In this document: piece by piece, positions 1 through 64,000 of the stretch
How the letters are laid out: each line of letters begins with the position of its first letter
Position numbering within the stretch: position 1 is the first letter of the stretch
Source: Patescibacteria group bacterium
Lineage (GTDB): Bacteria > Patescibacteriota > Minisyncoccia > UBA6257 > JACRHW01
Length of the DNA: 64,000 nucleotides
Direction: 5' to 3'
Assembly (NCBI GenBank): GCA_028865725.1
Contig: JAGWJP010000001.1
Location: 294,568 to 358,567 of the forward strand
Notes under the pieces: generated by a model
Told to the model about the DNA's origin: nothing
The model's input: only the letters and a program-made list of their open reading frames with translations
Database searches by the model: none
Program-made: the position numbers and the translations under genes

Positions 1-72
1 TTGTTGATCGAGCATCAATCGCACTCAGGTTAAGAAATTGTATAAAGTATTTCGGATTTTTATTACTATTTT

Positions 73-390
73 ATGAGAACCAAGAACATTTCCGGTGGCG
101 TAGCGCATTCGTTGCCGCAAGATTTACGGAACGTTCTGATATCCGATTCGAATGCGTTAGAGGAATGGAATAATCTTACTCCGCTTGCCCGCAATGAATG
201 GATCTGTTGGGTTATGTCCGTCAAACAACCGAAAACGCGCCGAGAACACGTGGATCGAGTCCGTTCGGAATTGAAAGAGGGGATGCGTCGTCCTTGTTGT
301 TGGTATGGTTGTGTGCACCGAAAAGATAAGCTATTGAGTTCTTCGCAAAAATTTATACTTCGCAAAAAATCTAAAGACTATGAAAAATAG
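73..390 (+). CDS. YdeI/OmpD-associated family protein (DUF1801-like)
   Basis: 105-aa ORF. The C-terminal motif WICWVMSVKQPKTRREHVDRVRSELKEG matches the YdeI/OmdA family signature. The opposite-strand ORF 66..365 is judged spurious. Confidence 0.5.
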   Translation: MRTKNISGGVAHSLPQDLRNVLISDSNALEEWNNLTPLARNEWICWVMSVKQPKTRREHVDRVRSELKEGMRRPCCWYGCVHRKDKLLSSSQKFILRKKSKDYEK

Positions 391-658
391 ATTTGCTGTC
401 CCTATAGGTATTATTTTTGTGATTTTAGTTCTTGCTTTTGGAATCGGATATTGGTTGTATCTCCGCAAGGCTCATAGCACGTTTGAGGATTATTATGCGT
501 TTCGCGGATGTACGGAACTCATCAGTACTACCACTGATTCAGGAACATGCCGAACCAGTAACGGTAAGATTCTTACGATTGCCGCCTATCATGGAAAGTG
601 GTACCTTGACGGTGATTTTCCGTGGGTATGTTTCGCAAAAACTTGTTTTGGCATATGA
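380..658 (+). CDS. hypothetical small membrane-anchored protein
   Basis: 92-aa ORF with one N-terminal TM helix (IGIIFVILVLAFGIGYWLYL). No recognisable domain. Confidence 0.3.
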   Translation: MKNRFAVPIGIIFVILVLAFGIGYWLYLRKAHSTFEDYYAFRGCTELISTTTDSGTCRTSNGKILTIAAYHGKWYLDGDFPWVCFAKTCFGI

Positions 659-705
659 CAATGGGCTTTGGTTTTAGAGTAGTCTTTTAGAAATTTATCA
701 TTTAT

Positions 706-1344
706 TTGAGATACACATCTTATATTATGAGCTATCATATCTTAGCGAACAAAGAGGCAGTAGAAAAAACAATCCGTGGTTTGGCTGATCGCGGCATGGA
801 GGGTATTGCGGTTGACGCGCGCGCGGAGGCGCTCGCACACATTATCTCATGGATTCCGAAAGGAGCATCAGTGATGAACGGAGCTTCGCGTACACTGGAA
901 GAGATTGGTTTTGTGGATTACTTAAAAACCGGAACGCATGGGTGGAATAACGTACACGCTCACATTCTTGCCGAGCAAGATCCTATGAGGCAAGCATTAC
1001 TTCGCAAGCAAGCAGTACTTTCTGATTATTATCTTGGAAGCGTGCATGCGATTACTGAGGACGGGGAGCTCGTGATTGCTTCGAACTCCGGCAGTCAATT
1101 GCCTCATATTGCCTTTACTTCGCCGAATTTGATTTTTGTTGTGGGTACGCAAAAAATAACTTCTCATCTTGAGGACGCGATGAAACGGGTTCGGGAGTAT
1201 GTTCTTCCTCTTGAGGATCAGCGGATGAAAAGCGTGGGAATGGGCGGGAGTGCAATTTCTAAACTTCTCATTGTGGAACGGGAACAGCCATTTATGAAGA
1301 GAACGGTTCGTATTATTCTGGTCAACGAAGTACTCGGGTTTTAA
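706..1344 (+). CDS. LUD-domain protein (LutC/YkgG-like)
   Basis: 212 aa. The sequence EGIAVDARAEALAHIISWIPKGASVMNGASRTLEEIGFVDYL is typical of the LutC/YkgG LUD fold. The true start may be the internal Met at about 727. Confidence 0.5.
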   Translation: MRYTSYIMSYHILANKEAVEKTIRGLADRGMEGIAVDARAEALAHIISWIPKGASVMNGASRTLEEIGFVDYLKTGTHGWNNVHAHILAEQDPMRQALLRKQAVLSDYYLGSVHAITEDGELVIASNSGSQLPHIAFTSPNLIFVVGTQKITSHLEDAMKRVREYVLPLEDQRMKSVGMGGSAISKLLIVEREQPFMKRTVRIILVNEVLGF

Positions 1345-1364
1345 AATTTTTTCCTACTGATTAT

Positions 1365-1952
1365 ATGAATACAAAAGTTTCTGGAGTGCTCATATGTGTC
1401 ATTGTGCTTGCTGTGTTTATTACCGGAGCGCTCGTATACCCCTCTCTAGGAGATTTCCGACTTGCATTTGGTCTCCCTATCACATTATTGATGTTGTGGG
1501 GTTTATGGGCGCTTTTGCCCGCGATCGATCCTATTGCAAAAGGATTTCCCGGCTTTCGGTATGTGTATGACCTGTTTTGGATTTTGCTTTCCTCGTTTCT
1601 CGCGTATTCGTACGCTCTAAAACTAAGCAAGGCATTGGGTGTGCTGCAAATTGATGTGCTTCGTGCTACGCTTCCCGCACTCGCCGCGCTGTTCTTTGTG
1701 ATAAGCATGCTGTTGCCGATGCTTCGACGCAATTGGTTTTTTGGCATTCGTACGCCATGGACCCTTTCTTCTGATGAAGATTGGATGAAGACGCATCAAT
1801 TTGCTCGTCCGCTTTTCGGTATCGCGAGCCTGCTCATTTTTATCGGTACTTTCATGCCACGGATATGGGGTATCGGACTTCTCGTTGGACCTATTTTTCT
1901 TGCTATTATGGCAAGCGCCATCTATTCTTATATTATATTTCCTCGTAAATAG
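1365..1952 (+). CDS. SdpI/YhfL-family membrane protein
   Basis: 195-aa polytopic membrane protein. It carries the SdpI signature RNWFFGIRTPWTLSSDEDW. Confidence 0.55.
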   Translation: MNTKVSGVLICVIVLAVFITGALVYPSLGDFRLAFGLPITLLMLWGLWALLPAIDPIAKGFPGFRYVYDLFWILLSSFLAYSYALKLSKALGVLQIDVLRATLPALAALFFVISMLLPMLRRNWFFGIRTPWTLSSDEDWMKTHQFARPLFGIASLLIFIGTFMPRIWGIGLLVGPIFLAIMASAIYSYIIFPRK

Positions 1953-2038
1953 AGCAGAAGGGCCGGAGTATTTTGTGAGTTACCCAATACCACGGCGCAA
2001 GACCGCGGTATTCTTATTTTTCGTTTTTTGATGCGTGA

Positions 2039-3847
2039 TTAGTGGATCAGGGAGTGTGTGATGAGCTCAAAGAGAAACGCAAACGGAGATTGTCTATACA
2101 GTGAAGCTTGTGGAGAAGGTTGAGACGCGGGAGTGTTCTGCGGCATCATCGTCTGTGGCATTTGTGGAGTATTTTCTGGAGTAGGCAGGGGAGGGGCGGA
2201 GAGTGTTCCGGGTAGGGCATTTTCTTCTCCCCCTTGCGGTGACATTATATTTTGAGGAGGCATTTGTATATTTGTATTTTGGGGAGGGAATGATCCTTGC
2301 TGTTCTTGATTCGTATAGGGCGTCTCCGATGGTTGGTTTCCTTGCGGTCCTCCTTGTGGCATAAATTGCTGATTTCCTTCTTGCGGGGGCATCGAGCCTT
2401 GTTGTTGAGGATAATGTTCCTGAGGTATCATTCCATCTTGTGAGGGCATAGTATTCCGGTTTAGCTGGTTTGGCATTCTGTTTCCATTTTGATCACTATT
2501 TCCATGGAAGGGAGGGATCATCGTCTGCTGCTGACCGCTATGCGGCATTTCTTGTGGTCCGTTCATTCTTTGCTGTTGAGGACCATTCATGAAGGGCGTG
2601 TTCGATCCGCCAGATTCTTGTTGATGCGCGTTTTGCTGCGGCATTTGTGGAAAGCATTGGCTCATTTTTTTGCCGATATCCGATGATGGCATAATACTTC
2701 CACTTTGTAATTTTTGAAGTGTGTCTGCCCCGATAGTATTGTTCAAACACGTAAGTACGTCAGGAGGAATGTTTTGCAGCGATTTTTGCATCTGTCCCTG
2801 CTGGCTTTGCATATTCTGAAGATCTTGTTGCGAAATCAGGCCATTATCTTTCGCAAAGTTGAAACATGCTTCCTGATTGTTCGGATCTTTACAGAAGGCA
2901 TCGCATGATTCTTTTGATGTGCATCCGCCAGGGCCTTTTCCCCCCGTTTTTTTTGCGATGGCGGCATCTTCCGGTGTCATAAAGCCCGCGGCGACCGCGA
3001 AATTTGTGCATTCATCAAAATGTGCAGGTTCGGCGCAGTAGGCATCGCACGCGTCTTTTCCTTTGCAATTCGGCGGTGTTACTCCTTTTTGAAGCGCGGT
3101 GAGCACTCCTTGTGAATTTTTTTCTTCTTCCGGAGTCATGAGGCCTGCCTGTTTTGCAAACGTGATGCAGGTCGCCATGTGGGCAGGTTCGGCGCAGTAA
3201 GCATCGCACGCATCTTTACCGTTACAAGGCGGCGGCGTAGCTCCGGCGTCAATAGCAGCTACCATTTTCTTTGCATTTTCCAGATCCTGCCCCCTAAGAA
3301 ATCCTGCTGCTTCCCCGAACGCTACGCACACATGCATATGTGCCGGTTCGCTGCAGTAGGTGTCACATTCTTCTTTGTTCTTGCAAGGCGGAGGTTGCAC
3401 CCCTTTTGCAAGCGCAGATTGTATCTGTTCTGCCTGTTGCAGTTTATCAGGCGGCAGGATTCCTGTTTTCTTTGCAAATGCGACGCACTCGTTGATATGC
3501 CCAATATCATTGCAATACGCTTCACACGATTGCTGATCGGTGCACCCTCCCGGTCCCTGGGTGTCTGCGGCAATAAACTTTTTTGCGATGGCCACGTCGT
3601 TCGGAGACATCAGATTATGTTGTTCTGCAAAATCAAGACATGCTTGCACGTGGGAAGCATCATCGCAATATGTTTTGCAATCCGACTTGCTTGAGCAGTT
3701 GCCTAGGGCGGAAACAGGATAGCTGATGGTGGCGGGCGATGTAACTGGTGCAGTGCTCGTGCTTTGTGCATGAATGTGCCGCGCAGGAATCAAGACAAAA
3801 GCTGTTGCGAGACTTAAAAAAACGAATGAGAAAAGAACACGTTTCAT
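2039..3847 (-). CDS. secreted cysteine-repeat protein with Met/Gln/Pro-rich low-complexity C-terminal tail
   Basis: 602 aa with an N-terminal signal peptide (MKRVLFSFVFLSLATAFVLIPARHIHA). It has six or seven tandem ~50-aa repeats of the pattern C-x4-6-C-x3-C-x4-H-x3-C-x2-FA, for example CKGKDACDAYCAEPAHFDECTNFA. The last ~230 aa are Q/P/M/N-rich with repeated MPPQ/MPQ motifs. Confidence 0.6.
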   Translation of the reverse strand: MKRVLFSFVFLSLATAFVLIPARHIHAQSTSTAPVTSPATISYPVSALGNCSSKSDCKTYCDDASHVQACLDFAEQHNLMSPNDVAIAKKFIAADTQGPGGCTDQQSCEAYCNDIGHINECVAFAKKTGILPPDKLQQAEQIQSALAKGVQPPPCKNKEECDTYCSEPAHMHVCVAFGEAAGFLRGQDLENAKKMVAAIDAGATPPPCNGKDACDAYCAEPAHMATCITFAKQAGLMTPEEEKNSQGVLTALQKGVTPPNCKGKDACDAYCAEPAHFDECTNFAVAAGFMTPEDAAIAKKTGGKGPGGCTSKESCDAFCKDPNNQEACFNFAKDNGLISQQDLQNMQSQQGQMQKSLQNIPPDVLTCLNNTIGADTLQKLQSGSIMPSSDIGKKMSQCFPQMPQQNAHQQESGGSNTPFMNGPQQQRMNGPQEMPHSGQQQTMIPPFHGNSDQNGNRMPNQLNRNTMPSQDGMIPQEHYPQQQGSMPPQEGNQQFMPQGGPQGNQPSETPYTNQEQQGSFPPQNTNIQMPPQNIMSPQGGEENALPGTLSAPPLPTPENTPQMPQTMMPQNTPASQPSPQASLYRQSPFAFLFELITHSLIH

Positions 3848-3848
3848 A

Positions 3849-4121
3849 TTATTTGAATGGGTTTGTTTTTATGGTTGTGAAAGGATTCGCTGTTTGAATA
3901 GGGTTGAGGTTCGGTTGATTTTGAAGGGGGGTGAGGGAGTTATTGAGAGAAGGAAGCACGCCCTGCGTAACACTTGAAGCAACTGTTTGTTCAAGCCCCG
4001 AAGAAGCGGGAGGAGGTGTTAGTTTTTTGTTTGATTTATATTTCCAAAAGATAAATCCCCCTACGATGAACACTATAATAGCGATGAACACTAAAAAAAT
4101 ATTATTATGTTTGGTAGACAT
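3849..4121 (-). CDS. small membrane-anchored protein, translationally coupled to the Cys-repeat protein
   Basis: 90 aa with an N-terminal TM helix (IFLVFIAIIVFIVGGFIFW). Its stop lies 1 nt before the downstream start at 3847. The C-terminal half is Pro/Asn/Thr-rich. Confidence 0.4.
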   Translation of the reverse strand: MSTKHNNIFLVFIAIIVFIVGGFIFWKYKSNKKLTPPPASSGLEQTVASSVTQGVLPSLNNSLTPLQNQPNLNPIQTANPFTTIKTNPFK

Positions 4122-4256
4122 AGTATTGCTAGTATACCTAATAGTATATCATATTTTCATATAGTAAGATATGAACCCCGCTGTTTTTTGCATAGTATGA
4201 ATATTTGTGTTTTAATAAATTCGGGGCGTTGAAAATTGAAAGAGGAGGAACAAAAC

Positions 4257-4820
4257 ATGCGAAGTACTGCTTTGGTACTCGTGGATCTGCAGAATGATTT
4301 TTTTCCGGGTGGTGCATTGGGGGTCTCGCGTGCTCATGAGATAATCGATCCTGTGAATACGATGATTGCATGGGCGGTTACGATGAATCTTCAGATTTAT
4401 GTTTCCCGAGATTGGCATCAGCCAGAAACGCCGCATTTTAAAAAGTGGCCGGTGCACTGTGTGCAAGGTACTGAGGGAGCAAAGTTCCATCCAGAAGTCC
4501 ATATCCCCACCGAATATCCGCGACTTGTCATTATCTCGAAGGGTTTGGGTAATGCAGACGGATATTCTGCGTTTGAGAGTGATATGAGTCCTGGCGTTTT
4601 ACGACTTTTAGTGTGCGGACTTGCGACAGACTATTGCGTGTTGTCAACGGTTCGTGATGCATGTGAACGTGGATATGAAGTCGTTCTGCTTTCTGACGCA
4701 TGCCGTGCGGTGAATCAACATCCTGGCGACGGGGATCGTGCGCTTCAGGAGATGCGTAATAGGGGGGCGCATGTGATGAGCACGGGAGAGTTTCTTCGTA
4801 GTTTGGATGAAGAGGAATAG
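4257..4820 (+). CDS. pncA: nicotinamidase / isochorismatase-family hydrolase
   Basis: ALVLVDLQNDF at the N-terminus, a conserved Lys, and CGLATDYCV holding the catalytic Cys. GGAGGA lies 8 nt before the ATG at 4257; the ORF track's start at 4236 is probably too long. Confidence 0.7.
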   Translation: MRSTALVLVDLQNDFFPGGALGVSRAHEIIDPVNTMIAWAVTMNLQIYVSRDWHQPETPHFKKWPVHCVQGTEGAKFHPEVHIPTEYPRLVIISKGLGNADGYSAFESDMSPGVLRLLVCGLATDYCVLSTVRDACERGYEVVLLSDACRAVNQHPGDGDRALQEMRNRGAHVMSTGEFLRSLDEEE

Positions 4821-4822
4821 TG

Positions 4823-4895
4823 TTAAGACTTACGCTGGCTAGCGTAAGTCTTAAGTTTGTAATTCTAAAAACCATGTCGTGAACATGGTTTTTTC
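4823..4895 (+). terminator. tandem rho-independent terminator hairpins after pncA
   Basis: First hairpin: TTAAGACTTACGCT-GGCT-AGCGTAAGTCTTAA, a perfect 14-bp stem. Second hairpin: AAAAACCATG-TCGTGAA-CATGGTTTTTT with a T-tract. Confidence 0.6.
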
Positions 4896-4975
4896 TTGTC
4901 CGACAGATGATGTGAAACATATCTATGAGTCACTGGTATATGTTATAGTGAGATGAAAGATGATGCGAACATAAT

Positions 4976-5752
4976 ATGGTTATGAGAACGATGCTTGATA
5001 TTCTTGTACTCGTGGTGCTCAATTGCATCGCAGTTTTTGTTTCGGTTGTATGGCATACAGAATTTTTGACATCTACGTTTTTATTCCTGGGCATCCCTTC
5101 TCTTTACCTTATTCTTAGAGAGCGGCGCATAAGGCTCAATGTGGTCGGAGCAGCACTTATTGTGGGGTTGTTATTTTGTTTTGTCTTTGATTTTATCGCT
5201 GAATTTAACAAAGCTTGGGGGTGGAATGGGGGGCTTTTGTGGGGAAGGATTTTTGGTGTAGTACAGATCGACGTGATGGTGTGGTTTGTTTTGTGGCTAC
5301 TTCAGATCTTTCTTTTTTATGAGCATTTCATCGATCGTACCCGTCTTGTCTTATATAAAAGCGAACAACAATTAAAAATGTTCATTGCGGGCGTGTTAAG
5401 TGTTTTTTTACTTCTTGTGATCTACACCCCGTCTCCCTCCTTACTCTATATTTCCAAGGCCTACTTTGTACTTTGTCTTTTTGTTCTGATCCCTTTCTTT
5501 ATTATTTGTGTAAAAAAACCGAAGATAGTGCGGCGCACCCTGCTGATTATTCCCTATTTCTTTTTTGTCTATATCACTCATGAAATTACAGCATTGCAGC
5601 TGCATCAGTGGAATTTTCCAGGTGATTATCTTGGATGGATTCAAGTAATGGGGGTGCGTTTTCCTGTTGAGGAGTTTGTGTTTTGGATTATCTTGAGCAG
5701 TCTCGTGGGCGCAACCTATTATGAGTTTTATTTCGATAATCAAAAAAACTAG
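4976..5752 (+). CDS. polytopic membrane protein (possible lycopene-cyclase-domain-like motif)
   Basis: 258 aa with about 7 predicted TM segments. The C-terminal PVEEFVFW resembles the PxEE motif of CrtYcd-type domains, but the assignment is tentative. Confidence 0.35.
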   Translation: MVMRTMLDILVLVVLNCIAVFVSVVWHTEFLTSTFLFLGIPSLYLILRERRIRLNVVGAALIVGLLFCFVFDFIAEFNKAWGWNGGLLWGRIFGVVQIDVMVWFVLWLLQIFLFYEHFIDRTRLVLYKSEQQLKMFIAGVLSVFLLLVIYTPSPSLLYISKAYFVLCLFVLIPFFIICVKKPKIVRRTLLIIPYFFFVYITHEITALQLHQWNFPGDYLGWIQVMGVRFPVEEFVFWIILSSLVGATYYEFYFDNQKN

Positions 5753-5814
5753 ATTGGTGTTTAGATTTTCGTTTGGATTTCGACAGGAGAGTGGCGAGAA
5801 CAATATTATCTGAA

Positions 5815-5860
5815 AAAATAACCCGCAACATCCAAATTCGGGTGTTGCGGGTTTGAGAGA
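5815..5860. terminator. hairpin between convergent genes
   Basis: ACCCGCAACA-TCCAAATTCGGG-TGTTGCGGGT forms a 10-bp stem flanked by A/T runs. It lies between 4976..5752(+) and 5915..7432(-). Confidence 0.5.
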
Positions 5861-5914
5861 GATACTTCTGATTTTTTTAAAAAGGTTGCAGCGTATAAGA
5901 GAGTGTTCCAAAGA

Positions 5915-7432
5915 TTAGGCAAATCCAGGAAAAAAATCTACTTTAATCTGGCGGCGCGGTACTCCCATTTGGTTCAGTATCGCCTCAAATGCAATAACCA
6001 TGGTACGAGGACCCGAGATATAGAAGGTGCATTCACAATAGTCAGGTATCTCTTTTGCAATGATCTCCGCACTGATCGATCGTGTGTAGATACCCGGAAT
6101 CGGACCTTGTTCTGCGGTTACGCTATATACTGTTTTGATTCCTAATTGTTCCCACGCTTCATCAAGGATGGGTTTATAGGCGATATCGGCCACTTTTTTG
6201 TTTGCGTAGAAAAGCGTAATGGGCCTGTGTTCCTGCATATCGATGAGGTATTTGAGCATACTGCGGAATGGAGTAATCCCAATCCCTCCCGCAATGAATA
6301 CCAGTTTTTGCGCCGGGTCGCGCGGAAGCGTAAATTCTCCTGCCAGTTGTGATGCAGTAATGGTGTCTCCTTGTTTCATCGCTGCGAGAGCGCGTTTAAA
6401 ACTGCTTCCCTGCGGATAGAATTTTACCCCTAGACGAATTTCTTGTTCTGTGGGAGAAGAGGCGATCGTGAAGTAACGGCGATTGCCGCGATCATCGGGG
6501 GACGCGTGACTGAGCGTCCACTCGAGATATTGCCCCGGGCGAAAAGAGAATGTGTGATCAGGGCGGAAGATAAAATCATACATGTCGGTTCCTATTTGTT
6601 CTACTGCGCGCAGAGAAAGAAGTAGACGTTCTTTTGGGCTTACTGCATAAGAAAAGATATTACCTGCGAGTAAGGCCAGTTCAGGCGTAAAATAAAATGA
6701 GCCAATGTGTGCAGCGGGCACGAACAAGGCGCCGACAATGGCACCGTAGAGAATGCGCATGGTACGCCCGGGAGGTGTCGTCAATGGTTCTGTGAGCATC
6801 ACAAAAGAAAAAAAGAAGAGTGATGAATGAAGGAGTGTCTGAAGTATTGGATTCAGGATTATTTTCGATGATGACGTGACTATACTTATTCCTAAGGCTA
6901 CTATAATGGCACTAAGAACAAGATCGGTTTTTTGTATTTTACGTACGACGAGAATGCCCCCCAGCACTACAAGCGGAAGAAGAGGAAGATTTCCTCCTAC
7001 CCACCATGTCGCTGATTGATTGATAGCTATTGCGGAGAGCGCTACTGCAAATGCGGCAGGGTTGAAGATGTGTTTTTTTCTGATCGCACAAAGATATTTG
7101 CATGCCATAGACCAGCTTCCCGCAAATATTAAAAATCCCAACCCTGCGGAATTTTGTGCGGTTACAGGAGAGATAATGAGTGCGAGAATGAATGCGGTAA
7201 TATAGACTGATTCTGCATTCTCCTGCGCATGAAAGACGTGAGCAAATACGCGATTTGTTATCCAAGTCACCACGAGAAGGACGATTGTGGAAAAGACGAT
7301 TGCCGTGGGATCATAGGGGAGCACTCCTAGCATGCTGAACAACGTCGCTGCGCCAAGGAGTGCGATAAGATAGTACAGTACCAAGCGATACATGGTGATC
7401 CTGTTAAGTGCGGTATCAATAAATGCGAACAT
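5915..7432 (-). CDS. RnfD/NqrB-like polytopic membrane domain fused to FNR-like FAD/NAD(P)H-binding oxidoreductase domain
   Basis: 505 aa. The N-terminal ~280 aa are multi-TM with FNPAAFA and MLTEPLTTP motifs, similar to the RnfD/NqrB TDP-region. The C-terminal ~220 aa carry FNR signatures: RRYFTIASSP (the RxYS FAD motif), GGIGITPFRSM (the NAD(P) motif) and YISGPRTM. Confidence 0.6.
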   Translation of the reverse strand: MFAFIDTALNRITMYRLVLYYLIALLGAATLFSMLGVLPYDPTAIVFSTIVLLVVTWITNRVFAHVFHAQENAESVYITAFILALIISPVTAQNSAGLGFLIFAGSWSMACKYLCAIRKKHIFNPAAFAVALSAIAINQSATWWVGGNLPLLPLVVLGGILVVRKIQKTDLVLSAIIVALGISIVTSSSKIILNPILQTLLHSSLFFFSFVMLTEPLTTPPGRTMRILYGAIVGALFVPAAHIGSFYFTPELALLAGNIFSYAVSPKERLLLSLRAVEQIGTDMYDFIFRPDHTFSFRPGQYLEWTLSHASPDDRGNRRYFTIASSPTEQEIRLGVKFYPQGSSFKRALAAMKQGDTITASQLAGEFTLPRDPAQKLVFIAGGIGITPFRSMLKYLIDMQEHRPITLFYANKKVADIAYKPILDEAWEQLGIKTVYSVTAEQGPIPGIYTRSISAEIIAKEIPDYCECTFYISGPRTMVIAFEAILNQMGVPRRQIKVDFFPGFA

Positions 7433-7455
7433 GGGTATAATAATTTTTTCCGTTT

Positions 7456-7992
7456 TTAAATTGTGGCAGGTTGGAGCGCGCTTTCTAGTGATTGTTGAAA
7501 TGCCATACTGGTATCAGTGGCACCTGAAACGATATTGACATGTGCATTTTGTGCCTGAATGGCTTCACGTTGCAAGAGAGGCATCGCCTGACTGTTAATG
7601 TAGCGTGATGTGCTTCTGTCATTCGGGTATTGCAGGAATGTGACATTAGTAATTACGCCGTTTTTTATTACGGCTTCCACTTGAACCGTCCCGTAATATG
7701 CATCTACCGGATCGCCTCGATAGGTTCCGTCTTTATATTTGCCATGTTGCGAAGAAAGGGTCGGGGCGGCAGGTTTTGCAGGTTCTGAGGCGGGGAGTGA
7801 TGAGGGGAGGGTAGAAACGGGCGTATTCGTCGTTTCAAGCAATTGCGACCCAGAAGAGACGGCAATTTGCTCCTCCGGTTGGGAAAGAAGGTTGTGAAGT
7901 GCGCGTTCCGGGGTGGTCCCTTTCATATTTACATACAAGGCATAGACGAGCGATGCCCCGATAAACCATATCGAGAGAGTAGTTTTTTTCAT
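7456..7992 (-). CDS. exported FMN-binding domain protein (NqrC/RnfG-like) with covalent-flavinylation motif
   Basis: 178 aa with an N-terminal signal anchor (LSIWFIGASLVYALYV). The FMN_bind domain ends in NIVSGATDTSMAF, which is the [S/T]GA[T/S] ApbE flavinylation site. It sits 23 bp upstream of the RnfD-FNR fusion on the same strand. Confidence 0.6.
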   Translation of the reverse strand: MKKTTLSIWFIGASLVYALYVNMKGTTPERALHNLLSQPEEQIAVSSGSQLLETTNTPVSTLPSSLPASEPAKPAAPTLSSQHGKYKDGTYRGDPVDAYYGTVQVEAVIKNGVITNVTFLQYPNDRSTSRYINSQAMPLLQREAIQAQNAHVNIVSGATDTSMAFQQSLESALQPATI

Positions 7993-8032
7993 AAGTCTTT
8001 ATTTGTTACTACACAGGAGGTGGATATTTATT

Positions 8033-8746
8033 TCATTCGTGGAGATTTGTCACTACATGGATACCATAGGCTTGGATAATCCCATTATTGTTGTCTCCTG
8101 CCACGTAGAGTTTATCGCCTTCATGAAGAGTGGCGACATTAAAAACAGAGGGAAGCATGACAGTCCATGTACCATCATCGGTGTCGCGGTCTGTATCATC
8201 GTGGCTGATCACCACCGTTTTATTTTTAATAGAAATTATTTTTCCGCGGAAGATTCCATGCGTGACATGAGAATCATGAATTTGTTCGTACCACGAGCCA
8301 ATAAGCGGCAACTTATCCTGATCTGCCTTGTCGAGAAGCGCGCGGTGGAGCGATGTGCTGTTAAGTGCGAGGCTTCCTAGGAGGGCGACCATGATGATAA
8401 GGAGAAAGATGGCAAGTAGCGAGGTGCGGTACCCAAATTTAAATAAACGCCAGAGCCATTCCACAAGAAGAACCAGAATGATATCGATTTCAAAAAGCAT
8501 CCAGGGAAAGAGAATTAAAAACGTGATAATACCTGACAGGCCAAAGCCAAGTAAAAACTGTTCCCCACTTTCTTGAAGACTAAAGAGTACAAAGCTCATG
8601 ATGAACATCGTGAGTATAAGGGCGCCCAAAGAAAGAACAGCTACCAAAATAATTTGTGCCGCAAAATAGAGTTTGGGGCGCATGTGTATTTTCTTCTCTT
8701 TAATTTTTTCCAACACACGTGTTGAAATGTCCGTATCGTGAGGCAT
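8033..8746 (-). CDS. membrane protein between the ECF sigma gene and the FMN module (possible anti-sigma or system component)
   Basis: 237 aa with about 4 TM helices, then a C-terminal ~100-aa extracytoplasmic domain rich in Asp/Thr. It lies immediately downstream of the ECF sigma gene, with an 8-bp gap. It has no canonical anti-sigma HxxxCxxC motif. Confidence 0.35.
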   Translation of the reverse strand: MPHDTDISTRVLEKIKEKKIHMRPKLYFAAQIILVAVLSLGALILTMFIMSFVLFSLQESGEQFLLGFGLSGIITFLILFPWMLFEIDIILVLLVEWLWRLFKFGYRTSLLAIFLLIIMVALLGSLALNSTSLHRALLDKADQDKLPLIGSWYEQIHDSHVTHGIFRGKIISIKNKTVVISHDDTDRDTDDGTWTVMLPSVFNVATLHEGDKLYVAGDNNNGIIQAYGIHVVTNLHE

Positions 8747-8754
8747 AGTGTATA

Positions 8755-9333
8755 TTAGTGCGTATTATAATGTGTCGCGGAATGAAGTAATTTTTTTAAT
8801 AGTTCTTTTCCGCGTCGCAATCTGATGCCCACCGTCCCTATTGGAATGTGGAGGATGTCTGCAATTTCTTGATAGCGTAGCTCTTCTCCATAAAACAAAA
8901 TGAGTACTTCCCGATAGATTGCAGGAATTGTATTCAGGCCTGACTCCAACATCGCATTCATATGCTGCGCCTCCTCTTTATTTTCCAATTTTTCTTCGTA
9001 GGTGGGGTGAGAAAGGAGTGTGTCAAAATTCATGAAAAGCAAAGGAGTGTGTTGTCGTGTCCGGAGTGCGTTCACAAATGCGTTATGTGCAATGCGGTAG
9101 AGCCACGGAGAAAATCGTTTTGAAGTATCGAAACTTTGGATATTTTGATACGCACGTATAAAAATATCTTGGACGATATCTTCAATGTGGCTGTGTTCTG
9201 CAAGGAATCTTCGGCCATAACGAAGCAGACGATCTTGGTACCTCTTCATTAATACCCCAAATGCCATCTCATTATTTCCTTGCACGCGTGCGACGAGTTC
9301 CTCGTCGGATAAATTCTCCTCAGAAATAGCCAT
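8755..9333 (-). CDS. ECF-type RNA polymerase sigma-70 family factor
   Basis: 192 aa. Region 2 reads DIVQDIFIRAYQNIQSF...WLYRIAHNAFVNALR. Region 4 reads REVLILFYGEELRYQEIADILHIPIGTVGIRLRRGKELL. Confidence 0.8.
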   Translation of the reverse strand: MAISEENLSDEELVARVQGNNEMAFGVLMKRYQDRLLRYGRRFLAEHSHIEDIVQDIFIRAYQNIQSFDTSKRFSPWLYRIAHNAFVNALRTRQHTPLLFMNFDTLLSHPTYEEKLENKEEAQHMNAMLESGLNTIPAIYREVLILFYGEELRYQEIADILHIPIGTVGIRLRRGKELLKKLLHSATHYNTH

Positions 9334-9431
9334 ATCTTTGTTCTTCTCCAGTGTACGTAAATTTATCTTGATTGTATATGTAGGACAACACAGATCGGTG
9401 TGTCCTCTCTGCGTGTATGGTACAATAAAAT

Positions 9432-10817
9432 TTGATATTCCTCATGCCTATCACGCTCCGGTCTCTTTATGTATTTCTCGCTATAATCCTGTGGTGTGGC
9501 GGGTTCTTTTTGAATGTTTCTGTTTTTTCTGCGCACGGACAAGTACTTACCACTGAAGAACGGGCACAGCTTGAGGCTCAACTCGCTGAAGTACAAGCCG
9601 AACAGGCACAGGCACAACATGATTTGAGCATCGCACAGACCAAATCCTCCTCACTCCAGAATGATATTAACGTACTTACGGCAAAGATCAGATCTGAACA
9701 GCTCGATATTCAAGCCAAAAATCTTTTAATTAAAACACTGGGCGATAACATTACCACAAAACAAGGCGAGATTAATACGCTTGATGCCGCCATTGCGCGT
9801 GACAAAGAAGATATCGGTGCGCTATTCCGTGAAGTGCAGCAAACTGACAATATTACCATTCCGGAAGTATTGCTTTCGAGTGGATCATTGTCTGCATTTT
9901 GGGACGATATTATAAAGATTGAGACAGTACAGCAAAGTCTAGGGGTGCTTTCGTTGCAGCTTGCTGTTCACGAAGCTTCAAGTACTGCTGAAAAAAATAC
10001 ACTTGTAGTGAAACAAACCGCTGCTATTGATACGCGCTATGCGATCCAGCAGGAACAAAAAACGGTGCAGGCCAATCAAGCGCAGCAAAAACAACTTCTC
10101 GCTATCAGTAAGAATAATGAACATTCCTACACAGCACTCGTGGAGCAAAAGAAAAAACAGGCTGATGCAATCAAGGCGCGGTTGTTTGCTCTCGCAGGAG
10201 GATCCAATCCTATTCCATTTGGACAAGCGTACTCGTACGCACGTTCTGCACAAAAGGGGACAGGGGTGGATCCCGCATTTCTTCTTGCGATCATGACGCA
10301 GGAATCAAATCTTGGTACCAACCAAGGTACGTGCTATTTGACGGATACGAAAACAGGCGCGGGGGTGAGCGTAAAATCTGGTCGAGCGTTTGATAATGTC
10401 ATGAGTCCCACACGCGATGTGCCCCCGTTTCTTACGATTGCCGCTGCGCTTGATGTAGATCCTCTTCATACGGTCGTGTCGTGTCCTCAGTCGGTAGGAT
10501 GGGGAGGCGCGATGGGGCCGGCGCAATTTATCGCATCGACATGGATGCTCTTGAAGGATCGCGTAGCTTCTGCGCTTGGCTTTTCCGGTATGGCTAATCC
10601 ATGGGATCCGCGTGATGCATTTATGGCGTCGGCCATGTATTTATCTGATTTAGGAGCAAGTTCCGGAGGATATACTGCCTCGCGTAATGCGGCCTGCCGA
10701 TATTATTCAGGTAATGTGTGCAGCAAGTCGTCACTCATTGCAAGCTATGGCGATAGCGTGATGTCGCTTGCGTCCACGATCCAGACCACGGAAATCGATA
10801 AAATTACCGGCATTTAG
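9432..10817 (+). CDS. coiled-coil protein with C-terminal lytic-transglycosylase-like (lysozyme-like) domain
   Basis: 461 aa with an N-terminal TM or signal. About 230 aa are heptad-rich coiled coil (QLEAQLAEVQAEQAQAQHDL...). The C-terminus has FLLAIMTQESNLG, the catalytic-Glu ES motif, and GAMGPAQFIASTW, a GLMQ-like motif. Confidence 0.5.
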   Translation: MIFLMPITLRSLYVFLAIILWCGGFFLNVSVFSAHGQVLTTEERAQLEAQLAEVQAEQAQAQHDLSIAQTKSSSLQNDINVLTAKIRSEQLDIQAKNLLIKTLGDNITTKQGEINTLDAAIARDKEDIGALFREVQQTDNITIPEVLLSSGSLSAFWDDIIKIETVQQSLGVLSLQLAVHEASSTAEKNTLVVKQTAAIDTRYAIQQEQKTVQANQAQQKQLLAISKNNEHSYTALVEQKKKQADAIKARLFALAGGSNPIPFGQAYSYARSAQKGTGVDPAFLLAIMTQESNLGTNQGTCYLTDTKTGAGVSVKSGRAFDNVMSPTRDVPPFLTIAAALDVDPLHTVVSCPQSVGWGGAMGPAQFIASTWMLLKDRVASALGFSGMANPWDPRDAFMASAMYLSDLGASSGGYTASRNAACRYYSGNVCSKSSLIASYGDSVMSLASTIQTTEIDKITGI

Positions 10818-10897
10818 AAATTTGTTTTCCCGCTAAGATTTGGCTCCGTAATAAATATATGCTAGTATAACTCCAGCAATCGAACGGAGGATTCGAG

Positions 10898-11806
10898 ATG
10901 GATTTGACAATTTTAAAATGTGTGGCAGATGGTTGTTTAATGCTAGTGTCAGGAGTATTGCTTACTTCTCTTACTTCGAGAAAGAAAGAGGAAAAAGAAG
11001 AAAAAAAGCAAGACCTCACAGGTTTTATGTTTGGCCTTGCCGTGTCTCAAGCAGGAATGCGCAGTCCGGTAGAGCACGCACTCATCAACGTCTTACAGGA
11101 AGCGGGTGCGGAGTGTATGCTCGCGGGGCGCAATAGTGTGCGCGGTGAAGTGCTCGATAAGGATGTCATTGATGCGCTTGGCATTTCAAATCCACAGTTT
11201 GTGATTGTAGGAACGATTCATGAGAATGAGATATTTCTAGATAATAAAGAAAGACCTAGACGTACTGATTCTTTTTACAAGTGGTGGGTAGGAAGATTTC
11301 CACAGGCTACTGTTGATGATGCGGAAACAGGAGAGGTAGAAGACATAAAGAAATTATTCAGGGACTTATTTCTTTATTACGATTTGACCCACAGAGATTT
11401 GTACCTGCTTTATACGAAAGAAACCGGACAAAGCCCTTACGTCGATAATGCTAAGCGTAGGTATGCGCTGCGAGTCTCGCTTGACTGCTATGCCTCTCAA
11501 GGCACGGTCGTCGGATCGTTCCATAAAGAGTGCGAGTTTTATCATGAAGACCGCGATAAGATGTACCGCCAGATTGCCGAGGAGTTTTGTGCGACGCTTC
11601 GTCTTGCGCATCATGTTGAGGATGCTTGTGCCGCAGAACCGCGGTATCCGCGTTTTAGCGATACAGGCGTGCAGCATTTGCTCGACGGACAAGAACCCAC
11701 TTCTTCTTTTAGTTCTACGCGCCCATTGAACGAGGAGGAGCTTTTGAGCGATGTTCGTGCCGAGGAGGCGGATCATATCAACCCCTTCGAGGCCGATGAT
11801 CCGTGA
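10898..11806 (+). CDS. hypothetical protein
   Basis: 302 aa. GGAGGA lies 7 nt upstream of the start. There is an N-terminal hydrophobic segment, then a Lys/Glu-rich linker. No domain recognised. Confidence 0.4.
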   Translation: MDLTILKCVADGCLMLVSGVLLTSLTSRKKEEKEEKKQDLTGFMFGLAVSQAGMRSPVEHALINVLQEAGAECMLAGRNSVRGEVLDKDVIDALGISNPQFVIVGTIHENEIFLDNKERPRRTDSFYKWWVGRFPQATVDDAETGEVEDIKKLFRDLFLYYDLTHRDLYLLYTKETGQSPYVDNAKRRYALRVSLDCYASQGTVVGSFHKECEFYHEDRDKMYRQIAEEFCATLRLAHHVEDACAAEPRYPRFSDTGVQHLLDGQEPTSSFSSTRPLNEEELLSDVRAEEADHINPFEADDP

Positions 11807-11847
11807 AGAGTGTACTCACGTTCGTAGAATAAAATAATATTAATAAA

Positions 11848-11882
11848 CCGCGCCGACATGAACTCGCGCGGTTTTTTATTAT
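11848..11882 (+). terminator. rho-independent terminator
   Basis: ACCGCGCCGACATGAACTCGCGCGGT hairpin followed by TTTTTT. Confidence 0.5.
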
Positions 11883-11952
11883 GGAACAGTGTGGTAGAGT
11901 GGATGGGGAGATCTGCGTTCCCCGTGTATTGCATCAATTTTTAATGAAGTAA

Positions 11953-12531
11953 ATGAAAAATATGATTACCATTGGACACCCTATCGAAGATTTTGAAGTA
12001 AAGGCATATGATCCGCGTAAGGATCGTTTTGTAACAGTGAAGTCTGAGGAATATCGTGGAAGGTGGGTGCTGCTCGTGTTTTATCCGGCTGATTTCACGT
12101 TTGTTTGTCCCACGGAGCTTGAGGATTTAGCGGATCATTATGATGCGTTCAACGCACTCGGAGCAGAGGTCATGAGTATCTCGACCGATACTGAGTTCGT
12201 GCACAAGGCATGGCATGATCACTCAGAAGCAATTAAAAAAGTGCCGTTTCTTATGCTTGCAGACCCAACCGGAAATGTGTGTCGTGAATTCGGAGTGTAT
12301 CTTGATCAAGAGGGACTTGCGTTACGCGGAACGTTTGTGATTGACCCCGATGGAGTATTAAAAACAATTGAGATTCACGATAATGCTATAGGGCGAAGCG
12401 CGAAAGAATTGTTGCGCAAGCTTCAGGCGGCAAAATTTGTTCGCGAACACAAGGGCAATGTGTGTCCCGCAAGTTGGGAGCCGGAAGGGAAAACACTTGA
12501 GCCCGGCATTGATCTGGTGGGGAAGATCTAA
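11953..12531 (+). CDS. typical 2-Cys peroxiredoxin (AhpC/TSA family)
   Basis: 192 aa. The peroxidatic Cys lies in FTFVCPTEL and the resolving Cys in GNVCPASW. Confidence 0.8.
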   Translation: MKNMITIGHPIEDFEVKAYDPRKDRFVTVKSEEYRGRWVLLVFYPADFTFVCPTELEDLADHYDAFNALGAEVMSISTDTEFVHKAWHDHSEAIKKVPFLMLADPTGNVCREFGVYLDQEGLALRGTFVIDPDGVLKTIEIHDNAIGRSAKELLRKLQAAKFVREHKGNVCPASWEPEGKTLEPGIDLVGKI

Positions 12532-12545
12532 GGAGACTTCCGTTC

Positions 12546-14069
12546 CTATGATTCGATAAACACCTCTTCGTGTGGAGAGGTGTTTTTAGGCACGCGAATA
12601 AACAATGCGCTTACTGCCCCTATGCCAAGAAGCACTGATGCGATAGCAAATACATCTCCGTACGAGGCTACTTGAGCTTTCAGTATCATGAGTCCTATCG
12701 CTCGACGATAATCGAGCGCATTGGTGAGATGAATCGTGCTCCACATAGAGATGCGCAGTAATCGTGCTTCTGTGGTGTGTTGTAAGATGGTTCCGAATAT
12801 TGCGATGCCAAATGCACCGGCAATATTGCGTGCCAGTGCAAGGATCGATGAGGCGACACCGATTTCGTGTTGAGGAACTACGGATGCAATGATATTCGTG
12901 CGCTGCGGCATACCAAAACCAAGCCCGAATGCCATAATGGATAAGGGGATAATAATATCAAGCGGACCGGAGCGTGGATCGAGTCGGGAGAACAAAGAAA
13001 TACCAAGCGCGGCTACGAGCGTACTCGCCGCAATTACGTAACGCGGTTCTACTTTTCCTGTAAGATTTCCTCCGATAGGTGCGGCGATGAGCATCATAAA
13101 TGCCATTGGCATGAAGAGGTATCCGGATTGCGTGGCGTCGTATCCCAGAAATGTTTGCACAAAAATCGGAATCAGGAATATGCCGCCCATCATTCCCATA
13201 AAAATAATGATATTGTTGTTCAGCGTGTGTACGAATGCCGGTATTCTAAAGAATTTGAAATCGATAATGGGATCCGGGTGATGCCGTTCTATGGCCACAA
13301 ATACAGCCATAAATACAAGGACGGTACTATAAGCAATTATGCTGTTTGTGGAAAGCCAGCCCCATTCGAGACCTTTGTCGAGCACAAGGACAAGAGCAGA
13401 AAGCGCGCTTCCGAGTGTCAGTGCTCCCCACCAATCGAACACACTCGTTTTCTTTTCCGATGTTGATTCCTTAATAAATGAAAGCGCCATCAAAAGCCCG
13501 ACAATTCCGACTGGTAAGTTGACAAGAAATACCGACCGCCACCCAAACGTATCGATAAGCGGTCCCCCCACAAGCGGTCCAAAGACTGTTGCTGCTGCAA
13601 AGGATGCGGACCAGATTCCAAGAGCTTGCGCACGTTCTTTTCCTTCGCGAAACGTGATCGCAAGAATGGCCATAGCCGTAGGGTAATCCGCGGATCCTGC
13701 AATGGCTTGAATAATGCGAAACGCGATCATGGAAGTAAGGTTCCACGAGAGTCCGGCAAGGATGGATCCTATAATAAATACGACAAACCCAATAATATAT
13801 ACTTTTTTCCTTCCGATTGTATCACCTAGTTTTCCCCATACGGGTACAAAAATTGCGTTGGCAAGAATATACGCGGTGGCAATCCATCCTGCCGCCGAAA
13901 CCGTAATGCCAAAATCGTTAATAATTTTAGGAAGCGCGAGATTGACAATAGTTTGATCAAGTCTCCCCAAAAACGTCCCCACCATTACCGTGAGAAGAAC
14001 GAGCCACCGCGTAGAGGAGGATCCAGCGGGGACAGGGTGCTCGTGCGGAGATGCTATGGGGAGATCCAT
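12546..14069 (-). CDS. MFS drug:H+ antiporter, DHA2 (EmrB/QacA) family, 14-TM type
   Basis: 507 aa. The MFS motifs GRLDQTIVNLALP and GKLGDTIGRKKV are present, and the length and TM count fit DHA2. It overlaps the upstream adaptor gene by 16 nt. Confidence 0.75.
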   Translation of the reverse strand: MDLPIASPHEHPVPAGSSSTRWLVLLTVMVGTFLGRLDQTIVNLALPKIINDFGITVSAAGWIATAYILANAIFVPVWGKLGDTIGRKKVYIIGFVVFIIGSILAGLSWNLTSMIAFRIIQAIAGSADYPTAMAILAITFREGKERAQALGIWSASFAAATVFGPLVGGPLIDTFGWRSVFLVNLPVGIVGLLMALSFIKESTSEKKTSVFDWWGALTLGSALSALVLVLDKGLEWGWLSTNSIIAYSTVLVFMAVFVAIERHHPDPIIDFKFFRIPAFVHTLNNNIIIFMGMMGGIFLIPIFVQTFLGYDATQSGYLFMPMAFMMLIAAPIGGNLTGKVEPRYVIAASTLVAALGISLFSRLDPRSGPLDIIIPLSIMAFGLGFGMPQRTNIIASVVPQHEIGVASSILALARNIAGAFGIAIFGTILQHTTEARLLRISMWSTIHLTNALDYRRAIGLMILKAQVASYGDVFAIASVLLGIGAVSALFIRVPKNTSPHEEVFIES

Positions 14070-14722
14070 ATTTTTGCTGACATTCCATTCTTTAATTCCG
14101 GATACGCATGCGTGTCAAATCGTATTTTGACGTCGAATTGCTTTACCTCGCGCTTATCCGAAATATTAAAGACAATGTCTCCTTGCCGGGAGGAAGGGCT
14201 GATCTCATCTACGATTCCTTCATAGCGTTTTGATCCGAATGCATCCACGGTAAAAGTGGCGCGTGCACCGATACGTATATGTGAAATGCCCTTGTCTTCA
14301 TCGATGTGTCCCACGACTCGCAATGCGTGAGGATCAAACATACTGACGACAGTTTCTCCGCGATTGAATAACTTACCCGTGTTGACATTGACAGATGAAA
14401 CGATGCCGGTAATAGTCGTCTGAAGGAGTTCGTTGCCAACTTGTGCGACAATGGTATTTGCATCAATGACATCTCCTTCGTGAACGTAAATATTTTGCAA
14501 GATACCTTGATTTTGAGGTGCAAGCTCAATAAGGGGTGCTTCGATGTCTGCATTGTCTGTGTAGATTACCCCATGAGTGATACTCAGATATGCAAACGCA
14601 CACGCGCTTCCCAAGAAAAGAAGAGAGATGAGTATGGTAAGAACCCATGCATTTTTCGAGAGGCGTTTCAAAGGGTGTTCATAATGAGGAGGAGTGATGG
14701 TGTGTTCTTCTTGTGGTAACAT
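14054..14722 (-). CDS. short HlyD-family membrane-fusion (periplasmic adaptor) protein
   Basis: 222 aa with an N-terminal TM, a biotin/lipoyl-like domain and a beta-barrel region. It lacks a long coiled-coil hairpin. Confidence 0.55.
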   Translation of the reverse strand: MLPQEEHTITPPHYEHPLKRLSKNAWVLTILISLLFLGSACAFAYLSITHGVIYTDNADIEAPLIELAPQNQGILQNIYVHEGDVIDANTIVAQVGNELLQTTITGIVSSVNVNTGKLFNRGETVVSMFDPHALRVVGHIDEDKGISHIRIGARATFTVDAFGSKRYEGIVDEISPSSRQGDIVFNISDKREVKQFDVKIRFDTHAYPELKNGMSAKIWISP

Positions 14723-14754
14723 AGTGCGATAAAATCGTTGTGTTCGTGTAGTAT

Positions 14755-16281
14755 TTATTGTGATAGACCGAACGTGGCGATGTGCGTATCTGGTTGGAGT
14801 CCTGCTGTGATTTCTGTAAATCCGTTTGCCCCGGTAATGCCTGTCGCGACAGTTTGTTCTTTCACCGTTCCTTTGCTTAACTGCACAAGAACGACCGTGT
14901 TGTCTCTGCGTTGTATGATCGCGCTTGCGGGTACTCCCAACACATTATCATGTGTGGCAGTGATGATGCGCGCATGTGCATGCATCCCGGCTTTTATGCG
15001 ACTATCGTTATCGTTGAACTGAAGGATAACTTTATAGGTGTGTGTTCCCGCAACAAGAGTGGACGCAGGATCGATATGGATTACCGATGCCTTAAAGTCA
15101 TCATGTATTCCATAAGCATCAAGCGATACATATGCTGTTTGTCCTTGTTGCAGTTTTGCAATATCCGTTTCCGGAACAAATAATTCTACTTGATATTGAG
15201 TACTAGAGATGACAGATACTAAAGGCGTATTCGGTGTTGCGAGCGCTCCCACCTGTGCGTCTTGTGTACTGACAATACCCGTGAGAGGAGAGCGCAGTGT
15301 CATGGTGTTGAGTTCCGCATTGACAAGATCCAGATTAGCTTTTGCAAGATCATACTGTGCCCGTTGTGCCTCGATTTGCTTTGCAGTTGCTCCTGCTTTT
15401 AGGGAAATTACGTTGTGTTGTGCTTCTGCAAGCATCTTCTGTGCCAAAGTGACCGCCTGCTCTGCAGAAGAAACATTAGTAAGAGCAGTGTCGATTGCCG
15501 TACGTGCTCCGAAGATAGCCAATTTATACGCGTCGATAGTAGATTGGGGCATTTCTTTTGTGGGGAGCAAGTAATTGACTGCCCGCGCTTCATTTGTGAG
15601 GAACGATGATATTTGTTGGAGGTTATTGGTTACGAACGTTGTTTCCGGAGATGGGGAGTGATCCCATGCGGTTAACATTGTTTCAATCCCCACACGCGCG
15701 AGTTGAATATCAATCGTAAGCTGTTCATCAGGAATGAAAATAAACTGGGGAGACGATGAACGCGGATTTGAAAAGAGTTGATCGCTTTTGTTTCGTATCG
15801 CATCATCCGCTGCGGTATAGGCATCGTGGAGAGTATTCGAGAGCGTATCCTGCGCATTGGTGAGTGTGGTGAGCGCAGTAGAGACTTTTAAGTTGTCAGC
15901 TTGAATATCTTCTGGACGCGCCCCCCCGATTAATTCTTCTAATTTGGCGTGTTGCGTATCCATCGCCGCTTGTGCTGCCGCCTGTTCGGCGCTTAATTCT
16001 GATATATCAAGTGCAATGAGAGGCATCCCTGCATGTACTTCATCTCCAGCTTGTGCATACACTGCGCGAATAGTTCCGCCGCGTTCAAATGCGAGATTGA
16101 CTACTTCCGCAGCCTGCACGGTGCCGTCCGCATGCACCTCTTCTTGAATCGTCATGGGGGTCACGGTTGTAAAAGTGAATGCACTCTGTGTCGCATATCC
16201 CCACATTGCGTATGATATGACTCCTATGCTTACAAGTGCGGCACCGATAATAATGGCTATATGATGGCGTAGAAAACTCAT
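14755..16281 (-). CDS. long HlyD-family periplasmic adaptor subunit
   Basis: 508 aa with an N-terminal TM, a lipoyl-like domain, an extended alpha-helical hairpin and C-terminal beta-barrel/MPD domains. Its stop overlaps the MarR gene by 4 nt. Confidence 0.6.
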   Translation of the reverse strand: MSFLRHHIAIIIGAALVSIGVISYAMWGYATQSAFTFTTVTPMTIQEEVHADGTVQAAEVVNLAFERGGTIRAVYAQAGDEVHAGMPLIALDISELSAEQAAAQAAMDTQHAKLEELIGGARPEDIQADNLKVSTALTTLTNAQDTLSNTLHDAYTAADDAIRNKSDQLFSNPRSSSPQFIFIPDEQLTIDIQLARVGIETMLTAWDHSPSPETTFVTNNLQQISSFLTNEARAVNYLLPTKEMPQSTIDAYKLAIFGARTAIDTALTNVSSAEQAVTLAQKMLAEAQHNVISLKAGATAKQIEAQRAQYDLAKANLDLVNAELNTMTLRSPLTGIVSTQDAQVGALATPNTPLVSVISSTQYQVELFVPETDIAKLQQGQTAYVSLDAYGIHDDFKASVIHIDPASTLVAGTHTYKVILQFNDNDSRIKAGMHAHARIITATHDNVLGVPASAIIQRRDNTVVLVQLSKGTVKEQTVATGITGANGFTEITAGLQPDTHIATFGLSQ

Positions 16282-16703
16282 AGTGATGGAGACGTGGGCA
16301 TTATTTTGGAAAGAATCGTCGTGAGTTGTTGTTTTTCTTCTTGGGTAAGATGTGAAATCAGCGCATGAATTCGCGAGGTAATCTTTTTTCGTTTTTCTTT
16401 CAGTTTGTTTTTTCCTTGCGCGGTGAGAGATAAATGGATAATCCTGCGATCGTGTGTATCATGTATTTTTTTGAGAGCTCCTGCAGCGATCATGCGGTGA
16501 ATAAGCACGGTGGTAGAAGGTGGGGTGATGGAGAGATGATGCGCCACCTCTTTCATGGTTGGGTTGTGTTGCCGAGCGACAAAACAAAGGATTTTAAATT
16601 GCGCAATGGAAAAACGATCTATTTTTCCATGTCGCGTAGTGTGCTCGCGCAGTGTCCGGAGCGCTGTGATAATGAGATTAATAAGTGTTTCATCCTGGTG
16701 CAT
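16278..16703 (-). CDS. MarR-family transcriptional regulator
   Basis: The winged-HTH motif is FSIAQFKILCFVARQHNPTMKEVAHHLSITPPSTTVLIHRMIAAGALKK...DRRIIHLSLTAQG. The ORF track extends to 16760; the start at Met 16703 (MHQDE...) is preferred because it leaves the inverted repeat intergenic. Confidence 0.65.
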   Translation of the reverse strand: MHQDETLINLIITALRTLREHTTRHGKIDRFSIAQFKILCFVARQHNPTMKEVAHHLSITPPSTTVLIHRMIAAGALKKIHDTHDRRIIHLSLTAQGKNKLKEKRKKITSRIHALISHLTQEEKQQLTTILSKIMPTSPSL

Positions 16704-16750
16704 AATACCTAAATTATTAGGTAACCTAACTTTATATGCCGGTATGATAA

Positions 16751-16789
16751 TTGTCAACAACTCCAGGCCAAAGCTCAGAGTTGTTGACA
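16751..16789. promoter_or_regulatory. 13-bp inverted repeat, candidate MarR operator
   Basis: TTGTCAACAACTC-N14-GAGTTGTTGACA lies in the short divergent region between the marR-efflux operon and the + strand ORF. Confidence 0.45.
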
Positions 16790-16840
16790 GTAGTGCTTAC
16801 TTCAGGTTCTGCGACGGAGGAAGAAAAACGCCAGGCAAAA

Positions 16841-17149
16841 ATGTTGTATCAGGATATTGTGTTTATCGGATTTTCTTGGCAGCGAAATGGGCGTGTTGAT
16901 GAAATTGCCCGCCAAGAAGATGAAGAGGTGCGTGAACGAATGGATGAAAAAGAAAGTTTTGTGATGACAAAAAAAGAATATCAGGAGATGATTGATCGCC
17001 TTGTTGAACAAATGCATCTTTCCGCACAGTCGGAAGAATATTACCGTCTGGCTATGATTAAAGATAGAATTGCGGAATTAAGAGCGGAGATGGAACATCC
17101 ACGGCATATTCGTCAAGAAAACGGAGAAGAGGATTGGAATAATGAATGA
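16841..17149 (+). CDS. hypothetical acidic protein
   Basis: The track ORF 16751..17149 starts on TTG inside the inverted repeat. The ATG at 16841 (MLYQDIV...) is preferred. The protein is Glu/Arg-rich and helical, with no domain recognised. Confidence 0.3.
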   Translation: MLYQDIVFIGFSWQRNGRVDEIARQEDEEVRERMDEKESFVMTKKEYQEMIDRLVEQMHLSAQSEEYYRLAMIKDRIAELRAEMEHPRHIRQENGEEDWNNE

Positions 17150-17331
17150 CGAAAAACATAGATTTCCTTCCCCGACTGATAAAATATGACCTAGTTTAAT
17201 AGGAGATGCTGCGGCGGTTGTAGTGGTAATGGCTGCTGACCCAATTGAGTTGCTTTGTAATGTTTGGTGTCTTGTGAGAAGGTCTCGTACTGCGATGAAA
17301 TGGATCCTGATGCGAGGAGCCTCTACCATAC

Positions 17332-18114
17332 TTGGGTAATCTATGGTATAGGCAATATATGAAATATTATCGTATTGGGATCTTGGCGGTGATGATGGGA
17401 GCGTTCGCCATGCCTGCTTGTGCGGCAAGCACATCGTTCACGCTTACTCCCTCTATGCTTCAGGTGGCGCGAGGCGAGAAGTTTACTATGGCGCTCGCCG
17501 TGAACCCTCAAGGAGAGAGGAATTATACGGTGCGAACTACGTTGTCATATCCTCCCGATTTGCTTCAGGTGAGTTCGTTTTATTTTGCAGGATCATGGAT
17601 GCCGCTCAATGAGCCTTCTTATGATGCGATTGATAACACGCGCGGCGTGCTCATAAAAACTGCGGGATATCCCCATGGATTTTCTGATCCCACTCTCTTT
17701 GGCACAGCTACATTCGACGCAAGAAAAGCGGGCATCGCGACGATACGCATGGCGTCGGGCACGATAGCGCTTGACGTTATGAATCAGAATAGCATTGCCG
17801 CTCCGTTGCCGAGCGTTGCTCTCGTGATCACAGACTTGCCGCAGGTATCCGCGGCGCAAGAGGCTCTTGCAGTGAAGGCGAATCCTACTACACCTATCTC
17901 AGGATCTTCCTTATCTCCCTTCGTTCAACGATCTTCTTCCACGGTTTCCTCTTCCTCTGTTTTCTCTTCCGCATCTTCTTCAGCTCTTTTTGCACATATT
18001 GGAAGCGCGGCAACCCTGCCAGTGAGTTCGTCGTGGCGTATTGTGCTTTTCTTTTTGTTTTTATTCGTTCTTTTTAGTGCGTTTCGTTCTACCCGTCGTT
18101 CATCATCCTCTTGA
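17332..18114 (+). CDS. exported protein with Ser-rich region and C-terminal hydrophobic anchor
   Basis: 260 aa with a signal peptide (ILAVMMGAFAMPACAAS). It has a beta-rich central domain, a poly-Ser tract (SSSTVSSSSVFSSASSS) and a C-terminal TM (IVLFFLFLFVLFSAF). Confidence 0.45.
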   Translation: MGNLWYRQYMKYYRIGILAVMMGAFAMPACAASTSFTLTPSMLQVARGEKFTMALAVNPQGERNYTVRTTLSYPPDLLQVSSFYFAGSWMPLNEPSYDAIDNTRGVLIKTAGYPHGFSDPTLFGTATFDARKAGIATIRMASGTIALDVMNQNSIAAPLPSVALVITDLPQVSAAQEALAVKANPTTPISGSSLSPFVQRSSSTVSSSSVFSSASSSALFAHIGSAATLPVSSSWRIVLFFLFLFVLFSAFRSTRRSSSS

Positions 18115-18187
18115 ACGCGGTTATTGATTAGAATACCTGCCTGTGCTATTTTTACTGTGAGTTCGTTGACAATCATTTTGAGAGGAG

Positions 18188-18682
18188 ATGGATGAAAGTA
18201 TGGATAAGAAGCGTTTGGTGTTGCTTCTTTTTTCTCTTGTTTTTTTGGGTGTCGTAGGGACGGGATGGGGTTTCGCACCCTCTTACGCATATGCGCGGTC
18301 AAAACCTGCGGGAAAAAAAGGACATAGAGTGCGCACGATTCCGTTTTCGAGTGTAATACTCAGTGAAAACCTTACTCGGAGTGAGGGACGCGGCGTTCTT
18401 GCATTCGAGGTGATTATGGGCCCAACATATCCTATGTGTCAGCCTCTATTCTCGGTCTGGCTTGATAGCGTACGCGTTGAGATGCGCAAAGATGGCAAGG
18501 CGTATACCTCGGTTCAAATTGAGGATGAGAATGAATTGGTGGGTGCCTTTGCAATTATTCTTGTTCCTCGCGCAGAGGATGTAGGAATGTGGAATAAATG
18601 GCTCCAATCTGTTCGCACACATGTGCGTACCATTCTTGCGCCGCTTACACCTCATCGTGTACTTCCGCCCGTGACTCCCTAA
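18188..18682 (+). CDS. exported hypothetical protein
   Basis: 164 aa with an N-terminal signal/TM. No domain recognised. Confidence 0.4.
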   Translation: MDESMDKKRLVLLLFSLVFLGVVGTGWGFAPSYAYARSKPAGKKGHRVRTIPFSSVILSENLTRSEGRGVLAFEVIMGPTYPMCQPLFSVWLDSVRVEMRKDGKAYTSVQIEDENELVGAFAIILVPRAEDVGMWNKWLQSVRTHVRTILAPLTPHRVLPPVTP

Positions 18683-18699
18683 GAAAGGAGGTGAAAATC

Positions 18700-18903
18700 A
18701 TGGGAGAGTTTCTTGTACCGAATCCACAGAGATGTGGAATAGGAAAAAAGGAAAAATGTTGCATATTTCTTGTTTTGGCTTCTCAGGGATTTCAGTGTGC
18801 TCGCGATACACCGTTGGGAAGAGTCCTTTTTTTCCGGAATGATATGAGCGCGAAACGAGCTCCCGTTAAACCTTATCCCGAGTGCCAGCTTGAAGAAGAG
18901 TAG
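18700..18903 (+). CDS. small cysteine-containing protein with strong RBS
   Basis: AAGGAGGTG lies 6 nt before the ATG at 18700. The 67-aa product is MGEFLVPNPQRCGIGKKEKCCIF...PECQLEEE, with 5 Cys. The start is internal to the track ORF 18598..18903. Confidence 0.4.
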   Translation: MGEFLVPNPQRCGIGKKEKCCIFLVLASQGFQCARDTPLGRVLFFRNDMSAKRAPVKPYPECQLEEE

Positions 18904-19011
18904 GAAATGTCGCTTGAGAACAAGCGACATTTTGTTTTTGGGAGCCTGGAATATATTCTGAAATATGTGAAGATATGTTATGGAATAGCGGACAATTAAT
19001 ATTTTTTATGT

Positions 19012-19767
19012 ATGACCTACAAAGAAACAAGGCTTCTCATGGGAATGCCGATTACTGTAGAAATCGTAGACAAGATGGAAGGTCCTCAGGATATTGAGGA
19101 TGTATTTGCGTACCTTATATATATTGATGAGACGTTTAGTACCTACAAAGACACAAGCGAGATCTCTCGTATCAATCGAGGGGAATTAACGCCAGAAGAA
19201 TATAGTGATGACATGAAGACCGTATTTGCCCTTTCTCAAAGCATGAAGCAATCCACACATGGCTATTTTGATATCATGCGTGGTGATGGCACCTATGATC
19301 CTTCAGGGCTTGTAAAAGGATGGGCCATAGAAGGTGCTGTGGATATTCTTTCAAAAAAAGGTTTCTCAAATTTTTTTGTAGATGCCGGTGGTGATGTGCA
19401 GGTAAGTGGGCACAATGCGCAAGACGTCGATTGGAAGGTTGGAATTAGAAATCCGTTTCATCGCGATGAGATTGTAAAAGTGGTGTCTCTTCACAATGAA
19501 GCCATCGCTACTTCAGGAACCTATATTCGCGGTGCGCACATTTACAACCCGCTCAATCGTAGTGAGAGTCTAAACGATGTTGTGAGTTTGACAGTCATCG
19601 GCCCCACCATATGTGATACGGATTGTTACGCCACTGCTGCGTTTGCAATGGGATACAAAGGGATTCGTTTCATTGAAAATATTCACGGATTTGAGGGCTA
19701 TATGATTGACAAGGAGGGCATGGCAACAATGACAACTGGGTTTGAGCGTTATTGTGTCCCGCATTGA
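19012..19767 (+). CDS. apbE: FAD:protein FMN transferase (ApbE family)
   Basis: The four ApbE signatures are LMGMPITVEI, DPSGLVKGWAIE, DAGGD and AIATSGTYIRG. It has 251 aa and no N-terminal signal peptide or lipobox. Confidence 0.7.
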   Translation: MTYKETRLLMGMPITVEIVDKMEGPQDIEDVFAYLIYIDETFSTYKDTSEISRINRGELTPEEYSDDMKTVFALSQSMKQSTHGYFDIMRGDGTYDPSGLVKGWAIEGAVDILSKKGFSNFFVDAGGDVQVSGHNAQDVDWKVGIRNPFHRDEIVKVVSLHNEAIATSGTYIRGAHIYNPLNRSESLNDVVSLTVIGPTICDTDCYATAAFAMGYKGIRFIENIHGFEGYMIDKEGMATMTTGFERYCVPH

Positions 19768-19824
19768 TTTTTAAAAAAAGAACATGTGCTGGGGCATGTG
19801 TTCTTTTTTAACGAGGTTGTCTCG

Positions 19825-20463
19825 CTACCGCTCTATTCCCACACGGAACAGCGCGCGATCGTGTGCGAAAAGAACGCGGGCGATATGGGATATGGAGTAA
19901 GTGATGAAAAATGCGGAGAGCACATCAATCGAATAATGAAGATGCGCGAGAAGCACTACGACACCAAAAAATACGGCGGTAAGCGTAAAAATCACGCGGA
20001 GGTATTTATGATCCCAAAAAATAAGCGCCATTAAAAAAGGAAGTCCTGTGTGTCCGGAAAAAAACAAATCGCCTCCAAACGTAATATCTTTTACAAACTT
20101 TTGATTGTAATTAATTGCAACCTCAGTCGGATAGGGCCCTATATGAGTGAGGGTTACAAAAAAAGAACGAATAAACACAAAAAGAGCGATACTTTTTAAG
20201 ACAAAGGGAATTCTTTTGGGCTCCCGAATGCAAATAATCGTGACAAAAATCCAAAAGATAACAGGTCCATATACAAAAACATCACCAAGATTAAAAACAG
20301 GAATATTGTCGAGGATAATATCATTGACGGCATTGCTGGCATGAACGGTTGCATAAGTTCCCGCGTATATATTTACGAATAGACTTATCACGAAAAGCAC
20401 TACTCCGATCCCAAGGGAAGTAAGAAAATCCTTATTACTGAAATATTTTTTATAATGTCCCAT
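19825..20463 (-). CDS. PAP2_C / sphingomyelin-synthase-like membrane protein
   Basis: 212 aa with about 6 TM helices. The FFSGHTGLPFL and HYSIDV motifs match the PAP2_C catalytic His/Asp arrangement. Confidence 0.5.
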   Translation of the reverse strand: MGHYKKYFSNKDFLTSLGIGVVLFVISLFVNIYAGTYATVHASNAVNDIILDNIPVFNLGDVFVYGPVIFWIFVTIICIREPKRIPFVLKSIALFVFIRSFFVTLTHIGPYPTEVAINYNQKFVKDITFGGDLFFSGHTGLPFLMALIFWDHKYLRVIFTLTAVFFGVVVLLAHLHYSIDVLSAFFITYSISHIARVLFAHDRALFRVGIER

Positions 20464-20487
20464 GTAGTGTGATGGTATTAAGTATAC

Positions 20488-21549
20488 TTATTTTTCTATA
20501 GTTTTCAAGAAGGTACGATATTGTGTAATGATTGTTTCTACTTCATATGCATGATGTGTATCCATGAGTTTTGCGCGCAGTTCTTTTGCGCCGTGAAATC
20601 CATTCACATAGGCCTTATAATGTTTTTTCATAATATTGAAATTTTTTATACCATGAAATAACAATTCAAATCGCGCAGTGTGTTCTGCCAGTATACGCAA
20701 TCGCTCATCTAAGGAAGGCAACGACGTGTCGTTTTTGGAATTACCGATCTTCTTTTCCGGTAATCCGGAAAATAGCCAGGGATTTCCAAAAATACCGCGT
20801 CCAATCATTACTCCATCCAGGTTATATCGTTTCGATTTTTCAATTGCCTCATCTACGGTTTTTATATCACCATTGCCGAGAATACGGGTATGTGGAGAAT
20901 AGATATCGCGTAAAGAGATTGCGTGTCCTGCCAAACTCCAATTGGCCGGTACATCAGACATCTCTTTTCTTGTACGGAAATGAATAGTAATGACTGCAGG
21001 ATGTGCGGCGAGAAGACACGGAAGCCACTCTTCAAGGATCTCTGTATTAAAACCGATGCGTGTTTTTACTGATACCGGAATTTTTCCCGCACCCGCAATT
21101 GCCGCTTTTATTATTTCCTGCGCGCAAGCAGGGTTTTTTATGAGTGCTGCACCTGCTCCTTGTTTTTCTATTTTTCGATCAGGACAGCCCATATTAATAT
21201 CAATGCCGTCAAATCCAAGTGCGCGCGCGATTTGTGCGGCACGGTACATATGATCGGGTTTTGATGTGAAGAATTGTGCGACAATAGGACGCTCTTGTTC
21301 GCTAAACCACAAGTCCGGCAGTAATTTTTTCCCTCCCATTGAAATAAGCCCATCAGCAGAAACAAATTCGGTCCACATCACATCCGGTTTTCCGTACGTA
21401 GCAATAATGGAACGAAATGCTTCATCGGTTACGTCTGCCATGGGCGCCAAGGCAATGATTGGCTTTTTCAGTGTTTTCCAAAAACCATGGTGTATCATGG
21501 TGTGCTTCATACCATGATACAGATACACTATCAACCCCTCTCGCAACAA
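20488..21549 (-). CDS. tRNA-dihydrouridine synthase (Dus family)
   Basis: 353 aa. LAPMADVTD, IDINMGCPDRKI (the catalytic Cys) and VKTRIGF are consistent with a TIM-barrel FMN enzyme. Confidence 0.8.
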   Translation of the reverse strand: MLREGLIVYLYHGMKHTMIHHGFWKTLKKPIIALAPMADVTDEAFRSIIATYGKPDVMWTEFVSADGLISMGGKKLLPDLWFSEQERPIVAQFFTSKPDHMYRAAQIARALGFDGIDINMGCPDRKIEKQGAGAALIKNPACAQEIIKAAIAGAGKIPVSVKTRIGFNTEILEEWLPCLLAAHPAVITIHFRTRKEMSDVPANWSLAGHAISLRDIYSPHTRILGNGDIKTVDEAIEKSKRYNLDGVMIGRGIFGNPWLFSGLPEKKIGNSKNDTSLPSLDERLRILAEHTARFELLFHGIKNFNIMKKHYKAYVNGFHGAKELRAKLMDTHHAYEVETIITQYRTFLKTIEK

Positions 21550-21554
21550 TTAAA

Positions 21555-21658
21555 AGTTATCCATAACTACTCATCACCCGCATAAGTAATTAAAAATCTT
21601 CTGTTTGTAGAGGGATATGTATGAAGTTATCCACAATTGCATAAGGGTGAATGAGTGA
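21555..21658. promoter_or_regulatory. paired repeat / inverted-arm element in divergent promoter region
   Basis: Direct repeat AGTTATCCA(T/C)AA(C/T)T at about 21555 and about 21625. Inverted arms ACTCATCACCC and GGGTGAATGAGT. GCATAAG occurs twice. The element lies between the divergent dus gene and the giant surface-protein gene. Confidence 0.3.
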
Positions 21659-21724
21659 TATACTCCAAGGTGATAGTTTTTTAAAACTAACTTTATTTAT
21701 TTTATTATTAATTTTATAAGAAGG

Positions 21725-24700
21725 TTGCGTATGAAAAAAATCAATTTATTTTTTGCTGCCGTTTTTATTGTTTCTGCAGCAAGTTTTTTATACGAATCTC
21801 ATAATGTATCTGCATTTACCGTTGCAGGTGCATTTTTACGAGATTCACAATCATTTAACGTGTTGTTCGATGCTGATGTTGCAAGTTCGACCTTCTCGAC
21901 ATCGACGTTGTCGCTGAGTACTTCTACGCTTCAGGCGGTATCAACCTTCCCAGAAAATACTCGAGAAATTTTTGGAAGTGTCTCTGGTACACTCACAACC
22001 GCCGATACGGTAACGGTATCAAGTACGGCACACGATACGTTGGGCAATGCAAACCTTGCCAGTACGACACCGTTTACCTTTTTACCTGCAATTAAAATTG
22101 CTGCGGTTCGTTCTGGAACAACAGGAAATAATCTAAATGAGTTCATCATGTTATATAACACGATGAATCAAAGTTGGAATGCCAGCTCTGCTCTCCATCT
22201 CCACGTGCTTAATGCGAGCGGACACGACAACGTCATTCCGCTTACGTTTGCAACGTCAACTATTCCGGCAAATGGCTTCTTTTTAATTGCGTCTGCCAAT
22301 GGATATGGTGGTACGATATCTCCCGACGCAACGTATAGTTCTTCCACAGATATCTTAGCTACCTCTACTACCGCTATTTTTATAAATTCCACCTCAACTC
22401 CAACTGATGCTTCTTCTATAGGATCGGTTATTGATAAGGTGGAGTGGGGTGCATCGGCTCAAATTGGGTCTTCAGTTTCTTTCTCGTTTGCCACTACGAC
22501 TGCTAGTACAAGCTTACCGCTTGATTATACATTTGTACGCAAGGCATCTTCCGCGTCTACTCCCGTGAGTATGGCCTCTGGTGGATCTGATAGTAATAAA
22601 GGCAATGGATATGATACGAGAGATAATGCGCAAGATTTTGTAATGCTTTCCGGGTCGTTGTCACCTGCGCTCAAAAATTCTGCGAGTCCGAGCGAGTTTG
22701 CGTCCGGAGGAGGGGTGCAGGATGCGACTGTTCCTATTGTTATGGGATCGTTTCCAAGCGGAATGAATGGGGAGATGGTGCCCACGGATCTGCAGTTCGT
22801 TGGATTTGGGTTTAATAAATCAATGGACGGTTCTACTATCACCTCTTCTACTGTTTCATTAGTACAGCAAGGCCAAGCCACTAATATGTGTTCTTCTGTG
22901 AGTTATAGTAATTCATTTAATACCAGTGGACCTCCGGGGCAATGTACAATTCCTGCAGGCGCGCTTATAGCGGGTTCTACCTATGTTTTCACGATCAAGG
23001 GATCGAGCTCAACCCCGAGCGTTCATGATTCTTCTGGTAATGTACTGAATCAACCGAGTGGACAAAATGGAAATGCCAATCATGATTATCAAGTCATCTT
23101 TACTCCTACATCCGGTTTTACTCTTACTCCGCAAACCCCCCCCAGTATTATAGGAAGCTTTCCCGCACCCGGTGCAAATGGAATTCCTACTAATATATCG
23201 AGTATTTCAATTGGTTTTAGTCAAGCAATAGACCCCGCATCACTCTCTGGGGTTACCCTATTGAGGAGCGGAGGCTCTAATGTACTCAATGCGTTAACAC
23301 CAAAACTTTCTTCTGATGGAAAGTCTGCAACAATTCCCGTATCCGCATCTCCCCTTTTAGCGGGAACGACTTATACGCTCACTGTGCCCACGACAGTAAG
23401 AAATAGCAATAACGTAAATTTGCCACAGACGTATACTGCTTCATTTGTTACCGGTGCGTCTGGCGGTGATATGACGGGGCCCCTTGTGTTAGGACATCTT
23501 CCGAACATTGCGACGGGGGTTCCTGTGAACGCCACAGATATTCATCTTTCTACTGATGATGCGTTGAACCCGACTACGATTACTTCCAGTACGGTTCAAA
23601 TTACTGATGCCAACGGCAATCATATTCCTGGCACATTAACTTATGATTCACTTTCTCAGGAGATTGTGTTTGTGGCTGATAATGTATTTCAAACCAACAC
23701 TCTTTATACGGTAACGTTAAACGCAGCAAGTGCAACACCTGTGATCGAAAACGTGGTAGGATTGCCTCTCCAAGATAGTGACGGGAGTAGTGATAATAAA
23801 TATACATTTAGCTTTACCACTTCGGCGTCTCCTGATACGACCCAGCCTGGACTTTTGGTTGCGAATGCAAACACGTTTTCACTTTCTCTTACTTTTGATG
23901 AAGCAGTGAAACAGACAGAGGCAGAGAATATTGCCAATTACGCCCTTACAAGCGGAGGAAATCCTGTAACACTTTCTTCATTTAATGGGAATACTGCATC
24001 GTACGACCTTTCGACGCATACTGTTACCATCAATAATCTTGCGCTTACCGCAGGAGCATCTTTTAGTGTGACGGTTTCCAATGTGCATGATCTTTCAGGG
24101 AATGTTATCGATCCTACAAAGGTAAGTGCTGGTGGTACCGTTCTTGCCCCTACTTTAAATGGGGGTATCATTGGTATGGGTGGCGGATATATTGCCCCTA
24201 CCAACGGCTTGCCTACGGGATTTTCCAGTGGATCATTTGGTTTTGTTCCTCAGGTAGGTGTTCATCCCATGAATACAACTGCGGGATTTACATCTGGGTA
24301 TGCAGTCGATCTTCCTATTTCTACACAAATCCCTGCGTCGGGAAAAATTGTACTTACCTTTCCCAGCTCATTTACGCTGGCCAATGCTATTGCTGACACC
24401 TTTAGTCCCGCCAATAACGATATCAACGGACCAGGTACTGGTACTGTTACGATTGCAAGCGTAGTGGGCGATGATACAGCGCATACAGTTACCGTGACAT
24501 TAGGCGGTACAGGAACCCAATCGAATGGAGGTGATACGCATGACTTTTTGCATTTTGATCTCGCTCAAATCGTCAATCCTACTGTACCTAATACCGCGGA
24601 TGGTTATACGATTGACATACGAACACTAAATGGGTCAAACTCTCTCGAATCTTTTACCTCCATGCCGTTTTTCATAACTTCGGCAGGAAGTAATAGTTTG

Positions 24701-27700
24701 ACAGTAAATCTTACTGCAAGTGGCGCAACAAATGGAACTTCAACGGTATATCTTTTGTCTCCTCAAACAGGTCCTATTTCGAGAGTGTCAACGGCATTTG
24801 TGGGGGCGAGCTCAACCGTTATCTTTTCTGGATTGCAGAGTGGAATGTACGCACTGATGACCGATCCTATTATTACGCTCACCGGAGGAACATTTATTGG
24901 CCAGTCAAATCCGACTCCTGTGAATGTCAATGGAAGCACATCATTTGCTCTTGCGCTTTCTCCTGCAGGTTCGCTTGCTTCAACGACGGTAAGCATTCAT
25001 GCCACAGGAGCAAAAAAGGTTTCTGTATTTGCAGGGGGTCCTAATGGTTATGTTGACACGCCGCTTACCACTTCAAACGGAACGACTACGGTAGCGATTT
25101 ATTATCCTGCAAACGGTGATTATACGGTAGGTGTTGGTCCGCAGATGAGTAAAACGTTCAACGGTCCTCCTCCTGCACCTGATTATGTGATGCCGCAGCC
25201 AGTTCAAGTTCATGTTGCTTCAAATCTTGCTTCACAAACGACACTGAGTTTCGATCTTGTTTCCGCAGGTCTTACGATCGCCGGTTCTGTCAAAGATGGT
25301 TCTGGAAAAGCAATTACAGGTGCAAACGTGTACGCGTATTCCCCGCAGGGAGGATCAGGGACTTTTGGTACCACAGCATCAGACGGTAGCTTTGCATTAA
25401 ATGTTGCCGCGGGAAGTTATGAAGTAGGCGCACGCGCTCCAGGGTTTCCTTCTGGCATTGATACGCCAGTAGTCGTAGATTCTAGTGGCAGCCTCTTTGT
25501 AAATGGCGCTGCAGCATCTTCTTCCTCGGTAACTGTTAAATTAAGCAAGGGCGGTGTGACCATAAGCGGTAAGGTAACAGATGGAACCAATCCTGTTCAA
25601 GGAGCACAAGTGTGGGCATATTGCGACTCGAGCGTAAGTAACAATGCTTGTTTTGGGCCAAATAGCAATGTTTCTGCACAAACGGATTCTTCCGGAGCCT
25701 TTACACTTTATGTCGGCAATGGAACATGGAAGATAGGATCATTTATTCCAGGATATGGCCAACAGCCCATTCTTACCCAGGTTATTTCTGGTTCAAATGT
25801 AACGCTTTCTGATATTAGGCCGTCAGCAACAGGAACATTTGCGACAGTAAGCGGTACGGTGTGTACGAACACCACATCTGATTGTACGAGCGGATCTCCT
25901 TCTGCGGTTTCTGGCGCAATGATAAGAATTCAAGGAACGGACGCAAGTGGAAATTTCTATTCTAATTCTGTAATTTCTGGGAGCGACGGATCATACTCGT
26001 TTGCATCAAGCGTTCCTTCAGGAGCTGGATCAAGCTATCGAGTGCTTGGCAATGTGGCCGGGCTTGGTGAAATTGCGCCAACAGCAAACTTTTCTGTAAC
26101 AGGAAATGTGAGCAATAAAGATCTTGTTTTGAAAGCGGGGCGCACTGTGAATCTCAATGTGAGCAACCCGCCTTCCACCTACGATATGTTCCTTAAATTC
26201 ACAAACACTACCTCTGGAGTAGCTAATTATCTTACGTTGCACAATAATGCTTCAGGAACAATATCGCTTCAGAATGGATCTACCTATGCTATTGATGCGC
26301 GCGCGCAAGGATTTTCTTTCCCTGTTTCTTTGATTACATTGACAGGGGGTACGGCAACCTATTCAACATCGACGGGGCAGCTTGCTCTTAACGGAGGCTC
26401 CTCGGATACCGTTACTCTTAATCTCGCCTTTCCTGCAGCAAATGTGGTAAGCGGTACGGTGAAAGATGGTTCTGGTACGTTATTATCGAATGCCTGGGTT
26501 GATTTTGCCGATCCAACACACGGATCTCACTTTGGAACGCAATCTAATGCAAGTGGCACCTATTCGCTTCCTATTCAGGATGGTTCGTATCAAGTTTCTG
26601 TATATGCGCCGGGATACTTGCCAAACCCAACATCGCTTTCTTTGGATGGAGGCACGATCACACTTGGAAATGCAACAACTTCAGCAAGTACGGTAAACCT
26701 TATCGCGAACAAGTCGAACCTTTTAATTGCGGGTACTATTACTATAGATGGTTCTCCCGCAGCGAATGCGCTGGTAAAAGGTACGCTTTTGGGTGGTAGT
26801 ACAAGTATTGTGACTGCAAACACTGACGGTACATATTCTTTGCCTGTATCGAATGGCAGCTGGACGGTTACTGCTTCTGCAAATGGATATCAAAATAAAG
26901 ATTATGCTTCAACAGTTACCGTGAACGGTTCTTCGGTATCAGGAGTCGATATCAATCTTACTTCTCTTGCTACTCTCGGTAATCCATCAACCCTTTCTAT
27001 CGTGCCTTCTCAAGGCGGAACGCTTCAAAATGCTTCAGGCACGTTGACGATCGCAGTTCCTGCAAATGCATTGAGTACTTCTGCAAACGCTGGTAAACTC
27101 GCAGCAACCGAAACGAGTAATGTGATCAATACTGCTTCTGCAAAAGTTTTTGGAAACGGTGTTGATATCAGCGCGCAAGATTCTTCTAATAATCCGCTTT
27201 CAAGTGGGTTTACCGATAATGTAGTAATTACGATGGATATAGCAAGCTCCTCATTTGCTGCAGATGCCCTTACAAGCACTAGTACGGCAAGCAAGATGGA
27301 ATTGGGATATTTCAAATCCTCACTGAATGACTGGGTCCCCGTTGAGACAACGCTTACGTATGAGGATGCAAATGGTGCTCCTGTAACTGCGGCGAGCGAT
27401 TTGAGCAACGTTGACCATATCAGCCTGTCGGTTCCTACAAAACACTTTACCGTGTTTGGCATAATCACTCCCACCGATGCGCTTGCGCCAAGTGCTCCTA
27501 CTAACGTTTCTGCGACTCAAAGCGGATCTTCTGCGGTGGTGACATGGACTGCACCGACTACGAATTCTGATGGAACTGCGCTTTCCGATTTGCAGGAATA
27601 TGAGATATATCGGGATACAAGCGCAAGCGGGAGTTTTACAACGCAAGTAAATTCAAGCCAAGTAACGGGGACAACATTTACCGATTCCACTGTTTCAGCA

Positions 27701-28234
27701 GGCACCACATATTACTATAAAGTTTCCGCAGCCGATACGAGTGGAAATGAATCTTCAAAGTCATCTGTTTCATCGGGGCTTGCTGTCGCTGCTCTTGTTT
27801 CCGGAGGAGGTTCCTACTCATCTGCTGCCTCTTCAGCAGCAAACCCTGTAGTTACCACTACAAACACAGAAACCTCAACGGTTGAAAATGCAACGCCAAC
27901 TTCTTCTCCCGTTTCTGCTTCTGTAAGTACGGTAACCACCCCAACATCTACGACAGCCCCCCAAGCAGTTTCTTCTACTGCACATGCAGCCGCAACACTT
28001 ACTCGATCGCTTTCTCTCGGCAGCAAAGACTCCGAAGTGACAACCCTTCAAAAACTTCTCGCATCCGATCCGTCACTTTATCCGGAAGGACTCATATCAG
28101 GCTACTTCGGCGCACTTACCAAGAAAGCAGTCATTCGATTCCAAGAAAAATATGGTATCGCGACTGATGCAGCAACAGCCGGACTTGTAGGACCAGAGAC
28201 ACGTGCGAAATTGATGGAGGTGTTAGGAAGATAG
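21725..28234 (+). CDS. giant (2169 aa) cell-surface protein with LTD, Ig-like, CarboxypepD_reg-like, FN3 and peptidoglycan-binding domains
   Basis: Signal/TM segment MRMKKINLFFAAVFIVSAASF. A lamin-tail-like domain spans roughly aa 120-270 (AIKIAAVRSGTTGNNLNEFIMLYNT...GFFLIASANGYG). Multiple Ig-like/Big repeats follow, then four or more CarboxypepD_reg-like repeats (for example GSVKDGSGKAITGANVYAY...SYEVGARAPGF). An FN3 domain follows (PSAPTNVSATQSGSSAVVTWTAP...YYYKVSAADTSGNES). The C-terminus has a PG_binding_1 domain (LSLGSKDSEVTTLQKLL...GYFGALTKKAVIRFQEKYGI). All minus-strand ORFs inside are judged spurious. Confidence 0.8.
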   Translation: MRMKKINLFFAAVFIVSAASFLYESHNVSAFTVAGAFLRDSQSFNVLFDADVASSTFSTSTLSLSTSTLQAVSTFPENTREIFGSVSGTLTTADTVTVSSTAHDTLGNANLASTTPFTFLPAIKIAAVRSGTTGNNLNEFIMLYNTMNQSWNASSALHLHVLNASGHDNVIPLTFATSTIPANGFFLIASANGYGGTISPDATYSSSTDILATSTTAIFINSTSTPTDASSIGSVIDKVEWGASAQIGSSVSFSFATTTASTSLPLDYTFVRKASSASTPVSMASGGSDSNKGNGYDTRDNAQDFVMLSGSLSPALKNSASPSEFASGGGVQDATVPIVMGSFPSGMNGEMVPTDLQFVGFGFNKSMDGSTITSSTVSLVQQGQATNMCSSVSYSNSFNTSGPPGQCTIPAGALIAGSTYVFTIKGSSSTPSVHDSSGNVLNQPSGQNGNANHDYQVIFTPTSGFTLTPQTPPSIIGSFPAPGANGIPTNISSISIGFSQAIDPASLSGVTLLRSGGSNVLNALTPKLSSDGKSATIPVSASPLLAGTTYTLTVPTTVRNSNNVNLPQTYTASFVTGASGGDMTGPLVLGHLPNIATGVPVNATDIHLSTDDALNPTTITSSTVQITDANGNHIPGTLTYDSLSQEIVFVADNVFQTNTLYTVTLNAASATPVIENVVGLPLQDSDGSSDNKYTFSFTTSASPDTTQPGLLVANANTFSLSLTFDEAVKQTEAENIANYALTSGGNPVTLSSFNGNTASYDLSTHTVTINNLALTAGASFSVTVSNVHDLSGNVIDPTKVSAGGTVLAPTLNGGIIGMGGGYIAPTNGLPTGFSSGSFGFVPQVGVHPMNTTAGFTSGYAVDLPISTQIPASGKIVLTFPSSFTLANAIADTFSPANNDINGPGTGTVTIASVVGDDTAHTVTVTLGGTGTQSNGGDTHDFLHFDLAQIVNPTVPNTADGYTIDIRTLNGSNSLESFTSMPFFITSAGSNSLTVNLTASGATNGTSTVYLLSPQTGPISRVSTAFVGASSTVIFSGLQSGMYALMTDPIITLTGGTFIGQSNPTPVNVNGSTSFALALSPAGSLASTTVSIHATGAKKVSVFAGGPNGYVDTPLTTSNGTTTVAIYYPANGDYTVGVGPQMSKTFNGPPPAPDYVMPQPVQVHVASNLASQTTLSFDLVSAGLTIAGSVKDGSGKAITGANVYAYSPQGGSGTFGTTASDGSFALNVAAGSYEVGARAPGFPSGIDTPVVVDSSGSLFVNGAAASSSSVTVKLSKGGVTISGKVTDGTNPVQGAQVWAYCDSSVSNNACFGPNSNVSAQTDSSGAFTLYVGNGTWKIGSFIPGYGQQPILTQVISGSNVTLSDIRPSATGTFATVSGTVCTNTTSDCTSGSPSAVSGAMIRIQGTDASGNFYSNSVISGSDGSYSFASSVPSGAGSSYRVLGNVAGLGEIAPTANFSVTGNVSNKDLVLKAGRTVNLNVSNPPSTYDMFLKFTNTTSGVANYLTLHNNASGTISLQNGSTYAIDARAQGFSFPVSLITLTGGTATYSTSTGQLALNGGSSDTVTLNLAFPAANVVSGTVKDGSGTLLSNAWVDFADPTHGSHFGTQSNASGTYSLPIQDGSYQVSVYAPGYLPNPTSLSLDGGTITLGNATTSASTVNLIANKSNLLIAGTITIDGSPAANALVKGTLLGGSTSIVTANTDGTYSLPVSNGSWTVTASANGYQNKDYASTVTVNGSSVSGVDINLTSLATLGNPSTLSIVPSQGGTLQNASGTLTIAVPANALSTSANAGKLAATETSNVINTASAKVFGNGVDISAQDSSNNPLSSGFTDNVVITMDIASSSFAADALTSTSTASKMELGYFKSSLNDWVPVETTLTYEDANGAPVTAASDLSNVDHISLSVPTKHFTVFGIITPTDALAPSAPTNVSATQSGSSAVVTWTAPTTNSDGTALSDLQEYEIYRDTSASGSFTTQVNSSQVTGTTFTDSTVSAGTTYYYKVSAADTSGNESSKSSVSSGLAVAALVSGGGSYSSAASSAANPVVTTTNTETSTVENATPTSSPVSASVSTVTTPTSTTAPQAVSSTAHAAATLTRSLSLGSKDSEVTTLQKLLASDPSLYPEGLISGYFGALTKKAVIRFQEKYGIATDAATAGLVGPETRAKLMEVLGR

Positions 28235-28457
28235 AATTATACATTTATCTGTTTCACCTGCACCATAAAAGCGTCCACTAAGGGCGCTTTTTTGGGTCTC
28301 TTAGAATGTGGTTTACTCGATTTAACAAGCGAGTTATAATCATTAGTATAAAGAAAGGGTGTGATGGTTTTTTACACTCAGGGAATAATGAGTTATGGGC
28401 GTGGACGTAGGGAGAGATTGTATTTAGATAGCTTTCTCAGTATTATTTAGACACCAC

Positions 28458-28844
28458 ATGAAAGTTCTTATCATTGAAGATGAAGAGGTGCTTGCCAAAG
28501 TCTTAAAGGAGGAATTTACCAATGAGCATTTTGAAGTTGCTCTCGTGATGAATGGTGATGAGGCACTCGCTCGTATAAAATCGTTTCATCCTGATATTAT
28601 TCTGCTCGATCTCATTCTTCCCAAGAAGGATGGTTTAGAGATTTTACAGGAATTGAAAGCTGATACGTGGTTGAGCGGTATCCCGGTTATTATTATTTCT
28701 AACCTTGGGGATACTGAGCATATTAAGAATGGTTTGGCCCTTGGCGCGGCAGCTTACTTAGTAAAGTCCCAGCATTCATTGAGTGAAATTGTTGCTATAG
28801 TTCGTCAACAACTCATGAAAGAAAAAAAGCCAACAAACTTTTAA
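28458..28844 (+). CDS. stand-alone response-regulator receiver (CheY-like)
   Basis: 128 aa. KVLIIEDEE and DIILLDLILPKKDG carry the phospho-acceptor Asp. PVIIIS and the conserved Lys in AAYLVKS complete the receiver fold. Confidence 0.8.
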   Translation: MKVLIIEDEEVLAKVLKEEFTNEHFEVALVMNGDEALARIKSFHPDIILLDLILPKKDGLEILQELKADTWLSGIPVIIISNLGDTEHIKNGLALGAAAYLVKSQHSLSEIVAIVRQQLMKEKKPTNF

Positions 28845-28845
28845 A

Positions 28846-30384
28846 TTGGATACCATGTCTTCTTTTTCCGGGGAGTACCCTATTGGTTTTGAACAAGCAC
28901 TTGATGTGTTAGAAAACTCAAGCGAAGGTTTTGTGATTGCAGATGGATCACGCGCGCACACTATTCTTTATGTAAATCCAGCGTGGGAGCGTATTACCGG
29001 GTGGACTAAGGATGAGGTAATAGGAAAACTTTCTCCTCGTATTTTGAAATCAGGTAAACAAGATGCCGAGTTTTATGATCATATGTGGGGGACTATTCTT
29101 CAAGGTGATATTTTCACAAGCGAGATTGTGAACAAGCGCAAGGATGGAAACCTTTATGACGCCGAAATAAGCATTTTTCCTATACGCGGTACTGATAATA
29201 GGGTTTTTTACGCCGAAATAAGCCGCGACATTACAATCAAAAAAAAGCTTGAAGAAGATGCTAAAAATCGTGCGAGTTTACTTAAACTCGAGGTGGAATT
29301 ACGCACGAATGAGTTAAAAAATAGGATTTTGGAAGATGAAGCCATTCTCATGTCCCTTGGTGAAGGTCTTGTGGTAACCGATCAAAATGGTCTTATCACA
29401 CTTGTAAACAAGGCGTTCGAAGATCTTGTGGGGTGGACGAGTGAGGAGGCGGTGGGTAAAAATATTTTTGACGTGATTCCTGTGGAGGATGAAGAAGGGA
29501 ATGGAATTTCTACAAACGATCTCCCGGTATTTCGGGTGATATCTGGACAAGGTGCTCCGAGCATTCGCTCACGTTACTATTATGTGCGTAAAGATAAGAC
29601 TAAGTTTCCCACGGCAGTTGTAACTACCCTGATACGGGGGGGAGACATTGTAAAAGGTGTCGCAACTATTTTTCGCGATATTACGAACGAGTTGGCCTTG
29701 GAAAAAGCAAAAGATGAATTTGTTTCTATTACTTCTCATCAATTGCGTACCCCGCTTTCTGCGATTAAGTGGACACTTGAGCTTTTTTCAAAAGAAACAG
29801 ATCTATCTCCGAAAAACCAGGAGCGTGTTCGTGATTTGTATCGTTCCTGTGAGCAGTTGATCGATCTTGTGAACACCTTGTTGAACATTGCGCGCATTGA
29901 ATCAGGCAAGCTTGTGGCCGTCAAAAAGAAAGTTAATATCGTCAATCTCATTCACGAATCGCTTACACTCTACAAGCCTGCTGCAGACAAGAATGGTCAA
30001 AACGTTCTTTTCACCGCGCCCCCACATGTAGAGGACGTTATGTGCGATCCTATTCTTTTTACCCAAGCATTTAATAATTTGCTAAGCAATGCCATTAAAT
30101 ATTCTCCCCCGCATTTAACTATTAAAGTTATCTTGGAAAAACAAGAAGCACAGTATCGCATAATGGTACACAATGAAGGATCGACTATTCCGGAAACGGA
30201 TTATAGTAAAGTATTCTCTAAGTTTTATCGCAGTCCTGATGCGCGGTACCAAGAAACCGCAGGAAGCGGATTAGGTCTTTTTATTGCAAAGTCATCGGTA
30301 GAAAAAAACGGAGGAATCATAGGATTTGAATCTAATGTCAGCAAAGGAACTACCTTTTTCTTTACTATTCCCTCGCATGAATAA
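28846..30384 (+). CDS. cytoplasmic PAS-domain sensor histidine kinase
   Basis: 512 aa with two PAS folds. The HisKA H-box is ITSHQLRTPLSAI. The HATPase_c motifs include NLLSNAIKYS and GSGLGLFIAKS. No TM segments. It starts 2 nt after the receiver gene. Confidence 0.8.
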   Translation: MDTMSSFSGEYPIGFEQALDVLENSSEGFVIADGSRAHTILYVNPAWERITGWTKDEVIGKLSPRILKSGKQDAEFYDHMWGTILQGDIFTSEIVNKRKDGNLYDAEISIFPIRGTDNRVFYAEISRDITIKKKLEEDAKNRASLLKLEVELRTNELKNRILEDEAILMSLGEGLVVTDQNGLITLVNKAFEDLVGWTSEEAVGKNIFDVIPVEDEEGNGISTNDLPVFRVISGQGAPSIRSRYYYVRKDKTKFPTAVVTTLIRGGDIVKGVATIFRDITNELALEKAKDEFVSITSHQLRTPLSAIKWTLELFSKETDLSPKNQERVRDLYRSCEQLIDLVNTLLNIARIESGKLVAVKKKVNIVNLIHESLTLYKPAADKNGQNVLFTAPPHVEDVMCDPILFTQAFNNLLSNAIKYSPPHLTIKVILEKQEAQYRIMVHNEGSTIPETDYSKVFSKFYRSPDARYQETAGSGLGLFIAKSSVEKNGGIIGFESNVSKGTTFFFTIPSHE

Positions 30385-31624
30385 TCATATGAAATACATA
30401 CGAAGAACTTTTTCTCGTGTCGCGAAGGGAAACGTTTTTTTTATCGGATTGCTTAGTTTTTTTGGGGGAATCAGTCAGGACATTTTTGTGCCCGTATTAC
30501 CCCTTTACCTTACGACTGTACTTGGATTCAATAGGGAATTTGTAGGAATCACCGAAGGATTAGTTACGAGCGGCGCTAGTCTTTTTAAGATTGTTGCAGG
30601 ATTTCTTTCTGACCGCGTGCATTTACGAAAGCCTATTGTGTTTGTGGGATATTTCGCTTCGCTTGTGGGGAGAATGTTGCTTGCATTCATCGCGTCTGCA
30701 GGAGGGATTCTGGCACTTCGTTTTCTGGATGGTGCCGGAAAGGGGATTAAGGACCCTTCAAAAGATGCATTGATTGCGGACTCTACACCCAGAGAATCGC
30801 GTGGACGAGGGTTTGGAGTGGTACGTGCACTCGATACGTTTGGATCTGTTGCGGGGCCGTTACTCCTGTTCCTTTTGTTGTATATCTGGAGAGACAATAT
30901 ATTGAAATATCACTACATTTTTTTAGTGACTGCCATTCCGCTTCTTGCCACGCTTGGTATTCTTACGTGGTACGTACGTGAAATTTCCCCTGTACCGAAA
31001 GAGTTGAGTCAAGGAAAGATTCCTGCAAATGCACCACTTGTCTTACCACGGTCTTTTTATTTATTTCTTGTCGTGATGACATTGTTTTCCTTAGGAAATT
31101 CTTCCGACGCGTTTCTTATTTTACGTGCGCGCAATGTAGGGGTTACGTTGCTCGCAGTGCCTCTTGTCTATGCCTTGTTTAACGTAGTTTATGCATCGGC
31201 TTCTATTCCTCTTGGCAGTTTGTCAGATAGGATTGGGCGTGAAAAGGTAATTCTCTTAGGGTGGTTTACATACGGGCTTGCGTATTTAGGATTTGCGTTT
31301 GCTGACCAGAGTTATCAGATTTGGTTGTTGTTTGCCTTTTATGGAATTTACTATGCGACGACTGAGGGGGTAGCAAAAGCATTTGTGGCAGATCTGGTGC
31401 CATCTTCTTCGCGTGGGAGGGCCTATGGGATTTATAACTCGATTATAGGACTTATGGCATTACCCGCCGGTATCATTGCAGGATATCTATGGGACACATT
31501 TAGCCCCGCTACTCCTTTTTTGTTTGGTTCTGGTATTGCGCTCTTTGCGGCAGTTCTGTTGCTGCTTCTTATGCAGTTCTCGCTCCATAACACTTCTGTG
31601 GTGCCAATGAGCGAAGTGAATTAA
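30377..31624 (+). CDS. MFS transporter
   Basis: 12-TM MFS with the motif GFLSDRVHLRKPIVF. The start is probably ATG 30377 or 30389; the track ORF 30326 overlaps the kinase gene. Confidence 0.65.
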   Translation: MNNHMKYIRRTFSRVAKGNVFFIGLLSFFGGISQDIFVPVLPLYLTTVLGFNREFVGITEGLVTSGASLFKIVAGFLSDRVHLRKPIVFVGYFASLVGRMLLAFIASAGGILALRFLDGAGKGIKDPSKDALIADSTPRESRGRGFGVVRALDTFGSVAGPLLLFLLLYIWRDNILKYHYIFLVTAIPLLATLGILTWYVREISPVPKELSQGKIPANAPLVLPRSFYLFLVVMTLFSLGNSSDAFLILRARNVGVTLLAVPLVYALFNVVYASASIPLGSLSDRIGREKVILLGWFTYGLAYLGFAFADQSYQIWLLFAFYGIYYATTEGVAKAFVADLVPSSSRGRAYGIYNSIIGLMALPAGIIAGYLWDTFSPATPFLFGSGIALFAAVLLLLLMQFSLHNTSVVPMSEVN

Positions 31625-31625
31625 A

Positions 31626-31655
31626 AACCCACGGACAGGAACCGTGGTGTTTTTG
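31626..31655 (+). terminator. rho-independent terminator
   Basis: CCCACGG-ACAGGAA-CCGTGGTG followed by TTTTTG. Confidence 0.5.
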
Positions 31656-31719
31656 TATTAGCATATTTTTTGTGAAACAAAGAGCGCGTGCTACAATAAA
31701 AACGGTTAACTATATTTTT

Positions 31720-34104
31720 ATGAACGCAAAACAGGTTTCTATTCCCACTGTTCTTGTTATTTTTGGTGCAACCGGAGATCTTATGGCTCGGAAAATCGCT
31801 CCTGCATTATTTAACCTCTCGCAAAAAGGAAAGCTCCCTGAGAAACTGAGATTTGTAGGGGTAGCGCGAAGAGAGTTGTCCTCCATCGATTTTCGTAAAC
31901 ATTTAAAAGACGCGCTCAAAGGGCGTGTAAAGGGTACTTCAACACAGGTTCATGAGTTTCTTGATATGTTTCTGTACCACCAAGGACTTCTTGATGCGCG
32001 CGAAATGTATATTTCTCTCGCAGAGGTACTCCATAGTATTGATGAAGAGTGGGGTGTGTGCAGTAACAAACTTTTTTATCTCGCGGTTCCTCCGGAGCTT
32101 TACAAAACGATATTCGAACATCTTGCCGCATCAGGGCTTACTATTCCTTGTGGAGGGGATGAAGGGTGGACACGTGTCCTTGTGGAAAAGCCGTTTGGGA
32201 GCGATCTGGCAACCGCAGAGGAACTTGATCGGGTATTGGGTTCCTTGTTCCACGAGAGTCAGATTTACCGCATCGATCATTATCTCGCGAAAGAAATGAT
32301 ACAGAATATTCTCGCATTTCGTTTTTCCAACAATCTTTTTGAAGAGAGCTGGGATGCGCACCACATTGAACGTATCGACATACGACTGTTCGAGACGCTC
32401 GGGGTAGAGGAGCGCGGAATGTTTTATGATCACGTGGGCGCATTGGTGGATGTGGGACAAAACCATCTCTTGCAGATGCTCGCGCTTATTGCGATGGACC
32501 CCCCTACTTCTCTCGGCGCGGAGAGCGTGCGAAAAGCGCGCGCACATATTTTAGAGAGTTTGCATCCAATGTCTTCTCGCGATATCCAGTATGCCACCTT
32601 TCGTGGCCAGTATAGGGGGTATTTGGACATTAAAGGCGTGCGTCCTCGCTCTACCACGGAGACATTTTTTAAGATTATTACGACACTTGATCATCCGCGC
32701 TGGGGATCTGTTCCATTTGTGCTGGAAGGCGGGAAAGGGATGGCGGAACAGCGAAAAGAGATTGTGGTTACGTTTCGTCACCCCACCCCGTGTTTGTGTC
32801 CCCCTCTGCAACACTACAAAAATAAGGTTATTATCTCGCTCGAGCCTCATGAAAGTATTGTGATTCAATTTTGGTCTAAGAAACCAGGATTTGATTTTCA
32901 AATGGAAGAACGCACCTTTGATTTCTTTTTGCGTGATGCGAAGGTGAGATCTCAGTATGTAGAAGAGTATGAAAAATTGCTTCTTGATTGTATCGCGGGA
33001 GATCAAACGTTGTTTGTAAGTACCGATGAGGTGCGTGCGATGTGGAGGTTTATTGATCCTATCGTAGCTGCATGGCGCGGTGAAAAAACGGTGCCCGTTG
33101 TTTCTTATACGCGCGGATCGAATGAGGCGGCAGAAAAGTCGGTTGTGCTTGAGAAGTCTTTGCTTCCTGTAACACTAAAGCATAAAGAAGTTGCGATTGT
33201 GGGATTGGGAAAAATGGGTGGAAATATTGCGCGCCAGCTTTTGCGGAAGGGGTGGCATGTCACAGGGTTTAATCGCTCGCGTGAGGCGACTGACGCACTC
33301 ACGAAGGAAGGGCTTTGTGGCGTGTATGAGGCAAAAAATCTTTTCGATACGCTTCACGCTCCTCGTATCTTCTGGTTTATGCTGCCGTCGCGCGAAACAG
33401 GGAATATCGCACCCATCGACGGGATATTATTTGGGAAAAATGGAATTGCAGCACAGCTTCGCAAAGGCGATATTGTGATTGATGGCGCAAACGCGTTTTA
33501 TAAGGATTCGATACGCCGCTATCGCGCGCTCAAAAAGCGTGGGGTAGGGTTTCTTGACGTAGGTGTTTCAGGTGGCCCTCAAGGCGCACTCCGTGGCGCA
33601 TCGCTCATGATTGGGGGTGATCGTGAAGTGTTTCTGCGCGCAGAGCCACTGTTTCGTGATATTGCGGAGTTGGGTGCCTACCAATTCTTCGAAGGCGCAG
33701 GTGCGGGACATTTTGTGAAGATGGTACACAACGGCATTGAGTACGGAATGATGCAGGCCTTGGCAGAAGGGTTTGCGATTATGAAGGCTTCGAAGTACCA
33801 CCTCGATCTTACTCGTGTTGCTGATGTCTACAACCATGGCAGTGTGATAGAGTCACGTCTTGTGGGTTGGTTGAAACAAGGGTTTATTACCTATGGCGAG
33901 GATCTTCGTAGTGTTTCAGGGACGGTGGGGCATACCGGTGAGGGGGCATGGACTGTTGAGACCGCAAAAGAACTGAAGGTGCAGGTAAAGATTATTGAGG
34001 GCGCGCTCCAGTTTCGCAAACAGTCCGCAAAGAACCCAAGTTATACAGGAAAGATTCTTAGCATGATTCGTAACCAGTTCGGAGGACACAGTATTAGTAG
34101 TTAG
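31720..34104 (+). CDS. zwf: fused glucose-6-phosphate 1-dehydrogenase / 6-phosphogluconate dehydrogenase (decarboxylating, short form)
   Basis: The N-terminal ~480 aa carry VIFGATGDLMARKIAPALFNL (the G6PD NADP fold), RIDHYLAKEMIQNILAFRFSN (the G6PD active-site motif) and a G6PD C-terminal domain. The C-terminal ~300 aa carry VAIVGLGKMGGNIARQL, GVSGGPQGALRGASLMIGG and GAGHFVKMVHNGIEYGMMQ (6PGDH/Gnd-like). The start is preferred at ATG 31720. Confidence 0.75.
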   Translation: MNAKQVSIPTVLVIFGATGDLMARKIAPALFNLSQKGKLPEKLRFVGVARRELSSIDFRKHLKDALKGRVKGTSTQVHEFLDMFLYHQGLLDAREMYISLAEVLHSIDEEWGVCSNKLFYLAVPPELYKTIFEHLAASGLTIPCGGDEGWTRVLVEKPFGSDLATAEELDRVLGSLFHESQIYRIDHYLAKEMIQNILAFRFSNNLFEESWDAHHIERIDIRLFETLGVEERGMFYDHVGALVDVGQNHLLQMLALIAMDPPTSLGAESVRKARAHILESLHPMSSRDIQYATFRGQYRGYLDIKGVRPRSTTETFFKIITTLDHPRWGSVPFVLEGGKGMAEQRKEIVVTFRHPTPCLCPPLQHYKNKVIISLEPHESIVIQFWSKKPGFDFQMEERTFDFFLRDAKVRSQYVEEYEKLLLDCIAGDQTLFVSTDEVRAMWRFIDPIVAAWRGEKTVPVVSYTRGSNEAAEKSVVLEKSLLPVTLKHKEVAIVGLGKMGGNIARQLLRKGWHVTGFNRSREATDALTKEGLCGVYEAKNLFDTLHAPRIFWFMLPSRETGNIAPIDGILFGKNGIAAQLRKGDIVIDGANAFYKDSIRRYRALKKRGVGFLDVGVSGGPQGALRGASLMIGGDREVFLRAEPLFRDIAELGAYQFFEGAGAGHFVKMVHNGIEYGMMQALAEGFAIMKASKYHLDLTRVADVYNHGSVIESRLVGWLKQGFITYGEDLRSVSGTVGHTGEGAWTVETAKELKVQVKIIEGALQFRKQSAKNPSYTGKILSMIRNQFGGHSISS

Positions 34105-34290
34105 TATGTCAGTGTATTAATACGTTATATTTGCCACTCGAGTTTCGGGTATAGGGTGTGTGAGAAAATAGAAGGCAGCAAATAGAAAATAGTATGCGAA
34201 CGTATTCTGAACCAGCTGAAGAAGCGAAGAGAATAAGTCGAGAATCTTCCCGATTCTAAACCCATTAACACGCAATACAAACGAATCTCT

Positions 34291-34372
34291 AAGCACTAAT
34301 TACTAAGCACTAATTACTCTCGTTACGTTCTCGTTTGTGATAACTAACACACTAACAAACTCAACAATGATG
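34291..34372 (+). promoter_or_regulatory. conserved upstream element (tandem 14-bp duplication plus a shared motif pair), also present upstream of rseP at about 63561..63612
   Basis: Perfect tandem AAGCACTAATTACT x2 at 34291-34318. The block ACTAATTACTCTCGTTACGTTC is followed by the 12-mer ACTAACAAACTC, ending 4 nt before the ATG at 34367. The same 12-mer and a 26-mer with 4 mismatches occur 4 nt before the rseP start. Confidence 0.4.
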
Positions 34373-35347
34373 TACGACGCAATACAAAACTTTTCAAAAC
34401 AATTTGAGTACGAGCCGGTGGTTGAAAATGCGGATTTCTTACCGCGCGCAACAACATTTGTGGTGGTAGGAATGGGGGGCTCTCATCTTGCCGCGGATCT
34501 TATTCGTGCCTGGAAACCTGATGCAAACATTGTGGTGCATCGTGATTACGGGCTTCCTTCTATCGCGCGTAGTGAGGAGCGTGATGTGCTTGTGGTCATA
34601 AGCTCCTATTCGGGAAATACCGAAGAAGTGCTTGATGCACTCCATGTGGCTCGTGCCGAGGACTTTCCTGTGGCAGTGATTGCAAAAGGCGGCAAGCTTT
34701 TGGAAGAGGCGTATGCGAATACTTTTCCGTATGTAAAACTTCCTGATATGGATTTGCAGCCTCGGCTTGCAATAGGGCTTAGTATGCTGGGGCTTTTGGC
34801 GCTTATGGGGGATACAGAAGGAGTGCGTGAAGTGCAGCGACTTGCTGCTTCGTTACGTCCTAATGACTGGGAGGAGAAGGGAAAACAGTATGCCGAGATG
34901 CTTTACGGGCGCATACCACTTATCTACGCGTCCACGCGTAATACCGCACTTGCCTATATTTGGAAAATTACTCTCAACGAAACAGGCAAGATCCCCGCGT
35001 TTTATAACGTATTTCCCGAATTGAATCACAATGAGATGACCGGATTTGATATCGCGGCTTCTACACATGAGCTTAGCAAGCTCTTTGCGTGCGTGATGCT
35101 AAAAGACGAGACTGACGATGTGCGTATCATCCGTCGTATTAAGATTACCGAGCGGTTGTATCATGACCGCGCTATCCCTGCACATACGATCGTATTTCCT
35201 GGGGAATCACGCATTTATTCTCTTTTCTCACTTATCGTACTCATAGAATGGGTGGCCTATTATATTGCCACACGCTACGATCGCGATCCTGAAGAAGTTC
35301 CCATGATCGAAGAATTCAAACGAAACATCGCAGATAACCGTTCATAG
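34367..35347 (+). CDS. bifunctional phosphoglucose/phosphomannose isomerase (SIS domain, archaeal-type PGI/PMI)
   Basis: The N-terminus MMYDAIQNFSKQF and the SIS P-loop VVGMGGSHLAA match the PGI/PMI family. The protein is about 326 aa. The track start at 34337 is GTG inside the conserved upstream motif. Confidence 0.6.
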   Translation: MMYDAIQNFSKQFEYEPVVENADFLPRATTFVVVGMGGSHLAADLIRAWKPDANIVVHRDYGLPSIARSEERDVLVVISSYSGNTEEVLDALHVARAEDFPVAVIAKGGKLLEEAYANTFPYVKLPDMDLQPRLAIGLSMLGLLALMGDTEGVREVQRLAASLRPNDWEEKGKQYAEMLYGRIPLIYASTRNTALAYIWKITLNETGKIPAFYNVFPELNHNEMTGFDIAASTHELSKLFACVMLKDETDDVRIIRRIKITERLYHDRAIPAHTIVFPGESRIYSLFSLIVLIEWVAYYIATRYDRDPEEVPMIEEFKRNIADNRS

Positions 35348-35391
35348 CAACAGCATAGACATCTTCTTTGGTTTTGTGTAGGATATTTTGT

Positions 35392-35727
35392 ATGAAAACG
35401 ATCAAGTTTGCCCACCACCTGGTGCAAAAGATTCTTGATGGAAGCAAAACTGCGACGTGGCGGTTGTTTGATGATAAGGATCTTACAACGGGTGACATGC
35501 TTCAATTTATCGATACGGATACGAGTAACCCTTTTGCTGAAGCTGAGATTACAAACGTGAGAGAAAAATACCTGGGAGAGATAGAGAATCAGGATTACGA
35601 AGGGCACGAGCCGTTTGAAAGCCCAGAAGCTATGCTCGCGACATTTAGAAAATACTATGGTGATATGGTATCGTGGGATACTCCTGTGAAAATGATATCG
35701 TTTAGATTGCTAAAGACGGTATTATAA
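35392..35727 (+). CDS. ASCH-domain (PUA-like) protein
   Basis: 111 aa. MKTIKFAHHLVQKILDGSKTATWRL...GDMLQF is an ASC-1-homology beta-barrel pattern. Confidence 0.5.
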   Translation: MKTIKFAHHLVQKILDGSKTATWRLFDDKDLTTGDMLQFIDTDTSNPFAEAEITNVREKYLGEIENQDYEGHEPFESPEAMLATFRKYYGDMVSWDTPVKMISFRLLKTVL

Positions 35728-35780
35728 TAAATAAATTCCAAATTTTTGCCTTTTGATTTTTAACTTTTGCATTTACTATT

Positions 35781-36509
35781 GTGCCCCACATTGAAATAGC
35801 CGCAGAGCATATTATCGGGTTTGTTACCAATACATTACTTTCCGCATGGGTCGTTCTTTTGGTATGGGCGGGTATCGCCTTTTTTCTTTCAAAAGGGAAG
35901 GAGCTTGTTCCTTCAATGCTCCAGAATGTAGTAGAGATTGTACTCGAGGCCCTGCTTGGTCTCTTGGAAGATGTGTTTGGCTCGCGTCGTGACGCAGAGC
36001 GCTATCTTCCCCTTATTGGGACTATCTTCTTATTTATCCTTACTTCAAACTGGCTTGGCATTGTGCCAGGGTTTGGTTCTGTGGGATTTTTTGCGGTCCA
36101 TGAGGGTCAGCAGACGTTTGTGCCTTTTTTGCGGAGCGGCGCGAGTGATTTGAATACCACATTAGCGCTTGCGATTGTGGCGATGGTACTTGTGCAGATC
36201 TTTGGTATTATGACCATTGGTTTTGTGCGTCATGTGTCTAAATTTTTTACGCTCAAAACCCCCATCGACTTTTTTGTAGGCATTCTTGAATTTATTTCAG
36301 AACTTGCTAAAATAATATCGTTTTCATTTAGGCTTTTTGGTAATATTTTTGCGGGAGAGGTCCTCCTGATTGTGATGGGGGCGCTGGCTCCTTACTTGGT
36401 TCCTGTTCCTTTTTTGGGGCTTGAACTTTTTGTAGGATTTATTCAAGCACTGGTTTTCGCGATGCTTACCATGGTTTTTATCGAAATCGCAACAACAGAG
36501 CACTATTAA
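35781..36509 (+). CDS. atpB: F0F1 ATP synthase subunit a
   Basis: GTG start. NWLGIVPGFGS and RLFGNIFAGEVLL carry the conserved Arg of subunit a. 5-6 TM helices. Confidence 0.85.
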   Translation: MPHIEIAAEHIIGFVTNTLLSAWVVLLVWAGIAFFLSKGKELVPSMLQNVVEIVLEALLGLLEDVFGSRRDAERYLPLIGTIFLFILTSNWLGIVPGFGSVGFFAVHEGQQTFVPFLRSGASDLNTTLALAIVAMVLVQIFGIMTIGFVRHVSKFFTLKTPIDFFVGILEFISELAKIISFSFRLFGNIFAGEVLLIVMGALAPYLVPVPFLGLELFVGFIQALVFAMLTMVFIEIATTEHY

Positions 36510-36677
36510 ATAAATCCAAAACTACAATGGAAAAATCAAAAATATTTTTTGAATACTTTTGAATTTTGAGTTTAAATTTTTCCTTTTGATGTTTGAGTTA
36601 AAGAATAATGATTAAAGTCGATATTAAATTTTAAGTTGGAAGTGTAGAAAATAAGAAATAATTATAATTTTTGTTAA

Positions 36678-36908
<231 letters not shown>

Positions 36909-37054
36909 ACACTTTTTGTTTGGCGCATAGCTTTGTTAGAAACTATATTTCCCGCTCACCATACCAATCGTGTATGGCTCGCGGGAAGCCTCGTTTCTTT
37001 CTCGCTCTGCATCCAAACAAAGAAGTGTTTTTCGCAGCTTGTTATTTGCCTCAT

Positions 37055-37110
37055 TTTTCTACTATTTTCTAGATTCTATTTTCTAGTTTCTAGATACTAG
37101 ATTCTTCATG
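37055..37110. repeat. TCTAGA-rich repeat cluster in the atpE-atpF spacer
   Basis: TTTTCTAGATTCTATTTTCTAGTTTCTAGATACTAGATTC contains three CTAGA(T) cores. It is related to AATCTAGAA clusters at about 46150-46185 and about 60733-60766. Confidence 0.4.
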
Positions 37111-37115
37111 TACGT

Positions 37116-37643
37116 ATGTCAGACTTTATTACTCATTTTGGTATTGACTGGAAACTTCTTCTTGCTCAGATTGTCAATTTTGGTGTACTCTTGTTTTTGC
37201 TGAAGCGATTTGTTTACGGTCCCATCCTCACGATTCTAAAAACAAGGAAAGAAAAGATTGAACAAGGTCTTCAATACGCTCGAGATGCGGAGGAAGAGCT
37301 TAAGCATACCGAGATATTGCGGCAAGAGATCTTAGAATCTGCAAAACGAGAGGCGCATGCGATTGTTGCTCGCGCAGAAAGCAGTGCGCAACAACGAGAA
37401 GCCGAATTACTTGAAGTAACGCATAAAAAAACAGAGATCGCAATTGCAGAGGCAAGGCGTATTATTCAAGATGAAAAGGTAAAGATGCAGAATGAGTTTC
37501 AAGGCGAGGCAGAAGCACTTGTGCGCGCAGGTATCATAAAAGTGCTCGGCGAGCTCCCGGCTGAAGTGCGCGATGCATCTCTTGTGGCTGACGCAGTACG
37601 TGAATTAAAATCCCTTTCTCCTGAGAAAACAAAAAGACCATGA
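37116..37643 (+). CDS. atpF: F0F1 ATP synthase subunit b
   Basis: 175 aa with an N-terminal TM (LLLAQIVNFGVLLFLL) and a long charged helix. It sits between atpE and atpH. Confidence 0.7.
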   Translation: MSDFITHFGIDWKLLLAQIVNFGVLLFLLKRFVYGPILTILKTRKEKIEQGLQYARDAEEELKHTEILRQEILESAKREAHAIVARAESSAQQREAELLEVTHKKTEIAIAEARRIIQDEKVKMQNEFQGEAEALVRAGIIKVLGELPAEVRDASLVADAVRELKSLSPEKTKRP

Positions 37644-38020
37644 AGTATACCGTACGAGAATATGCCCACGCGCTTGTTGAGCTCGCAGAAGATAAAAAAC
37701 AGAGCGAGATGAATGCCCTTTTGCATGGGTTTTTGAGCTTTGTATACCGTAATGGAGATATGGCGCGCCTTGGGCGTATTGTCCAAGAAGTTTCGCGCCA
37801 GTATTATCGATCACGCGGACTTCATCCATTGGAAATAGAAAGCGCATCGCCACTAACCGATGCGGTGCGTAATGCCATTCGTTCCTCAGTTTTTCAAGGC
37901 ATTCTTATTAAAGAATCCTTGCGCGAGGAACTACATGGAGGAGTAACAATTCTTATTGATCATGAAATTCTCATTGATGCATCATTTGAATATCAATTGA
38001 CACGCATGTTTACTCATTAA
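37640..38020 (+). CDS. atpH: F0F1 ATP synthase subunit delta (short OSCP)
   Basis: 126 aa. There is a 4-nt ATGA overlap with atpF. The C-terminal [21 protein letters not shown] is an OSCP-like motif. It lies between atpF and atpA. Confidence 0.6.
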
Positions 38021-38034
38021 CCTATTTTGCTTTT

Positions 38035-39570
38035 ATGCATGATTCTCTTATCGACAATCTAAAAAAGGAAATTGAAGGATTTAAGCGTACGTTGAAGACC
38101 GAGATGATCGGACATGTGATTGAAGTAGGTGACGGTATCGCAAAAATTTCTGGTATTTCTGGGGTGGGTGCTCAAGAAATGTTGCTTATCACCACGCATA
38201 CAGGAGAAGTGGCTGGTATCGCTTTTAATTTAGAGGAGGATTTGGTGGGGGCTATTATTCTTGGCGATTCTTCAAACGTTCGGGAGGGAGATGTGGTGAA
38301 ACCGACAGGACGCGTGTTGTCGGTACGTGTAGGGGAGAGTCTTGTGGGACGCGTCGTCGATCCGCTCGGCAATCCTCAGGACGGGCGTGGTCCGATATTT
38401 GAAGACGTTACGGAAGAGATTTTTTATTCTGTCGAACGCGCAGCACCTTCGGTGATTGAGCGCGAATCGGTGCGTACCCCGCTTCATACGGGAATTAAGG
38501 CAATTGACAGCATGGTACCGATTGGTCGTGGGCAGCGCGAGTTAATTATCGGAGATAGACAAATTGGTAAAACCTCTCTCGCTATAGATACGATTATCAA
38601 TCAAAAAAATGATACCCGCCATGTTACTCCTATTTGTATTTACGTGGCGATTGGACAAAAAGAATCTAAGATTGCAAAAATTGTCGCTACGTTGAAGGAG
38701 GCGGGCGCAATGGCATATACGATAGTTGTTTCCGCACCCGCATCATCTCCCGCATCGTTATGGTTTTTGGCTCCCTATAGCGCTACTGCGATAGGTGAGT
38801 ATTTTATGGAACAAGGCCAGGATGCGCTTATTGTGTATGATGACCTTTCAAAGCACGCATGGGCGTACCGTGAGCTCTCCCTCTTGTTGCGTCGTCCTCC
38901 TGGCCGCGAAGCATATCCCGGTGATATTTTTTATCTTCACTCGCGGCTTCTCGAGCGTTCTGCGCGTTTGAGTAAAGAGCGTGGGGGCGGATCTCTTACC
39001 GCACTTCCTATTATCGAAACGCAACTTGGTGACGTGTCTGCATATATTCCTACCAATGTGATTTCGATTACTGATGGTCAAATCTATTTGGAGCCTGAAC
39101 TATTTTATCAGGGAATTCGTCCTGCGGTGAATGCGGGGCTTTCAGTTTCTCGCGTGGGTTCTTCTGCGCAAACCAAGGCAATGAAAAAAGTGGCGGGTCG
39201 CTTGCGCCTAGAGCTTGCACAGTTTCGTGAACTTGCTGCGTTTACGCAGTTTGCTTCAGAGCTTGATGAATCGACTCGAAAACGTATTGATCGCGGAAAG
39301 GTGCTTATTCAAGTATTGAAACAACCAGAATTGAATCCCGTGCCATTTGAGCAACAGGTTGTTTTATTCTATGCAGCGATTCATGGATATTTCGATTCAA
39401 TTCCTTCAGAAGAGGTGCAAACATATAGCAACACACTTCTTCGTTATATGGAATCTATGCACAAAGAAGACATTCTTGGCGCACTTTTAAAATCAGGCGA
39501 ACTCTCAACAGACATTGAAGAAAAAATGAAATCCGCGTTTAACGACTTCTCCGCTACCGCGCACTCCTAG
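38035..39570 (+). CDS. atpA: F0F1 ATP synthase subunit alpha
   Basis: 511 aa. Walker [10 protein letters not shown] and the classic alpha-subunit signature [29 protein letters not shown]. Confidence 0.95.
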
Positions 39571-39594
39571 CGGTTAATTGCTAACAGTTCAGAC

Positions 39595-41909
<2,315 letters not shown>

Positions 41910-41961
41910 CTTGTAGAGAGTGAGATTTTTCTATAAGCTCACAGCTAGAAGCTACACGTTT

Positions 41962-42204
41962 ATGACACTCGGCATCTATACACTACAAGGCACCTTATTT
42001 CAGGGTCACGTGAAAAAAATCATCGCAACGACAACTGCGGGTGAGATAACAATTCTTGATCACCATATCCCTCTTGTTGCGCGTCTTGCGAGTCCTTCTG
42101 TACGTCTTGTTGACGCGCAGGAAAAAGAGACTATAATAAAAATTACCTCTGGCGTGCTCGAAGTCAGGGGAGGAAGCGAGGTTTTCATCCTTGCTACGCA
42201 ATAG
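41962..42204 (+). CDS. atpC: F0F1 ATP synthase subunit epsilon (N-terminal beta-sandwich only)
   Basis: 80 aa from Met 41962, immediately after atpD. ITILDHHIPLVARL matches the epsilon beta-sandwich. There is no C-terminal helical hairpin. Confidence 0.65.
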   Translation: MTLGIYTLQGTLFQGHVKKIIATTTAGEITILDHHIPLVARLASPSVRLVDAQEKETIIKITSGVLEVRGGSEVFILATQ

Positions 42205-42211
42205 AATTACC

Positions 42212-42661
42212 ATGGCGCAGGATTATATTTTCAAAGAAGAAAGCGATTTGGAGCATTACGATGCAAGTGCTTTTGCTCTTCGATGTTTTGATAACAGATT
42301 CTGGATCGTTTTTAAGCACCTCATTAAAGGTGATGAAACACTCGATCATATTGATCTTGAATCAACCGCAGGCGGAGCAAAAGTGCTCGCGTCTCCTGAG
42401 GTAGAGAGCGATCGGGAGGCCCTTCTGCGCGAGATTGAAAAATCAGTGCGTCTCCACCATACGCCGAAGGTAATGCTTTTCAATCATATCGACTGCGGCG
42501 CATATGGCGGTTCCACGCGATTTAATGGAAACAGAGATGAAGAGCTCACGTTTCATGTGGAAGAGCTCAAGCGCGCTCGTGCGATCGTACAAGAACGTTT
42601 CCCAAATCTTGTTGTCGAGACATATTTTATCGACGAGCACGGTATTATGAAGATTCAGTAA
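42212..42661 (+). CDS. beta-class carbonic-anhydrase-like protein (tentative)
   Basis: About 149 aa from Met 42212. It has a C-x-D-x-R motif (RCFDNRF) and H-x-x-C-G (NHIDCGAYGG) about 67 aa apart. That spacing is like the beta-CA zinc ligands. Confidence 0.35.
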   Translation: MAQDYIFKEESDLEHYDASAFALRCFDNRFWIVFKHLIKGDETLDHIDLESTAGGAKVLASPEVESDREALLREIEKSVRLHHTPKVMLFNHIDCGAYGGSTRFNGNRDEELTFHVEELKRARAIVQERFPNLVVETYFIDEHGIMKIQ

Positions 42662-42689
42662 ATCTCATAGTTACTATCGATCAAACCAG

Positions 42690-42717
42690 ATAACACTTCG
42701 CCGCGGCGAAGTGTTAT
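42690..42717 (+). terminator. perfect 13-bp stem hairpin after the atp-operon-distal gene
   Basis: ATAACACTTCGCC-GC-GGCGAAGTGTTAT. No strong T-tract follows. Confidence 0.4.
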
Positions 42718-42734
42718 GCTCCTACGCGTTTTGT

Positions 42735-42763
42735 TGACAATATATCAAACTTGATGTATATGC
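42735..42763 (+). promoter_or_regulatory. candidate sigma-70 promoter
   Basis: TTGACA, then 17 bp, then TGTATATG (-35 consensus and an extended -10-like element). The first 12 nt, TTGACAATATAT, are identical to the promoter at about 58764. Confidence 0.4.
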
Positions 42764-42860
42764 AGAAAAGAAGTTTGGTAAAAAAGGAAAAAAAGGTCCA
42801 CTACCATTTTGGGTTTCTCCGTTTTTTTCAACGACAGGGAAAGATCTTAAGGAAGCGGTT

Positions 42861-42932
42861 ATGAAAAATATCGATGACATGTATGCGCGCTTCAAAGAAG
42901 AACTTCGCCGATCGTCAGATTCAGAGCAGTAG
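42861..42932 (+). CDS. candidate 23-aa small ORF (MKNIDDMYARFKEELRRSSDSEQ) between promoter and terminator
   Basis: AAGGAAG RBS 6 nt upstream. It is followed by the hairpin ATAGCAC-GCGA-GTGCTAT plus TTTTT at about 42944-42965. It is below the ORF-track length cut-off. Confidence 0.2.
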   Translation: MKNIDDMYARFKEELRRSSDSEQ

Positions 42933-43046
42933 TAAGAATAGAATAGCACGCGAGTGCTATTTTTTAATATGTTTTGGACCTTAATCCATTTCACATCTGC
43001 GGAGTTTTTTGTTACAATACGTATATTATTAAGTTACTTATTATCT

Positions 43047-43550
43047 ATGGAGCCACAGACCACCCATGTTGCGCTTGCAGTAAAAACATCGCCAAAGGAT
43101 TTTTTTCTTCATCTTTTAAGCATGGTCGCACTTTATGCAAGCGCGGTGAGTTTTTTGATGATCGTGTTTTCTCTTATTAACGTGTATTTTCCTGATGTTG
43201 CGCAGCAGAATCTGTATGATCAGGTTTCTTCGTTACGCGATTCCATACGCGGATCGCTTTCTTCCTTGATCGTGTTTTTTCCGGTTTTTCTCGTTGTTAC
43301 GTCGCTCTTGAACAAAAGTTATCATACATTCCCCGAAAAACGCAATCTTGGCGTGCGTAAATGGCTGATTTATTTCACACTTTTTGTTGGGGCGCTTGTC
43401 ATGATGGGCTATTTAGTTTCTGCCATTTATGGTCTTTTGGGGGGAGAACTTACGCTCCCGTTTAGCCTTAAAGTGCTCTCAATCTTTTTTGTGGCGGGAT
43501 CCATTTTTGTGTATTATCTTTCCGATATCAAAAAACACGGTACAGAATAA
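43047..43550 (+). CDS. polytopic membrane protein (DUF5671-like)
   Basis: About 167 aa from Met 43047 with 4-5 TM helices. It is often paired with a pilin-like gene in small-genome bacteria. The domain call is from memory. Confidence 0.4.
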   Translation: MEPQTTHVALAVKTSPKDFFLHLLSMVALYASAVSFLMIVFSLINVYFPDVAQQNLYDQVSSLRDSIRGSLSSLIVFFPVFLVVTSLLNKSYHTFPEKRNLGVRKWLIYFTLFVGALVMMGYLVSAIYGLLGGELTLPFSLKVLSIFFVAGSIFVYYLSDIKKHGTE

Positions 43551-43553
43551 TCC

Positions 43554-44042
43554 ATGAAGTTATTTTCTTTTACGGTGATTGTTCTTGTTGTGTTGGTGCT
43601 TGTGGTCGGGTTTTATTTTGTGGGTTCACCTGCGACCGCGCGGTTTGAACGGCTGGATGCACAGCGTGTTTCCGATTTGGAGCTGCTTCAAAATGACATT
43701 CTTAATTATTGGAGTACCAAAAAAACTGTTCCTGCAAAGCTTTCTGATCTTAATGATATTATGGTAAATGTCATAACACCGCGCGATCCGGCGACGAGAG
43801 AGGAGTATGGGTATACCGCAAGCGGGACGAACGCCTTTACGCTATGCGCTACATTTGCACTGCCGAGTTCTTCTTACCAGGGAATACATTATGGCACGCT
43901 TCCGTCTGTCCCACAACCTGTTGCCTTAAAAACCGCCCCCGCATATCCAGGCGAGTATGGCGATATCTGGTATCACGGGCAATCGGGGTATGTGTGTTTT
44001 GATCGTACGATCGATCCTGGACGATATGTGCAAACGCCTTAG
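43554..44042 (+). CDS. membrane-anchored hypothetical protein (possible pilin/pseudopilin-like)
   Basis: 162 aa. The N-terminal hydrophobic helix is FSFTVIVLVVLVLVVGFYFVGS. The start lies 4 nt after the upstream gene. A terminator hairpin lies downstream (AGGGGTTTCAAACGCCCCT plus T-tract, about 44133-44162). Confidence 0.4.
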   Translation: MKLFSFTVIVLVVLVLVVGFYFVGSPATARFERLDAQRVSDLELLQNDILNYWSTKKTVPAKLSDLNDIMVNVITPRDPATREEYGYTASGTNAFTLCATFALPSSSYQGIHYGTLPSVPQPVALKTAPAYPGEYGDIWYHGQSGYVCFDRTIDPGRYVQTP

Positions 44043-44184
44043 TGATGTTTTCTCTCTGTAACCTTTCTCCTCTCTCTAATCATTAGGTAGGAACAGGAAC
44101 GAGGCTGATTACTCAACGCGTATCGATGAGGGGTTTCAAACGCCCCTTTTTTGTTGTAATCTGAGTAATTAGCCACGAGGCATC

Positions 44185-46158
44185 ATGTTTAATCTCATAT
44201 CTCATAATAGGCCCGCGGGTGATCAGCCTGATGCGATCAGGTCTCTTGTGCACGGACTTGAACAGGGGTTTGCGAAACAAACGCTTCTTGGCGTTACGGG
44301 ATCGGGGAAGACATTTACAGTCGCCAACGTCATCGCAAAGATGAATATCCCGACGCTTGTGATTGCTCACAATAAGACACTTGCGGCACAGCTTTGCAAT
44401 GAGTTCCGGGAGCTGTTTCCGAAGAATTCGGTACACTATTTTGTTTCGTATTACGATTATTATCAGCCGGAAGCGTATATTCCTTCCTCCGATACCTATA
44501 TTGGAAAAGAAGCGATGGTGAATGAAGAAATCGATAAGCTCCGCCACGCAGCTACTACCGCGCTCCTGACGCGGCGCGATGTGATCATTGTAGCCTCAGT
44601 ATCGTGTATTTACGGATTAGGTGCGCCCGAAGCGTACCGCGAAAATATCTTGCATGTGAAGGTGGGGGATATGATCGAGCGCGCAGCATTTATGAAAAAG
44701 CTCGTCACGCTTCAATTTACTCGTACGAACGCAGACCTTACTCGTGCGACCTTTCGTGTGCGTGGAGACAATTGGGAGATTATGCCTCCAGACCGCGAAA
44801 TCATTTATTCATTCCATTGTGCAGAAGGCGTGGTACGAGAGATTTATGAAGTGAATCCTGTTGAAGGGTTTGTCCCAGGCGTTACCGCGACTGTTCCCGA
44901 GGTTGTTTTTGCTCCGGCTAAACATTTTATTACCAGTGTTTCAGATCGCACACGCGCGATGAAAGCGATTGAAGCAGAGTTAAAAGAGCGACTTCGATAT
45001 TTTGAGCAGAACCAAAAATATCTTGAGGCGGAACGTCTTGAGCGGCGCACAAAAGCAGATCTGGCAATGATGCGCGAAGTAGGGTATTGCAATGGCATCG
45101 AAAATTATTCGCGCCATCTTTCAGGGCGCGCGCCGGGAGATCCCCCCGATACGCTGCTTGATTATTTTCCCGAAGACTTTTTAACGGTGATCGATGAGTC
45201 TCATGTGACGGTGCCTCAGATTGAGGGAATGCAGGCGGGAGATGCTTCGCGTAAAAAGACCTTAGTAGATTTTGGATTTCGTCTTCCTTCTGCAAAAGAT
45301 AATCGTCCGCTTACGTTTCAGGAGTTTTCTGCGCGCGTGCATCGCGTGATGTATACGTCCGCCACGCCAGGCTCCTACGAACTTACTCACAGCGATCAGG
45401 TAGTTGAACAAATCATTCGTCCTACCGGGCTTGTGGATCCCGAAATTACCATTTGTCCTGTACAAGGCCAGGTGAGCGATCTTATTCCTCGTATTGAGGC
45501 GCGCGTGAAGGTTCATGAGCGCGTACTGGTTACGACGCTTACCAAAAAAATGGCGGAAGACCTCAGTGCGTTTCTTGAGGAAAAGGGAATTAAGGTATCC
45601 TACCTTCATAGTGATGTAAAAACACTAGATCGGGTACGCATTTTGACGGGGCTTCGCAAAGGAGAGTTTGATGTGCTGGTGGGGGTGAACCTTCTGCGTG
45701 AGGGGCTTGATTTACCCGAGGTGTCTCTTGTTGCGATTCTTGATGCCGACAAGGAAGGATTTTTGCGCAGTGAGACGTCACTCGTTCAAACAATCGGCCG
45801 TGCGGCGCGGAATGTACGAGGAGAGGTGGTAATGTACGCTGATGTTATGACCGGTTCCATTACGCGGGCGGTACAAGAAACAAATCGTAGACGTTCCCTT
45901 CAACTTGCCTACAACGAGAAATACCACATCATACCAAAAACGGTGCTAAAAGAGATTACCGATATTCTTCCTACCGGGCGTATTTTGCAACTTGAAATGA
46001 AACCTGTTCCTACGTCTAAAAAACAGCGTTCCGAATTTATTAAAGAAAAAGAACATGAAATGCGTGAGGCGGCAGGGCGCCTTGATTTCGAACTCGCTGC
46101 CATTTTACGTGACGAACTTAAGGAGCTTCAAAAAGATCAAAAGAAAAAGAGAAACTAG
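44185..46158 (+). CDS. uvrB: excinuclease ABC subunit B
   Basis: 657 aa. Walker A GVTGSGKTFT, the beta-hairpin region, helicase motifs and the C-terminal UVR domain (LDFELAAILRDELKELQ). Confidence 0.95.
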   Translation: MFNLISHNRPAGDQPDAIRSLVHGLEQGFAKQTLLGVTGSGKTFTVANVIAKMNIPTLVIAHNKTLAAQLCNEFRELFPKNSVHYFVSYYDYYQPEAYIPSSDTYIGKEAMVNEEIDKLRHAATTALLTRRDVIIVASVSCIYGLGAPEAYRENILHVKVGDMIERAAFMKKLVTLQFTRTNADLTRATFRVRGDNWEIMPPDREIIYSFHCAEGVVREIYEVNPVEGFVPGVTATVPEVVFAPAKHFITSVSDRTRAMKAIEAELKERLRYFEQNQKYLEAERLERRTKADLAMMREVGYCNGIENYSRHLSGRAPGDPPDTLLDYFPEDFLTVIDESHVTVPQIEGMQAGDASRKKTLVDFGFRLPSAKDNRPLTFQEFSARVHRVMYTSATPGSYELTHSDQVVEQIIRPTGLVDPEITICPVQGQVSDLIPRIEARVKVHERVLVTTLTKKMAEDLSAFLEEKGIKVSYLHSDVKTLDRVRILTGLRKGEFDVLVGVNLLREGLDLPEVSLVAILDADKEGFLRSETSLVQTIGRAARNVRGEVVMYADVMTGSITRAVQETNRRRSLQLAYNEKYHIIPKTVLKEITDILPTGRILQLEMKPVPTSKKQRSEFIKEKEHEMREAAGRLDFELAAILRDELKELQKDQKKKRN

Positions 46159-46185
46159 AATTGAAAATCTCGAATCTAGAAAGAA
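46150..46185. repeat. AATCTAGAA-motif pair at the uvrB 3' end
   Basis: GAAACTAGAATTGAAAATCTCGAATCTAGAAAG carries the same CTAGAA core as the 37055-37110 and 60733-60766 clusters. Confidence 0.35.
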
Positions 46186-46254
46186 GGAGTGAGCGAAACG
46201 ACTCGAGGAGCTACCCTTAAAAGAAAAAACCGCATTGGGCGGTTTGCGATTTTA

Positions 46255-46503
46255 TTATTGTATAAATTTTGGCCTTTTGATGCCGGAAAATAGACGGAAG
46301 AGGAAAGATCTGTAGTCTTTGATCAGGAGATCAGTTTGACAGTGTTTATTTGGACAAACTACATATATATAATTTGCTGACGCCCATCCGTTTAAATCAT
46401 ATCGGATATCGGGTTCCTTGTATTCGAATACACAACCACATGCAGTGCATTTCAATTTTCCTTCTTTGCGATAGTGTTGTTTTCCTTCCACAACGATACG
46501 CAT
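46255..46503 (-). CDS. small zinc-ribbon protein
   Basis: 82 aa from Met 46503. It has the Cys pairs CTACGC and CPNKHC. It follows the upstream minus-strand gene by 4 nt. Confidence 0.4.
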   Translation of the reverse strand: MRIVVEGKQHYRKEGKLKCTACGCVFEYKEPDIRYDLNGWASANYIYVVCPNKHCQTDLLIKDYRSFLFRLFSGIKRPKFIQ

Positions 46504-46507
46504 ATTG

Positions 46508-46819
46508 TCAGTCTCCTTTCGGACGTAGTCTAGGATGGAGAGCGCCCATACCATATTGAGGCGGATCATCCTTTTGCACATCAGCTACATATTCTTTGGG
46601 AAGCGTGTGTTCAAGATAATGTTTTATCGCTTCCAATTCTTGTTTGCTTAACCACAATAGTATTCTAAATTGCATTTGATCTCGATAGAGTGCCCCATAA
46701 AGCTGTTCAAGCGTCTTATAGCCACGCTCAGCAAGGCGTGTTTTCTGTTTTTTATTAAGAATGGTGTCGGGTACGCATTCCACAGGAGTTCCTTCAGGTT
46801 GGAGCTTGAAATCCGGCAT
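46508..46819 (-). CDS. hypothetical protein (possible helix-hairpin-helix-like segment)
   Basis: About 104 aa from Met 46819, divergent from uvrA. KTRLAERGYKTLEQL is a candidate HhH segment. No firm domain recognised. Confidence 0.3.
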   Translation of the reverse strand: MPDFKLQPEGTPVECVPDTILNKKQKTRLAERGYKTLEQLYGALYRDQMQFRILLWLSKQELEAIKHYLEHTLPKEYVADVQKDDPPQYGMGALHPRLRPKGD

Positions 46820-46973
46820 AAATGATCCTCCTGTTATCAAATTCCTACGAAGAGCATAGCACATGTATTTTAGTTTTAGCAAGGTTGCTTTTCTACAATT
46901 TTTTGTATATTCTTTGAAAAAAGGAAATGATAGGGCATCCCCACAACATATTTGCGGGGCGCTTTCCGTTTTT

Positions 46974-49586
46974 ATGAAAGACAAAATCAAAATCAAAGGG
47001 GCGCGTGAGCACAACTTAAAAAATGTGCATTTGGAGTTGCCGCGTGGAAAGATGATTGTTTTTACCGGGCCCTCGGGATCCGGAAAATCTTCACTTGCAT
47101 TCGATACGATTTTTGCGGAAGGGCAGAGACGCTATATTGAATCATTGTCAGCTTATGCGCGACAGTTTTTAGGTCGCCTTGATAAGCCGGATGTGGATGA
47201 TATCGAGGGGCTTTCTCCCGCTATTTCCATTGATCAGAAAAGCCACTCTTCAAATCCGCGCTCGACGGTTGCGACGATCACGGAAATTTATGATTATTTG
47301 CGTGTATTATTCGCGCGCATCGGCACACCCTACTGTCCCGAGTGTGGAAAAGAGATTCGCAAAATGACGCGCGAGCAGATCGTGGATGTGGCGATTCAGT
47401 TTTCGGATAAGCATCGGATGAAGGATGGTGATCATTTTGTTCCGCGCGCAAAACGCGATGATAATTTTATTACTGTTTTTGCTCCTGTGGTGAGAGGAAG
47501 AAAAGGAGAGTATTATCAGATGCTCTATGATTTCTTGAATGCAGGGTTTAGCGAGGTGCGTATTGATGGCAACGTATATTCATTGCGGGAACGCATTCAG
47601 CTGAGTCGTTATAACGCGCACACCATTGAACTTGTGATTGATCGTATTCCTCTTACGCTTGATTTTGCGGACAAAGAGAATCGCCTTCGCATATCAGAGG
47701 CGGTGGAGTCAGGGATAAAATATGGAAATGATGTGGTGACGATTGCTGCAGCTTCGGATGAGATTACCCTTTCTACCAAGTTTTCCTGTCCCGAGGATGG
47801 ATTCGCGTTTCCTGAAATAGAACCGCGCTTGTTTTCATTTAATAGTCCTTATGGTGCCTGTTCCGAGTGCCATGGTATTGGTACAGAGCATCTATGGTCT
47901 GACGAGCCGTGCAAGATGTGCGAGGGGAAGCGACTTAAAAAGGAAAGTTTGAGTGTGTTGATAAATAACATTCATATTGCGCGTGTTACGCAGTTTTCCG
48001 TGGATGAGGCGTATCAGTTTTTTGACACTGTGGAGTCGACGCTTCTTGAACACAATGATACACGCCTGGGGGTTGCGGATGTGCCTCTCCGCGAGATTAA
48101 AAATCGGCTTCGCTTTTTGCAGAATGTAGGGCTTGAATACCTGACGCTTGAACGAAAAGCGGGAACGCTTTCAGGAGGAGAGGCGCAGCGTATTCGGTTG
48201 GCGTCACAGATCGGATCCCAGCTGACCGGCACGCTTTATGTTCTCGATGAGCCGACGATTGGTCTTCATCAACGTGATAATGCAAAATTAATTGCTACCC
48301 TTCACAAGCTTCGCGATCTTGGCAATACGATTATCGTTGTTGAGCATGATGAAGATACGATTCGTGCTTCAGACTATCTTGTGGATTTTGGCATAGGGGC
48401 GGGCGTTCACGGGGGCAGTGTAATGGCAGAGGGAGAGCTTTCGGATCTTTTGAAACACAAGAAAACCCAGTCACTGACGCTGGATTATTTGCGCGGCGTG
48501 AAGACGATTGCGGTGCCCGGGAAACGCCGGACGATAAAATCAAAACGTGGGTGGATTGATGAATCGCTCAAAATTCGCGGCGCCCACATTCATAATCTCA
48601 AAAACGTTGATGTCGATATTCCGCTTCGCAAACTAACCTGTGTAACTGGGGTTTCTGGTTCTGGAAAATCGACACTTATTTATGATGTGTTGCACCGATA
48701 TGTGTCCGACACGTTTAATGGTGTGTTTCGTCCGCGTCTGGGTGCAAGGCCAAAAAAATTCGAATGGTGCGATACGGTGCTCGGGCTTGAATATGTTAAT
48801 CGGGTGCTGACTATTGACCAATCTCCCATTGGCAGGACTCCTCGATCAAATCCGGCGACCTATGTGGGTGCGTGGACGCATATTCGCGATCTGTTTACTT
48901 CCACAGAGGACGCGCGCGTACGCGGATACAAGCCTGGACGCTTTAGTTTTAACGTGCGTGGCGGACGCTGTGAACATTGCGAGGGTCATGGTGTGATTGC
49001 GATCGAGATGCATTTTTTGCCTACTGTCTATGTACCCTGCGATGTGTGCAAGGGAAAGCGGTTTGATCGCGAGACGCTTGAAGTAGAGTACAGGCAGAAA
49101 AATATTTATGAGGTTCTTCAGATGACCGTAGAGGAAGCACTTATGTTTTTTGAAGATATTCCTTGGCTTGACGCAAAGCTTCGTATTTTGAATGAGGTCG
49201 GCTTAGGGTACCTTACACTTGGACAATCAGCCACCACACTTTCGGGAGGAGAAGCGCAACGCATCAAGTTGGCTGCAGAACTTGGAAAACATGATACACA
49301 CAGAACTCTTTATCTTCTTGATGAGCCCACAACGGGATTGCATTTTTCTGATATTGAGAAACTTCTCGACGTGCTGCAACGGTTGGTCGACAGGGGAAAT
49401 ACTGTTGTCGTAATCGAACACAATCTCGATGTCATAAAGACCGCTGATTGGATTATCGATCTTGGTCCCGAAGGGGGCGATCGTGGTGGAAAGATTGTTG
49501 CGACCGGTACCCCAGAAGAAATTGTGCGTAATGCACTCAGTATTACCGGGCGTTATCTTAAGGATGTTTTGAAAAAAATCGCGTAG
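46974..49586 (+). CDS. uvrA: excinuclease ABC subunit A
   Basis: 870 aa from Met 46974 (MKDKIKIKGAREHNLKNV). Two ABC ATPase modules: GPSGSGKSSLAFDT and GVSGSGKSTL Walker A, with LSGGEAQR signatures. Zinc-finger Cys clusters: CPECGK and CSECHG...CKMCEG. Confidence 0.95.
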   Translation: MKDKIKIKGAREHNLKNVHLELPRGKMIVFTGPSGSGKSSLAFDTIFAEGQRRYIESLSAYARQFLGRLDKPDVDDIEGLSPAISIDQKSHSSNPRSTVATITEIYDYLRVLFARIGTPYCPECGKEIRKMTREQIVDVAIQFSDKHRMKDGDHFVPRAKRDDNFITVFAPVVRGRKGEYYQMLYDFLNAGFSEVRIDGNVYSLRERIQLSRYNAHTIELVIDRIPLTLDFADKENRLRISEAVESGIKYGNDVVTIAAASDEITLSTKFSCPEDGFAFPEIEPRLFSFNSPYGACSECHGIGTEHLWSDEPCKMCEGKRLKKESLSVLINNIHIARVTQFSVDEAYQFFDTVESTLLEHNDTRLGVADVPLREIKNRLRFLQNVGLEYLTLERKAGTLSGGEAQRIRLASQIGSQLTGTLYVLDEPTIGLHQRDNAKLIATLHKLRDLGNTIIVVEHDEDTIRASDYLVDFGIGAGVHGGSVMAEGELSDLLKHKKTQSLTLDYLRGVKTIAVPGKRRTIKSKRGWIDESLKIRGAHIHNLKNVDVDIPLRKLTCVTGVSGSGKSTLIYDVLHRYVSDTFNGVFRPRLGARPKKFEWCDTVLGLEYVNRVLTIDQSPIGRTPRSNPATYVGAWTHIRDLFTSTEDARVRGYKPGRFSFNVRGGRCEHCEGHGVIAIEMHFLPTVYVPCDVCKGKRFDRETLEVEYRQKNIYEVLQMTVEEALMFFEDIPWLDAKLRILNEVGLGYLTLGQSATTLSGGEAQRIKLAAELGKHDTHRTLYLLDEPTTGLHFSDIEKLLDVLQRLVDRGNTVVVIEHNLDVIKTADWIIDLGPEGGDRGGKIVATGTPEEIVRNALSITGRYLKDVLKKIA

Positions 49587-49651
49587 GATATTGCCTGTTT
49601 TTAATTTTTTTGATAAAATGAAACGAATCTCATGGGAGGAGAGTTGGAGTA

Positions 49652-49984
49652 ATGTCTCGTGCAGTTATTGTCCCTGAGAATTATTACATTAAACCAGGCG
49701 ATATTGATACAAGTAAGCCATTTTTGGGGATTTTTGGAAAACTGGGCGCTGAAGTATTTGGACATATGTTTGTGCAAATGTGTCAGCATAATGGATTTTG
49801 GAATGCGTTTACCCGCGATGAGCTTGCCGTATGTTGCACACAAGCGGGTGCAAATATGTTTTTTCTCGATTGGTTTATTGTTCGGGATCTCCTCGTATGC
49901 GATATGCATGGAAAATTCTGTGCCACTCTGGAGTTTGTGAACAGTTGTCCGCGCGTAACTCCGCCTGCCACACCAGTACAATAA
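49652..49984 (+). CDS. hypothetical Cys-rich protein
   Basis: 110 aa. GGGAGGAG lies 9 nt upstream. 7 Cys. No domain recognised. Confidence 0.4.
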   Translation: MSRAVIVPENYYIKPGDIDTSKPFLGIFGKLGAEVFGHMFVQMCQHNGFWNAFTRDELAVCCTQAGANMFFLDWFIVRDLLVCDMHGKFCATLEFVNSCPRVTPPATPVQ

Positions 49985-50035
49985 ACAAACAGCAAGACCT
50001 TGATTAAGGTCTTCTTTTTTTGAAAGAATAGAATT

Positions 50036-50860
50036 ATGACATCTTTATCACGAATCCGACAATTTAGGAGAACGGTTCGCGCATATTATCGTAAGCACAA
50101 ACGTGCTTTTCCGTGGCGCGAAACTGCGGATCCCTATCATATTTTAGTGTCTGAAATTATGCTGCAACAGACCCAAGTTGGAAGAGTCTGTGAAAAGTAT
50201 CCAGAGTTTGTTGCCGCGTTTCCTGAGGTTGCCTCACTTGCCGAAGCCCCTTTGTCCTCTGTGCTTCGCGTGTGGAAGGGCATGGGGTATAATCGTCGCG
50301 CGCTTGCCCTCAAGTCTATCGCGTACATCGTATGTCAGAAATATGGCGGGGTTATTCCGCGCGATCCTGAGATTCTTCGTACTTTGCCAGGTATTGGCAA
50401 AGGTACCGCAGGTTCGATTCCCGCGTTTGCGTACAATATACCCACGGTATTTATTGAAACGAATATACGCCGCGTATTTATTTATCACTTTTTTCCTCAC
50501 GCAACACAAGTGCGTGATGAGACTATTTTGAAATTAGTCGCAGAAACTCTTGATCGGAAAAATCCGCGCGCCTGGTACTCCGCGCTTATGGATTATGGAT
50601 CCTATCTTGGTAGTACGCTTCGCGGCAATAACCCGAATATAAAAAGTAAACATTATCGCAAGCAATCCGCATTTGAAGGATCGAACAGAAAAATACGCGG
50701 CATAATTATCGCGTTGCTTTCGAACGGACAAAAACAATCAATGCATGCTGTTATTCGTGCTGCGGGAAACGATTCCGGACGTGTGAGGCACAATCTTTCT
50801 GTCCTCGTGAAAGAAGGATTCCTTGAAAAACAACGTGGAGGGTACAGGATGAAATCCTGA
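50036..50860 (+). CDS. HhH-GPD DNA glycosylase (MutY/Nth-like) without [4Fe-4S] Cys cluster, C-terminal winged-helix-like tail
   Basis: FPWRETADPYHILVSEIMLQQTQV is the MutY/Nth N-terminal helix. LPGIGKGTAGSIPAFAY is HhH-GPD. No C-x6-C-x2-C-x5-C motif anywhere in the ORF. No NUDIX domain. Confidence 0.65.
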   Translation: MTSLSRIRQFRRTVRAYYRKHKRAFPWRETADPYHILVSEIMLQQTQVGRVCEKYPEFVAAFPEVASLAEAPLSSVLRVWKGMGYNRRALALKSIAYIVCQKYGGVIPRDPEILRTLPGIGKGTAGSIPAFAYNIPTVFIETNIRRVFIYHFFPHATQVRDETILKLVAETLDRKNPRAWYSALMDYGSYLGSTLRGNNPNIKSKHYRKQSAFEGSNRKIRGIIIALLSNGQKQSMHAVIRAAGNDSGRVRHNLSVLVKEGFLEKQRGGYRMKS

Positions 50861-50875
50861 AGTTTAAGAAGAATA

Positions 50876-50905
50876 AAACTGCTCGGGAGACGAGCAGTTT
50901 TTAAA
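50876..50905 (+). terminator. rho-independent terminator
   Basis: AACTGCTCG-GGAGA-CGAGCAGTT followed by TTTTAAATT. Confidence 0.5.
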
Positions 50906-51245
50906 TTGTTGTAGAGATAGACTATCGGCGGCAGATTTTTGTGGCGTCCCTTTGGTTTCCAGGTAGCGGATATGGTTTTTGCACCGCAAGCGTGCGTACA
51001 TGCCTCTCATTATAATAATAGTTATGTATTGTGAAAGTTCATACGTACGACGTACATCATGATGATGGGGTGTGTGTCGAAAAACTTATATTTCGCGTTT
51101 TCCACAATGCCTGAACGATCATTCTTGGCCTTTTGACTATCTCTTATTTTCGATGATTCTCAAAGTTCTTCTTACAGTATACTGGCGTGCGAAGAAGCAT
51201 TCAATATATTGATTGTGGATATCTTATGTGGCATTATGAGTATCT

Positions 51246-52430
51246 ATGTTATATTCAAAATTTCCCTCTACGCCCGGCGTCTACCGCATGAAAGATCATG
51301 CAGGAAAGACATTATATATAGGAAAAGCTGCAAATCTGAAGCGGCGTGTTTCTAGTTATTTTACTCGTACTCTCGATCCGCGTATTGCCACAATGGTGTC
51401 GCGTGTTCATGCAATTGAATATATCAAAACGAAAAGCGTTCTTGAGGCCTTGATACTCGAAGCAGAACTTATTAAAAAAGAACAGCCCCCCTTTAACGTG
51501 AAGGAGAGGGATGATAAAAGTTTTTTGTATATCGAAATTATGCGTGAAGCATTTCCCCGCGTTCTTCTTACGCGCGGGAGATCTGCGCGCGCAGGAAAAC
51601 GATTTGGACCTTTTGTTTCTGCGCATGACGCGCGCGAGGCATTGCGTATTCTTCGCCGTATTTTTCCATGGAGTGTTCATACACCGGAAAAAGTAGGCAC
51701 GTACAAAAAACCATGTTTCGATTATCAAATTGGATTATGTCCGGGAACATGCATAGGAGCAATTTCTAAGACGGAATATCGCAAGAATATTCATCGTCTT
51801 GCCGATTTTCTAAGCGGCAGGAGAGAACGGGTTATTCTTTCGCTGGAACGTGATATGCACCGTGCGAGTACGACGCTCGCGTTTGAACACGCAGAAAGCG
51901 TGAAGCGTCAACTTCACGCTCTTTACCATATTCAAGATACTGCACTTATTTCAGAAAACGTGATACGCGGTGCGCACCCCTCTTCACAAGACGTACGTAT
52001 CGAAGGGTATGATATCTCCAATATTTCTGGGGTCTCTGCGGTGGGATCGATGGTGGTATTTGTGAACGGCATGCCCGATAAAAAAGAGTATAAGAAATTT
52101 AAGATTCATACTATTACCGGTGCAAACGATGTGGGTATGTTAGAAGAAGTTTTGCGTCGTAGATTTCATCGTGCATGGAAATTACCTAATCTGATTCTTG
52201 TGGATGGCGGTACACCGCAGGTCAATCGCGCAAAACTTGTATTGCGCGATGCCGGTTTAGGAATTCCCGTGGTCGGTATTGCAAAAGGACCTGCACGCGA
52301 CAAAAATGAATTTGTGGGGGATACCACATCAAAGGATGAGGAGCAAATCTTGATTCGCGTGCGCGATGAAGCACATCGTTTCGCGGTAAGTTATCACAAA
52401 GTCGTGCGCGGAACAACATTCTTCCAATAA
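51246..52430 (+). CDS. uvrC: excinuclease ABC subunit C, short form lacking C-terminal (HhH)2 domain
   Basis: 394 aa. N-terminal GIY-YIG (PGVYRMKDHAGKTLYIGKAANLKRRVSSYF). Cys-rich UvrB-interaction region (CFDYQIGLCPGTC). C-terminal endonuclease/RNase-H-like domain (IEGYDISNISG...LILVDGG). Confidence 0.8.
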   Translation: MLYSKFPSTPGVYRMKDHAGKTLYIGKAANLKRRVSSYFTRTLDPRIATMVSRVHAIEYIKTKSVLEALILEAELIKKEQPPFNVKERDDKSFLYIEIMREAFPRVLLTRGRSARAGKRFGPFVSAHDAREALRILRRIFPWSVHTPEKVGTYKKPCFDYQIGLCPGTCIGAISKTEYRKNIHRLADFLSGRRERVILSLERDMHRASTTLAFEHAESVKRQLHALYHIQDTALISENVIRGAHPSSQDVRIEGYDISNISGVSAVGSMVVFVNGMPDKKEYKKFKIHTITGANDVGMLEEVLRRRFHRAWKLPNLILVDGGTPQVNRAKLVLRDAGLGIPVVGIAKGPARDKNEFVGDTTSKDEEQILIRVRDEAHRFAVSYHKVVRGTTFFQ

Positions 52431-52433
52431 AAA

Positions 52434-52480
52434 ACACTGCATTATGCAGTGGAGCGAGTAAGTCCTTTTTATTACTCGTT
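52434..52480 (-). terminator. tandem hairpins, T-tract on minus strand (terminator for the small minus-strand ORF, possibly bidirectional for uvrC)
   Basis: CACTGCAT-T-ATGCAGTG and CGAGTAA-GTCCTTTTTA-TTACTCG. On the minus strand the first hairpin is followed by TTTTTT. Confidence 0.5.
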
Positions 52481-52621
52481 TTCATGGGAGGTAGCACGGC
52501 GACGTTTTACTTCTATGCAATATTCACAGGAACAGTGATAAGCCCGTTTTGCATACATGTGGGCAAGAAGACCCCGCTTGACTCGCGCAATCCCTTTCCG
52601 GTGTCTTTGTGCTTTTCGCAT
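52472..52621 (-). CDS. unannotated 49-aa basic Cys-containing small protein
   Basis: Manually translated from the reverse complement: MRKAQRHRKGIARVKRGLLAHMYAKRAYHCSCEYCIEVKRRRATSHENE. GGAGG lies 10 nt upstream of the ATG. It ends at TAA in front of the tandem terminator. It is below the ORF-track size cut-off. Confidence 0.35.
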   Translation of the reverse strand: MRKAQRHRKGIARVKRGLLAHMYAKRAYHCSCEYCIEVKRRRATSHENE

Positions 52622-52744
52622 TTCACTTTTGCCTCCTTGACTCATATGCTGAATTAAGTATATTCGTCTTTTGGTGGGTAGGCAACCTATTTTTGTTTTG
52701 GTGGAGAGCGCATTATAATGGAAATAAGGCTCGTTTAATATGGT

Positions 52745-53938
52745 ATGACTGTTTCTTTTCTTGCGCCTCTCGTGCAGGCAATGTCGAATATGCTGGTTTC
52801 CATGAACGCGAAAAATGCGGTAGATTTTTGTATCGTGGCCTCTCTTGTATATTTGGTGCTCGTTTTGTTTCGTAGATCAGGTTCGTATGTGATGCTGCAA
52901 GGCGTGCTTTTTCTTTTTCTTCTTTATGCATGCGCCGCCTATTTTCACCTTTATCTTACAAGTTTGTTATTCGGATATTTTTTCACGTTCTTTATCGTCG
53001 TATTTGTAATTATTTTTCAGCGTGAGTTGCGGACGTTTTTTGAGTGGCTTCCTATGATTGGACGTATGAGGGGATTACGCAGAAGCCTGAGCGCAACAGA
53101 CGTTCTTGTTGGAATGGTACGAAGCGCGGTAGACACGCTCGCAAAAAATAAAACCGGAGCGCTTATTGTGTTTCCCGGGTTTCAGCCAGTAGACCGTTTT
53201 TTGGAAAAAGGAACTCCATTAAATGGCGATGTGTCTACAACATTGTTGCTCAGTATTTTTGATACTTCTTCTCCCGGACATGACGGCGCAGTGGTGATAC
53301 GGGGAAATAAGATCTCTCGTTTTGGTGTTCACCTTCCTCTTGCGGAGCGAGAGTCTGAACAGTTGCGGGGGGCGGGAACACGCCACCGAGCGGCTCTTGG
53401 TCTTGTCGAGCGCACCGATGCGCTCGTGCTTGTCGTTTCTGAAGAACGGGGGACTATTTCTCTTGCACAAAACGGAACGATAAAAACTGTGGCAGATTCA
53501 TCCGTATGCGCAGCGCATCTTCATTCCTTTCTTGATCAATTTTCTGCAGAGACAGAACGCGGTTTTTTAAAAAAGGTTTTGTTCTCCTATGTGCCTGAAA
53601 AAATTCTTGCTCTTCTAATCACTACCTTTCTTTGGTTTGTATTTGTAGTGCAAGGCGGAGTTATTCATAAAGAGCTTCTTGTACCTGTCGAATTTAAGTT
53701 TCTTGGTCCCAATCTTGCTGTAGAGAGTGTGCGTCCGACTGAGGTGGGAGTGAGTCTTAGTGGAAAAGCTTTAGATTTCAATTTGCTTAATCCTGAAGAT
53801 GTACAGGTGGTTGTCAATGCGACTGGTTTTAAAACAGGGTCTTACACCGTTACGCTTACACCCAAAAACGTAGAGGTGACAGGAAATTTTTCGGTAGATA
53901 CGGTTACTCCTGATCATGTTACGTTCCGCGTGCAATAA
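52745..53938 (+). CDS. cdaA: diadenylate cyclase CdaA fused to YbbR-like (CdaR-type) domain
   Basis: Three N-terminal TM helices. The DAC domain carries DGA (SPGHDGAVVIRG) and RHR (GTRHRAALGL) motifs and VVSEERGTISLA. After an extra TM (ILALLITTFLWFVFVV), a ~110-aa beta-rich YbbR-like module follows (VPVEFKFLGPNLAVESV...VTLTPKNVEVTGNFSVDTV). Confidence 0.65.
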   Translation: MTVSFLAPLVQAMSNMLVSMNAKNAVDFCIVASLVYLVLVLFRRSGSYVMLQGVLFLFLLYACAAYFHLYLTSLLFGYFFTFFIVVFVIIFQRELRTFFEWLPMIGRMRGLRRSLSATDVLVGMVRSAVDTLAKNKTGALIVFPGFQPVDRFLEKGTPLNGDVSTTLLLSIFDTSSPGHDGAVVIRGNKISRFGVHLPLAERESEQLRGAGTRHRAALGLVERTDALVLVVSEERGTISLAQNGTIKTVADSSVCAAHLHSFLDQFSAETERGFLKKVLFSYVPEKILALLITTFLWFVFVVQGGVIHKELLVPVEFKFLGPNLAVESVRPTEVGVSLSGKALDFNLLNPEDVQVVVNATGFKTGSYTVTLTPKNVEVTGNFSVDTVTPDHVTFRVQ

Positions 53939-54110
53939 ATGATAGAGTCGTCCTTTGTGCTATGGCGCACTCTGCATAGAGTTTTTGTGCTGGAGGATTC
54001 CACCTCCACTTAACGCGAAGTAATATTTGAGTAATATACATGAAAGATTGACAGAAGGAACCTGATCTAATAAGGTGGATGTAGGTCTTTTGCAAGAAGG
54101 GAATCCCTCC

Positions 54111-54506
54111 ATGAAGTCATTAGAGATTGATGTAGGAAGTCGTTCCTATCGCTGGCTTCGGTTTGTGTATGGCACCTTGCGTGGCATACCATTTGACCAT
54201 CCTCGGGATGTATGCAGTTACTTTTGGGGCATTGTGTGGAGTCCGGTGGCTGCTCTTGTTTCTCCTTGGGCGTTGTGTTTCTATTTTATCTGTTGCCTAG
54301 GTTTACTGATGAGCATGCAGGTGCATAAGGTGGGTCTGCTTTTTTATGCAAAAATTGTAGGAATTGTGTTGGGGTGTATGTTGTCGTTGATGGTCCTTGT
54401 TCTCGCGTTCACTGCTTTGTGTGGTGTGCTCAAGCCATATTGGGATTCATTGAAAAAGCGGCACTGTGCTCTTATCACCTATACGGATAAAAAGAATTCT
54501 CTATAG
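54111..54506 (+). CDS. hypothetical membrane protein
   Basis: About 131 aa with 3 TM helices. No domain recognised. Confidence 0.35.
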   Translation: MKSLEIDVGSRSYRWLRFVYGTLRGIPFDHPRDVCSYFWGIVWSPVAALVSPWALCFYFICCLGLLMSMQVHKVGLLFYAKIVGIVLGCMLSLMVLVLAFTALCGVLKPYWDSLKKRHCALITYTDKKNSL

Positions 54507-54650
54507 AGACAGGAAGGAGACAGCGAATAATTTATGATTTCGATCCTGTACGCGTATCTGTGTGCGGGGTCTTTTCTTTTCAAATCCTAAAAAATATGAT
54601 ATTTTTAGTGCGTTCTATCAATGTTGTTTACTAAAATTCATAAGCTTTCT

Positions 54651-55661
54651 ATGTCTAAACTTTCGATCGGAATTGTAGGGTTGCCGAACGTGGGGAAATC
54701 GACGCTTTTTCATGTACTCACCAGACAGTTGGTGACGATTGCAAATTATCCTTTTGCGACTATCGATCCAAATGTCGGTGTTGTGGCGGTTCCGGATGAG
54801 CGATTAGATGTGCTCGCTGAACTTTCTCATTCAAAGAAAAAAGTACCCGCAGTGGTGGAGTTTTATGATATCGCCGGACTTGTGAAAGGGGCAAATCAGG
54901 GGGAAGGGCTGGGAAATCAGTTTCTTGCGCACATCAGGGATGTGCGTGCTATTGTGCAAGTGGTGCGCGTATTTGAATCATCTGAGATTATTCATGTTGA
55001 AGACGCCGTCAATCCGCTTCGCGATATTGAGATTATCAATACCGAACTTATCTTGAAAGATTTGGATACACTGCAGAAACGTATGCACAAGCTTGAAGCT
55101 GAAGCGCGCACGGGCGACAAAACAAAGTTAAAAGATAAGGAAGTGTTAAAAACGATTGAGGAGGGGCTTTTGCGCAATGTTCTTGCACGGAATGTAGATG
55201 AAGCGCTTCTCGACGAACCCGTACTCCTTGAATTGAATCTTTTGACGATGAAGGCGCAGGTCTATCTTTTCAACGGCCGGAAGGAGGACGTGACGGATGA
55301 TCTCATTCATGCCGTATCCATGCTCCATGCTGATTATCTTATTGCCGATCTTGCCGCATCGGACGCGGTACCCGCTCTTATCAAAAAGACTTATGAGGTG
55401 CTCGGGCTTATCAGTTTCTTTACGACCGGCGAAGATGAAACGCGCGCATGGACGATTGAACGCGGCATAAAGGCGCCACAGGCGGCAGGGGTTATTCATA
55501 CTGATTTTGAGCATAAGTTTATTAAAGCAGAGGTGGTGGCGTGGGATGTGTTGCGGGATTGCGGCGAATGGTCGGCGGCAAAACAAAAAGGAAAATTGCG
55601 CCTTGAGGGGAAAGAGTATATAGTCGCTGACGGGGACGTGATGGTCATCAAACATGGATAG
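54651..55661 (+). CDS. ychF: redox-regulated ribosome-binding ATPase YchF (Obg-family GTPase)
   Basis: The G1 motif is IGIVGLPNVGKSTLF. An NxxE-like specificity region and C-terminal TGS domain are present (HTDFEHKFIKAEVV). Confidence 0.85.
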   Translation: MSKLSIGIVGLPNVGKSTLFHVLTRQLVTIANYPFATIDPNVGVVAVPDERLDVLAELSHSKKKVPAVVEFYDIAGLVKGANQGEGLGNQFLAHIRDVRAIVQVVRVFESSEIIHVEDAVNPLRDIEIINTELILKDLDTLQKRMHKLEAEARTGDKTKLKDKEVLKTIEEGLLRNVLARNVDEALLDEPVLLELNLLTMKAQVYLFNGRKEDVTDDLIHAVSMLHADYLIADLAASDAVPALIKKTYEVLGLISFFTTGEDETRAWTIERGIKAPQAAGVIHTDFEHKFIKAEVVAWDVLRDCGEWSAAKQKGKLRLEGKEYIVADGDVMVIKHG

Positions 55662-55745
55662 AATAAATTTAAAACTCAAAATGCAAAAGTCAAAACTAAA
55701 ACTTAAAAATAAAAACTATATTCCGTTAGTTTTAACTTTTGATTT

Positions 55746-56891
55746 ATGATGGAGTTTTCTGTTGTAAAACGTTCAAAGAAAACAAAAGCGCGTGTTGGTA
55801 TTCTCATGACATCGCATGGCGAGATTGAGACACCGGCGTTTGTTCCTGTGGCGACCCAGGCTACTATTAAAGCGCTTACCATAGAGGAAACAGCGCGGAC
55901 GGAAAGCCAGCTTTTGATTGCAAATACGTTTCATCTTCATCTGAAACCTGGTGAGGCGCTCGTAAAACGCATGGGCGGTCTCCACGCATTTATGAATTGG
56001 AAGAGACCATTGATGACGGATTCTGGTGGATTTCAGGTGTTTAGCTTGGGGTTTGGCCGTGACATGCAGGTTGGAAAGGTGCTCAAATTTTTTCCAGGAA
56101 GCCATACGGAATTTCTGCACCCCTCCGCACAGCCGCAATCGGTGAAAATCACATCTGATGGTGTTTTTTTTCGATCTCCTTTGGATGGCAAGGAATTGTT
56201 TTTGGGTCCGAAAGAATCCATGAAGATTCAGGCAACGCTTGGCGCGGATATGATATTTGCTTTTGATGAGTGCACTTCACCGCTTGCCACCCATGCGTAT
56301 ATCAAAGAATCACTTGCACGGACACATGCATGGGAAACACAATGTCTTGCGCTCAAGAAACGTGATCAAGCATTGTTTGGTATTGTGCAGGGGTCTCGTT
56401 TTAAAGATTTGCGTGTAGAAAGTGCTGCATTTATCGGCGGTCTTCCATTTGATGGATTTGGTATTGGAGGCGATCTTGGCGCTTCCAAAAAAACTATGCA
56501 GGATATCTTGCATTGGACCATGCCGCACTTGCCGGAAGGGAAACCTCGGCACTTGCTTGGTATCGGTTATCTTGAAGATATGGAGATGGTTGTGAAATCG
56601 GGTATTGATACGTTTGACTGTATTGTGCCGACACATTACGCGCGGCACGGTGTTGCGTTTACTCATGCGGGAAAACTGAGTATTGCAAAGCCTGTGTTTG
56701 CGCGCGACAAAAAACCGCTTGATCCTACCTGTGCATGCGAAGTATGCCAACATCATTCGCGAAGCTATATCAGCCACCTCTATCGCGCGAAAGAAATTGC
56801 GGCGTCGGAGTATCTTACGTTTCACAATCTTTTTTATTTCAATACGTTCGTCGCTGCAATCAGAAAAAAAATCAAAACCGGCGTATTGTAG
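55746..56891 (+). CDS. tgt: queuine tRNA-ribosyltransferase
   Basis: 381 aa. DSGGFQVFSL carries the nucleophile Asp. The zinc site is CACEVCQHHSRSYISHL. The fold is a TIM barrel. Confidence 0.85.
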   Translation: MMEFSVVKRSKKTKARVGILMTSHGEIETPAFVPVATQATIKALTIEETARTESQLLIANTFHLHLKPGEALVKRMGGLHAFMNWKRPLMTDSGGFQVFSLGFGRDMQVGKVLKFFPGSHTEFLHPSAQPQSVKITSDGVFFRSPLDGKELFLGPKESMKIQATLGADMIFAFDECTSPLATHAYIKESLARTHAWETQCLALKKRDQALFGIVQGSRFKDLRVESAAFIGGLPFDGFGIGGDLGASKKTMQDILHWTMPHLPEGKPRHLLGIGYLEDMEMVVKSGIDTFDCIVPTHYARHGVAFTHAGKLSIAKPVFARDKKPLDPTCACEVCQHHSRSYISHLYRAKEIAASEYLTFHNLFYFNTFVAAIRKKIKTGVL

Positions 56892-56920
56892 ATCCATTTA
56901 AAAGCGTTTGCTAATTTAAA

Positions 56921-56946
56921 AACCCACGTTGCGGTGGGTTTTTTGA
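56921..56946. terminator. bidirectional terminator between convergent tgt and methyltransferase genes
   Basis: AAACCCAC-GTTGCG-GTGGGTTT flanked by A-run and T-run. Confidence 0.55.
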
Positions 56947-56948
56947 AA

Positions 56949-57896
56949 CTATTGTGCCTGCCAGGTGTGACGAAAAAGTTGCATGGGGGGCGGATTGCCA
57001 TTTTTGCTTCTAAATTGCCAGTTCCAGGATTCAGTAATGAAAATGCTTATAAATCCTTTTACAGTAACCGATGGTGATTTTGTAAAAGAATGTGCAATCG
57101 ATTTCCACATTTTTGGAGAAGAAAGAAATGCCTTTCGCAATCTTCGCAGCCACTCTTCTGAAGTGAGACGATAGTCTTCTGTACCATCAATTGTACTTGT
57201 GGGAACAAAGAGTGGTTTTGCATTTTTTTCGAGTTGTCCTCGAGAAGGGTAGAACGCGAAATTTTGCATAAGAAGCGCACAATGGAATTCGGAAGATCCC
57301 CAGGGAAGGAGAAACGGATTTCGGATCAAGGCCTTTGGATTAATAGAGGTTCCTCGAAAATGGATTATCGTTGTTGTGAATCTTCGCGCGGAAGAATGTG
57401 GATCGAGAAGACGGTGGCTAATTTCAAACAATTCTTGGTAAATCAAATCTTGCCCCCCTTTCAAAGCATCCTGTGCATTTACAAAGTGTTCCACAGAGCC
57501 ATTCGCAATAATACCGTCAAATTTGCCATTCCAATTTTGTGGAATATCTCGATAATTCATTACCCGTACATCAAGTCCCTTTGCTTGACATCTCTGTGCT
57601 TGTGCGGGAGAAAGAGTAAGACCGATCCCCTGTGCACCCCGTTTCCTTGCTTCTTCGAGCAACGTTCCCGCGCCACATCCGATATCAAGGATCCTTGATC
57701 CAGGACCGCACTTGATTTCATCGAGAAGATAATTAAGTTGATTGCTTTGAGCTATCTCATAGGGTATCGTTGGATCTCCAAAATACATGCCGTCCGTGTA
57801 GTCCTCCAGACCTGATTCTGTAAATGGAGTATCGAGTGCGTCATAACCGTTCGCAACTGCAATAATATTTGTTTGAGGCAATGTAGGCATGTTCAT
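56949..57896 (-). CDS. class I SAM-dependent methyltransferase with N-terminal extra domain
   Basis: 315 aa. Motif I is ILDIGCGAGTLLEEARKRG. The post-I acidic residue (GLTLS) and motif II (DGIIANGSVEHF) are present. Confidence 0.7.
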   Translation of the reverse strand: MNMPTLPQTNIIAVANGYDALDTPFTESGLEDYTDGMYFGDPTIPYEIAQSNQLNYLLDEIKCGPGSRILDIGCGAGTLLEEARKRGAQGIGLTLSPAQAQRCQAKGLDVRVMNYRDIPQNWNGKFDGIIANGSVEHFVNAQDALKGGQDLIYQELFEISHRLLDPHSSARRFTTTIIHFRGTSINPKALIRNPFLLPWGSSEFHCALLMQNFAFYPSRGQLEKNAKPLFVPTSTIDGTEDYRLTSEEWLRRLRKAFLSSPKMWKSIAHSFTKSPSVTVKGFISIFITESWNWQFRSKNGNPPPMQLFRHTWQAQ

Positions 57897-58023
57897 TCAC
57901 TCCTCATTCAATGACCTGGTCCGATGCTAACATAGACGGCTTTTTTTTTGCAAGATTATGGAGAACGTAGTTTTTAAAAGGGTATGATAAAATAAGGGTT
58001 ATTATGTATAGTATCAATCGAGT

Positions 58024-58728
58024 ATGCAAGCAGTTATCTTAGCGGGAGGTGAGGGAAGGCGGTTAAGGCCGCTTACGAACGATATCCCCAAACCGATGGT
58101 GCATATTGCGGGAAAACCTATCCTTGAATACACAATTCGCGCGCTCCCCAAAGAGGTGAGTGAAGTGGTGTTGGTAGTAGGGTATAAGCGCGATGTGATT
58201 AAAACGCATTTTGGGACTATGTTTGACGGACGGCACATCGTCTATATCGAACAGGATGCGCCAAAAGGAACGGGGCATGCATTGAATCTTGTACATCCTG
58301 TCTTGCGTGGAAATGAATTTTTCCTGCTCTATGCCGATGATCTGTATGATCCCTACGATATCGCCCAATGTCTCAAGCAAACTCCATCACTTTTAGTGAA
58401 AGAAACTTCAAACCCAGAGCGATTTGGCGTATGTACTATTGACGGCGATAACCGACTTCTTGCGCTTTATGAAAAGGTTTCAAATCCGCCGAGCAATCTT
58501 GCGCTTATTGGCGTGCATGTGTTAAATCACGAAATCTTTGATATCGAGGAGGTTTATACGCCAAATGGAGAGAGTAATTTATCAGGACGTATTGGCGTAT
58601 GGGCAAAGACAAGGTCCATACATGTCGTAAAAGCTGGCTTTTGGCATCCGATTGGTTATCCGGAGGATGTTCAAGCCGCCGAACAGCTTGATCTCTCCAC
58701 CCATCCATGCAATAGTGCGAATAATTGA
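58024..58728 (+). CDS. sugar-phosphate nucleotidyltransferase (NTP_transferase family)
   Basis: 234 aa. MQAVILAGGEGRRLRPLT is the G-x-G-x-R-L signature. YADDLYD and a GlmU/RmlA-like fold. Confidence 0.7.
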   Translation: MQAVILAGGEGRRLRPLTNDIPKPMVHIAGKPILEYTIRALPKEVSEVVLVVGYKRDVIKTHFGTMFDGRHIVYIEQDAPKGTGHALNLVHPVLRGNEFFLLYADDLYDPYDIAQCLKQTPSLLVKETSNPERFGVCTIDGDNRLLALYEKVSNPPSNLALIGVHVLNHEIFDIEEVYTPNGESNLSGRIGVWAKTRSIHVVKAGFWHPIGYPEDVQAAEQLDLSTHPCNSANN

Positions 58729-58763
58729 TATTTCCCTATAACCACAGGCCCCGCCATCAAGGC

Positions 58764-58813
58764 TTGACAATATATGTTGATATGATATAATTGCATCATC
58801 AAAGAAAGGAGGG
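58764..58813 (+). promoter_or_regulatory. near-consensus sigma-70 promoter with extended -10 plus consensus Shine-Dalgarno
   Basis: TTGACA (58764-58769), 16-bp spacer, then TGATATAAT (TGn + TATAAT, 58783-58791). AAAGGAGG at about 58805-58812 lies 7 nt before the ATG at 58821. Confidence 0.5.
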
Positions 58814-58820
58814 TTTTCTT

Positions 58821-59084
58821 ATGAAACCCTGCGTCAAATGTGGCCACCCCGTCGGAAACGGCGGGGAGCGGCACAAGAAGGGGACGTGCCCGCCACCCCG
58901 GCCCGCCTACCTCTCCCCCGAGGGGAAGGCGGAGCGGCAGGATGCCGATCGCGCGCGTCGGCGCGCGAAGAATCGCGCTCGGCGGGCCGCGGCGGACGTT
59001 CCTGTCCGCGGGGCGCCCGTGAAGGGGACGTCTGGGAGCGGCGCGAAGAGCAAGCGCCGCGCCGCCGCGGGTCCGGGCACCTAG
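58821..59084 (+). CDS. GC-rich ORF encoding 87-aa Arg/Ala/Gly/Pro-rich basic protein with N-terminal C-x2-C...C segment
   Basis: The product is MKPCVKCGHPVGNGGERHKKGTCPPPRPAYLSPEGKAERQDADRARRRAKNRARRAAADVPVRGAPVKGTSGSGAKSKRRAAAGPGT. Its G+C and GC3 are far above every other gene in the window. This frame alone has RBS+ATG. Four other frames also stay open across the island, which is typical of high-GC DNA. Confidence 0.45.
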   Translation: MKPCVKCGHPVGNGGERHKKGTCPPPRPAYLSPEGKAERQDADRARRRAKNRARRAAADVPVRGAPVKGTSGSGAKSKRRAAAGPGT

Positions 59085-59100
59085 TAGGGCCTGGACCCAA

Positions 59101-59133
59101 AAAGCTGTGAGCATCGTCTCGCAGCTTTTTTTC
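59101..59133 (+). terminator. rho-independent terminator
   Basis: AAGCTG-T-GAG-CATCGT-CTC-G-CAGCTT followed by TTTTTTTC, immediately after the GC-rich ORF. Confidence 0.55.
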
Positions 59134-59174
59134 TTGTTCCTGAAGAATATGAACCTTGTATATTATTTTGTACC

Positions 59175-60578
59175 TTATGATCTGGCAGGGAAATCGAAAT
59201 TAATCGAAAAAAGAGTGTTGCCGACCGTGTAATACATCGTGTTGCCTGCACTGTACATACTATAGTTTATATTTGCGGCAAGTTTGGTAATGCCAAGCGG
59301 CATCCGGTTATCCGTATCTAAAAAATAGAGTGTGTGATTCACTGTGGTTCCAAAAAGATGGGCACTATCCTCATACCACGCGAAAGATGAAAATGTCGGT
59401 CCAAATAAGAGCGTGTCAATTTCTTGAGGGGTTTTTCGTAGTTCCTCGTCGGCCTCAATCCAATAAAGTGTAGGAATGCCTTGTTTAAGATAGGCTATTT
59501 TTTTCGAATCGGGAGAGAAGGAGGGAGAAGAAACGTCTGTATCGACAAGAGAAAGCGTAGTCGATGCGGAAGTACCAAGGTAGAGCTTGTCGTGTGTCGT
59601 ATCGTATGCCGCAACCGTGTTCTCATCAGGGCTCATAAGGAGCGTCCAATGCGTATGTGGAGATGAGGCAAGCGCATCAAACGGCGCAAAGGAGGTCGGT
59701 ACAGGATTTTTGGTAATAAGATTTTCAGAGTAGAGTCTTCCATTCGCATCAAAATAGTAAAGAGAAGAGCGAGTGACTGCAAGTGTCACAGGATCTGTTG
59801 AGGCAAGAAGAGTTGATATCTCGGCACGCGGATCAAACGCAAATATTCCTGATGAGGTGTGAATAATTAATTTAGGTTCGAACGGGTGCGGATATATGGC
59901 ATGGATGATGAGCGTGCTCGGCACATCAAATCCTTTAAGTGAGTGCTTAAATATGGTTTGTATGTTTGTGGCCCCTCGCGTATCAATGAGGAGCGGAGCG
60001 TTTTGCGTGGCGCTTTCATACCAAAACGAATTATTATCAGAGAGCCACGCAAATCCTGTTGCTGCATGTTCTTTTATAGAATAGAGAGCAGATTTATGTG
60101 CTAAGTCATAGGAAATGATAGTATGTTTTATTGTGTCCGCATAGGCGATGCGTGTCGCATCAGGGGAGAGTGAGAGTGAGGCGAGCGATGAAGAAGCGGT
60201 AAATATCCTAGTGGGAGTTAGAGGATCAGGAAGCAGCATTACTTCTTTAAAGGAGGTAACAAGATTAGGGAGCACAGTAAATTCTTTTTTCCATGATACG
60301 TAGTGATCTTTGGTAATATCGAGCGTGTAGGAACCCGGGGTAAGTCCTGATACAAAAAGTTCATTTGGTATTGCATAATGTTTGGTGAGGTGTTTTCCTT
60401 CAAGCGTAGCATTATAATTTTGAGTGTTTGTTTTTGCAAAAACACCTCCCACTTTTTCAAGCGTCATTGTTCCAAAATCAACTCGATACCCAATCACAAA
60501 AAGAATAAGTGATACGCCTCCCACGATAAAAAGAGCCACAAGGACCCAAAATAGCACTGAGCGTGTACGACGTGTCAT
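59175..60578 (-). CDS. membrane-anchored beta-propeller protein (PD40/TolB-like repeats)
   Basis: 467 aa with an N-terminal TM (VLFWVLVALFIVGGVSLILFVIG). Repeated SPD-x-x-x-IAY motifs (SPDATRIAY, SPDENTVAAY, SPDSKKIAYL) are typical of PD40 blades. Confidence 0.5.
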   Translation of the reverse strand: MTRRTRSVLFWVLVALFIVGGVSLILFVIGYRVDFGTMTLEKVGGVFAKTNTQNYNATLEGKHLTKHYAIPNELFVSGLTPGSYTLDITKDHYVSWKKEFTVLPNLVTSFKEVMLLPDPLTPTRIFTASSSLASLSLSPDATRIAYADTIKHTIISYDLAHKSALYSIKEHAATGFAWLSDNNSFWYESATQNAPLLIDTRGATNIQTIFKHSLKGFDVPSTLIIHAIYPHPFEPKLIIHTSSGIFAFDPRAEISTLLASTDPVTLAVTRSSLYYFDANGRLYSENLITKNPVPTSFAPFDALASSPHTHWTLLMSPDENTVAAYDTTHDKLYLGTSASTTLSLVDTDVSSPSFSPDSKKIAYLKQGIPTLYWIEADEELRKTPQEIDTLLFGPTFSSFAWYEDSAHLFGTTVNHTLYFLDTDNRMPLGITKLAANINYSMYSAGNTMYYTVGNTLFSINFDFPARS

Positions 60579-60732
60579 AAGCGGCGATGTTCCTTATTTT
60601 ATCTTTTTTTTCCGCGAGAGGTAATATTGACATAATTATAAATACACAGTGTTCTTTATGCGAGAGTGTTTTTCAGATTGTAGAATTTTTTTCTGTGATG
60701 TTGCGTTCGAGAGCTAAAAGAGCTATAACCAA

Positions 60733-60766
60733 GTCAGAATCTAGAATATAGAAAATCTAGAATTTA
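60733..60766. repeat. AATCTAGAA-motif pair upstream of mreB
   Basis: GAATCTAGAATATAGAAAATCTAGAATT: two copies, 16 bp apart, about 60-90 bp upstream of the mreB start. Confidence 0.4.
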
Positions 60767-60827
60767 GGATAAAGAATTTCGCTGTTTGTTTTTCTCGTAT
60801 TTATTTTTTTTCTATCCCATCATTATA

Positions 60828-61838
60828 ATGATTTCTCGCATTGGTATTGATTTAGGCACGGCAAATACGCTTGTGTTTGTCCCGAAGAAGGGCGTGGTGA
60901 TGAACGAGCCTTCTATTGTTGCGCTTGATAACAAAACGCGCGCGGTTTTGGCCGTAGGAAAGGAAGCGAAAGAAATGCTCGGCAGAACTCCTGAGGATAT
61001 TGGCGCCTACCGTCCGCTAAAAGATGGAGTAATCGCGGATTATTATATTACGAAGTCGATGCTGAAATATTTTATTACCAAAGCGACAGGTTTCTCATTT
61101 TTTAAGCCTGAAGTGGTAATCTCTGTGCCCGCAGGGATTACGTCTACCGAACGGCGCGCGGTTATTAGCGCGGCGGAAGAAGCGGGGGCTAAAACGGCGT
61201 ATGTTGTGAAGGAGCCCATTCTTGCCGCGCTTGGTGCGGGTATTCCTATTAATTCTCCGTCGGGTAATATGATTGTGAATATTGGCGGAGGCACGACAGA
61301 GGTGGCCGTTATTTCACTTGGGGGGATTGTGGCTTCCCGCTCGCTCCGTATCGCCGGCAACAAGTGCGATCAGGCGATTGCGGAGTACGTGAAGAAAAAG
61401 TATTCACTTGCAATTGGAGAACAGACGGCGGAAGGAATTAAGATTGAGATTGGGTCGGCCCTGCCCATGAAGGCTAAACTTGAGATGCAGGTGCGCGGAC
61501 GAGATCTGGTGAGCGGATTCCCTCAGGTGATTACCATGAATTCAAATGAAGTGGCATCTGCAATTTCTGATCTGCTTCTTGACGTAATTCGTACCGTGAA
61601 AGATGTTTTTAACGAAACGCCTCCTGAACTTGCTGCTGATGTAATGGACAAAGGGATTGTAGTGAGTGGCGGAGGGGCATTGTTACGTAATATCGATGAA
61701 TACATCAAAAAAATGACGGGCGTGTCCGCGTTTTGTGTCGATAACAGTCTTTTTTCAGTAGTCAATGGCGCCGGAATGGTTATTAATCACCTTGATACGT
61801 ATCAACGTGCTCTGGTAACAAAGCGATTTCATGCCTAA
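60828..61838 (+). CDS. mreB: rod-shape-determining actin homologue MreB
   Basis: IGIDLGTANTLV (phosphate-1), VISVPAGITSTERRAV, the actin-fold ATPase motifs GGGTTEVAVIS and VVSGGGALLRN. The start is preferred at Met 60828 (MISRIGIDLG). Confidence 0.9.
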   Translation: MISRIGIDLGTANTLVFVPKKGVVMNEPSIVALDNKTRAVLAVGKEAKEMLGRTPEDIGAYRPLKDGVIADYYITKSMLKYFITKATGFSFFKPEVVISVPAGITSTERRAVISAAEEAGAKTAYVVKEPILAALGAGIPINSPSGNMIVNIGGGTTEVAVISLGGIVASRSLRIAGNKCDQAIAEYVKKKYSLAIGEQTAEGIKIEIGSALPMKAKLEMQVRGRDLVSGFPQVITMNSNEVASAISDLLLDVIRTVKDVFNETPPELAADVMDKGIVVSGGGALLRNIDEYIKKMTGVSAFCVDNSLFSVVNGAGMVINHLDTYQRALVTKRFHA

Positions 61839-62673
61839 TATAGCAAAAGAATCTACACATATGAATTCAAGTTTGCTTGAATCATTTTTTGTAGGAAATG
61901 AATCCACGCGCACAAAGGCGGAGGAATATCTTTTTGATTCTTCACCGCGCAATATGATTTTGGGAGGATTGAAAGGACTTGGAAAACGAACGTGGGCGGA
62001 AGCCTATTGTAAAGAGAAAAATCTTCCTTGCATTCTGATTCAAACCACACTCTCCATCGATGCTATACGCACCGTATCTTATTTAGCGTCGTTGCGCCAA
62101 AAAGGACGGATAGTGGTAATCCTAGATGACGCGGACACGGCAGAAGAAGCTGCACAACATGCGTTCTTAAAAACATTGGAGGAGGCGCCCTATTTATCGT
62201 TTGTGCTTGTTGCGCATAACCCCGACGCGCTTCTTCCGACCATTCGTTCTCGCGCACCGCTTTTTTATTTTTCTCCCGTATCAGAAGATTTATTGCGTCT
62301 TTTTGTGCAACGTTTTGATATCATGAGTTCCGCTGATCAGGATTTTATTGCCATATATAGCGCAGGGAGGCCAGGCGTTGCCACGCGTATCGCAGAGTCG
62401 CTTGAATCATTGCGCAAGTGGGAGGTGGATTTAAGACATTTTTTTGAACACAAGGACGCAGCACGCATTCAGTTTTTTTATTCTTATCTCCTCCCGTATT
62501 TCCAAGAAGATCCTGAACGTTTGGTCGATATGTGCATTATTATGTTGCAGCGCAGTGCTGCCACTCATAGTGCAGACCAGGTACTAATCAGGCGCCTCTT
62601 AGCGTTTGCTGCCCTACCGCGGTCTTCAGATCGGTCCGTGTTACAGTTTGTAGATATTTTTTGTGTAGCATAA
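61831..62673 (+). CDS. holB: DNA polymerase III delta-prime-like clamp-loader subunit (AAA+ with degenerate Walker A)
   Basis: GGLKGLGKRTWAEAYCK is P-loop-like, with Arg in place of Ser/Thr. HAFLKTLEEAPYLSFVLVAHNPDALLPTIRSRA is the delta-prime box with the TIRSR SRC-like motif. The start could also be Met 61861. Confidence 0.55.
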   Translation: MPNIAKESTHMNSSLLESFFVGNESTRTKAEEYLFDSSPRNMILGGLKGLGKRTWAEAYCKEKNLPCILIQTTLSIDAIRTVSYLASLRQKGRIVVILDDADTAEEAAQHAFLKTLEEAPYLSFVLVAHNPDALLPTIRSRAPLFYFSPVSEDLLRLFVQRFDIMSSADQDFIAIYSAGRPGVATRIAESLESLRKWEVDLRHFFEHKDAARIQFFYSYLLPYFQEDPERLVDMCIIMLQRSAATHSADQVLIRRLLAFAALPRSSDRSVLQFVDIFCVA

Positions 62674-62918
62674 CCTTTCGCCGTCTTTGGGTGGTATTTT
62701 AGATCAGCGTTTTCGTACGTCGCATCATCAACCATCTCGGGATATTCCAGGATTTTTGTTATTTTGACCTATTGAAGAAAGCGAATATAAACGATAGAAT
62801 GAACATGTATCTTGTGAAGGACCTATCGTGAGCCGACTATAGACTGCAGGTATTTTTGTTTTTTTATAACTGGCGTCCTCATACACTAACAGACTAACTA
62901 GCTAATAATCTTAGAGTT

Positions 62919-63458
62919 ATGGATTATATCAAACAATTTGAGTCAACGTTGCAGCATATCGTGGATAATTTTTCTCTTGAAATTCGCGCGTTAAAAGCAG
63001 GGCAGGCATCCCCCGCGTTAATAGAAGATATCGACGTTCCTTGCTATGGAGATCAGGTGATGAAGTTAAAACAAATTGCTGCGATTTCTGTTTCGTCTTC
63101 TCGCGAAATGGTAATTCAGCCATGGGATGCTGCGCTTATCCAGCCTATCGCGAAAGCAGTAAGTGACATCCCTGGGGGTGTGCAAATTACGCCTGACAAA
63201 AATCTTGTACGGATAGTGCTGCCGGTGCTTACTGAAGAGCGAAGGAGGGAGTTTATAAAGTTGGTGAACAAAATGGCAGAGGAGTCGCGTATTAAAATGC
63301 GTCATGCGAGAGATGATATGAATAAGAAAGTGGAAACGATTGCCGCCGAAGATGAGCGTTTTCGCACCAAAGACGGTATCGATGATGCTACAAAACGATT
63401 TCAAAAAGATATTGATCTTGCAGCAGCAAACAAGGAGAAAGAACTTCTTGCTTTCTAG
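62919..63458 (+). CDS. frr: ribosome recycling factor
   Basis: 179 aa. IRALKAGQASPALIEDIDVPCYG, VIQPWDAALIQPIAKAV and the C-terminal KKVETIAAEDERFRTKDGIDDATKRFQKDID are RRF signatures. Confidence 0.9.
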   Translation: MDYIKQFESTLQHIVDNFSLEIRALKAGQASPALIEDIDVPCYGDQVMKLKQIAAISVSSSREMVIQPWDAALIQPIAKAVSDIPGGVQITPDKNLVRIVLPVLTEERRREFIKLVNKMAEESRIKMRHARDDMNKKVETIAAEDERFRTKDGIDDATKRFQKDIDLAAANKEKELLAF

Positions 63459-63616
63459 CAGTGTTCGTAGTCAGTGCGTAGTGATGAGGCATTCATGTAT
63501 TCAATCTTGTTGGAAATTTGCATGTACCTACTTATTAAAAACTTTTCTAAACACTAGGCATTAAGAACTAATTACTTTCGTTGCGCTCATACACCAAAAG
63601 ACTAACAAACTCGATT

Positions 63617-64000
63617 GTGTCTATCATTATTTCTATCCTCATTATTGCGTTTCTTGTATTTATCCATGAGCTGGGTCATTTTTTGGCGGCCAAACGTGCA
63701 GGAGTACTGGTGGAGGAGTTTGGTATTGGGTTTCCTCCTCGTTTGTTTTCTTGGAGGCGGGGAGAGACACTCTATACGCTGAATCTGCTCCCTCTTGGCG
63801 GATTTGTGAAAATTTATGGCGAAGGGAATGAGTTTAAAGACGATCTTAGAAGTTTTGCGTCGCGTTCTATCCTTACGCGCGCGGGTATTGTTTCTGCAGG
63901 AGTTGCAATGAATGCGCTTTTTGGCATGGTGTTGCTTATCATTGCATATAGTATCGGGTTCCCTTCTGTGGTAACCCCAGAGAACAAGGCATTTATTCAT
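63617..64000 (+). CDS. RseP-like site-2 protease (M50 zinc metalloprotease), 5' partial, runs off window
   Basis: Read manually from the + strand; it is absent from the ORF track because no stop falls inside the window. The product starts [30 protein letters not shown]... and carries the HExxH zinc motif at aa 17-21. [15 protein letters not shown] lies downstream. GTG start at about 63617. Confidence 0.6.

Follow-up and report, generated by a model that had tools for sequence, protein, structure and literature searches.

The CTAG-containing words that pile up at three places in the stretch of DNA analysed here (the window; 64,000 nt, part of contig JAGWUQ010000001.1 of the MAG GCA_028868355.1, 'Patescibacteria group bacterium') are a by-product of the sequence of a repeat unit. 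At least three heptad families occupy non-coding spacers of this genome, and we put a probability of roughly 0.6 on the reading that CTAG and TCTAGA are the core of a degenerate heptanucleotide tandem-array family in spacers, with an origin in slippage and at most a role in cis. The best reading of the arrays is as a lineage-specific member of the class of intergenic heptanucleotide repeats that includes STRR, TAACTGA and GGGAATC. Other bacteria are known to carry heptamer repeats, and the YTAGAAW arrays are a member in Patescibacteria. Taken alone, the result is modest, in that an odd CTAG pile-up is explained as a heptamer family and a spurious lead towards a regulon or operator is removed; the wider pattern in Patescibacteria, whose genomes are small, encode few regulators and for the most part have no Shine-Dalgarno (SD) sequences, is the more useful part.

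Register and counts of the CTAG words

CTAG is sparse in the window, as the original prediction had it, with 42 copies where 70 (Markov) or 242 (mononucleotide) are expected. The words that it quoted are present where it placed them, and their clustering is evident from the 13 of 42 CTAG copies that fall in the intergenic 9.6% of the window, 8 of these 13 lying in the three loci. The claim that one 9-mer recurs beyond expectation was also borne out: AATCTAGAA or its reverse complement has four exact matches (37067 on the minus strand; 46173, 60738 and 60754 on the plus strand), all of them intergenic, against 0.73 expected, and none of 100 dinucleotide shuffles reaches four. TCTAGA is mildly depleted overall (6 copies versus 10.6 expected, with 94 of 100 shuffles reaching 6); five of its six copies are intergenic, and five of the six pile up in the three loci. 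When intergenic was compared with coding DNA, TCTAGA, ATCTAG and AATCTAGA were the top enriched words at lengths 6 to 8.

Pfam confirms atpB, atpE, atpF, atpH, uvrB, uvrA and mreB at the places assumed for them, and some details had to be revised. The atpE-atpF spacer (locus 1) does hold a CTAG cluster, but one of four copies (three CTAGAT and one CTAGTT) instead of the three that had been counted. Both words at the 3' end of uvrB (locus 2) are present, but not in purely intergenic DNA, as the first of them, AAACTAGAATT, holds the stop codon TAG at 46156-46158. The words of locus 3 lie upstream of mreB as described; the mreB ATG, however, is at 60828 and not at 60786, which puts them 65-90 nt upstream of the start.

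A feature that had been overlooked is the strict 7-bp register of the CTAG words. A search for GAATCTAGAAT with at most two mismatches gave matches in this register, at 37066, 37073, 37080, 37087 and 37094 on the minus strand, at 46151, 46165 and 46172, and at 60737 and 60744 together with 60753 and 60760. Tandem Repeats Finder (TRF) gives period 7 at loci 1 and 3, and the pattern (TAG-N4)x3 has 7 matches in the window versus 0.17 expected, with none at period 6 and one at period 8. From the register, the TRF period and the excess of (TAG-N4)x3, we conclude that the CTAG words belong to direct repeats in tandem, in phase within degenerate 7-bp arrays whose unit is about nnTAGAA, more fully YTAGAAW, i.e., (C/T)TAGAA(W), on one strand. 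The window shows CTAG where the unit before ends in C and not in T. At least three head-to-tail units with a 7-nt period are found at each locus (six at locus 1, 3+3 at locus 3 and about five degenerate ones at locus 2), and the arrays of the window are degenerate throughout, at 65-83% matches.

Of the periods from 4 to 12, only 7 gives such arrays. A sliding self-similarity scan finds segments at lag 7 alone, none at lags 4-6 and 8-12, and all of its segments are intergenic; the autocorrelation of intergenic DNA has its maxima at lag 7 and at lag 14. The lag-7-only result held when 81 kb were scanned, with one further TTCTA-type array at 72864-72900, and TAGAA/TTCTA-type arrays number five in the 81 kb examined. 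Other period-7 arrays reported by TRF are at 34163 (TAGAAAA-like), 34284 (CTAAGCA/CTAATTA), 35742 (TTTTGAn) and 55671 (AAAACTC). In an all-against-all BLAST of the spacers, likeness is confined to the arrays and sorts them into families, among them a TAGAA family (34163, 37056, 46151, 60735 and 72864) and a TTTTGA family (35742, 36553, 55671 and 46264). The idea of a miniature repeat family, raised in the original prediction, essentially holds in modified form, as arrays of heptanucleotide tandem repeats. Relative to the downstream gene, the TAGAA unit is in sense orientation at 34163, 46151 and 60735 and antisense at 37056 and 72864, and its presence in both orientations argues against one strand-specific RNA function.

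The prediction had taken the word for a near-palindrome recognised by a dimeric DNA-binding protein. On that explanation, one transcription factor dimer would bind each AATCTAGAWT (AATCTAGATT-like) near-palindrome, and the two sites of a locus, 16 or 21 bp apart, would act cooperatively. TCTAGA is indeed a perfect 6-bp palindrome, the two copies per locus are spaced by 21, 21 and 16 bp from centre to centre at loci 1, 2 and 3, locus 3 falls within a divergent promoter region, and the over-representation of AATCTAGAA would fit as well. However, the dyad symmetry stops at the 6-bp core; the flanks are direct repeats (GAAT...GAAT), the units follow every 7 bp, and a spacing of 21 bp amounts to three heptads. 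Neither locus 1, an intra-operon spacer, nor locus 2, a 3' end upstream of a terminator, appears to be a promoter region, and a consensus scan predicts no sense-strand σ70-like promoter at any locus. The site is absent from the orthologous atpE-atpF spacer of the nearest relatives, and the same 7-bp architecture is built from non-palindromic units in neighbouring spacers. None of the regulators seen in the window, namely a MarR protein, an ECF sigma factor and a receiver-only protein, is linked to the sites, and neither a cognate restriction-modification (R-M) system nor a matching regulator was found among the annotated genes of the 81 kb. Operators for a dimeric factor are thus very unlikely. 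We also rejected TAGAAT as the -10 box of a σ70 promoter, its counts being at chance, and a replication origin: GC skew is positive over the entire window, which places the window on one replichore, and DnaA boxes are at chance level.

The arrays and their genes

Locus 1 (37056..37111, minus strand; TRF period 7, 6.3 copies, 78% matches) reads TAGTATC, TAGAAAC, TAGAAAA, TAGAATC, TAGAAAA and TAG on the minus strand, with six TAG at exact 7-nt spacing, and TTTCTAC, TATTTTC, TAGATTC, TATTTTC, TAGTTTC, TAGATAC and TAGATTC on the plus (mRNA-sense) strand. The array ends 5 nt before the atpF ATG (37116), and its predicted RNA fold is weak (z -0.8). Directly after the atpE stop and upstream of the array is a long stem-loop with 27-nt arms (36903..37033, plus strand) that is not built from heptads; stem-loop and array together constitute the 207-nt atpE-atpF spacer, and the segment 36900-37125 has a predicted energy of -66 kcal/mol (z -7.2) that 0 of 200 shuffles equal. 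Rfam and tRNA scans of the window gave 0 matches, and thus no Rfam match for this stem-loop. Locus 1 is 100% identical in three assemblies of the same organism, possibly of one strain. Since the arrays are degenerate and identical across these assemblies, ongoing slippage is not demonstrated; relatives do differ by one unit gained or lost, in the A-G spacer.

Locus 2 (46151..46185, plus strand), with the units GAAACTA, GAATTGA, AAATCTC, GAATCTA and GAAAGAA, is the weakest of the three arrays and falls below the threshold of the sliding scan. Its first unit contains the uvrB stop TAG, and the locus lies between that stop codon and a bidirectional terminator. The CTAGAAT and AATCTAG words could pair in a predicted stem of 10 positions, with 9 pairs and one A.A (-12 kcal/mol, z -1.4). 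An AAGGAG is present 3' of the locus, with no ORF behind it.

Locus 3 (60735..60780, plus strand; TRF period 7, 5.7 copies) consists of 3+3 units with a 2-nt offset, namely CAGAATC, TAGAATA and TAGAAAA, then TC, then TAGAATT, TAGGATA and AAGAATT. The array lies 48-93 nt upstream of the mreB ATG, in a divergent region common to mreB and a 467-aa ORF without a Pfam match, and its RNA is predicted to be less structured than shuffles (z +1.1).

The TAGAA family has a further member in the spacer upstream of pgi (34163..34197, plus strand; TRF period 7, 4.3 copies), with the units GAGAAAA, TAGAAGG, CAGCAAA, TAGAAAA and TAGTATG, which matches locus 1 in inverse orientation over 12/12 and 11/11 positions. 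A second heptad family is found in the pgi leader (34284..34318, plus strand), where CTAAGCA CTAATTA occurs twice (TAG-N4 on the minus strand). This leader is homologous to the leader of an M50 peptidase gene (63540-63619; 82% identity over 90 columns). The two leaders are the exception to the finding that BLAST likeness stays within the arrays; on this finding, and on the absence of common flanks, rests our rejection of a mobile element of the MITE or REPIN type.

The third family, TTTTGAn, is represented by TTTTTGC, CTTTTGA, TTTTTAA and CTTTTGC at 35742..35774 (plus strand), ending 7 nt before the atpB start, with 17-18 nt matches to 55679-55715 and 46264-46281. Another array of this family occupies the atpB-atpE spacer (36553..36589, plus strand; spacer GC 19%); it is preceded by nTCAAAA-type units in inverse orientation and matches 55672-55690 inversely over 19 nt at 95%. 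The TCAAAA-family array at 55665..55745 (plus strand; AAAACTC, AAAATGC, AAAAGTC, AAAACTA and so on) has a short inverted partner (TTAGTTT, TAACTTT, TGATTT), and the predicted hairpin, which abuts the ATG at 55746, has a z of -2.75, with 1 of 200 shuffles folding as well.

Two relations to start sites were rejected. CTAG/CTAA enrichment just upstream of start codons is no more than the general intergenic enrichment, and a link to genes without SD, as in Beggiatoa, finds no contrast here because approximately 80% of the genes are without SD anyway.

The RNA folds of the CTAG arrays, with z from -2.1 to +1.1, are not significant versus shuffles. The unfolded or weakly folded predicted RNA and the presence of both orientations favour slippage or template switching as the origin, and a cis role in spacers at most. 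Slipped-strand or template-switch duplication favouring 7-nt units would let arrays arise and turn over, and only spacers would retain them, as places that tolerate a unit whose length is not divisible by three and which brings TAG into every frame of either strand. The arrays are probably in transcribed spacers, and any action would probably be exerted in cis within them. If they act, they might do so as part of a leader or stand-by region, in the form of small TCTAGA-TCTAGA hairpins, or by supplying the modules of intercistronic hairpins; we would not expect a role as operator for a sequence-specific dimeric repressor.

Known heptad systems and putative readers

Many bacterial genomes have an excess of heptamer SSRs, which are their most abundant long simple repeats, with polymerase slippage as the proposed cause (PMC4679880, PMC4692102). 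Intergenic heptamer families, some of them inverted pairs, comprise STRR in Calothrix and Nostoc, TAACTGA in marine Beggiatoaceae, cyanobacteria and Bacteroidetes, GGGAATC in Xanthomonas and GGGGAYT in Nostoc, and TAACTGA is found mostly just upstream of start codons (PMC4679880, PMC4692102). Mrazek 2007, as cited in these two papers (PMC4679880, PMC4692102), concerns heptanucleotide repeats. The excess of heptamers in bacteria was noticed in 2007, and a functional explanation has been lacking since. A full-text literature search found no report of heptamer repeats in Patescibacteria.

The arrays of the window resemble STRR, TAACTGA, GGGAATC and GGGGAYT in having tandem 7-nt units in intergenic DNA, often directly upstream of starts and including intra-operon spacers. 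In the known families one or a few genome-specific units are spread over many loci, and here the TAGAA unit was seen at five loci in 81 kb; some arrays form inverted pairs, and slippage is the proposed origin in both cases; the repeated unit (TAGAATC here) puts stop codons in all frames, as in TAACTGA. In contrast to the known families, the unit YTAGAAW is AT-rich and not G-rich, and the arrays are short (3-6 units) and degenerate and not near-perfect. Relative to genes they also face either way, in contrast to the mostly forward Beggiatoa repeats.

Two other types of repeat invite comparison. REP/BIME and REPIN are intercistronic palindromes of enterobacteria and pseudomonads, with mRNA stabilisation or processing as their classical role. 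The elements of the relatives described below are similar in being short, dispersed palindromes that separate genes of the same operon and have family copies elsewhere in a genome. They differ in that their arms are internally 7-periodic, their units vary between spacers and species, and neither common flanks nor a RAYT-type gene was seen; the CTAG arrays of the window, moreover, are solitary and not doublets. The TTTTGAT heptads of the Vibrio cholerae ctxAB promoter, which vary in copy number, are bound by ToxR and H-NS. They too are tandem 7-bp direct repeats upstream of a gene, and the TTTTGAn family of the window has almost the same unit. However, ctxAB is a single virulence promoter, whereas the window has many loci, including intra-operon and 3' ones, and no ToxR-like gene was seen.

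Could a multimerising protein read one YTAGRAW unit per 7 nt or bp, on RNA in the manner of HutP or on DNA in the manner of omega/ParB? The TAG-N4 spacing, exact over six units at locus 1 and over 3+3 units at locus 3, would suit such a protein, as would the precedents of HutP (PMC2425495) and of the omega heptads (PMC9499535). HutP, an anti-terminator of Bacillus, reads XAG-N4 three times per face, and its sites have two blocks of three triplets ending in AG (mostly UAG), with 4-nt spacers and thus a 7-nt period (PMC2425495). The (XAG-N4)x3 pattern is present at loci 1 and 3, and locus 3 has the likeness of a HutP site, with CAG/UAG/UAG followed by UAG/UAG/AAG. Unlike in HutP sites, no terminator lies between the blocks or adjoins locus 1 or 3, the linker at locus 3 is 2 nt versus 12-17 nt, and locus 1 has its perfect UAG-N4 run in antisense. 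No gene for HutP turned up among the window proteins scanned, which gave 0 matches to PF09021 (HutP).

The omega/ParB ribbon-helix-helix protein of pSM19035 coats at least four contiguous 7-bp heptads, direct or inverted, as a protein polymer with one heptad per dimer (PMC9499535). The units here are likewise contiguous and 7 bp long, and the orientation independence of the arrays fits a DNA reader. At least four contiguous units are present at locus 1 (six), but locus 3 has only 3+3 with a gap, and the 2-nt offset there is not tolerated by the pSM19035 system. The omega unit is WATCACW, in contrast to YTAGAAW in the window. Omega sites are a plasmid promoter and centromere (parS), whereas the arrays of the window are in chromosomal intra-operon spacers; in the relatives, unlike in omega sites, the two orientations are separated by loops and not contiguous. 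RHH/Arc/MetJ/omega Pfam families gave 0 matches in small ORFs, even at E<=1, no ParA or RHH gene was seen near the arrays, and the annotated parts of the 81 kb hold no HutP, ribbon-helix-helix or other candidate gene.

The combination of a period-7-specific TAG/CTA excess with similar TAGRAAT units across lineages, despite rapid turnover of the arrays, does suggest a conserved reader. However, in these genomes many heptad arrays consist of units that contain no TAG, and the relatives have arrays in nearly every atp spacer, which would be odd for a specific regulator. On balance, we consider a multimeric reader possible but unlikely.

Heptad arrays in relatives

The host is uncultured and is represented by a MAG from sparsely sampled Patescibacteria; the sequencing runs SRR32006849 and SRR32006840 contain it. 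Its nearest AtpA is 74-75% identical and its nearest AtpF, among 5.8 billion proteins, 52%; the databases hold no close relatives for testing conservation of the sites, the next-best AtpF being at 52%. In the two nearest relatives (AtpF 47-52%), the atpE-atpF spacer is 84 and 7 bp long and has no CTAG array. The atp spacers of the nearest relatives are rich in heptad arrays made of other units, usually paired in inverse orientation to form hairpins, and across the fetched loci, where gene calls are partly longest-ORF calls, an inverted partner within 150 nt is found for 71 of 113 intergenic heptad arrays versus 9-12 in controls. Since the CTAG arrays of the window are solitary, as opposed to the hairpin pairs of the relatives, and fold no better than shuffles, the hairpin role of the relatives is not simply transferable to them.

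One clade (L019/L090/L092; AtpF approximately 80% identical) has a hairpin in every atp intercistronic spacer. Between orthologous hairpins, compared with two or three sequences per spacer, 300 of 342 arm positions are identical versus 91 of 124 in the unpaired parts. Compensatory changes are few; arms are kept, loops are lost and some units are replaced, and in several spacers the hairpin has been swapped for one built from a different heptad. This pattern suggests that the arms are under selection at the RNA level. Compensatory changes may also stem from template switching between the arms, and the mismatches in the arms (27 G.U versus 25 A.C) show no strand asymmetry and are uninformative on RNA versus DNA level, so that RNA-level selection is suggested and not proven.

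The preference for 7 nt extends beyond this clade. Per 100 kb, lag-7 arrays number 14.6 in Patescibacteria loci versus 1.5-4.9 at other lags that are not multiples of three, and in other phyla the corresponding values are 4.95 versus approximately 2-2.6. CTA/TAG is the rarest triplet in the fetched loci (1.8%), yet it is the most enriched triplet in the repeat units. Arrays of three heptads with TAG/CTA number 34, in 11 of 30 Patescibacteria loci, compared with three at period 6 and three at period 8, and in other phyla there are only 4 in 869 kb. Units recurring across Patescibacteria lineages are TAGAAAT, TAGGAAT, TAGATAT and TAGAATT (TAGRAAT-like), and the window units TAGAATC, TAGAAAA, TAGAATT and TAGGATA resemble them. 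Operon spacers of Patescibacteria are filled with 7-periodic arrays, often paired as hairpins, whose architecture is kept while the sequence turns over, with TAG-N4 strongly favoured.

These data bear on the possibility that the arrays are functionless slippage by-products in AT-rich, low-complexity DNA, with unit recurrence due to composition alone; in a variant proposed in the original prediction, the CTAG pattern would reflect R-M avoidance in coding DNA. Points in favour are the overall depletion of CTAG with its relative tolerance in spacers, the degeneracy of the arrays and their lack of positional conservation among relatives, and the attribution of the heptamer SSR excess to polymerase slippage in the literature (PMC4679880, PMC4692102). 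Against this, one 9-mer at four sites is unexpected from composition, and TAG/CTA, the rarest triplet, shows the strongest period-7 enrichment across lineages. In the relatives, loops are less conserved than hairpin arms, and a hairpin is retained in each atp spacer even where its sequence has been replaced. R-M avoidance predicts neither the clustering nor the 7-bp register, and no R-M-type methyltransferase or endonuclease was seen among the annotated genes of the 81 kb. A wholly functionless origin is therefore quite unlikely, and the avoidance variant leaves the main features unexplained. The recurrence of TAG units despite the rarity of the triplet, which neutral slippage alone does not predict, hints at a reader or a constraint.

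A broader proposal is a conserved 'heptad code' of Patescibacteria, in which runs of YTAGRAW units, or of their complements, at an exact 7-nt period would be read by a putative multimeric RNA- or DNA-binding protein or paired with a conserved RNA, would supply the modules out of which intercistronic hairpins are rebuilt time and again, and would organise operon expression in genomes that for the most part have no SD; we regard it as doubtful and advance it tentatively. If it were true, the CTAG arrays of the window would be solitary modules of that system. A candidate partner in the RNA-pairing version is 16S rRNA, whose 3' tail could be complementary to UAGAAA, provided that it ends in ...CCUCCUUUCUA; no 16S sequence was found in the fetched loci.

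With arrays that are dense, short and comparable in a conserved operon, Patescibacteria offer a tractable comparative system in which slippage bias, a requirement for RNA structure and a putative reader protein can be weighed against each other.

Folding of the atp spacers

Immediately 3' of the atpE stop codon lies a stem-loop of approximately 130 nt (36903-37033). Folding of the region that contains it (36900-37125) gives -66 kcal/mol and a z-score of -7.2 relative to shuffled sequences, a value equalled by 0 of 200 shuffles. The stem-loop has no match in Rfam. It could act as an mRNA stabiliser, a processing site or an attenuator, and in that role might separate the c-subunit from the remainder of the atp operon.

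In other Patescibacteria, almost all atp intercistronic spacers consist of a hairpin of 50-100 nt, the arms of which are runs of approximately 4 heptads. Such hairpins were located in 3 fetched loci from a single clade (L019, 8449-14928; L090, 1984-8400; L092, 6617-13170) and in 2 further fetched loci (L084, 9605-10010; L085, 9597-13524). Between relatives, the arms are conserved and the loops are not, and there are also cases in which the entire hairpin has been swapped for one with different units.

Repeats and motifs close to start codons

A second heptad family, TTTTGAn/nTCAAAA, is present at 4 loci in the window (35742-35774, 36553-36589, 46264-46281, and 55665-55745). The last of these folds as a hairpin (z = -2.75) and adjoins the start codon at 55746. 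Homologous 5' leaders precede pgi (34280-34369) and an M50 peptidase gene (63540-63619): they are 82% identical over 90 aligned columns, and the homologous part includes a CTAAnCA/CTAATTA heptad array. Both leaders carry an identical ACTAACAAACTC 5-6 nt 5' of the start codon. In addition, a ACTAACAnACTAAC-type motif with a period of 8 is found within 35 nt upstream of the starts of pgi, the ribosome recycling factor gene and the M50 peptidase gene (34343-34362, 62885-62904, and 63601-63612, respectively); the exact 12-mer occurs twice.

Translation and transcription signals

Across approximately 64 annotated or ORF-called starts in the window, a Shine-Dalgarno motif can be recognised no more than 20 nt from the start in only about one-fifth of the genes. 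A strong GGAGG does occur at a few starts, so that the anti-Shine-Dalgarno sequence is probably both intact and seldom used. A very strong extended Shine-Dalgarno-like sequence, CTAGAAAGAAGGAGTGA, is present in the uvrB 3' region (46176-46194), where no start codon lies at a usable distance downstream; what follows it is a bidirectional terminator (46227-46245). Approximately 8.2 kb past the window's end, a class II aminoacyl-tRNA synthetase gene has a 3' end similar to that of uvrB: the GAACTAGAAACTAGTTTC located there (19244-19262 of L087, a fetched locus extending beyond the window) contains 2 CTAG words at a spacing of 7 bp, as well as a perfect 12-bp palindrome, GAAACTAGTTTC.

At 58764-58791 there is a perfect σ70 consensus promoter (12/12), composed of TTGACA, 16 nt and a TG-extended TATAAT. 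This promoter ends at the TTG with which a 97-aa ORF begins; the ORF is without a Pfam match. Such a layout points to a transcript that is leaderless, or else to a small RNA.

Other genes in and near the window

The spacer upstream of a 2169-aa ORF (21725-28234; Big_5, CarboxypepD_reg repeats and PG_binding_1) is 175 nt long, has a GC content of 27%, and contains TTATCCACA and TTATCCATA; because no GC-skew switch is seen there, it is probably not an origin. A single 794-aa gene (31720-34104) encodes G6PD_N/G6PD_C followed by NAD_binding_2/6PGD domains, and appears to be a fusion of glucose-6-phosphate dehydrogenase and 6-phosphogluconate dehydrogenase. Finally, there are 2 mreB paralogues 5 kb apart. 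The first (60828-61838) has a heptad array upstream and a DNA polymerase III delta'-like gene downstream, while mreC and a PBP2-type transpeptidase gene are downstream of the second only (L087 13183-14232, approximately 2.1 kb past the window's end).

Follow-up and report, generated by a model that had tools for sequence, protein, structure and literature searches.

A CdaA-type diadenylate cyclase joined through a fourth transmembrane helix to a single YbbR domain in a Patescibacteria group bacterium

Positions 52745..53938 of the 64-kb window (the whole stretch of DNA that was analysed) hold one intact, ATG-initiated ORF of 397 codons and a stop codon on the forward (+) strand, as do all features described below, and the limits given for it in the initial annotation were correct. 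The ORF encodes a CdaA-type diadenylate cyclase followed by a fourth transmembrane (TM) helix and a single YbbR domain. In order, the domains are a CdaA_N membrane domain with three TM helices, a DAC catalytic domain, a long helix, the fourth TM helix (TM4) and an all-beta C-terminal module of about 90 aa. The NCBI record for the 397-aa protein is MDE1970312.1, annotated as “diadenylate cyclase” of a Patescibacteria group bacterium, and identical copies of the protein were found on a 260-kb contig of the MAG GCA_028868355.1 and in the independent Logan assembly SRR32006850.

The genes upstream of the ORF were uvrB, uvrA, an HhH-GPD glycosylase gene and a short uvrC, and those downstream were a 143-aa membrane ORF followed by ychF and tgt. 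The 143-aa membrane ORF was considered as a conserved partner and rejected, as it had no Pfam match and no comparable small ORF of a shared annotated family came after the fusion gene at seven more distant related loci. Searches of the 396 stop-to-stop ORFs in all six frames of the window with a local HMM did not identify a second YbbR module, and Pfam analysis of the 20 large ORFs of the window identified no protein of the GlmM/phosphoglucomutase type. Neither cdaR nor glmM was adjacent to the gene, here or at eight related loci, among which the neighbourhood was not conserved. Rfam at gathering thresholds gave no match of any kind in the window, and a c-di-AMP riboswitch of the ydaO/kimA type is accordingly absent from it. 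A promoter-like site (TTGACT, a 16-nt spacer and TATATT; 10 of 12 matches) at 52637..52664, some 80 nt before the ATG, is weak evidence for a promoter, and neither the promoter nor the terminator scan returned more sites than were expected from shuffled sequence.

Pfam analyses of the N-terminal part of the protein identified the CdaA_N membrane domain (PF19293) at residues 16-94 (52790..53026), scoring 26.1 bits where the cutoff is 23.8, and this domain was matched in all 32 of the homologs that were searched. It contains three TM helices, at about residues 24-42, 49-67 and 73-91, which had hydropathy peaks of 2.28, 2.06 and 2.64, respectively. The DAC catalytic domain (PF02457), which is predicted to be cytoplasmic, spans residues 127-245 (53123..53479) and scored 129 bits, the cutoff being 27 (E 8.7e-38). 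Both of the motifs expected of a diadenylate cyclase were present, DGA as D180-G181-A182 (nt 53282-53290) and RHR as R213-H214-R215 (nt 53381-53389). Residues D180, G181, R213 and H214 were invariant across the 32 homologs, and A182 and R215 were at least 90% conserved. The earlier assignment to CdaA, based on three TM helices and on a DAC domain carrying both motifs, was therefore upheld, with both domains above their Pfam cutoffs and the motifs conserved. TIGR00159 (CdaA) was by far the top NCBIfam family, at 181.3 bits, slightly under its equivalog cutoff of 188.8; the scores for CdaS, CdaM and DisA were 122.8, 97 and 44.7, respectively. The closest solved relatives identified by phmmer were the CdaA structures 9g69, 6hvl and 4rv7, with E-values of 3.5e-32 to 1e-23 against solved CdaA chains, and the match to 9g69 (residues 25-246) took in the TM region as well. 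Based on its intact catalytic motifs, the DAC domain is predicted to be catalytically competent, and the protein would accordingly be an active enzyme.

The full-length AlphaFold model (mean pLDDT 81.3) has two near-contiguous helices, residues 252-280 and 283-302, after the DAC domain, and the first beta-strand of the YbbR domain starts at residue 306. Based on this model and on the charge of its flanks, we assign a long cytoplasmic helix leading from the DAC domain to TM4 at residues ~252-282 (53498..53590), and TM4 itself at residues ~288-306 (53606..53662). Hydropathy analysis identified four TM-grade segments in the protein, the three N-terminal helices listed above and a fourth at about residues 289-307 with a peak of 2.15. 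TM4 was without a charged residue in 32 of 32 sequences, in which its mean hydropathy was 1.98, and an additional TM helix after the DAC domain, as proposed in the initial annotation, was thereby confirmed. The residues that were invariant in the 32-sequence alignment include K286 immediately before TM4, W297 and G305 within it, and G340 further along the chain.

The distribution of charge around the TM helices was consistent across the family. The loop between the first and second helices had a mean of 2.3 K+R and no acidic residues, and the flank after TM3 had 4.3 K+R. The flank before TM4 had 3.9 K+R versus 2.0 D+E, a net charge of +1.9, and the flank after TM4 had a net charge of -0.7. Since the DAC domain is enclosed by TM3 and TM4 and the positive-inside pattern holds for the flanks family-wide, the predicted topology has the N-terminus outside, the DAC domain inside and the YbbR domain outside the cytoplasmic membrane. 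The spacing between TM4 and the YbbR domain was like that in CdaR-like stand-alone proteins, in which the first YbbR domain follows within a few residues of the anchor. An earlier statement that the fusion would place the YbbR module on the “opposite membrane face” is correct if the face opposite to the DAC domain was meant, as the module is predicted to be extracytoplasmic; this is the same side as that on which the outward-facing YbbR domains of canonical CdaR are found (PMC10636490, PMC8316131).

The C-terminal module, residues ~306-397 (53660..53935), corresponds to a single YbbR domain, with a Pfam match at residues 313-393. The score of the protein's own match to YbbR (PF07949) was 21.7 bits (E 2.6e-4), 0.6 bits short of the cutoff of 22.3, and the match was near full-length, covering positions 1-78 of the 81 in the model. 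Pfam analyses of the homologs matched YbbR at E<0.01 in 18 of 32, the best at 4.8e-7, and homologs of the same architecture scored above the cutoff with 35, 37.8, 24.6, 22.9 and 23.4 bits. A profile of the module was compared with all PDB sequences at E<=10 and had four matches, every one of which was a YbbR domain. The best of these was the Listeria CdaR Lmo2119 (5hqh, E 2.3e-4), and the others were domains IV and I of a D. hafniense YbbR protein (2l3u, E 1.3e-3; 3lyw; 2kpu).

Structural comparisons led to the same assignment. The module was all-beta in AlphaFold2 models, with a pLDDT of 95.1 and a pTM of 0.80 when modelled alone and a pLDDT of ~90 within the full-length model (residues 306-397). 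The first seven ranks in a Foldseek search of the PDB were all YbbR domains, with a probability of 1.00 and TM-scores of up to 0.77, and these were followed by ribosomal L25/TL5 proteins; the YbbR fold, which is related to the C-terminal domain of L25/TL5, is therefore present in the module. When the module profile was searched against 1.84 billion representative proteins there were 3,207 matches at E<=1e-3. Among the best 150 of these, 78 also contained a DAC domain and about 19 were stand-alone proteins, identified at E<=1e-14, in which an N-terminal TM helix precedes 2-5 YbbR repeats. Pfam scores for YbbR in the stand-alone proteins found with the profile were 55-115 bits. The top matches of the module, by sequence and by structure, were CdaR proteins themselves.

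The module is genuinely YbbR, and of the CdaR type. The family-level evidence for this assignment is decisive, and the single sequence scores below the threshold owing to divergence, not to another fold. The initial annotation had described a module of “~110 aa” with a pattern resembling YbbR repeats. Its identification of the module as YbbR-like and beta-rich was borne out by the family, profile and fold evidence, the score of the single sequence being marginal. The description nonetheless requires correction on two points, as the module contains a single YbbR domain and is nearer to 92 aa in size.

The protein stops at its last beta-strand and has no disordered tail. Comparison with 172 fused homologs showed that the chain ends within 5 aa of the module in 83 and after 6-15 aa in 59 more, such that 142 had a tail of 15 aa or less; in a few, the short tails were rich in Pro, Glu and Lys. 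The CdaR of B. subtilis senses peptidoglycan status via an extracellular disordered region, according to Brogan et al. 2025 as cited in bioRxiv 10.64898/2026.09.06.749708. As the fused protein has no such region, the canonical mechanism of sensing by CdaR may not apply to it. Either sensing falls to the folded YbbR domain or the module is more structural in function.

The whole architecture could be aligned over its full length with 31 homologs, which were 39-56% identical. The linker and TM4 were free of gaps across the 32 aligned sequences and the C-terminal module aligned continuously, and by this alignment the contiguity of the architecture is far beyond chance. More than 100 protein clusters of 381-446 aa matched the query with 39-56% identity and 89-100% coverage, in addition to five forms of ~560 aa. 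Most of the clusters were from CPR lineages (among them Giovannonibacteria, Niyogibacteria and Paceibacterota), and several had a precomputed YbbR call. Extra YbbR repeats were considered as the source of the added length of the ~560-aa homologs and rejected, as these CPR forms have instead an N-terminal extension of ~170 aa with extra hydrophobic segments. The fused architecture was also present in a closed 651-kb CPR genome, CP066687.1.

The distribution of the fusion was determined by scanning a single GTDB genome for each species and keeping the best 80 loci, and a locus was counted as fused when its tblastn match extended to query residue 375 or further, that is, when it covered the YbbR module. 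Fusions were found at 64 of these 80 loci, in the CPR, Desulfobacterota, Myxococcota, Planctomycetota and Bacteroidota. Desulfobacterota were foremost among them (Desulfobacterales, Geobacteraceae and Desulfuromonadaceae), and other fused loci were assigned to Saccharibacteria, Phycisphaeraceae, Myxococcota, Ignavibacteria, Bacteroidota, Acidobacteriota and Bacteriovoracaceae. Two cultured isolates, Citrifermentans bremense R1 (NZ_AUGE01000014.1) and Desulfobacter latus AcRS2 (NZ_JACADJ010000058.1), also have the fusion; CdaA_N, DAC and YbbR were confirmed in both by Pfam, with YbbR scores of 22.9 and 49.2 bits, respectively. Judged from these loci, the fusion is widespread outside the Firmicutes. 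The rarity of a covalent fusion that was implied in the initial annotation was therefore mistaken.

The protein has much in common with the Firmicute CdaA (DacA/YbbP) of L. monocytogenes, B. subtilis and S. aureus, including the three TM helices, the cytoplasmic DAC domain and the DGA and RHR motifs. We take the PDB entries 6hvl, 4rv7, 6huw, 6gyw and the full-length 9g69 to be the structures of Firmicute CdaA. The canonical chain, however, ends ~25-30 residues past the DAC domain, whereas the protein described here continues through the long helix, TM4 and the YbbR domain. It also differs in its genomic setting, as searches of the window and of the adjacent genes placed it outside any cdaA-cdaR-glmM operon.

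A second set of similarities is with CdaR, as represented by B. subtilis YbbR, L. monocytogenes Lmo2119 (5hqh) and S. pneumoniae SP_1560 (4qdy), in that a TM anchor precedes an extracytoplasmic YbbR region in both. TM4 is in the position of the N-terminal membrane anchor of CdaR. In contrast to the fused protein, CdaR is a separate protein with 3-4 YbbR domains, and that of B. subtilis has an important extracellular disordered region; in the protein described here a lone YbbR domain without a tail is covalently attached at the C-terminus of the cyclase. Previous research has shown that the TM region of CdaA is a site of interaction with CdaR/YbbR (PMC6368335), the membrane domain of CdaA being contacted by the CdaR TM helix (PMC6368335, PMC10243994), and that CdaR modulates CdaA (PMC10636490, PMC10117814).

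Fusions of CdaA and CdaR have been reported in some streptococci, and a 2023 review took them as an argument that the TM regions of the two proteins are in contact (PMC10243994). The streptococcal proteins (UniProt A5LQF8, E1M7C3 and V8IIN0) resemble the protein described here in having the cyclase and a YbbR regulator on one chain. Based on the description in the review, they are set apart from it as “large fusion proteins” that occur in some strains only (PMC10243994), whereas the family to which our protein belongs is compact, has a single YbbR domain and is fixed across whole phyla. Homologs from Desulfobacterota and other phyla have the same order of CdaA_N, DAC, TM helix and YbbR, with 27-39% identity over near full length. 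A second YbbR-like domain is present in the Desulfobacter form (484 aa) and in other forms of ~480-515 aa. A full-text literature search returned nothing relevant on c-di-AMP in Patescibacteria, or on c-di-AMP together with YbbR in Deltaproteobacteria. The architecture is widespread and catalogued, but apparently uncharacterised.

We consider it likely that the protein is a single-chain, receptor-type CdaA diadenylate cyclase in which TM4 and the YbbR domain are the in-cis counterpart of the CdaR anchor and a CdaR YbbR domain. The interpretation of the initial annotation, a CdaA fused in cis to a CdaR-type YbbR domain, is supported by these analyses, and the regulation of the cyclase by that domain is what we infer from it. 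In the working that we propose, the C-terminal helix of the DAC domain would run almost unbroken into TM4, which would return the chain to the outside so that the YbbR domain would be displayed right after the membrane. TM4 would pack against TM1-3 in the place of the CdaR anchor, and the outward-facing YbbR domain would report on the state of the envelope or cell wall. A cue from the envelope could then alter helix packing or oligomerisation via the continuous helix of residues 252-302, and this change in packing would control the formation of the head-to-head DAC dimer. Head-to-head dimers of DAC domains are needed for c-di-AMP synthesis. The regulatory role is inferred, as are its sign, the signal that is sensed and the contact of TM4 with TM1-3. 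CdaR has been reported to activate CdaA in some species and to inhibit it in others (PMC10117814, PMC9259658), and the sign of regulation in the fused protein is therefore not predictable.

The main alternative to survive these analyses, to which we would give a minor share of the probability, is that the YbbR domain is a passive or structural element (a spacer, a handle for oligomerisation or localisation, or a cell-wall tether) and that c-di-AMP is controlled elsewhere, for example via substrate supply, phosphodiesterases or GlmM at another locus. The single YbbR domain without a disordered tail fits such a role, as the sensor of B. subtilis CdaR is reported to be disordered in the work cited in bioRxiv 10.64898/2026.09.06.749708. 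It also fits with there being no ligand known for any YbbR domain (PMC10636490), and with the lack of any influence of CdaR on c-di-AMP production in L. lactis, in which cdaR is a pseudogene, as well as with the variation in its effects among species (PMC10117814). However, a passive module would not be expected to have the strong conservation across phyla of the TM4-YbbR unit, with its invariant K286, W297, G305 and G340, and the rigid-looking, continuous helix between the DAC domain and TM4 in the AlphaFold model is what would be expected of a signalling link. In addition, stand-alone CdaR alters c-di-AMP levels in several species (PMC9259658, PMC10117814).

It is very improbable that the module is some other small beta domain (L25/TL5-like and RNA-binding, Ig-like or carboxypeptidase-regulatory-like), with TM4 perhaps not spanning the membrane and the module cytoplasmic. 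Such a reading could draw on the sub-threshold YbbR score of the single sequence, on weak Pfam matches to CarboxypepD_reg (E 0.06) and Big_3 (E 0.07), and on the L25 proteins among the fold-search matches. The least credible alternative, in which a frameshift, misassembly or read-through joined a ~270-aa cdaA to a truncated downstream cdaR, as a single indel might do with the adjacent Firmicute genes and may have done in the streptococcal fusions (PMC10243994), is already refuted, as no frameshift was found, the identical 397-aa protein is present in the 260-kb MAG contig and the independent Logan assembly, the linker and TM4 are gap-free in 32 sequences, and the architecture is kept across phyla in more than 100 clusters, the closed CPR genome CP066687.1 and cultured isolates.

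A single-chain version of the CdaA-CdaR pair is the most economical reading of the protein. The natural fusion constitutes Rosetta-stone evidence that the membrane parts of CdaA and CdaR act as a unit, and on one chain the stoichiometry of CdaA to the YbbR module is set at 1:1 and the proximity of their TM helices is made permanent. We further speculate, as a tentative proposal that we think less likely to be right than wrong, that the compact fusion, with one TM helix, one YbbR domain, no tail and no linked glmM, is the predominant and possibly the ancestral means of coupling CdaA to the envelope outside the Firmicutes, with the folded YbbR domain as the sensor.

These findings refine the known picture and do not overturn it, as the architecture is abundant in public data, the protein had already been deposited and fusions are mentioned in the literature. 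They indicate that many non-Firmicute lineages, the CPR and Desulfobacterota included, run CdaA without the context of a cdaR-glmM operon. CdaA is an essential cyclase, and to our knowledge second-messenger signalling in CPR bacteria is essentially unstudied. The single-domain form without a tail represents a minimal construct that could ease structural and biochemical work. If the speculation on the compact fusion, with its folded YbbR domain as the sensor, is correct, the family would be a minimal single-chain system in which to study sensing through YbbR and transmembrane control of c-di-AMP synthesis, in CPR bacteria as well.

Length variants of the CdaA-YbbR fusion were found among its homologs. 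The CPR proteins of approximately 560 residues (P0031, P0043, P0079, P0109 and P0114, with one such variant encoded at positions 1958-3646 of the related locus L006) shared the core of CdaA_N domain, DAC domain, TM helix and YbbR domain, and had in addition an N-terminal extension of approximately 170 residues that contained extra hydrophobic segments and had no match in Pfam. Another subclass, of approximately 480-515 residues (P0254, P0230, P0261 and others), had a further YbbR-like domain following the first one. This subclass includes the protein encoded at positions 3004-4458 of L071, from Desulfobacter latus AcRS2, in which the second YbbR-like domain scored 49.2 bits against Pfam YbbR.

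In the window, the fusion gene is followed after 136 nt by an ORF (54075-54506, + strand) encoding a hydrophobic protein of 143 residues for which a Pfam search returned no match. This ORF is followed by a terminator-like hairpin (54542-54571, + strand) that has a 13-bp stem and then a T-run. Taken with a promoter-like site at 52637-52664, of a kind no commoner than shuffled expectation, the ORF and the hairpin point to a possible transcription unit of two genes. The 143-residue ORF was likewise located 3' of the fusion gene in an independent contig (L002), and no comparable ORF of shared family annotation was identified 3' of the fusion gene in more distant relatives.

The genes surrounding the fusion gene repeatedly included ones for DNA repair. 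In the window, uvrB, uvrA, an HhH-GPD glycosylase gene and uvrC (44185-52430) are directly upstream of it. Among the related loci, a gene for a UvrD-type helicase is directly downstream in L004, one for a 1000-residue UvrD/PDDEXK (AddA-like) protein is directly downstream in both L007 and L008, recQ is upstream in L008, and the genes for Fpg and RuvA are no more than 4 kb away in L009. No such pattern was found beside the fusion gene in L003, L005 or L006, and the recurrence of repair genes may reflect chance or small-genome synteny. The UvrC homolog of the window (51246-52430, + strand) has a GIY-YIG domain and a UvrC RNase H-like endonuclease domain, but at 394 residues is far shorter than canonical UvrC, which has approximately 600, and apparently does not have the C-terminal HhH region of the canonical protein.

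Elsewhere in the window, a very large ORF of 2169 residues (21725-28234, + strand) adjoins a gene (28846-30384, + strand) for a histidine kinase that has two PAS domains, the setting of both being otherwise that of a small CPR genome. A search of the whole 64 kb (1-64000) against Rfam at gathering thresholds gave zero matches, with no tRNA, rRNA or riboswitch identified.

Clustering at 90% identity placed the 397-residue fusion protein (52745-53935) under a representative, P0122, of only 56 residues, along with other members 54-56 residues long. This grouping is probably a clustering artefact arising from a short shared fragment. Of the structure records, chain C of PDB 9g69, a 292-residue "Diadenylate cyclase", matched residues 25-246 of the window protein. 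This match extends over the TM region, so a structure of full-length CdaA seems to exist and could serve for modelling how TM4 of the fusion protein docks.

Follow-up and report, generated by a model that had tools for sequence, protein, structure and literature searches.

A GC-rich gene family of Patescibacteria encoding small predicted zinc-knuckle proteins with an apparently long-maintained atypical composition

Main finding

The 64-kb stretch of DNA analysed here (the window) contains a short, sharply GC-rich gene that we consider, at a probability of roughly 0.6, to be a native, strongly expressed gene of a Patescibacteria (CPR) bacterium, with a probably nucleic acid-binding product and an mRNA that is kept GC-rich and structured. 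Under this reading, the gene would be monocistronic and would yield an abundant, stable transcript, given that its promoter is near-consensus, its ribosome-binding site strong, and its 3' end made up of two hairpins, the second being the terminator; the protein would consist of three parts, namely, an N-terminal Cys2-His-Cys knuckle, a basic helix, and an RG-x-PV-x-GT(G) tail. About half of the GC anomaly would stem from the Gly/Arg/Ala/Pro-rich protein sequence, and the remainder would be a family-wide excess of G and C at synonymous sites that outlasts complete synonymous turnover between orthologues and accompanies an unusually stable mRNA fold. The sequence comparisons described below indicate that the odd composition is a long-maintained trait of the family and not a sign of recent foreign origin.

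Gene layout and expression signals

The features of the locus are as follows (window coordinates).

58024..58728, + strand: upstream flank, sugar nucleotidyltransferase gene (PF00483, E = 5.7e-29)
58671..59114, − strand: spurious antisense ORF of 147 aa, outside the element, annotated by automatic callers in place of the gene
58764..58791, + strand: sigma-70-type promoter, −35 TTGACA at 58764-58769, 16-nt spacer, −10 TATAAT at 58786-58791
58804..58835, + strand: 5' stem-loop (−11.7 kcal/mol, z = −2.4)
58805..58813, + strand: Shine-Dalgarno site AAAGGAGG(G) / AAAGGAGGG, 7-8 nt 5' of the ATG
58821..59084, + strand: CDS, stop included, for the 87-aa basic zinc-knuckle protein (MKPCVKCGHPVGNGGERHKKGTCPPP...RGAPVKGTSGSG...), called from family membership, dN/dS, and synonymous variation
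58830..58895, + strand: predicted CCHC zinc knuckle, codons 4-25, ligands C4, C7, H18, and C23
58926..58991, + strand: predicted basic alpha-helix, an Arg/Ala/Lys-rich linker, codons 36-57 (AlphaFold2 [AF2] block with pLDDT up to 87)
59007..59030, + strand: C-terminal motif R-G-A-P-V-K-G-T, codons 63-70, with R63, G64, and G69 invariant
59069..59098, + strand: 13-bp hairpin spanning the stop, with UAG UAG in or beside the loop
59099..59135, + strand: intrinsic terminator, 13-bp stem at 59099-59130 with loop CAUCGU, overlapping a T-run to 59135
59175..60578, − strand: convergent downstream flank, a lineage-specific hypothetical protein of 467 aa that serves as the synteny anchor

The ORF runs from an ATG at 58821 to a TAG at 59082-59084, directly followed by a second TAG, and is present in a single copy in the window, as it is at each of the family loci. 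The promoter, which has an extended −10 element (TG at 58783-58784), is the sole 12/12 consensus match within the 14 kb from 50000 to 64000 and would place the transcript start near 58797-58799. A near-consensus promoter, a Shine-Dalgarno site, and a terminator around the ORF, together amounting to exceptionally strong expression signals, had been pointed out in the initial annotation; all three are present, and the signals prove to be strong across the family, with promoter scores of at least 10/12 in 18 of 27 upstream regions (compared to 5.4% of control windows) and a GGAG/GAGG-type site 5' of the start in every member. Judging from these consensus motifs, the gene is probably highly expressed.

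Several of these elements are shared with an orthologue in another organism (locus L031, discussed below). The core of the 5' stem-loop, an 8-bp stem formed by 58810-58817 with 58823-58830, pairs the 3' part of the Shine-Dalgarno site and the G of the AUG, and this stretch is nearly identical in L031 despite the divergence of the CDS. A hairpin occluding the Shine-Dalgarno site was rejected as a family trait because it is found in the window and L031 only and is absent in the other 23 members, where the start regions are unstructured, mostly open, and A-rich, as expected for an efficiently translated mRNA. At the 3' end, the stop-spanning hairpin occupies the same position in L031 with a different sequence, and the homologous terminator has changed stem bases and a similar loop; the two 3' elements fold with z = −5.9 in the window and −6.2 in L031.

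The gene is missing from current annotation. NCBI calls nothing at the locus, Logan calls the antisense ORF (L002 and L004), and in a look-up of the exact product, the 87-aa protein was called in no record. The codon-aligned antisense (−1) frame is open in 21 of 25 family genes, which we attribute to the rare use of TTA, CTA, and TCA codons, and contains stops in the other four, so that antisense dual coding was rejected. The observation that five frames are open across the block holds only in part: ORFs of at least 57 aa overlap the CDS in all six frames, and just three frames, the called one included, are wholly stop-free across it. The present analysis thus corrects an annotation blind spot, in that an entire family of small CPR proteins probably escapes gene callers through its atypical composition.

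A family of small proteins in Patescibacteria

A single-sequence phmmer search against 1.84 billion representative proteins retrieved small homologues with E-values of 1.8e-9 and 4.5e-9 down to 6.6e-4, and a profile search extended the set to 23 proteins, of which the few with a source name come from Parcubacteria-group or Ca. Yanofskybacteria MAGs. A word-indexed protein search with the single sequence gave no match, the family being recovered only by the full HMMER scan. At the DNA level, an IUPAC pattern scan of 185,579 genomes, one per species, yielded 9 contigs, all from MAGs (8 with CPR names and one labelled just ‘bacterium’), and a metagenome scan added 19 further family loci. Altogether, the family comprises about 30 small proteins of 64-105 aa. 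Their sources are Patescibacteria and MAGs or metagenome contigs that carry no label, with no named high-GC lineage among them. Searches of the Pfam, NCBIfam, PHROG, and PDB collections matched the family to no characterised protein or fold (Pfam Zn_ribbon_3 is touched weakly, E = 0.003, by one of 26 members), and nothing on the family or on this record was found in the literature. Judging from these searches, the family is previously undescribed and seen only in Patescibacteria (CPR).

The 87-aa product contains 22 Lys and Arg residues compared to 6 Asp and Glu (net charge of about +16), and its N-terminal Cys motif is part of a C-x2-C...H...C knuckle, in line with the initial description of a very basic protein that starts with such a motif. 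The shared sequence features of the family are C-x2-3-CGH-x-VGGGG[ND]RH-x4-CPP, the basic helix, and RG-x-PVAGTGK. The window protein carries the more general N-terminal motif C-x2-3-C-G-[HF]-x-V-x-x-G-G-x-x-H-x4-C-P and, after the basic linker, the C-terminal R-G-x-[PA]-[VI]-x-G, and its length falls within the family range. In the family alignment (A3), the knuckle columns are invariant or at least 90% conserved, with G8, H9, V11, G14, G15, and P24 nearly invariant, and the C-terminal consensus is RG-x-PVAGTGK-PSASS. In the AF2 model, pLDDT is 86-87 over residues 1-20. For each of the invariant Cys, His, Gly, and Arg residues, the family members use 2-6 different synonymous codons; given this diversity and the existence of homologues, the called frame is a genuine protein-coding gene.

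Composition, codon usage and mRNA structure

The block at 58829-59100 has a GC content of 75%, compared to 44.8% for the whole window, which is thus moderately AT-rich and not uniformly AT-rich as first described. The compositional exception itself is borne out: the best 150-nt segment (58931-59080) reaches 78.7% GC, that is, +5.96 SD, and is unique in the 64 kb, where the second-highest peak is at 60% (+2.7 SD). The GC values at the three codon positions of the CDS are 0.74/0.68/0.84 compared to 0.54/0.40/0.42 (SD 0.04-0.05) in 35 long ORFs of the window, so the claim that nearly all third positions are G or C, unlike in the other genes, also stands. The GC-rich stretch continues for about 15 nt 3' of the stop codon because the 13-bp hairpin spans the stop codons.

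With host codon usage, the window CDS would be expected to have a GC content of 0.61 and a GC3 of 0.43, whereas 0.756 and 0.84 were measured (z of about 8 each). At each of the 13 family loci tested, GC3 is higher than host codon usage would predict (z = 1.5-8.0; 7.9 in the window), and gene GC exceeds that of the host by +0.06 to +0.32 in 20 unique loci, the correlation between the two being weak (r = 0.37). The shift is towards G- and C-ending codons alike and not towards one tRNA-matched subset. The folding z-scores of the window CDS are −4.4 to −4.9 with dinucleotide shuffling and −4.5 to −4.8 with synonymous shuffling, and the respective family means are −2.2 and −1.9, compared to +0.2 and +0.35 in 40 ordinary CDS segments (Mann-Whitney p = 3e-8 and 9e-8, which overstate independence because the family sequences are phylogenetically related); four or five members have no structure excess. 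No conserved internal mRNA fold was found; even over the codons of the conserved knuckle, each member compared has its own local structures. The excess of structure could be a by-product, and not the cause, of GC3 enrichment combined with the complementarity of Gly (GGN) with Pro (CCN) and of Arg (CGN) with Ala (GCN) codons. Conservation of the anomaly across hosts with 38-58% GC and its survival through synonymous saturation (see below) point to mRNA structure-linked selection on synonymous sites, which may favour a GC-rich, structured mRNA because of its stability or expression.

A stronger version of this idea, possible but in our assessment unlikely, is that the product is a CPR-specific, very abundant zinc-knuckle protein that binds nucleic acids as a lineage-specific component of the nucleoid or the ribosome in these ultra-small cells and that its mRNA is under direct selection for GC content and structure whatever the composition of the genome, as in rRNA and tRNA genes. 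One possible reason is that the transcript does something besides encoding the protein, for example, by acting as an RNA or by being bound by its own product for autoregulation; another is that it needs extreme stability.

Less probable still is that the product is, or also is, a structured RNA, with the ORF secondary or incidental. In AT-leaning genomes, a GC-rich intergenic island that has a promoter and a terminator of its own is classically a structured RNA, and dual-function small RNAs, such as SgrS/SgrT and RNAIII/hld, contain small ORFs. The locus resembles both in being such an island with a small ORF and negative folding z-scores: the fold is more stable on the + strand than on the − strand for both the whole transcript (z = −6.5 versus −4.0) and the core (−4.4 versus −2.0), the family-wide folding excess persists even against synonymous shuffles, and the 3' hairpin structure is shared between the orthologues. 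It differs from them in that constraint on the protein dominates, as indicated by the dN/dS of 0.27 (window versus L031) together with the synonymous diversity at invariant residues, and in the lack of a conserved internal architecture, the positions of internal hairpins differing between members and the start region being open and A-rich in most of them. A scan of the whole window with Rfam yielded no hit at gathering score, and at the locus, relaxed filters and E-values up to 10 gave no meaningful match, the best hit scoring 20 bits where 58 are required (E = 0.78). That the locus is purely non-coding can essentially be excluded; the gene may still specify a dual-function RNA.

The locus in related genomes and the origin of the gene

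At L031, the gene has the same position and orientation as in the window, beside a homologue (53% identical) of the 467-aa neighbour; a first genome scan with that neighbour as the query had given no match. With a pS of 0.70 between the window and L031 genes, synonymous sites are saturated, and yet the L031 gene has 66% GC compared to 47% in the neighbouring gene, with a GC3 of 0.76; the promoter, 5'UTR, and terminator are kept along with the CDS. In L007, L009, and L011, the slot is empty, with 0-19 bp between the flanking genes, and L005 has in the same slot a different small GC-rich gene with a CxxC motif, for which membership in the family was not demonstrable (hhalign probability 0.2%, BLASTP E = 0.21). 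Elsewhere, the family genes are found in varied contexts, with synteny shared by L018 and L020. Because the slot is empty in three relatives and the contexts vary, there may have been some horizontal movement among CPR genomes.

Taken further, the patchy slot and the varied contexts, in which some neighbours resemble mobile-element or phage genes by eye, would fit a self-contained cassette of promoter, gene, and terminator that moves among CPR genomes, for instance, as cargo of an unrecognised mobile element or CPR phage, inserts at terminator regions between convergent genes, and retains its own composition, as the near independence of gene GC from host GC would also allow. We regard this scenario as improbable, considering that synteny is stable over deep divergence in both the window/L031 and the L018/L020 pairs, that the gene occurs singly per locus and per window, and that it is accompanied by neither terminal repeats nor target duplications nor a recombinase. 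In blastn and tblastn searches, phage and plasmid collections (INPHARED and PLSDB) gave no match, PHROGs gave none, and neither did a profile search of IMG/VR with alignment A3, leaving the earlier suggestion of a phage-derived product unsupported. The neighbours of mobile-element or phage appearance, as read from their sequences, are a PD-(D/E)XK-type nuclease, a phage-type dNMP kinase, and a DUF932-like protein.

Recent import of a gene, or a fragment of one, from a high-GC donor into a setting of AT-rich host-type signals, before amelioration, was the reading favoured in the initial annotation and now appears very unlikely. The composition is indeed extreme for the host (+6 SD GC; GC3 of 0.84 versus 0.42), the order GC3 > GC1 > GC2 is the one seen in genes of high-GC genomes, and the slot is empty in three relatives. 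This reading is, however, largely refuted by the syntenic orthologue, which remains GC-rich after synonymous saturation and under a dN/dS of 0.27; a same-site orthologue of like composition had itself been named at the outset as evidence against acquisition. In addition, no homologue was found outside Patescibacteria among the 1.84 billion representatives and the 185,579 species genomes, the expression signals are conserved jointly with the CDS between the orthologues, and the same GC excess is seen in every family member and host examined, so that repeated independent imports would be needed. There are no integrase or target-site-duplication signs, and no sign of a tRNA, as far as covered by the Rfam scan of the window at gathering scores; one imperfect 20-nt inverted repeat flanks the gene and was rejected as a transposon end because its right arm lies within conserved coding sequence and encodes the conserved ...FDFP... 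C-terminus of the neighbour. The gene thus resembles the acquired islets known by atypical GC and GC3 in being a sharp local anomaly in a slot that is empty in some relatives, but differs from them in that the anomaly is conserved family-wide and outlasts synonymous saturation, with no donor lineage or mobility signatures found. As such, it clearly contradicts the rule of equating atypical GC or GC3 with horizontal transfer.

Despite the abrupt compositional boundaries, an assembly chimera or contaminant read-through, against which the initial annotation had proposed a check, can be dismissed for all practical purposes: 481 bp over the locus, both junctions included, are 100% identical in the NCBI MAG GCA_028868355.1 and two separate Logan assemblies (SRR32006849 and SRR32006850), that is, in three independent assemblies, and the orthologous locus is present in another organism.

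Putative function and relation to known systems

As no characterised homologue was found, a putative function can be proposed only on the basis of the charge of the protein and its zinc-knuckle motif. For a very basic protein with a C-x2-C...H...C knuckle, nucleic-acid binding is a reasonable guess, and the product might be an abundant, zinc-dependent, nucleic acid-binding protein associated with the nucleoid or with the ribosome or RNA; zinc binding by the Cys2-His-Cys site is predicted from the invariance of the ligands. To our knowledge, few lineage-specific abundant CPR proteins have been characterised, and it is reasonable to consider this basic, predicted zinc-binding, putatively strongly expressed protein as a candidate accessory factor of the nucleoid or the ribosome.

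The protein is similar to the zinc ribosomal proteins (bL31, bL32, bL33, bL36, zinc-type uS14, and the N-terminus of bL28) in its small size (40-100 aa), high basicity, Cys/His knuckle or ribbon, and strong expression, here inferred. Unlike the genes for those proteins, this one lies outside ribosomal operons and is missing from the slot in close relatives. By eye, the family motif G-x-PV-x-G-x-x-R-x-H may resemble the bL28 N-terminus; this resemblance was rejected in a profile comparison (hhalign probability of 0.07% against an E. coli bL28 sequence). No ribosomal model of Pfam or NCBIfam matched any of 26 members at E up to 1, and the PDB profile search hit no ribosome chain apart from an insignificant match to the eS24 tail (E = 8). 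With the prokaryotic zinc-finger micro-proteins (for example, the archaeal CPxCG type), whose roles are, as here, unknown or nucleic acid-related, the family shares a single short C-x2-C...H/C...C site and a length under 100 aa. It is distinguished from them by the CGH-x-VGGGG[ND]RH-x4-CPP motif with its CCHC ligand set, and by the basic helix and RG-x-PVAGTGK tail, which have no counterpart there.

The AT-hook-like motif for minor-groove DNA binding has an R-G-R-P core, with GRP flanked by basic residues. At the corresponding position, RGRP is present in a few family members (P0011 and L041), and most members have RGAP or RGVA, the window protein having RGAP.

Coding status and predicted product

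The GC-rich ORF, which we refer to as the window gene, is accompanied by the following elements (window coordinates, except where a locus is named):

58821 (ATG) to 59082-59084 (TAG, followed by a second in-frame TAG), + strand: CDS, 87 aa
Upstream of the CDS, + strand: predicted sigma-70 promoter, TTGACA, 16 nt, TATAAT, with the extended -10 TG (12/12)
Ending 7-8 nt 5' of the ATG, + strand: Shine-Dalgarno (SD) sequence, AAAGGAGGG
3' of the CDS, + strand: predicted terminator, 13-bp stem and T-run
58671-59114, - strand (10705-11152 in locus L001): antisense ORF, 147 aa, called by the Logan gene caller

In DNA this rich in GC, a long ORF is no proof of coding, and the + strand folds strongly relative to shuffled sequences (whole transcript, z = -6.5; core, z = -4.4, vs -2.0 for the core on the - strand), so that a structured non-coding RNA was taken as a serious rival. 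No Rfam family matched, and a word-indexed protein search with the window product produced no match; when 1.84 billion representatives were scanned in full with HMMER, nine small proteins emerged (72-105 aa, E = 1.8e-9 to 6.6e-4), and a profile search enlarged the family beyond these. The family shares a knuckle motif, C-x2-3-C-G-H-x-V-G-G-G-G-[ND]-R-H-A-x-G-x-C-P-P, followed by a basic linker, R-G-x-P-V-A-G-T-G-K-(P-S-A-S-S) and a Lys-rich tail. Across 24 genes, each invariant residue is encoded by 2-6 different synonymous codons, and pairwise dN/dS is 0.27-0.68. These homologues with conserved motifs, the synonymous codon variety and the dN/dS values show that the frame called in the initial annotation is a genuine protein-coding gene; despite the strong folding, we consider a dual-function or structured RNA improbable.

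AlphaFold2, run on the family alignment, predicts with confidence a knuckle at the N-terminus (pLDDT 86-87) and, at residues 36-57, a helix, with the remainder disordered; the net charge of the window product is about +16. The product would be an abundant zinc-dependent nucleic-acid binder, candidate roles being nucleoid-associated and RNA- or ribosome-associated. The C-terminal RG-x-PVAGTGK-x-A of the family resembles the tail of eukaryotic eS24 (NRGKKIFGTGKSIAKKAARR; PDB 5it7_Y / 3j80_Y, residues ~100-133), at an insignificant level (E = 8).

The promoter, SD and terminator are as initially described, and the promoter is the sole 12/12 sigma-70 match within 14 kb. Of 27 family upstream regions, 18 contain a match scoring 10/12 or better, in many cases with TGnTATAAT (control windows, 5.4%); a GGAG-type SD is present in all family members and an intrinsic terminator follows most. 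This consistent anatomy suggests a self-contained, monocistronic, strongly driven unit, and the window gene is probably highly expressed, as had been proposed. The window copy is unannotated, NCBI calling no gene and Logan the antisense ORF, and gene calling in MAGs of Patescibacteria (CPR) probably misses small genes of this family that have an atypical composition.

Family range and genomic contexts

Although small genes for zinc-knuckle basic proteins are of an ordinary kind, this family is undescribed and is seen only in Patescibacteria. The few family proteins with a named source are all from MAGs of the Parcubacteria group or of Ca. Yanofskybacteria. Among 185,579 species (one genome each), a degenerate knuckle DNA pattern matched 9 contigs, all from MAGs, eight with CPR names (Saccharibacteria, Kaiserbacteria, Paceibacterota, Niyogibacteria) and one labelled only "bacterium"; the pattern also matched 19 metagenome contigs.

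The genomic context varies and gives no functional clue; some neighbours are, by eye, presumably phage- or mobile-like (PD-(D/E)XK-type nuclease at L039, dNMP-kinase-like at L051, DUF932-like at L046). The family had no match in IMG/VR, INPHARED phages or PLSDB plasmids, and the gene is single-copy in the window and in each fetched locus. That it is a mobile cassette moving among CPR genomes seems to us doubtful. A 20-nt inverted repeat (80% complementary; 58718-58737 / 59187-59206) flanks the window gene with its signals, probably by chance: the right arm falls within the codons for the conserved C-terminus (...FDFP...) of a 467-aa hypothetical protein encoded by the adjacent gene.

Homologues of a ~180-aa hypothetical protein (...EWD.xPSxLRM...GNxTKGI...LGGR...) adjoin the family gene on two unrelated contigs (L024 4935-5489, L033 964-1509), once upstream and once downstream. 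HMM matches to the family copy at L033 297-758 fall in two reading frames, and its called ORF ends after 37 aa; the copy is a frameshifted pseudogene unless the assembly is in error. At Yanofskybacteria-type loci, a second small basic GC-rich ORF (product MIKTINRREFRQKLG..., no Pfam match) overlaps the family gene stop (ATGA), and the pair may form a two-gene operon variant:

L018 4267-4521: second ORF, product 84 aa
L019 4257-4613: second ORF
L020 1804-2007: second ORF, product 67 aa

The intergenic slot

The window gene lies between convergent genes, for a nucleotidyltransferase (+) and the 467-aa hypothetical protein (-), that are syntenic in relatives. In three relatives (467-aa protein 42-43% identical), the flanking genes are 0-19 bp apart, and the gaps in at least two of the three hold just the shared terminator hairpin, without a family gene. 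On the contig of another relative (L031; 467-aa homologue 53% identical, E = 2e-71), a copy of the small gene occupies the corresponding site with matching orientation and encodes a protein 51% identical to the window product; the promoter, 5'UTR and two 3' hairpins are retained. The two small genes differ at a saturated pS of 0.70 (dN/dS 0.27), yet the L031 copy is still GC-rich (66%, GC3 0.76; neighbour gene 47%, GC3 0.52). Recent acquisition, an origin initially proposed, is contradicted by this syntenic orthologue of similar composition, a finding named at the outset as one that would refute it, and recent transfer from a high-GC donor is very unlikely; the window gene is a long-standing resident that has kept its composition apart from that of its host, a useful counter-example to the equation of atypical GC with foreign DNA.

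In a Parcubacteria MAG (GCA_016217555.1; L005 6447-6713, - strand), the slot holds a different 88-aa CxxC protein (MKCDKCKEEVHP...), oriented as in the window. Its gene has 0.60 GC (host 0.41; GC3 z = +7.6), TTGACA...TGcTATACT, an SD and two hairpins past the stop. The protein had no Pfam match, and homology to the family was not demonstrable (hhalign probability 0.2%, BLASTP E = 0.21); it may be an orthologue that has diverged very far, or else a replacement.

Composition and mRNA structure

The GC-rich block at 58829-59100 is as pronounced as first noted (75% GC vs 44.8% for the window); its best 150-nt peak (58931-59080) reaches 78.7% (+5.96 SD), the runner-up across 64 kb being 60% (+2.7 SD). 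The window, initially described as uniformly AT-rich, is AT-rich only moderately and not uniformly, and just three frames, not five, are wholly stop-free over the CDS. The block reaches past the ORF because a 13-bp hairpin spans the stop codon. An assembly chimera has a negligible chance, since 481 bp covering both junctions are identical in GCA_028868355.1 (a MAG named "Patescibacteria group bacterium") and two separate Logan assemblies.

The window gene has GC1/2/3 of 0.74/0.68/0.84 (mean of 35 long window ORFs, 0.54/0.40/0.42). When proteins were simulated with host synonymous codon usage, its amino-acid composition gave an expected GC of 0.61, which accounts for roughly half of its surplus over the genome (0.45), and an expected GC3 of 0.43 (observed 0.84, z = 7.9). 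Both G- and C-ending codons are raised (GGG+GGC 10/12, AAG 7/9, GAG 3/3), not one tRNA-matched subset. In each of the 20 unique loci flanked by 1.5 kb or more of sequence, gene GC (0.53-0.75 overall) exceeds host GC (0.38-0.58) (mean +0.16, minimum +0.06; window +0.30, L015 +0.32), correlating with it weakly (r = 0.37, slope 0.31); GC3 is above expectation in 13 of 13 loci tested (z = 1.5-8.0).

Folding follows the same pattern: 24 family CDSs have a mean z of -2.2 against dinucleotide shuffles and -1.9 against synonymous shuffles (codons permuted among positions of each amino acid), vs +0.2 and +0.35 for 40 ordinary 264-nt window CDS segments, all of them at -1.7 or above (Mann-Whitney p = 3e-8 and 9e-8, subject to the relatedness of the family members). 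Few members are as extreme as the window gene (z -4.4 to -4.9). The GC3 and structure excesses are thus conserved family-wide, and such host-independence is an unusual, testable property; selection for stability or yield may maintain the high GC and the structure of the mRNA. Positional conservation of internal hairpins across the family was not found, which indicates that the mRNAs are structured in a general way and do not share a defined fold. The stop-spanning hairpin and the 13-bp terminator keep their structure, with changed sequence, between the window and L031. Most members have an A-rich translation start region that lacks structure (mean z = +0.2); a hairpin (-11.7 kcal/mol) in which part of the SD and the G of the AUG are paired is confined to the window and L031:

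58804-58835 (L031 52-88): SD/AUG-occluding hairpin, ~100% conserved vs ~60% identity of the CDS

This near-identity suggests that the hairpin may exert lineage-specific translational control.
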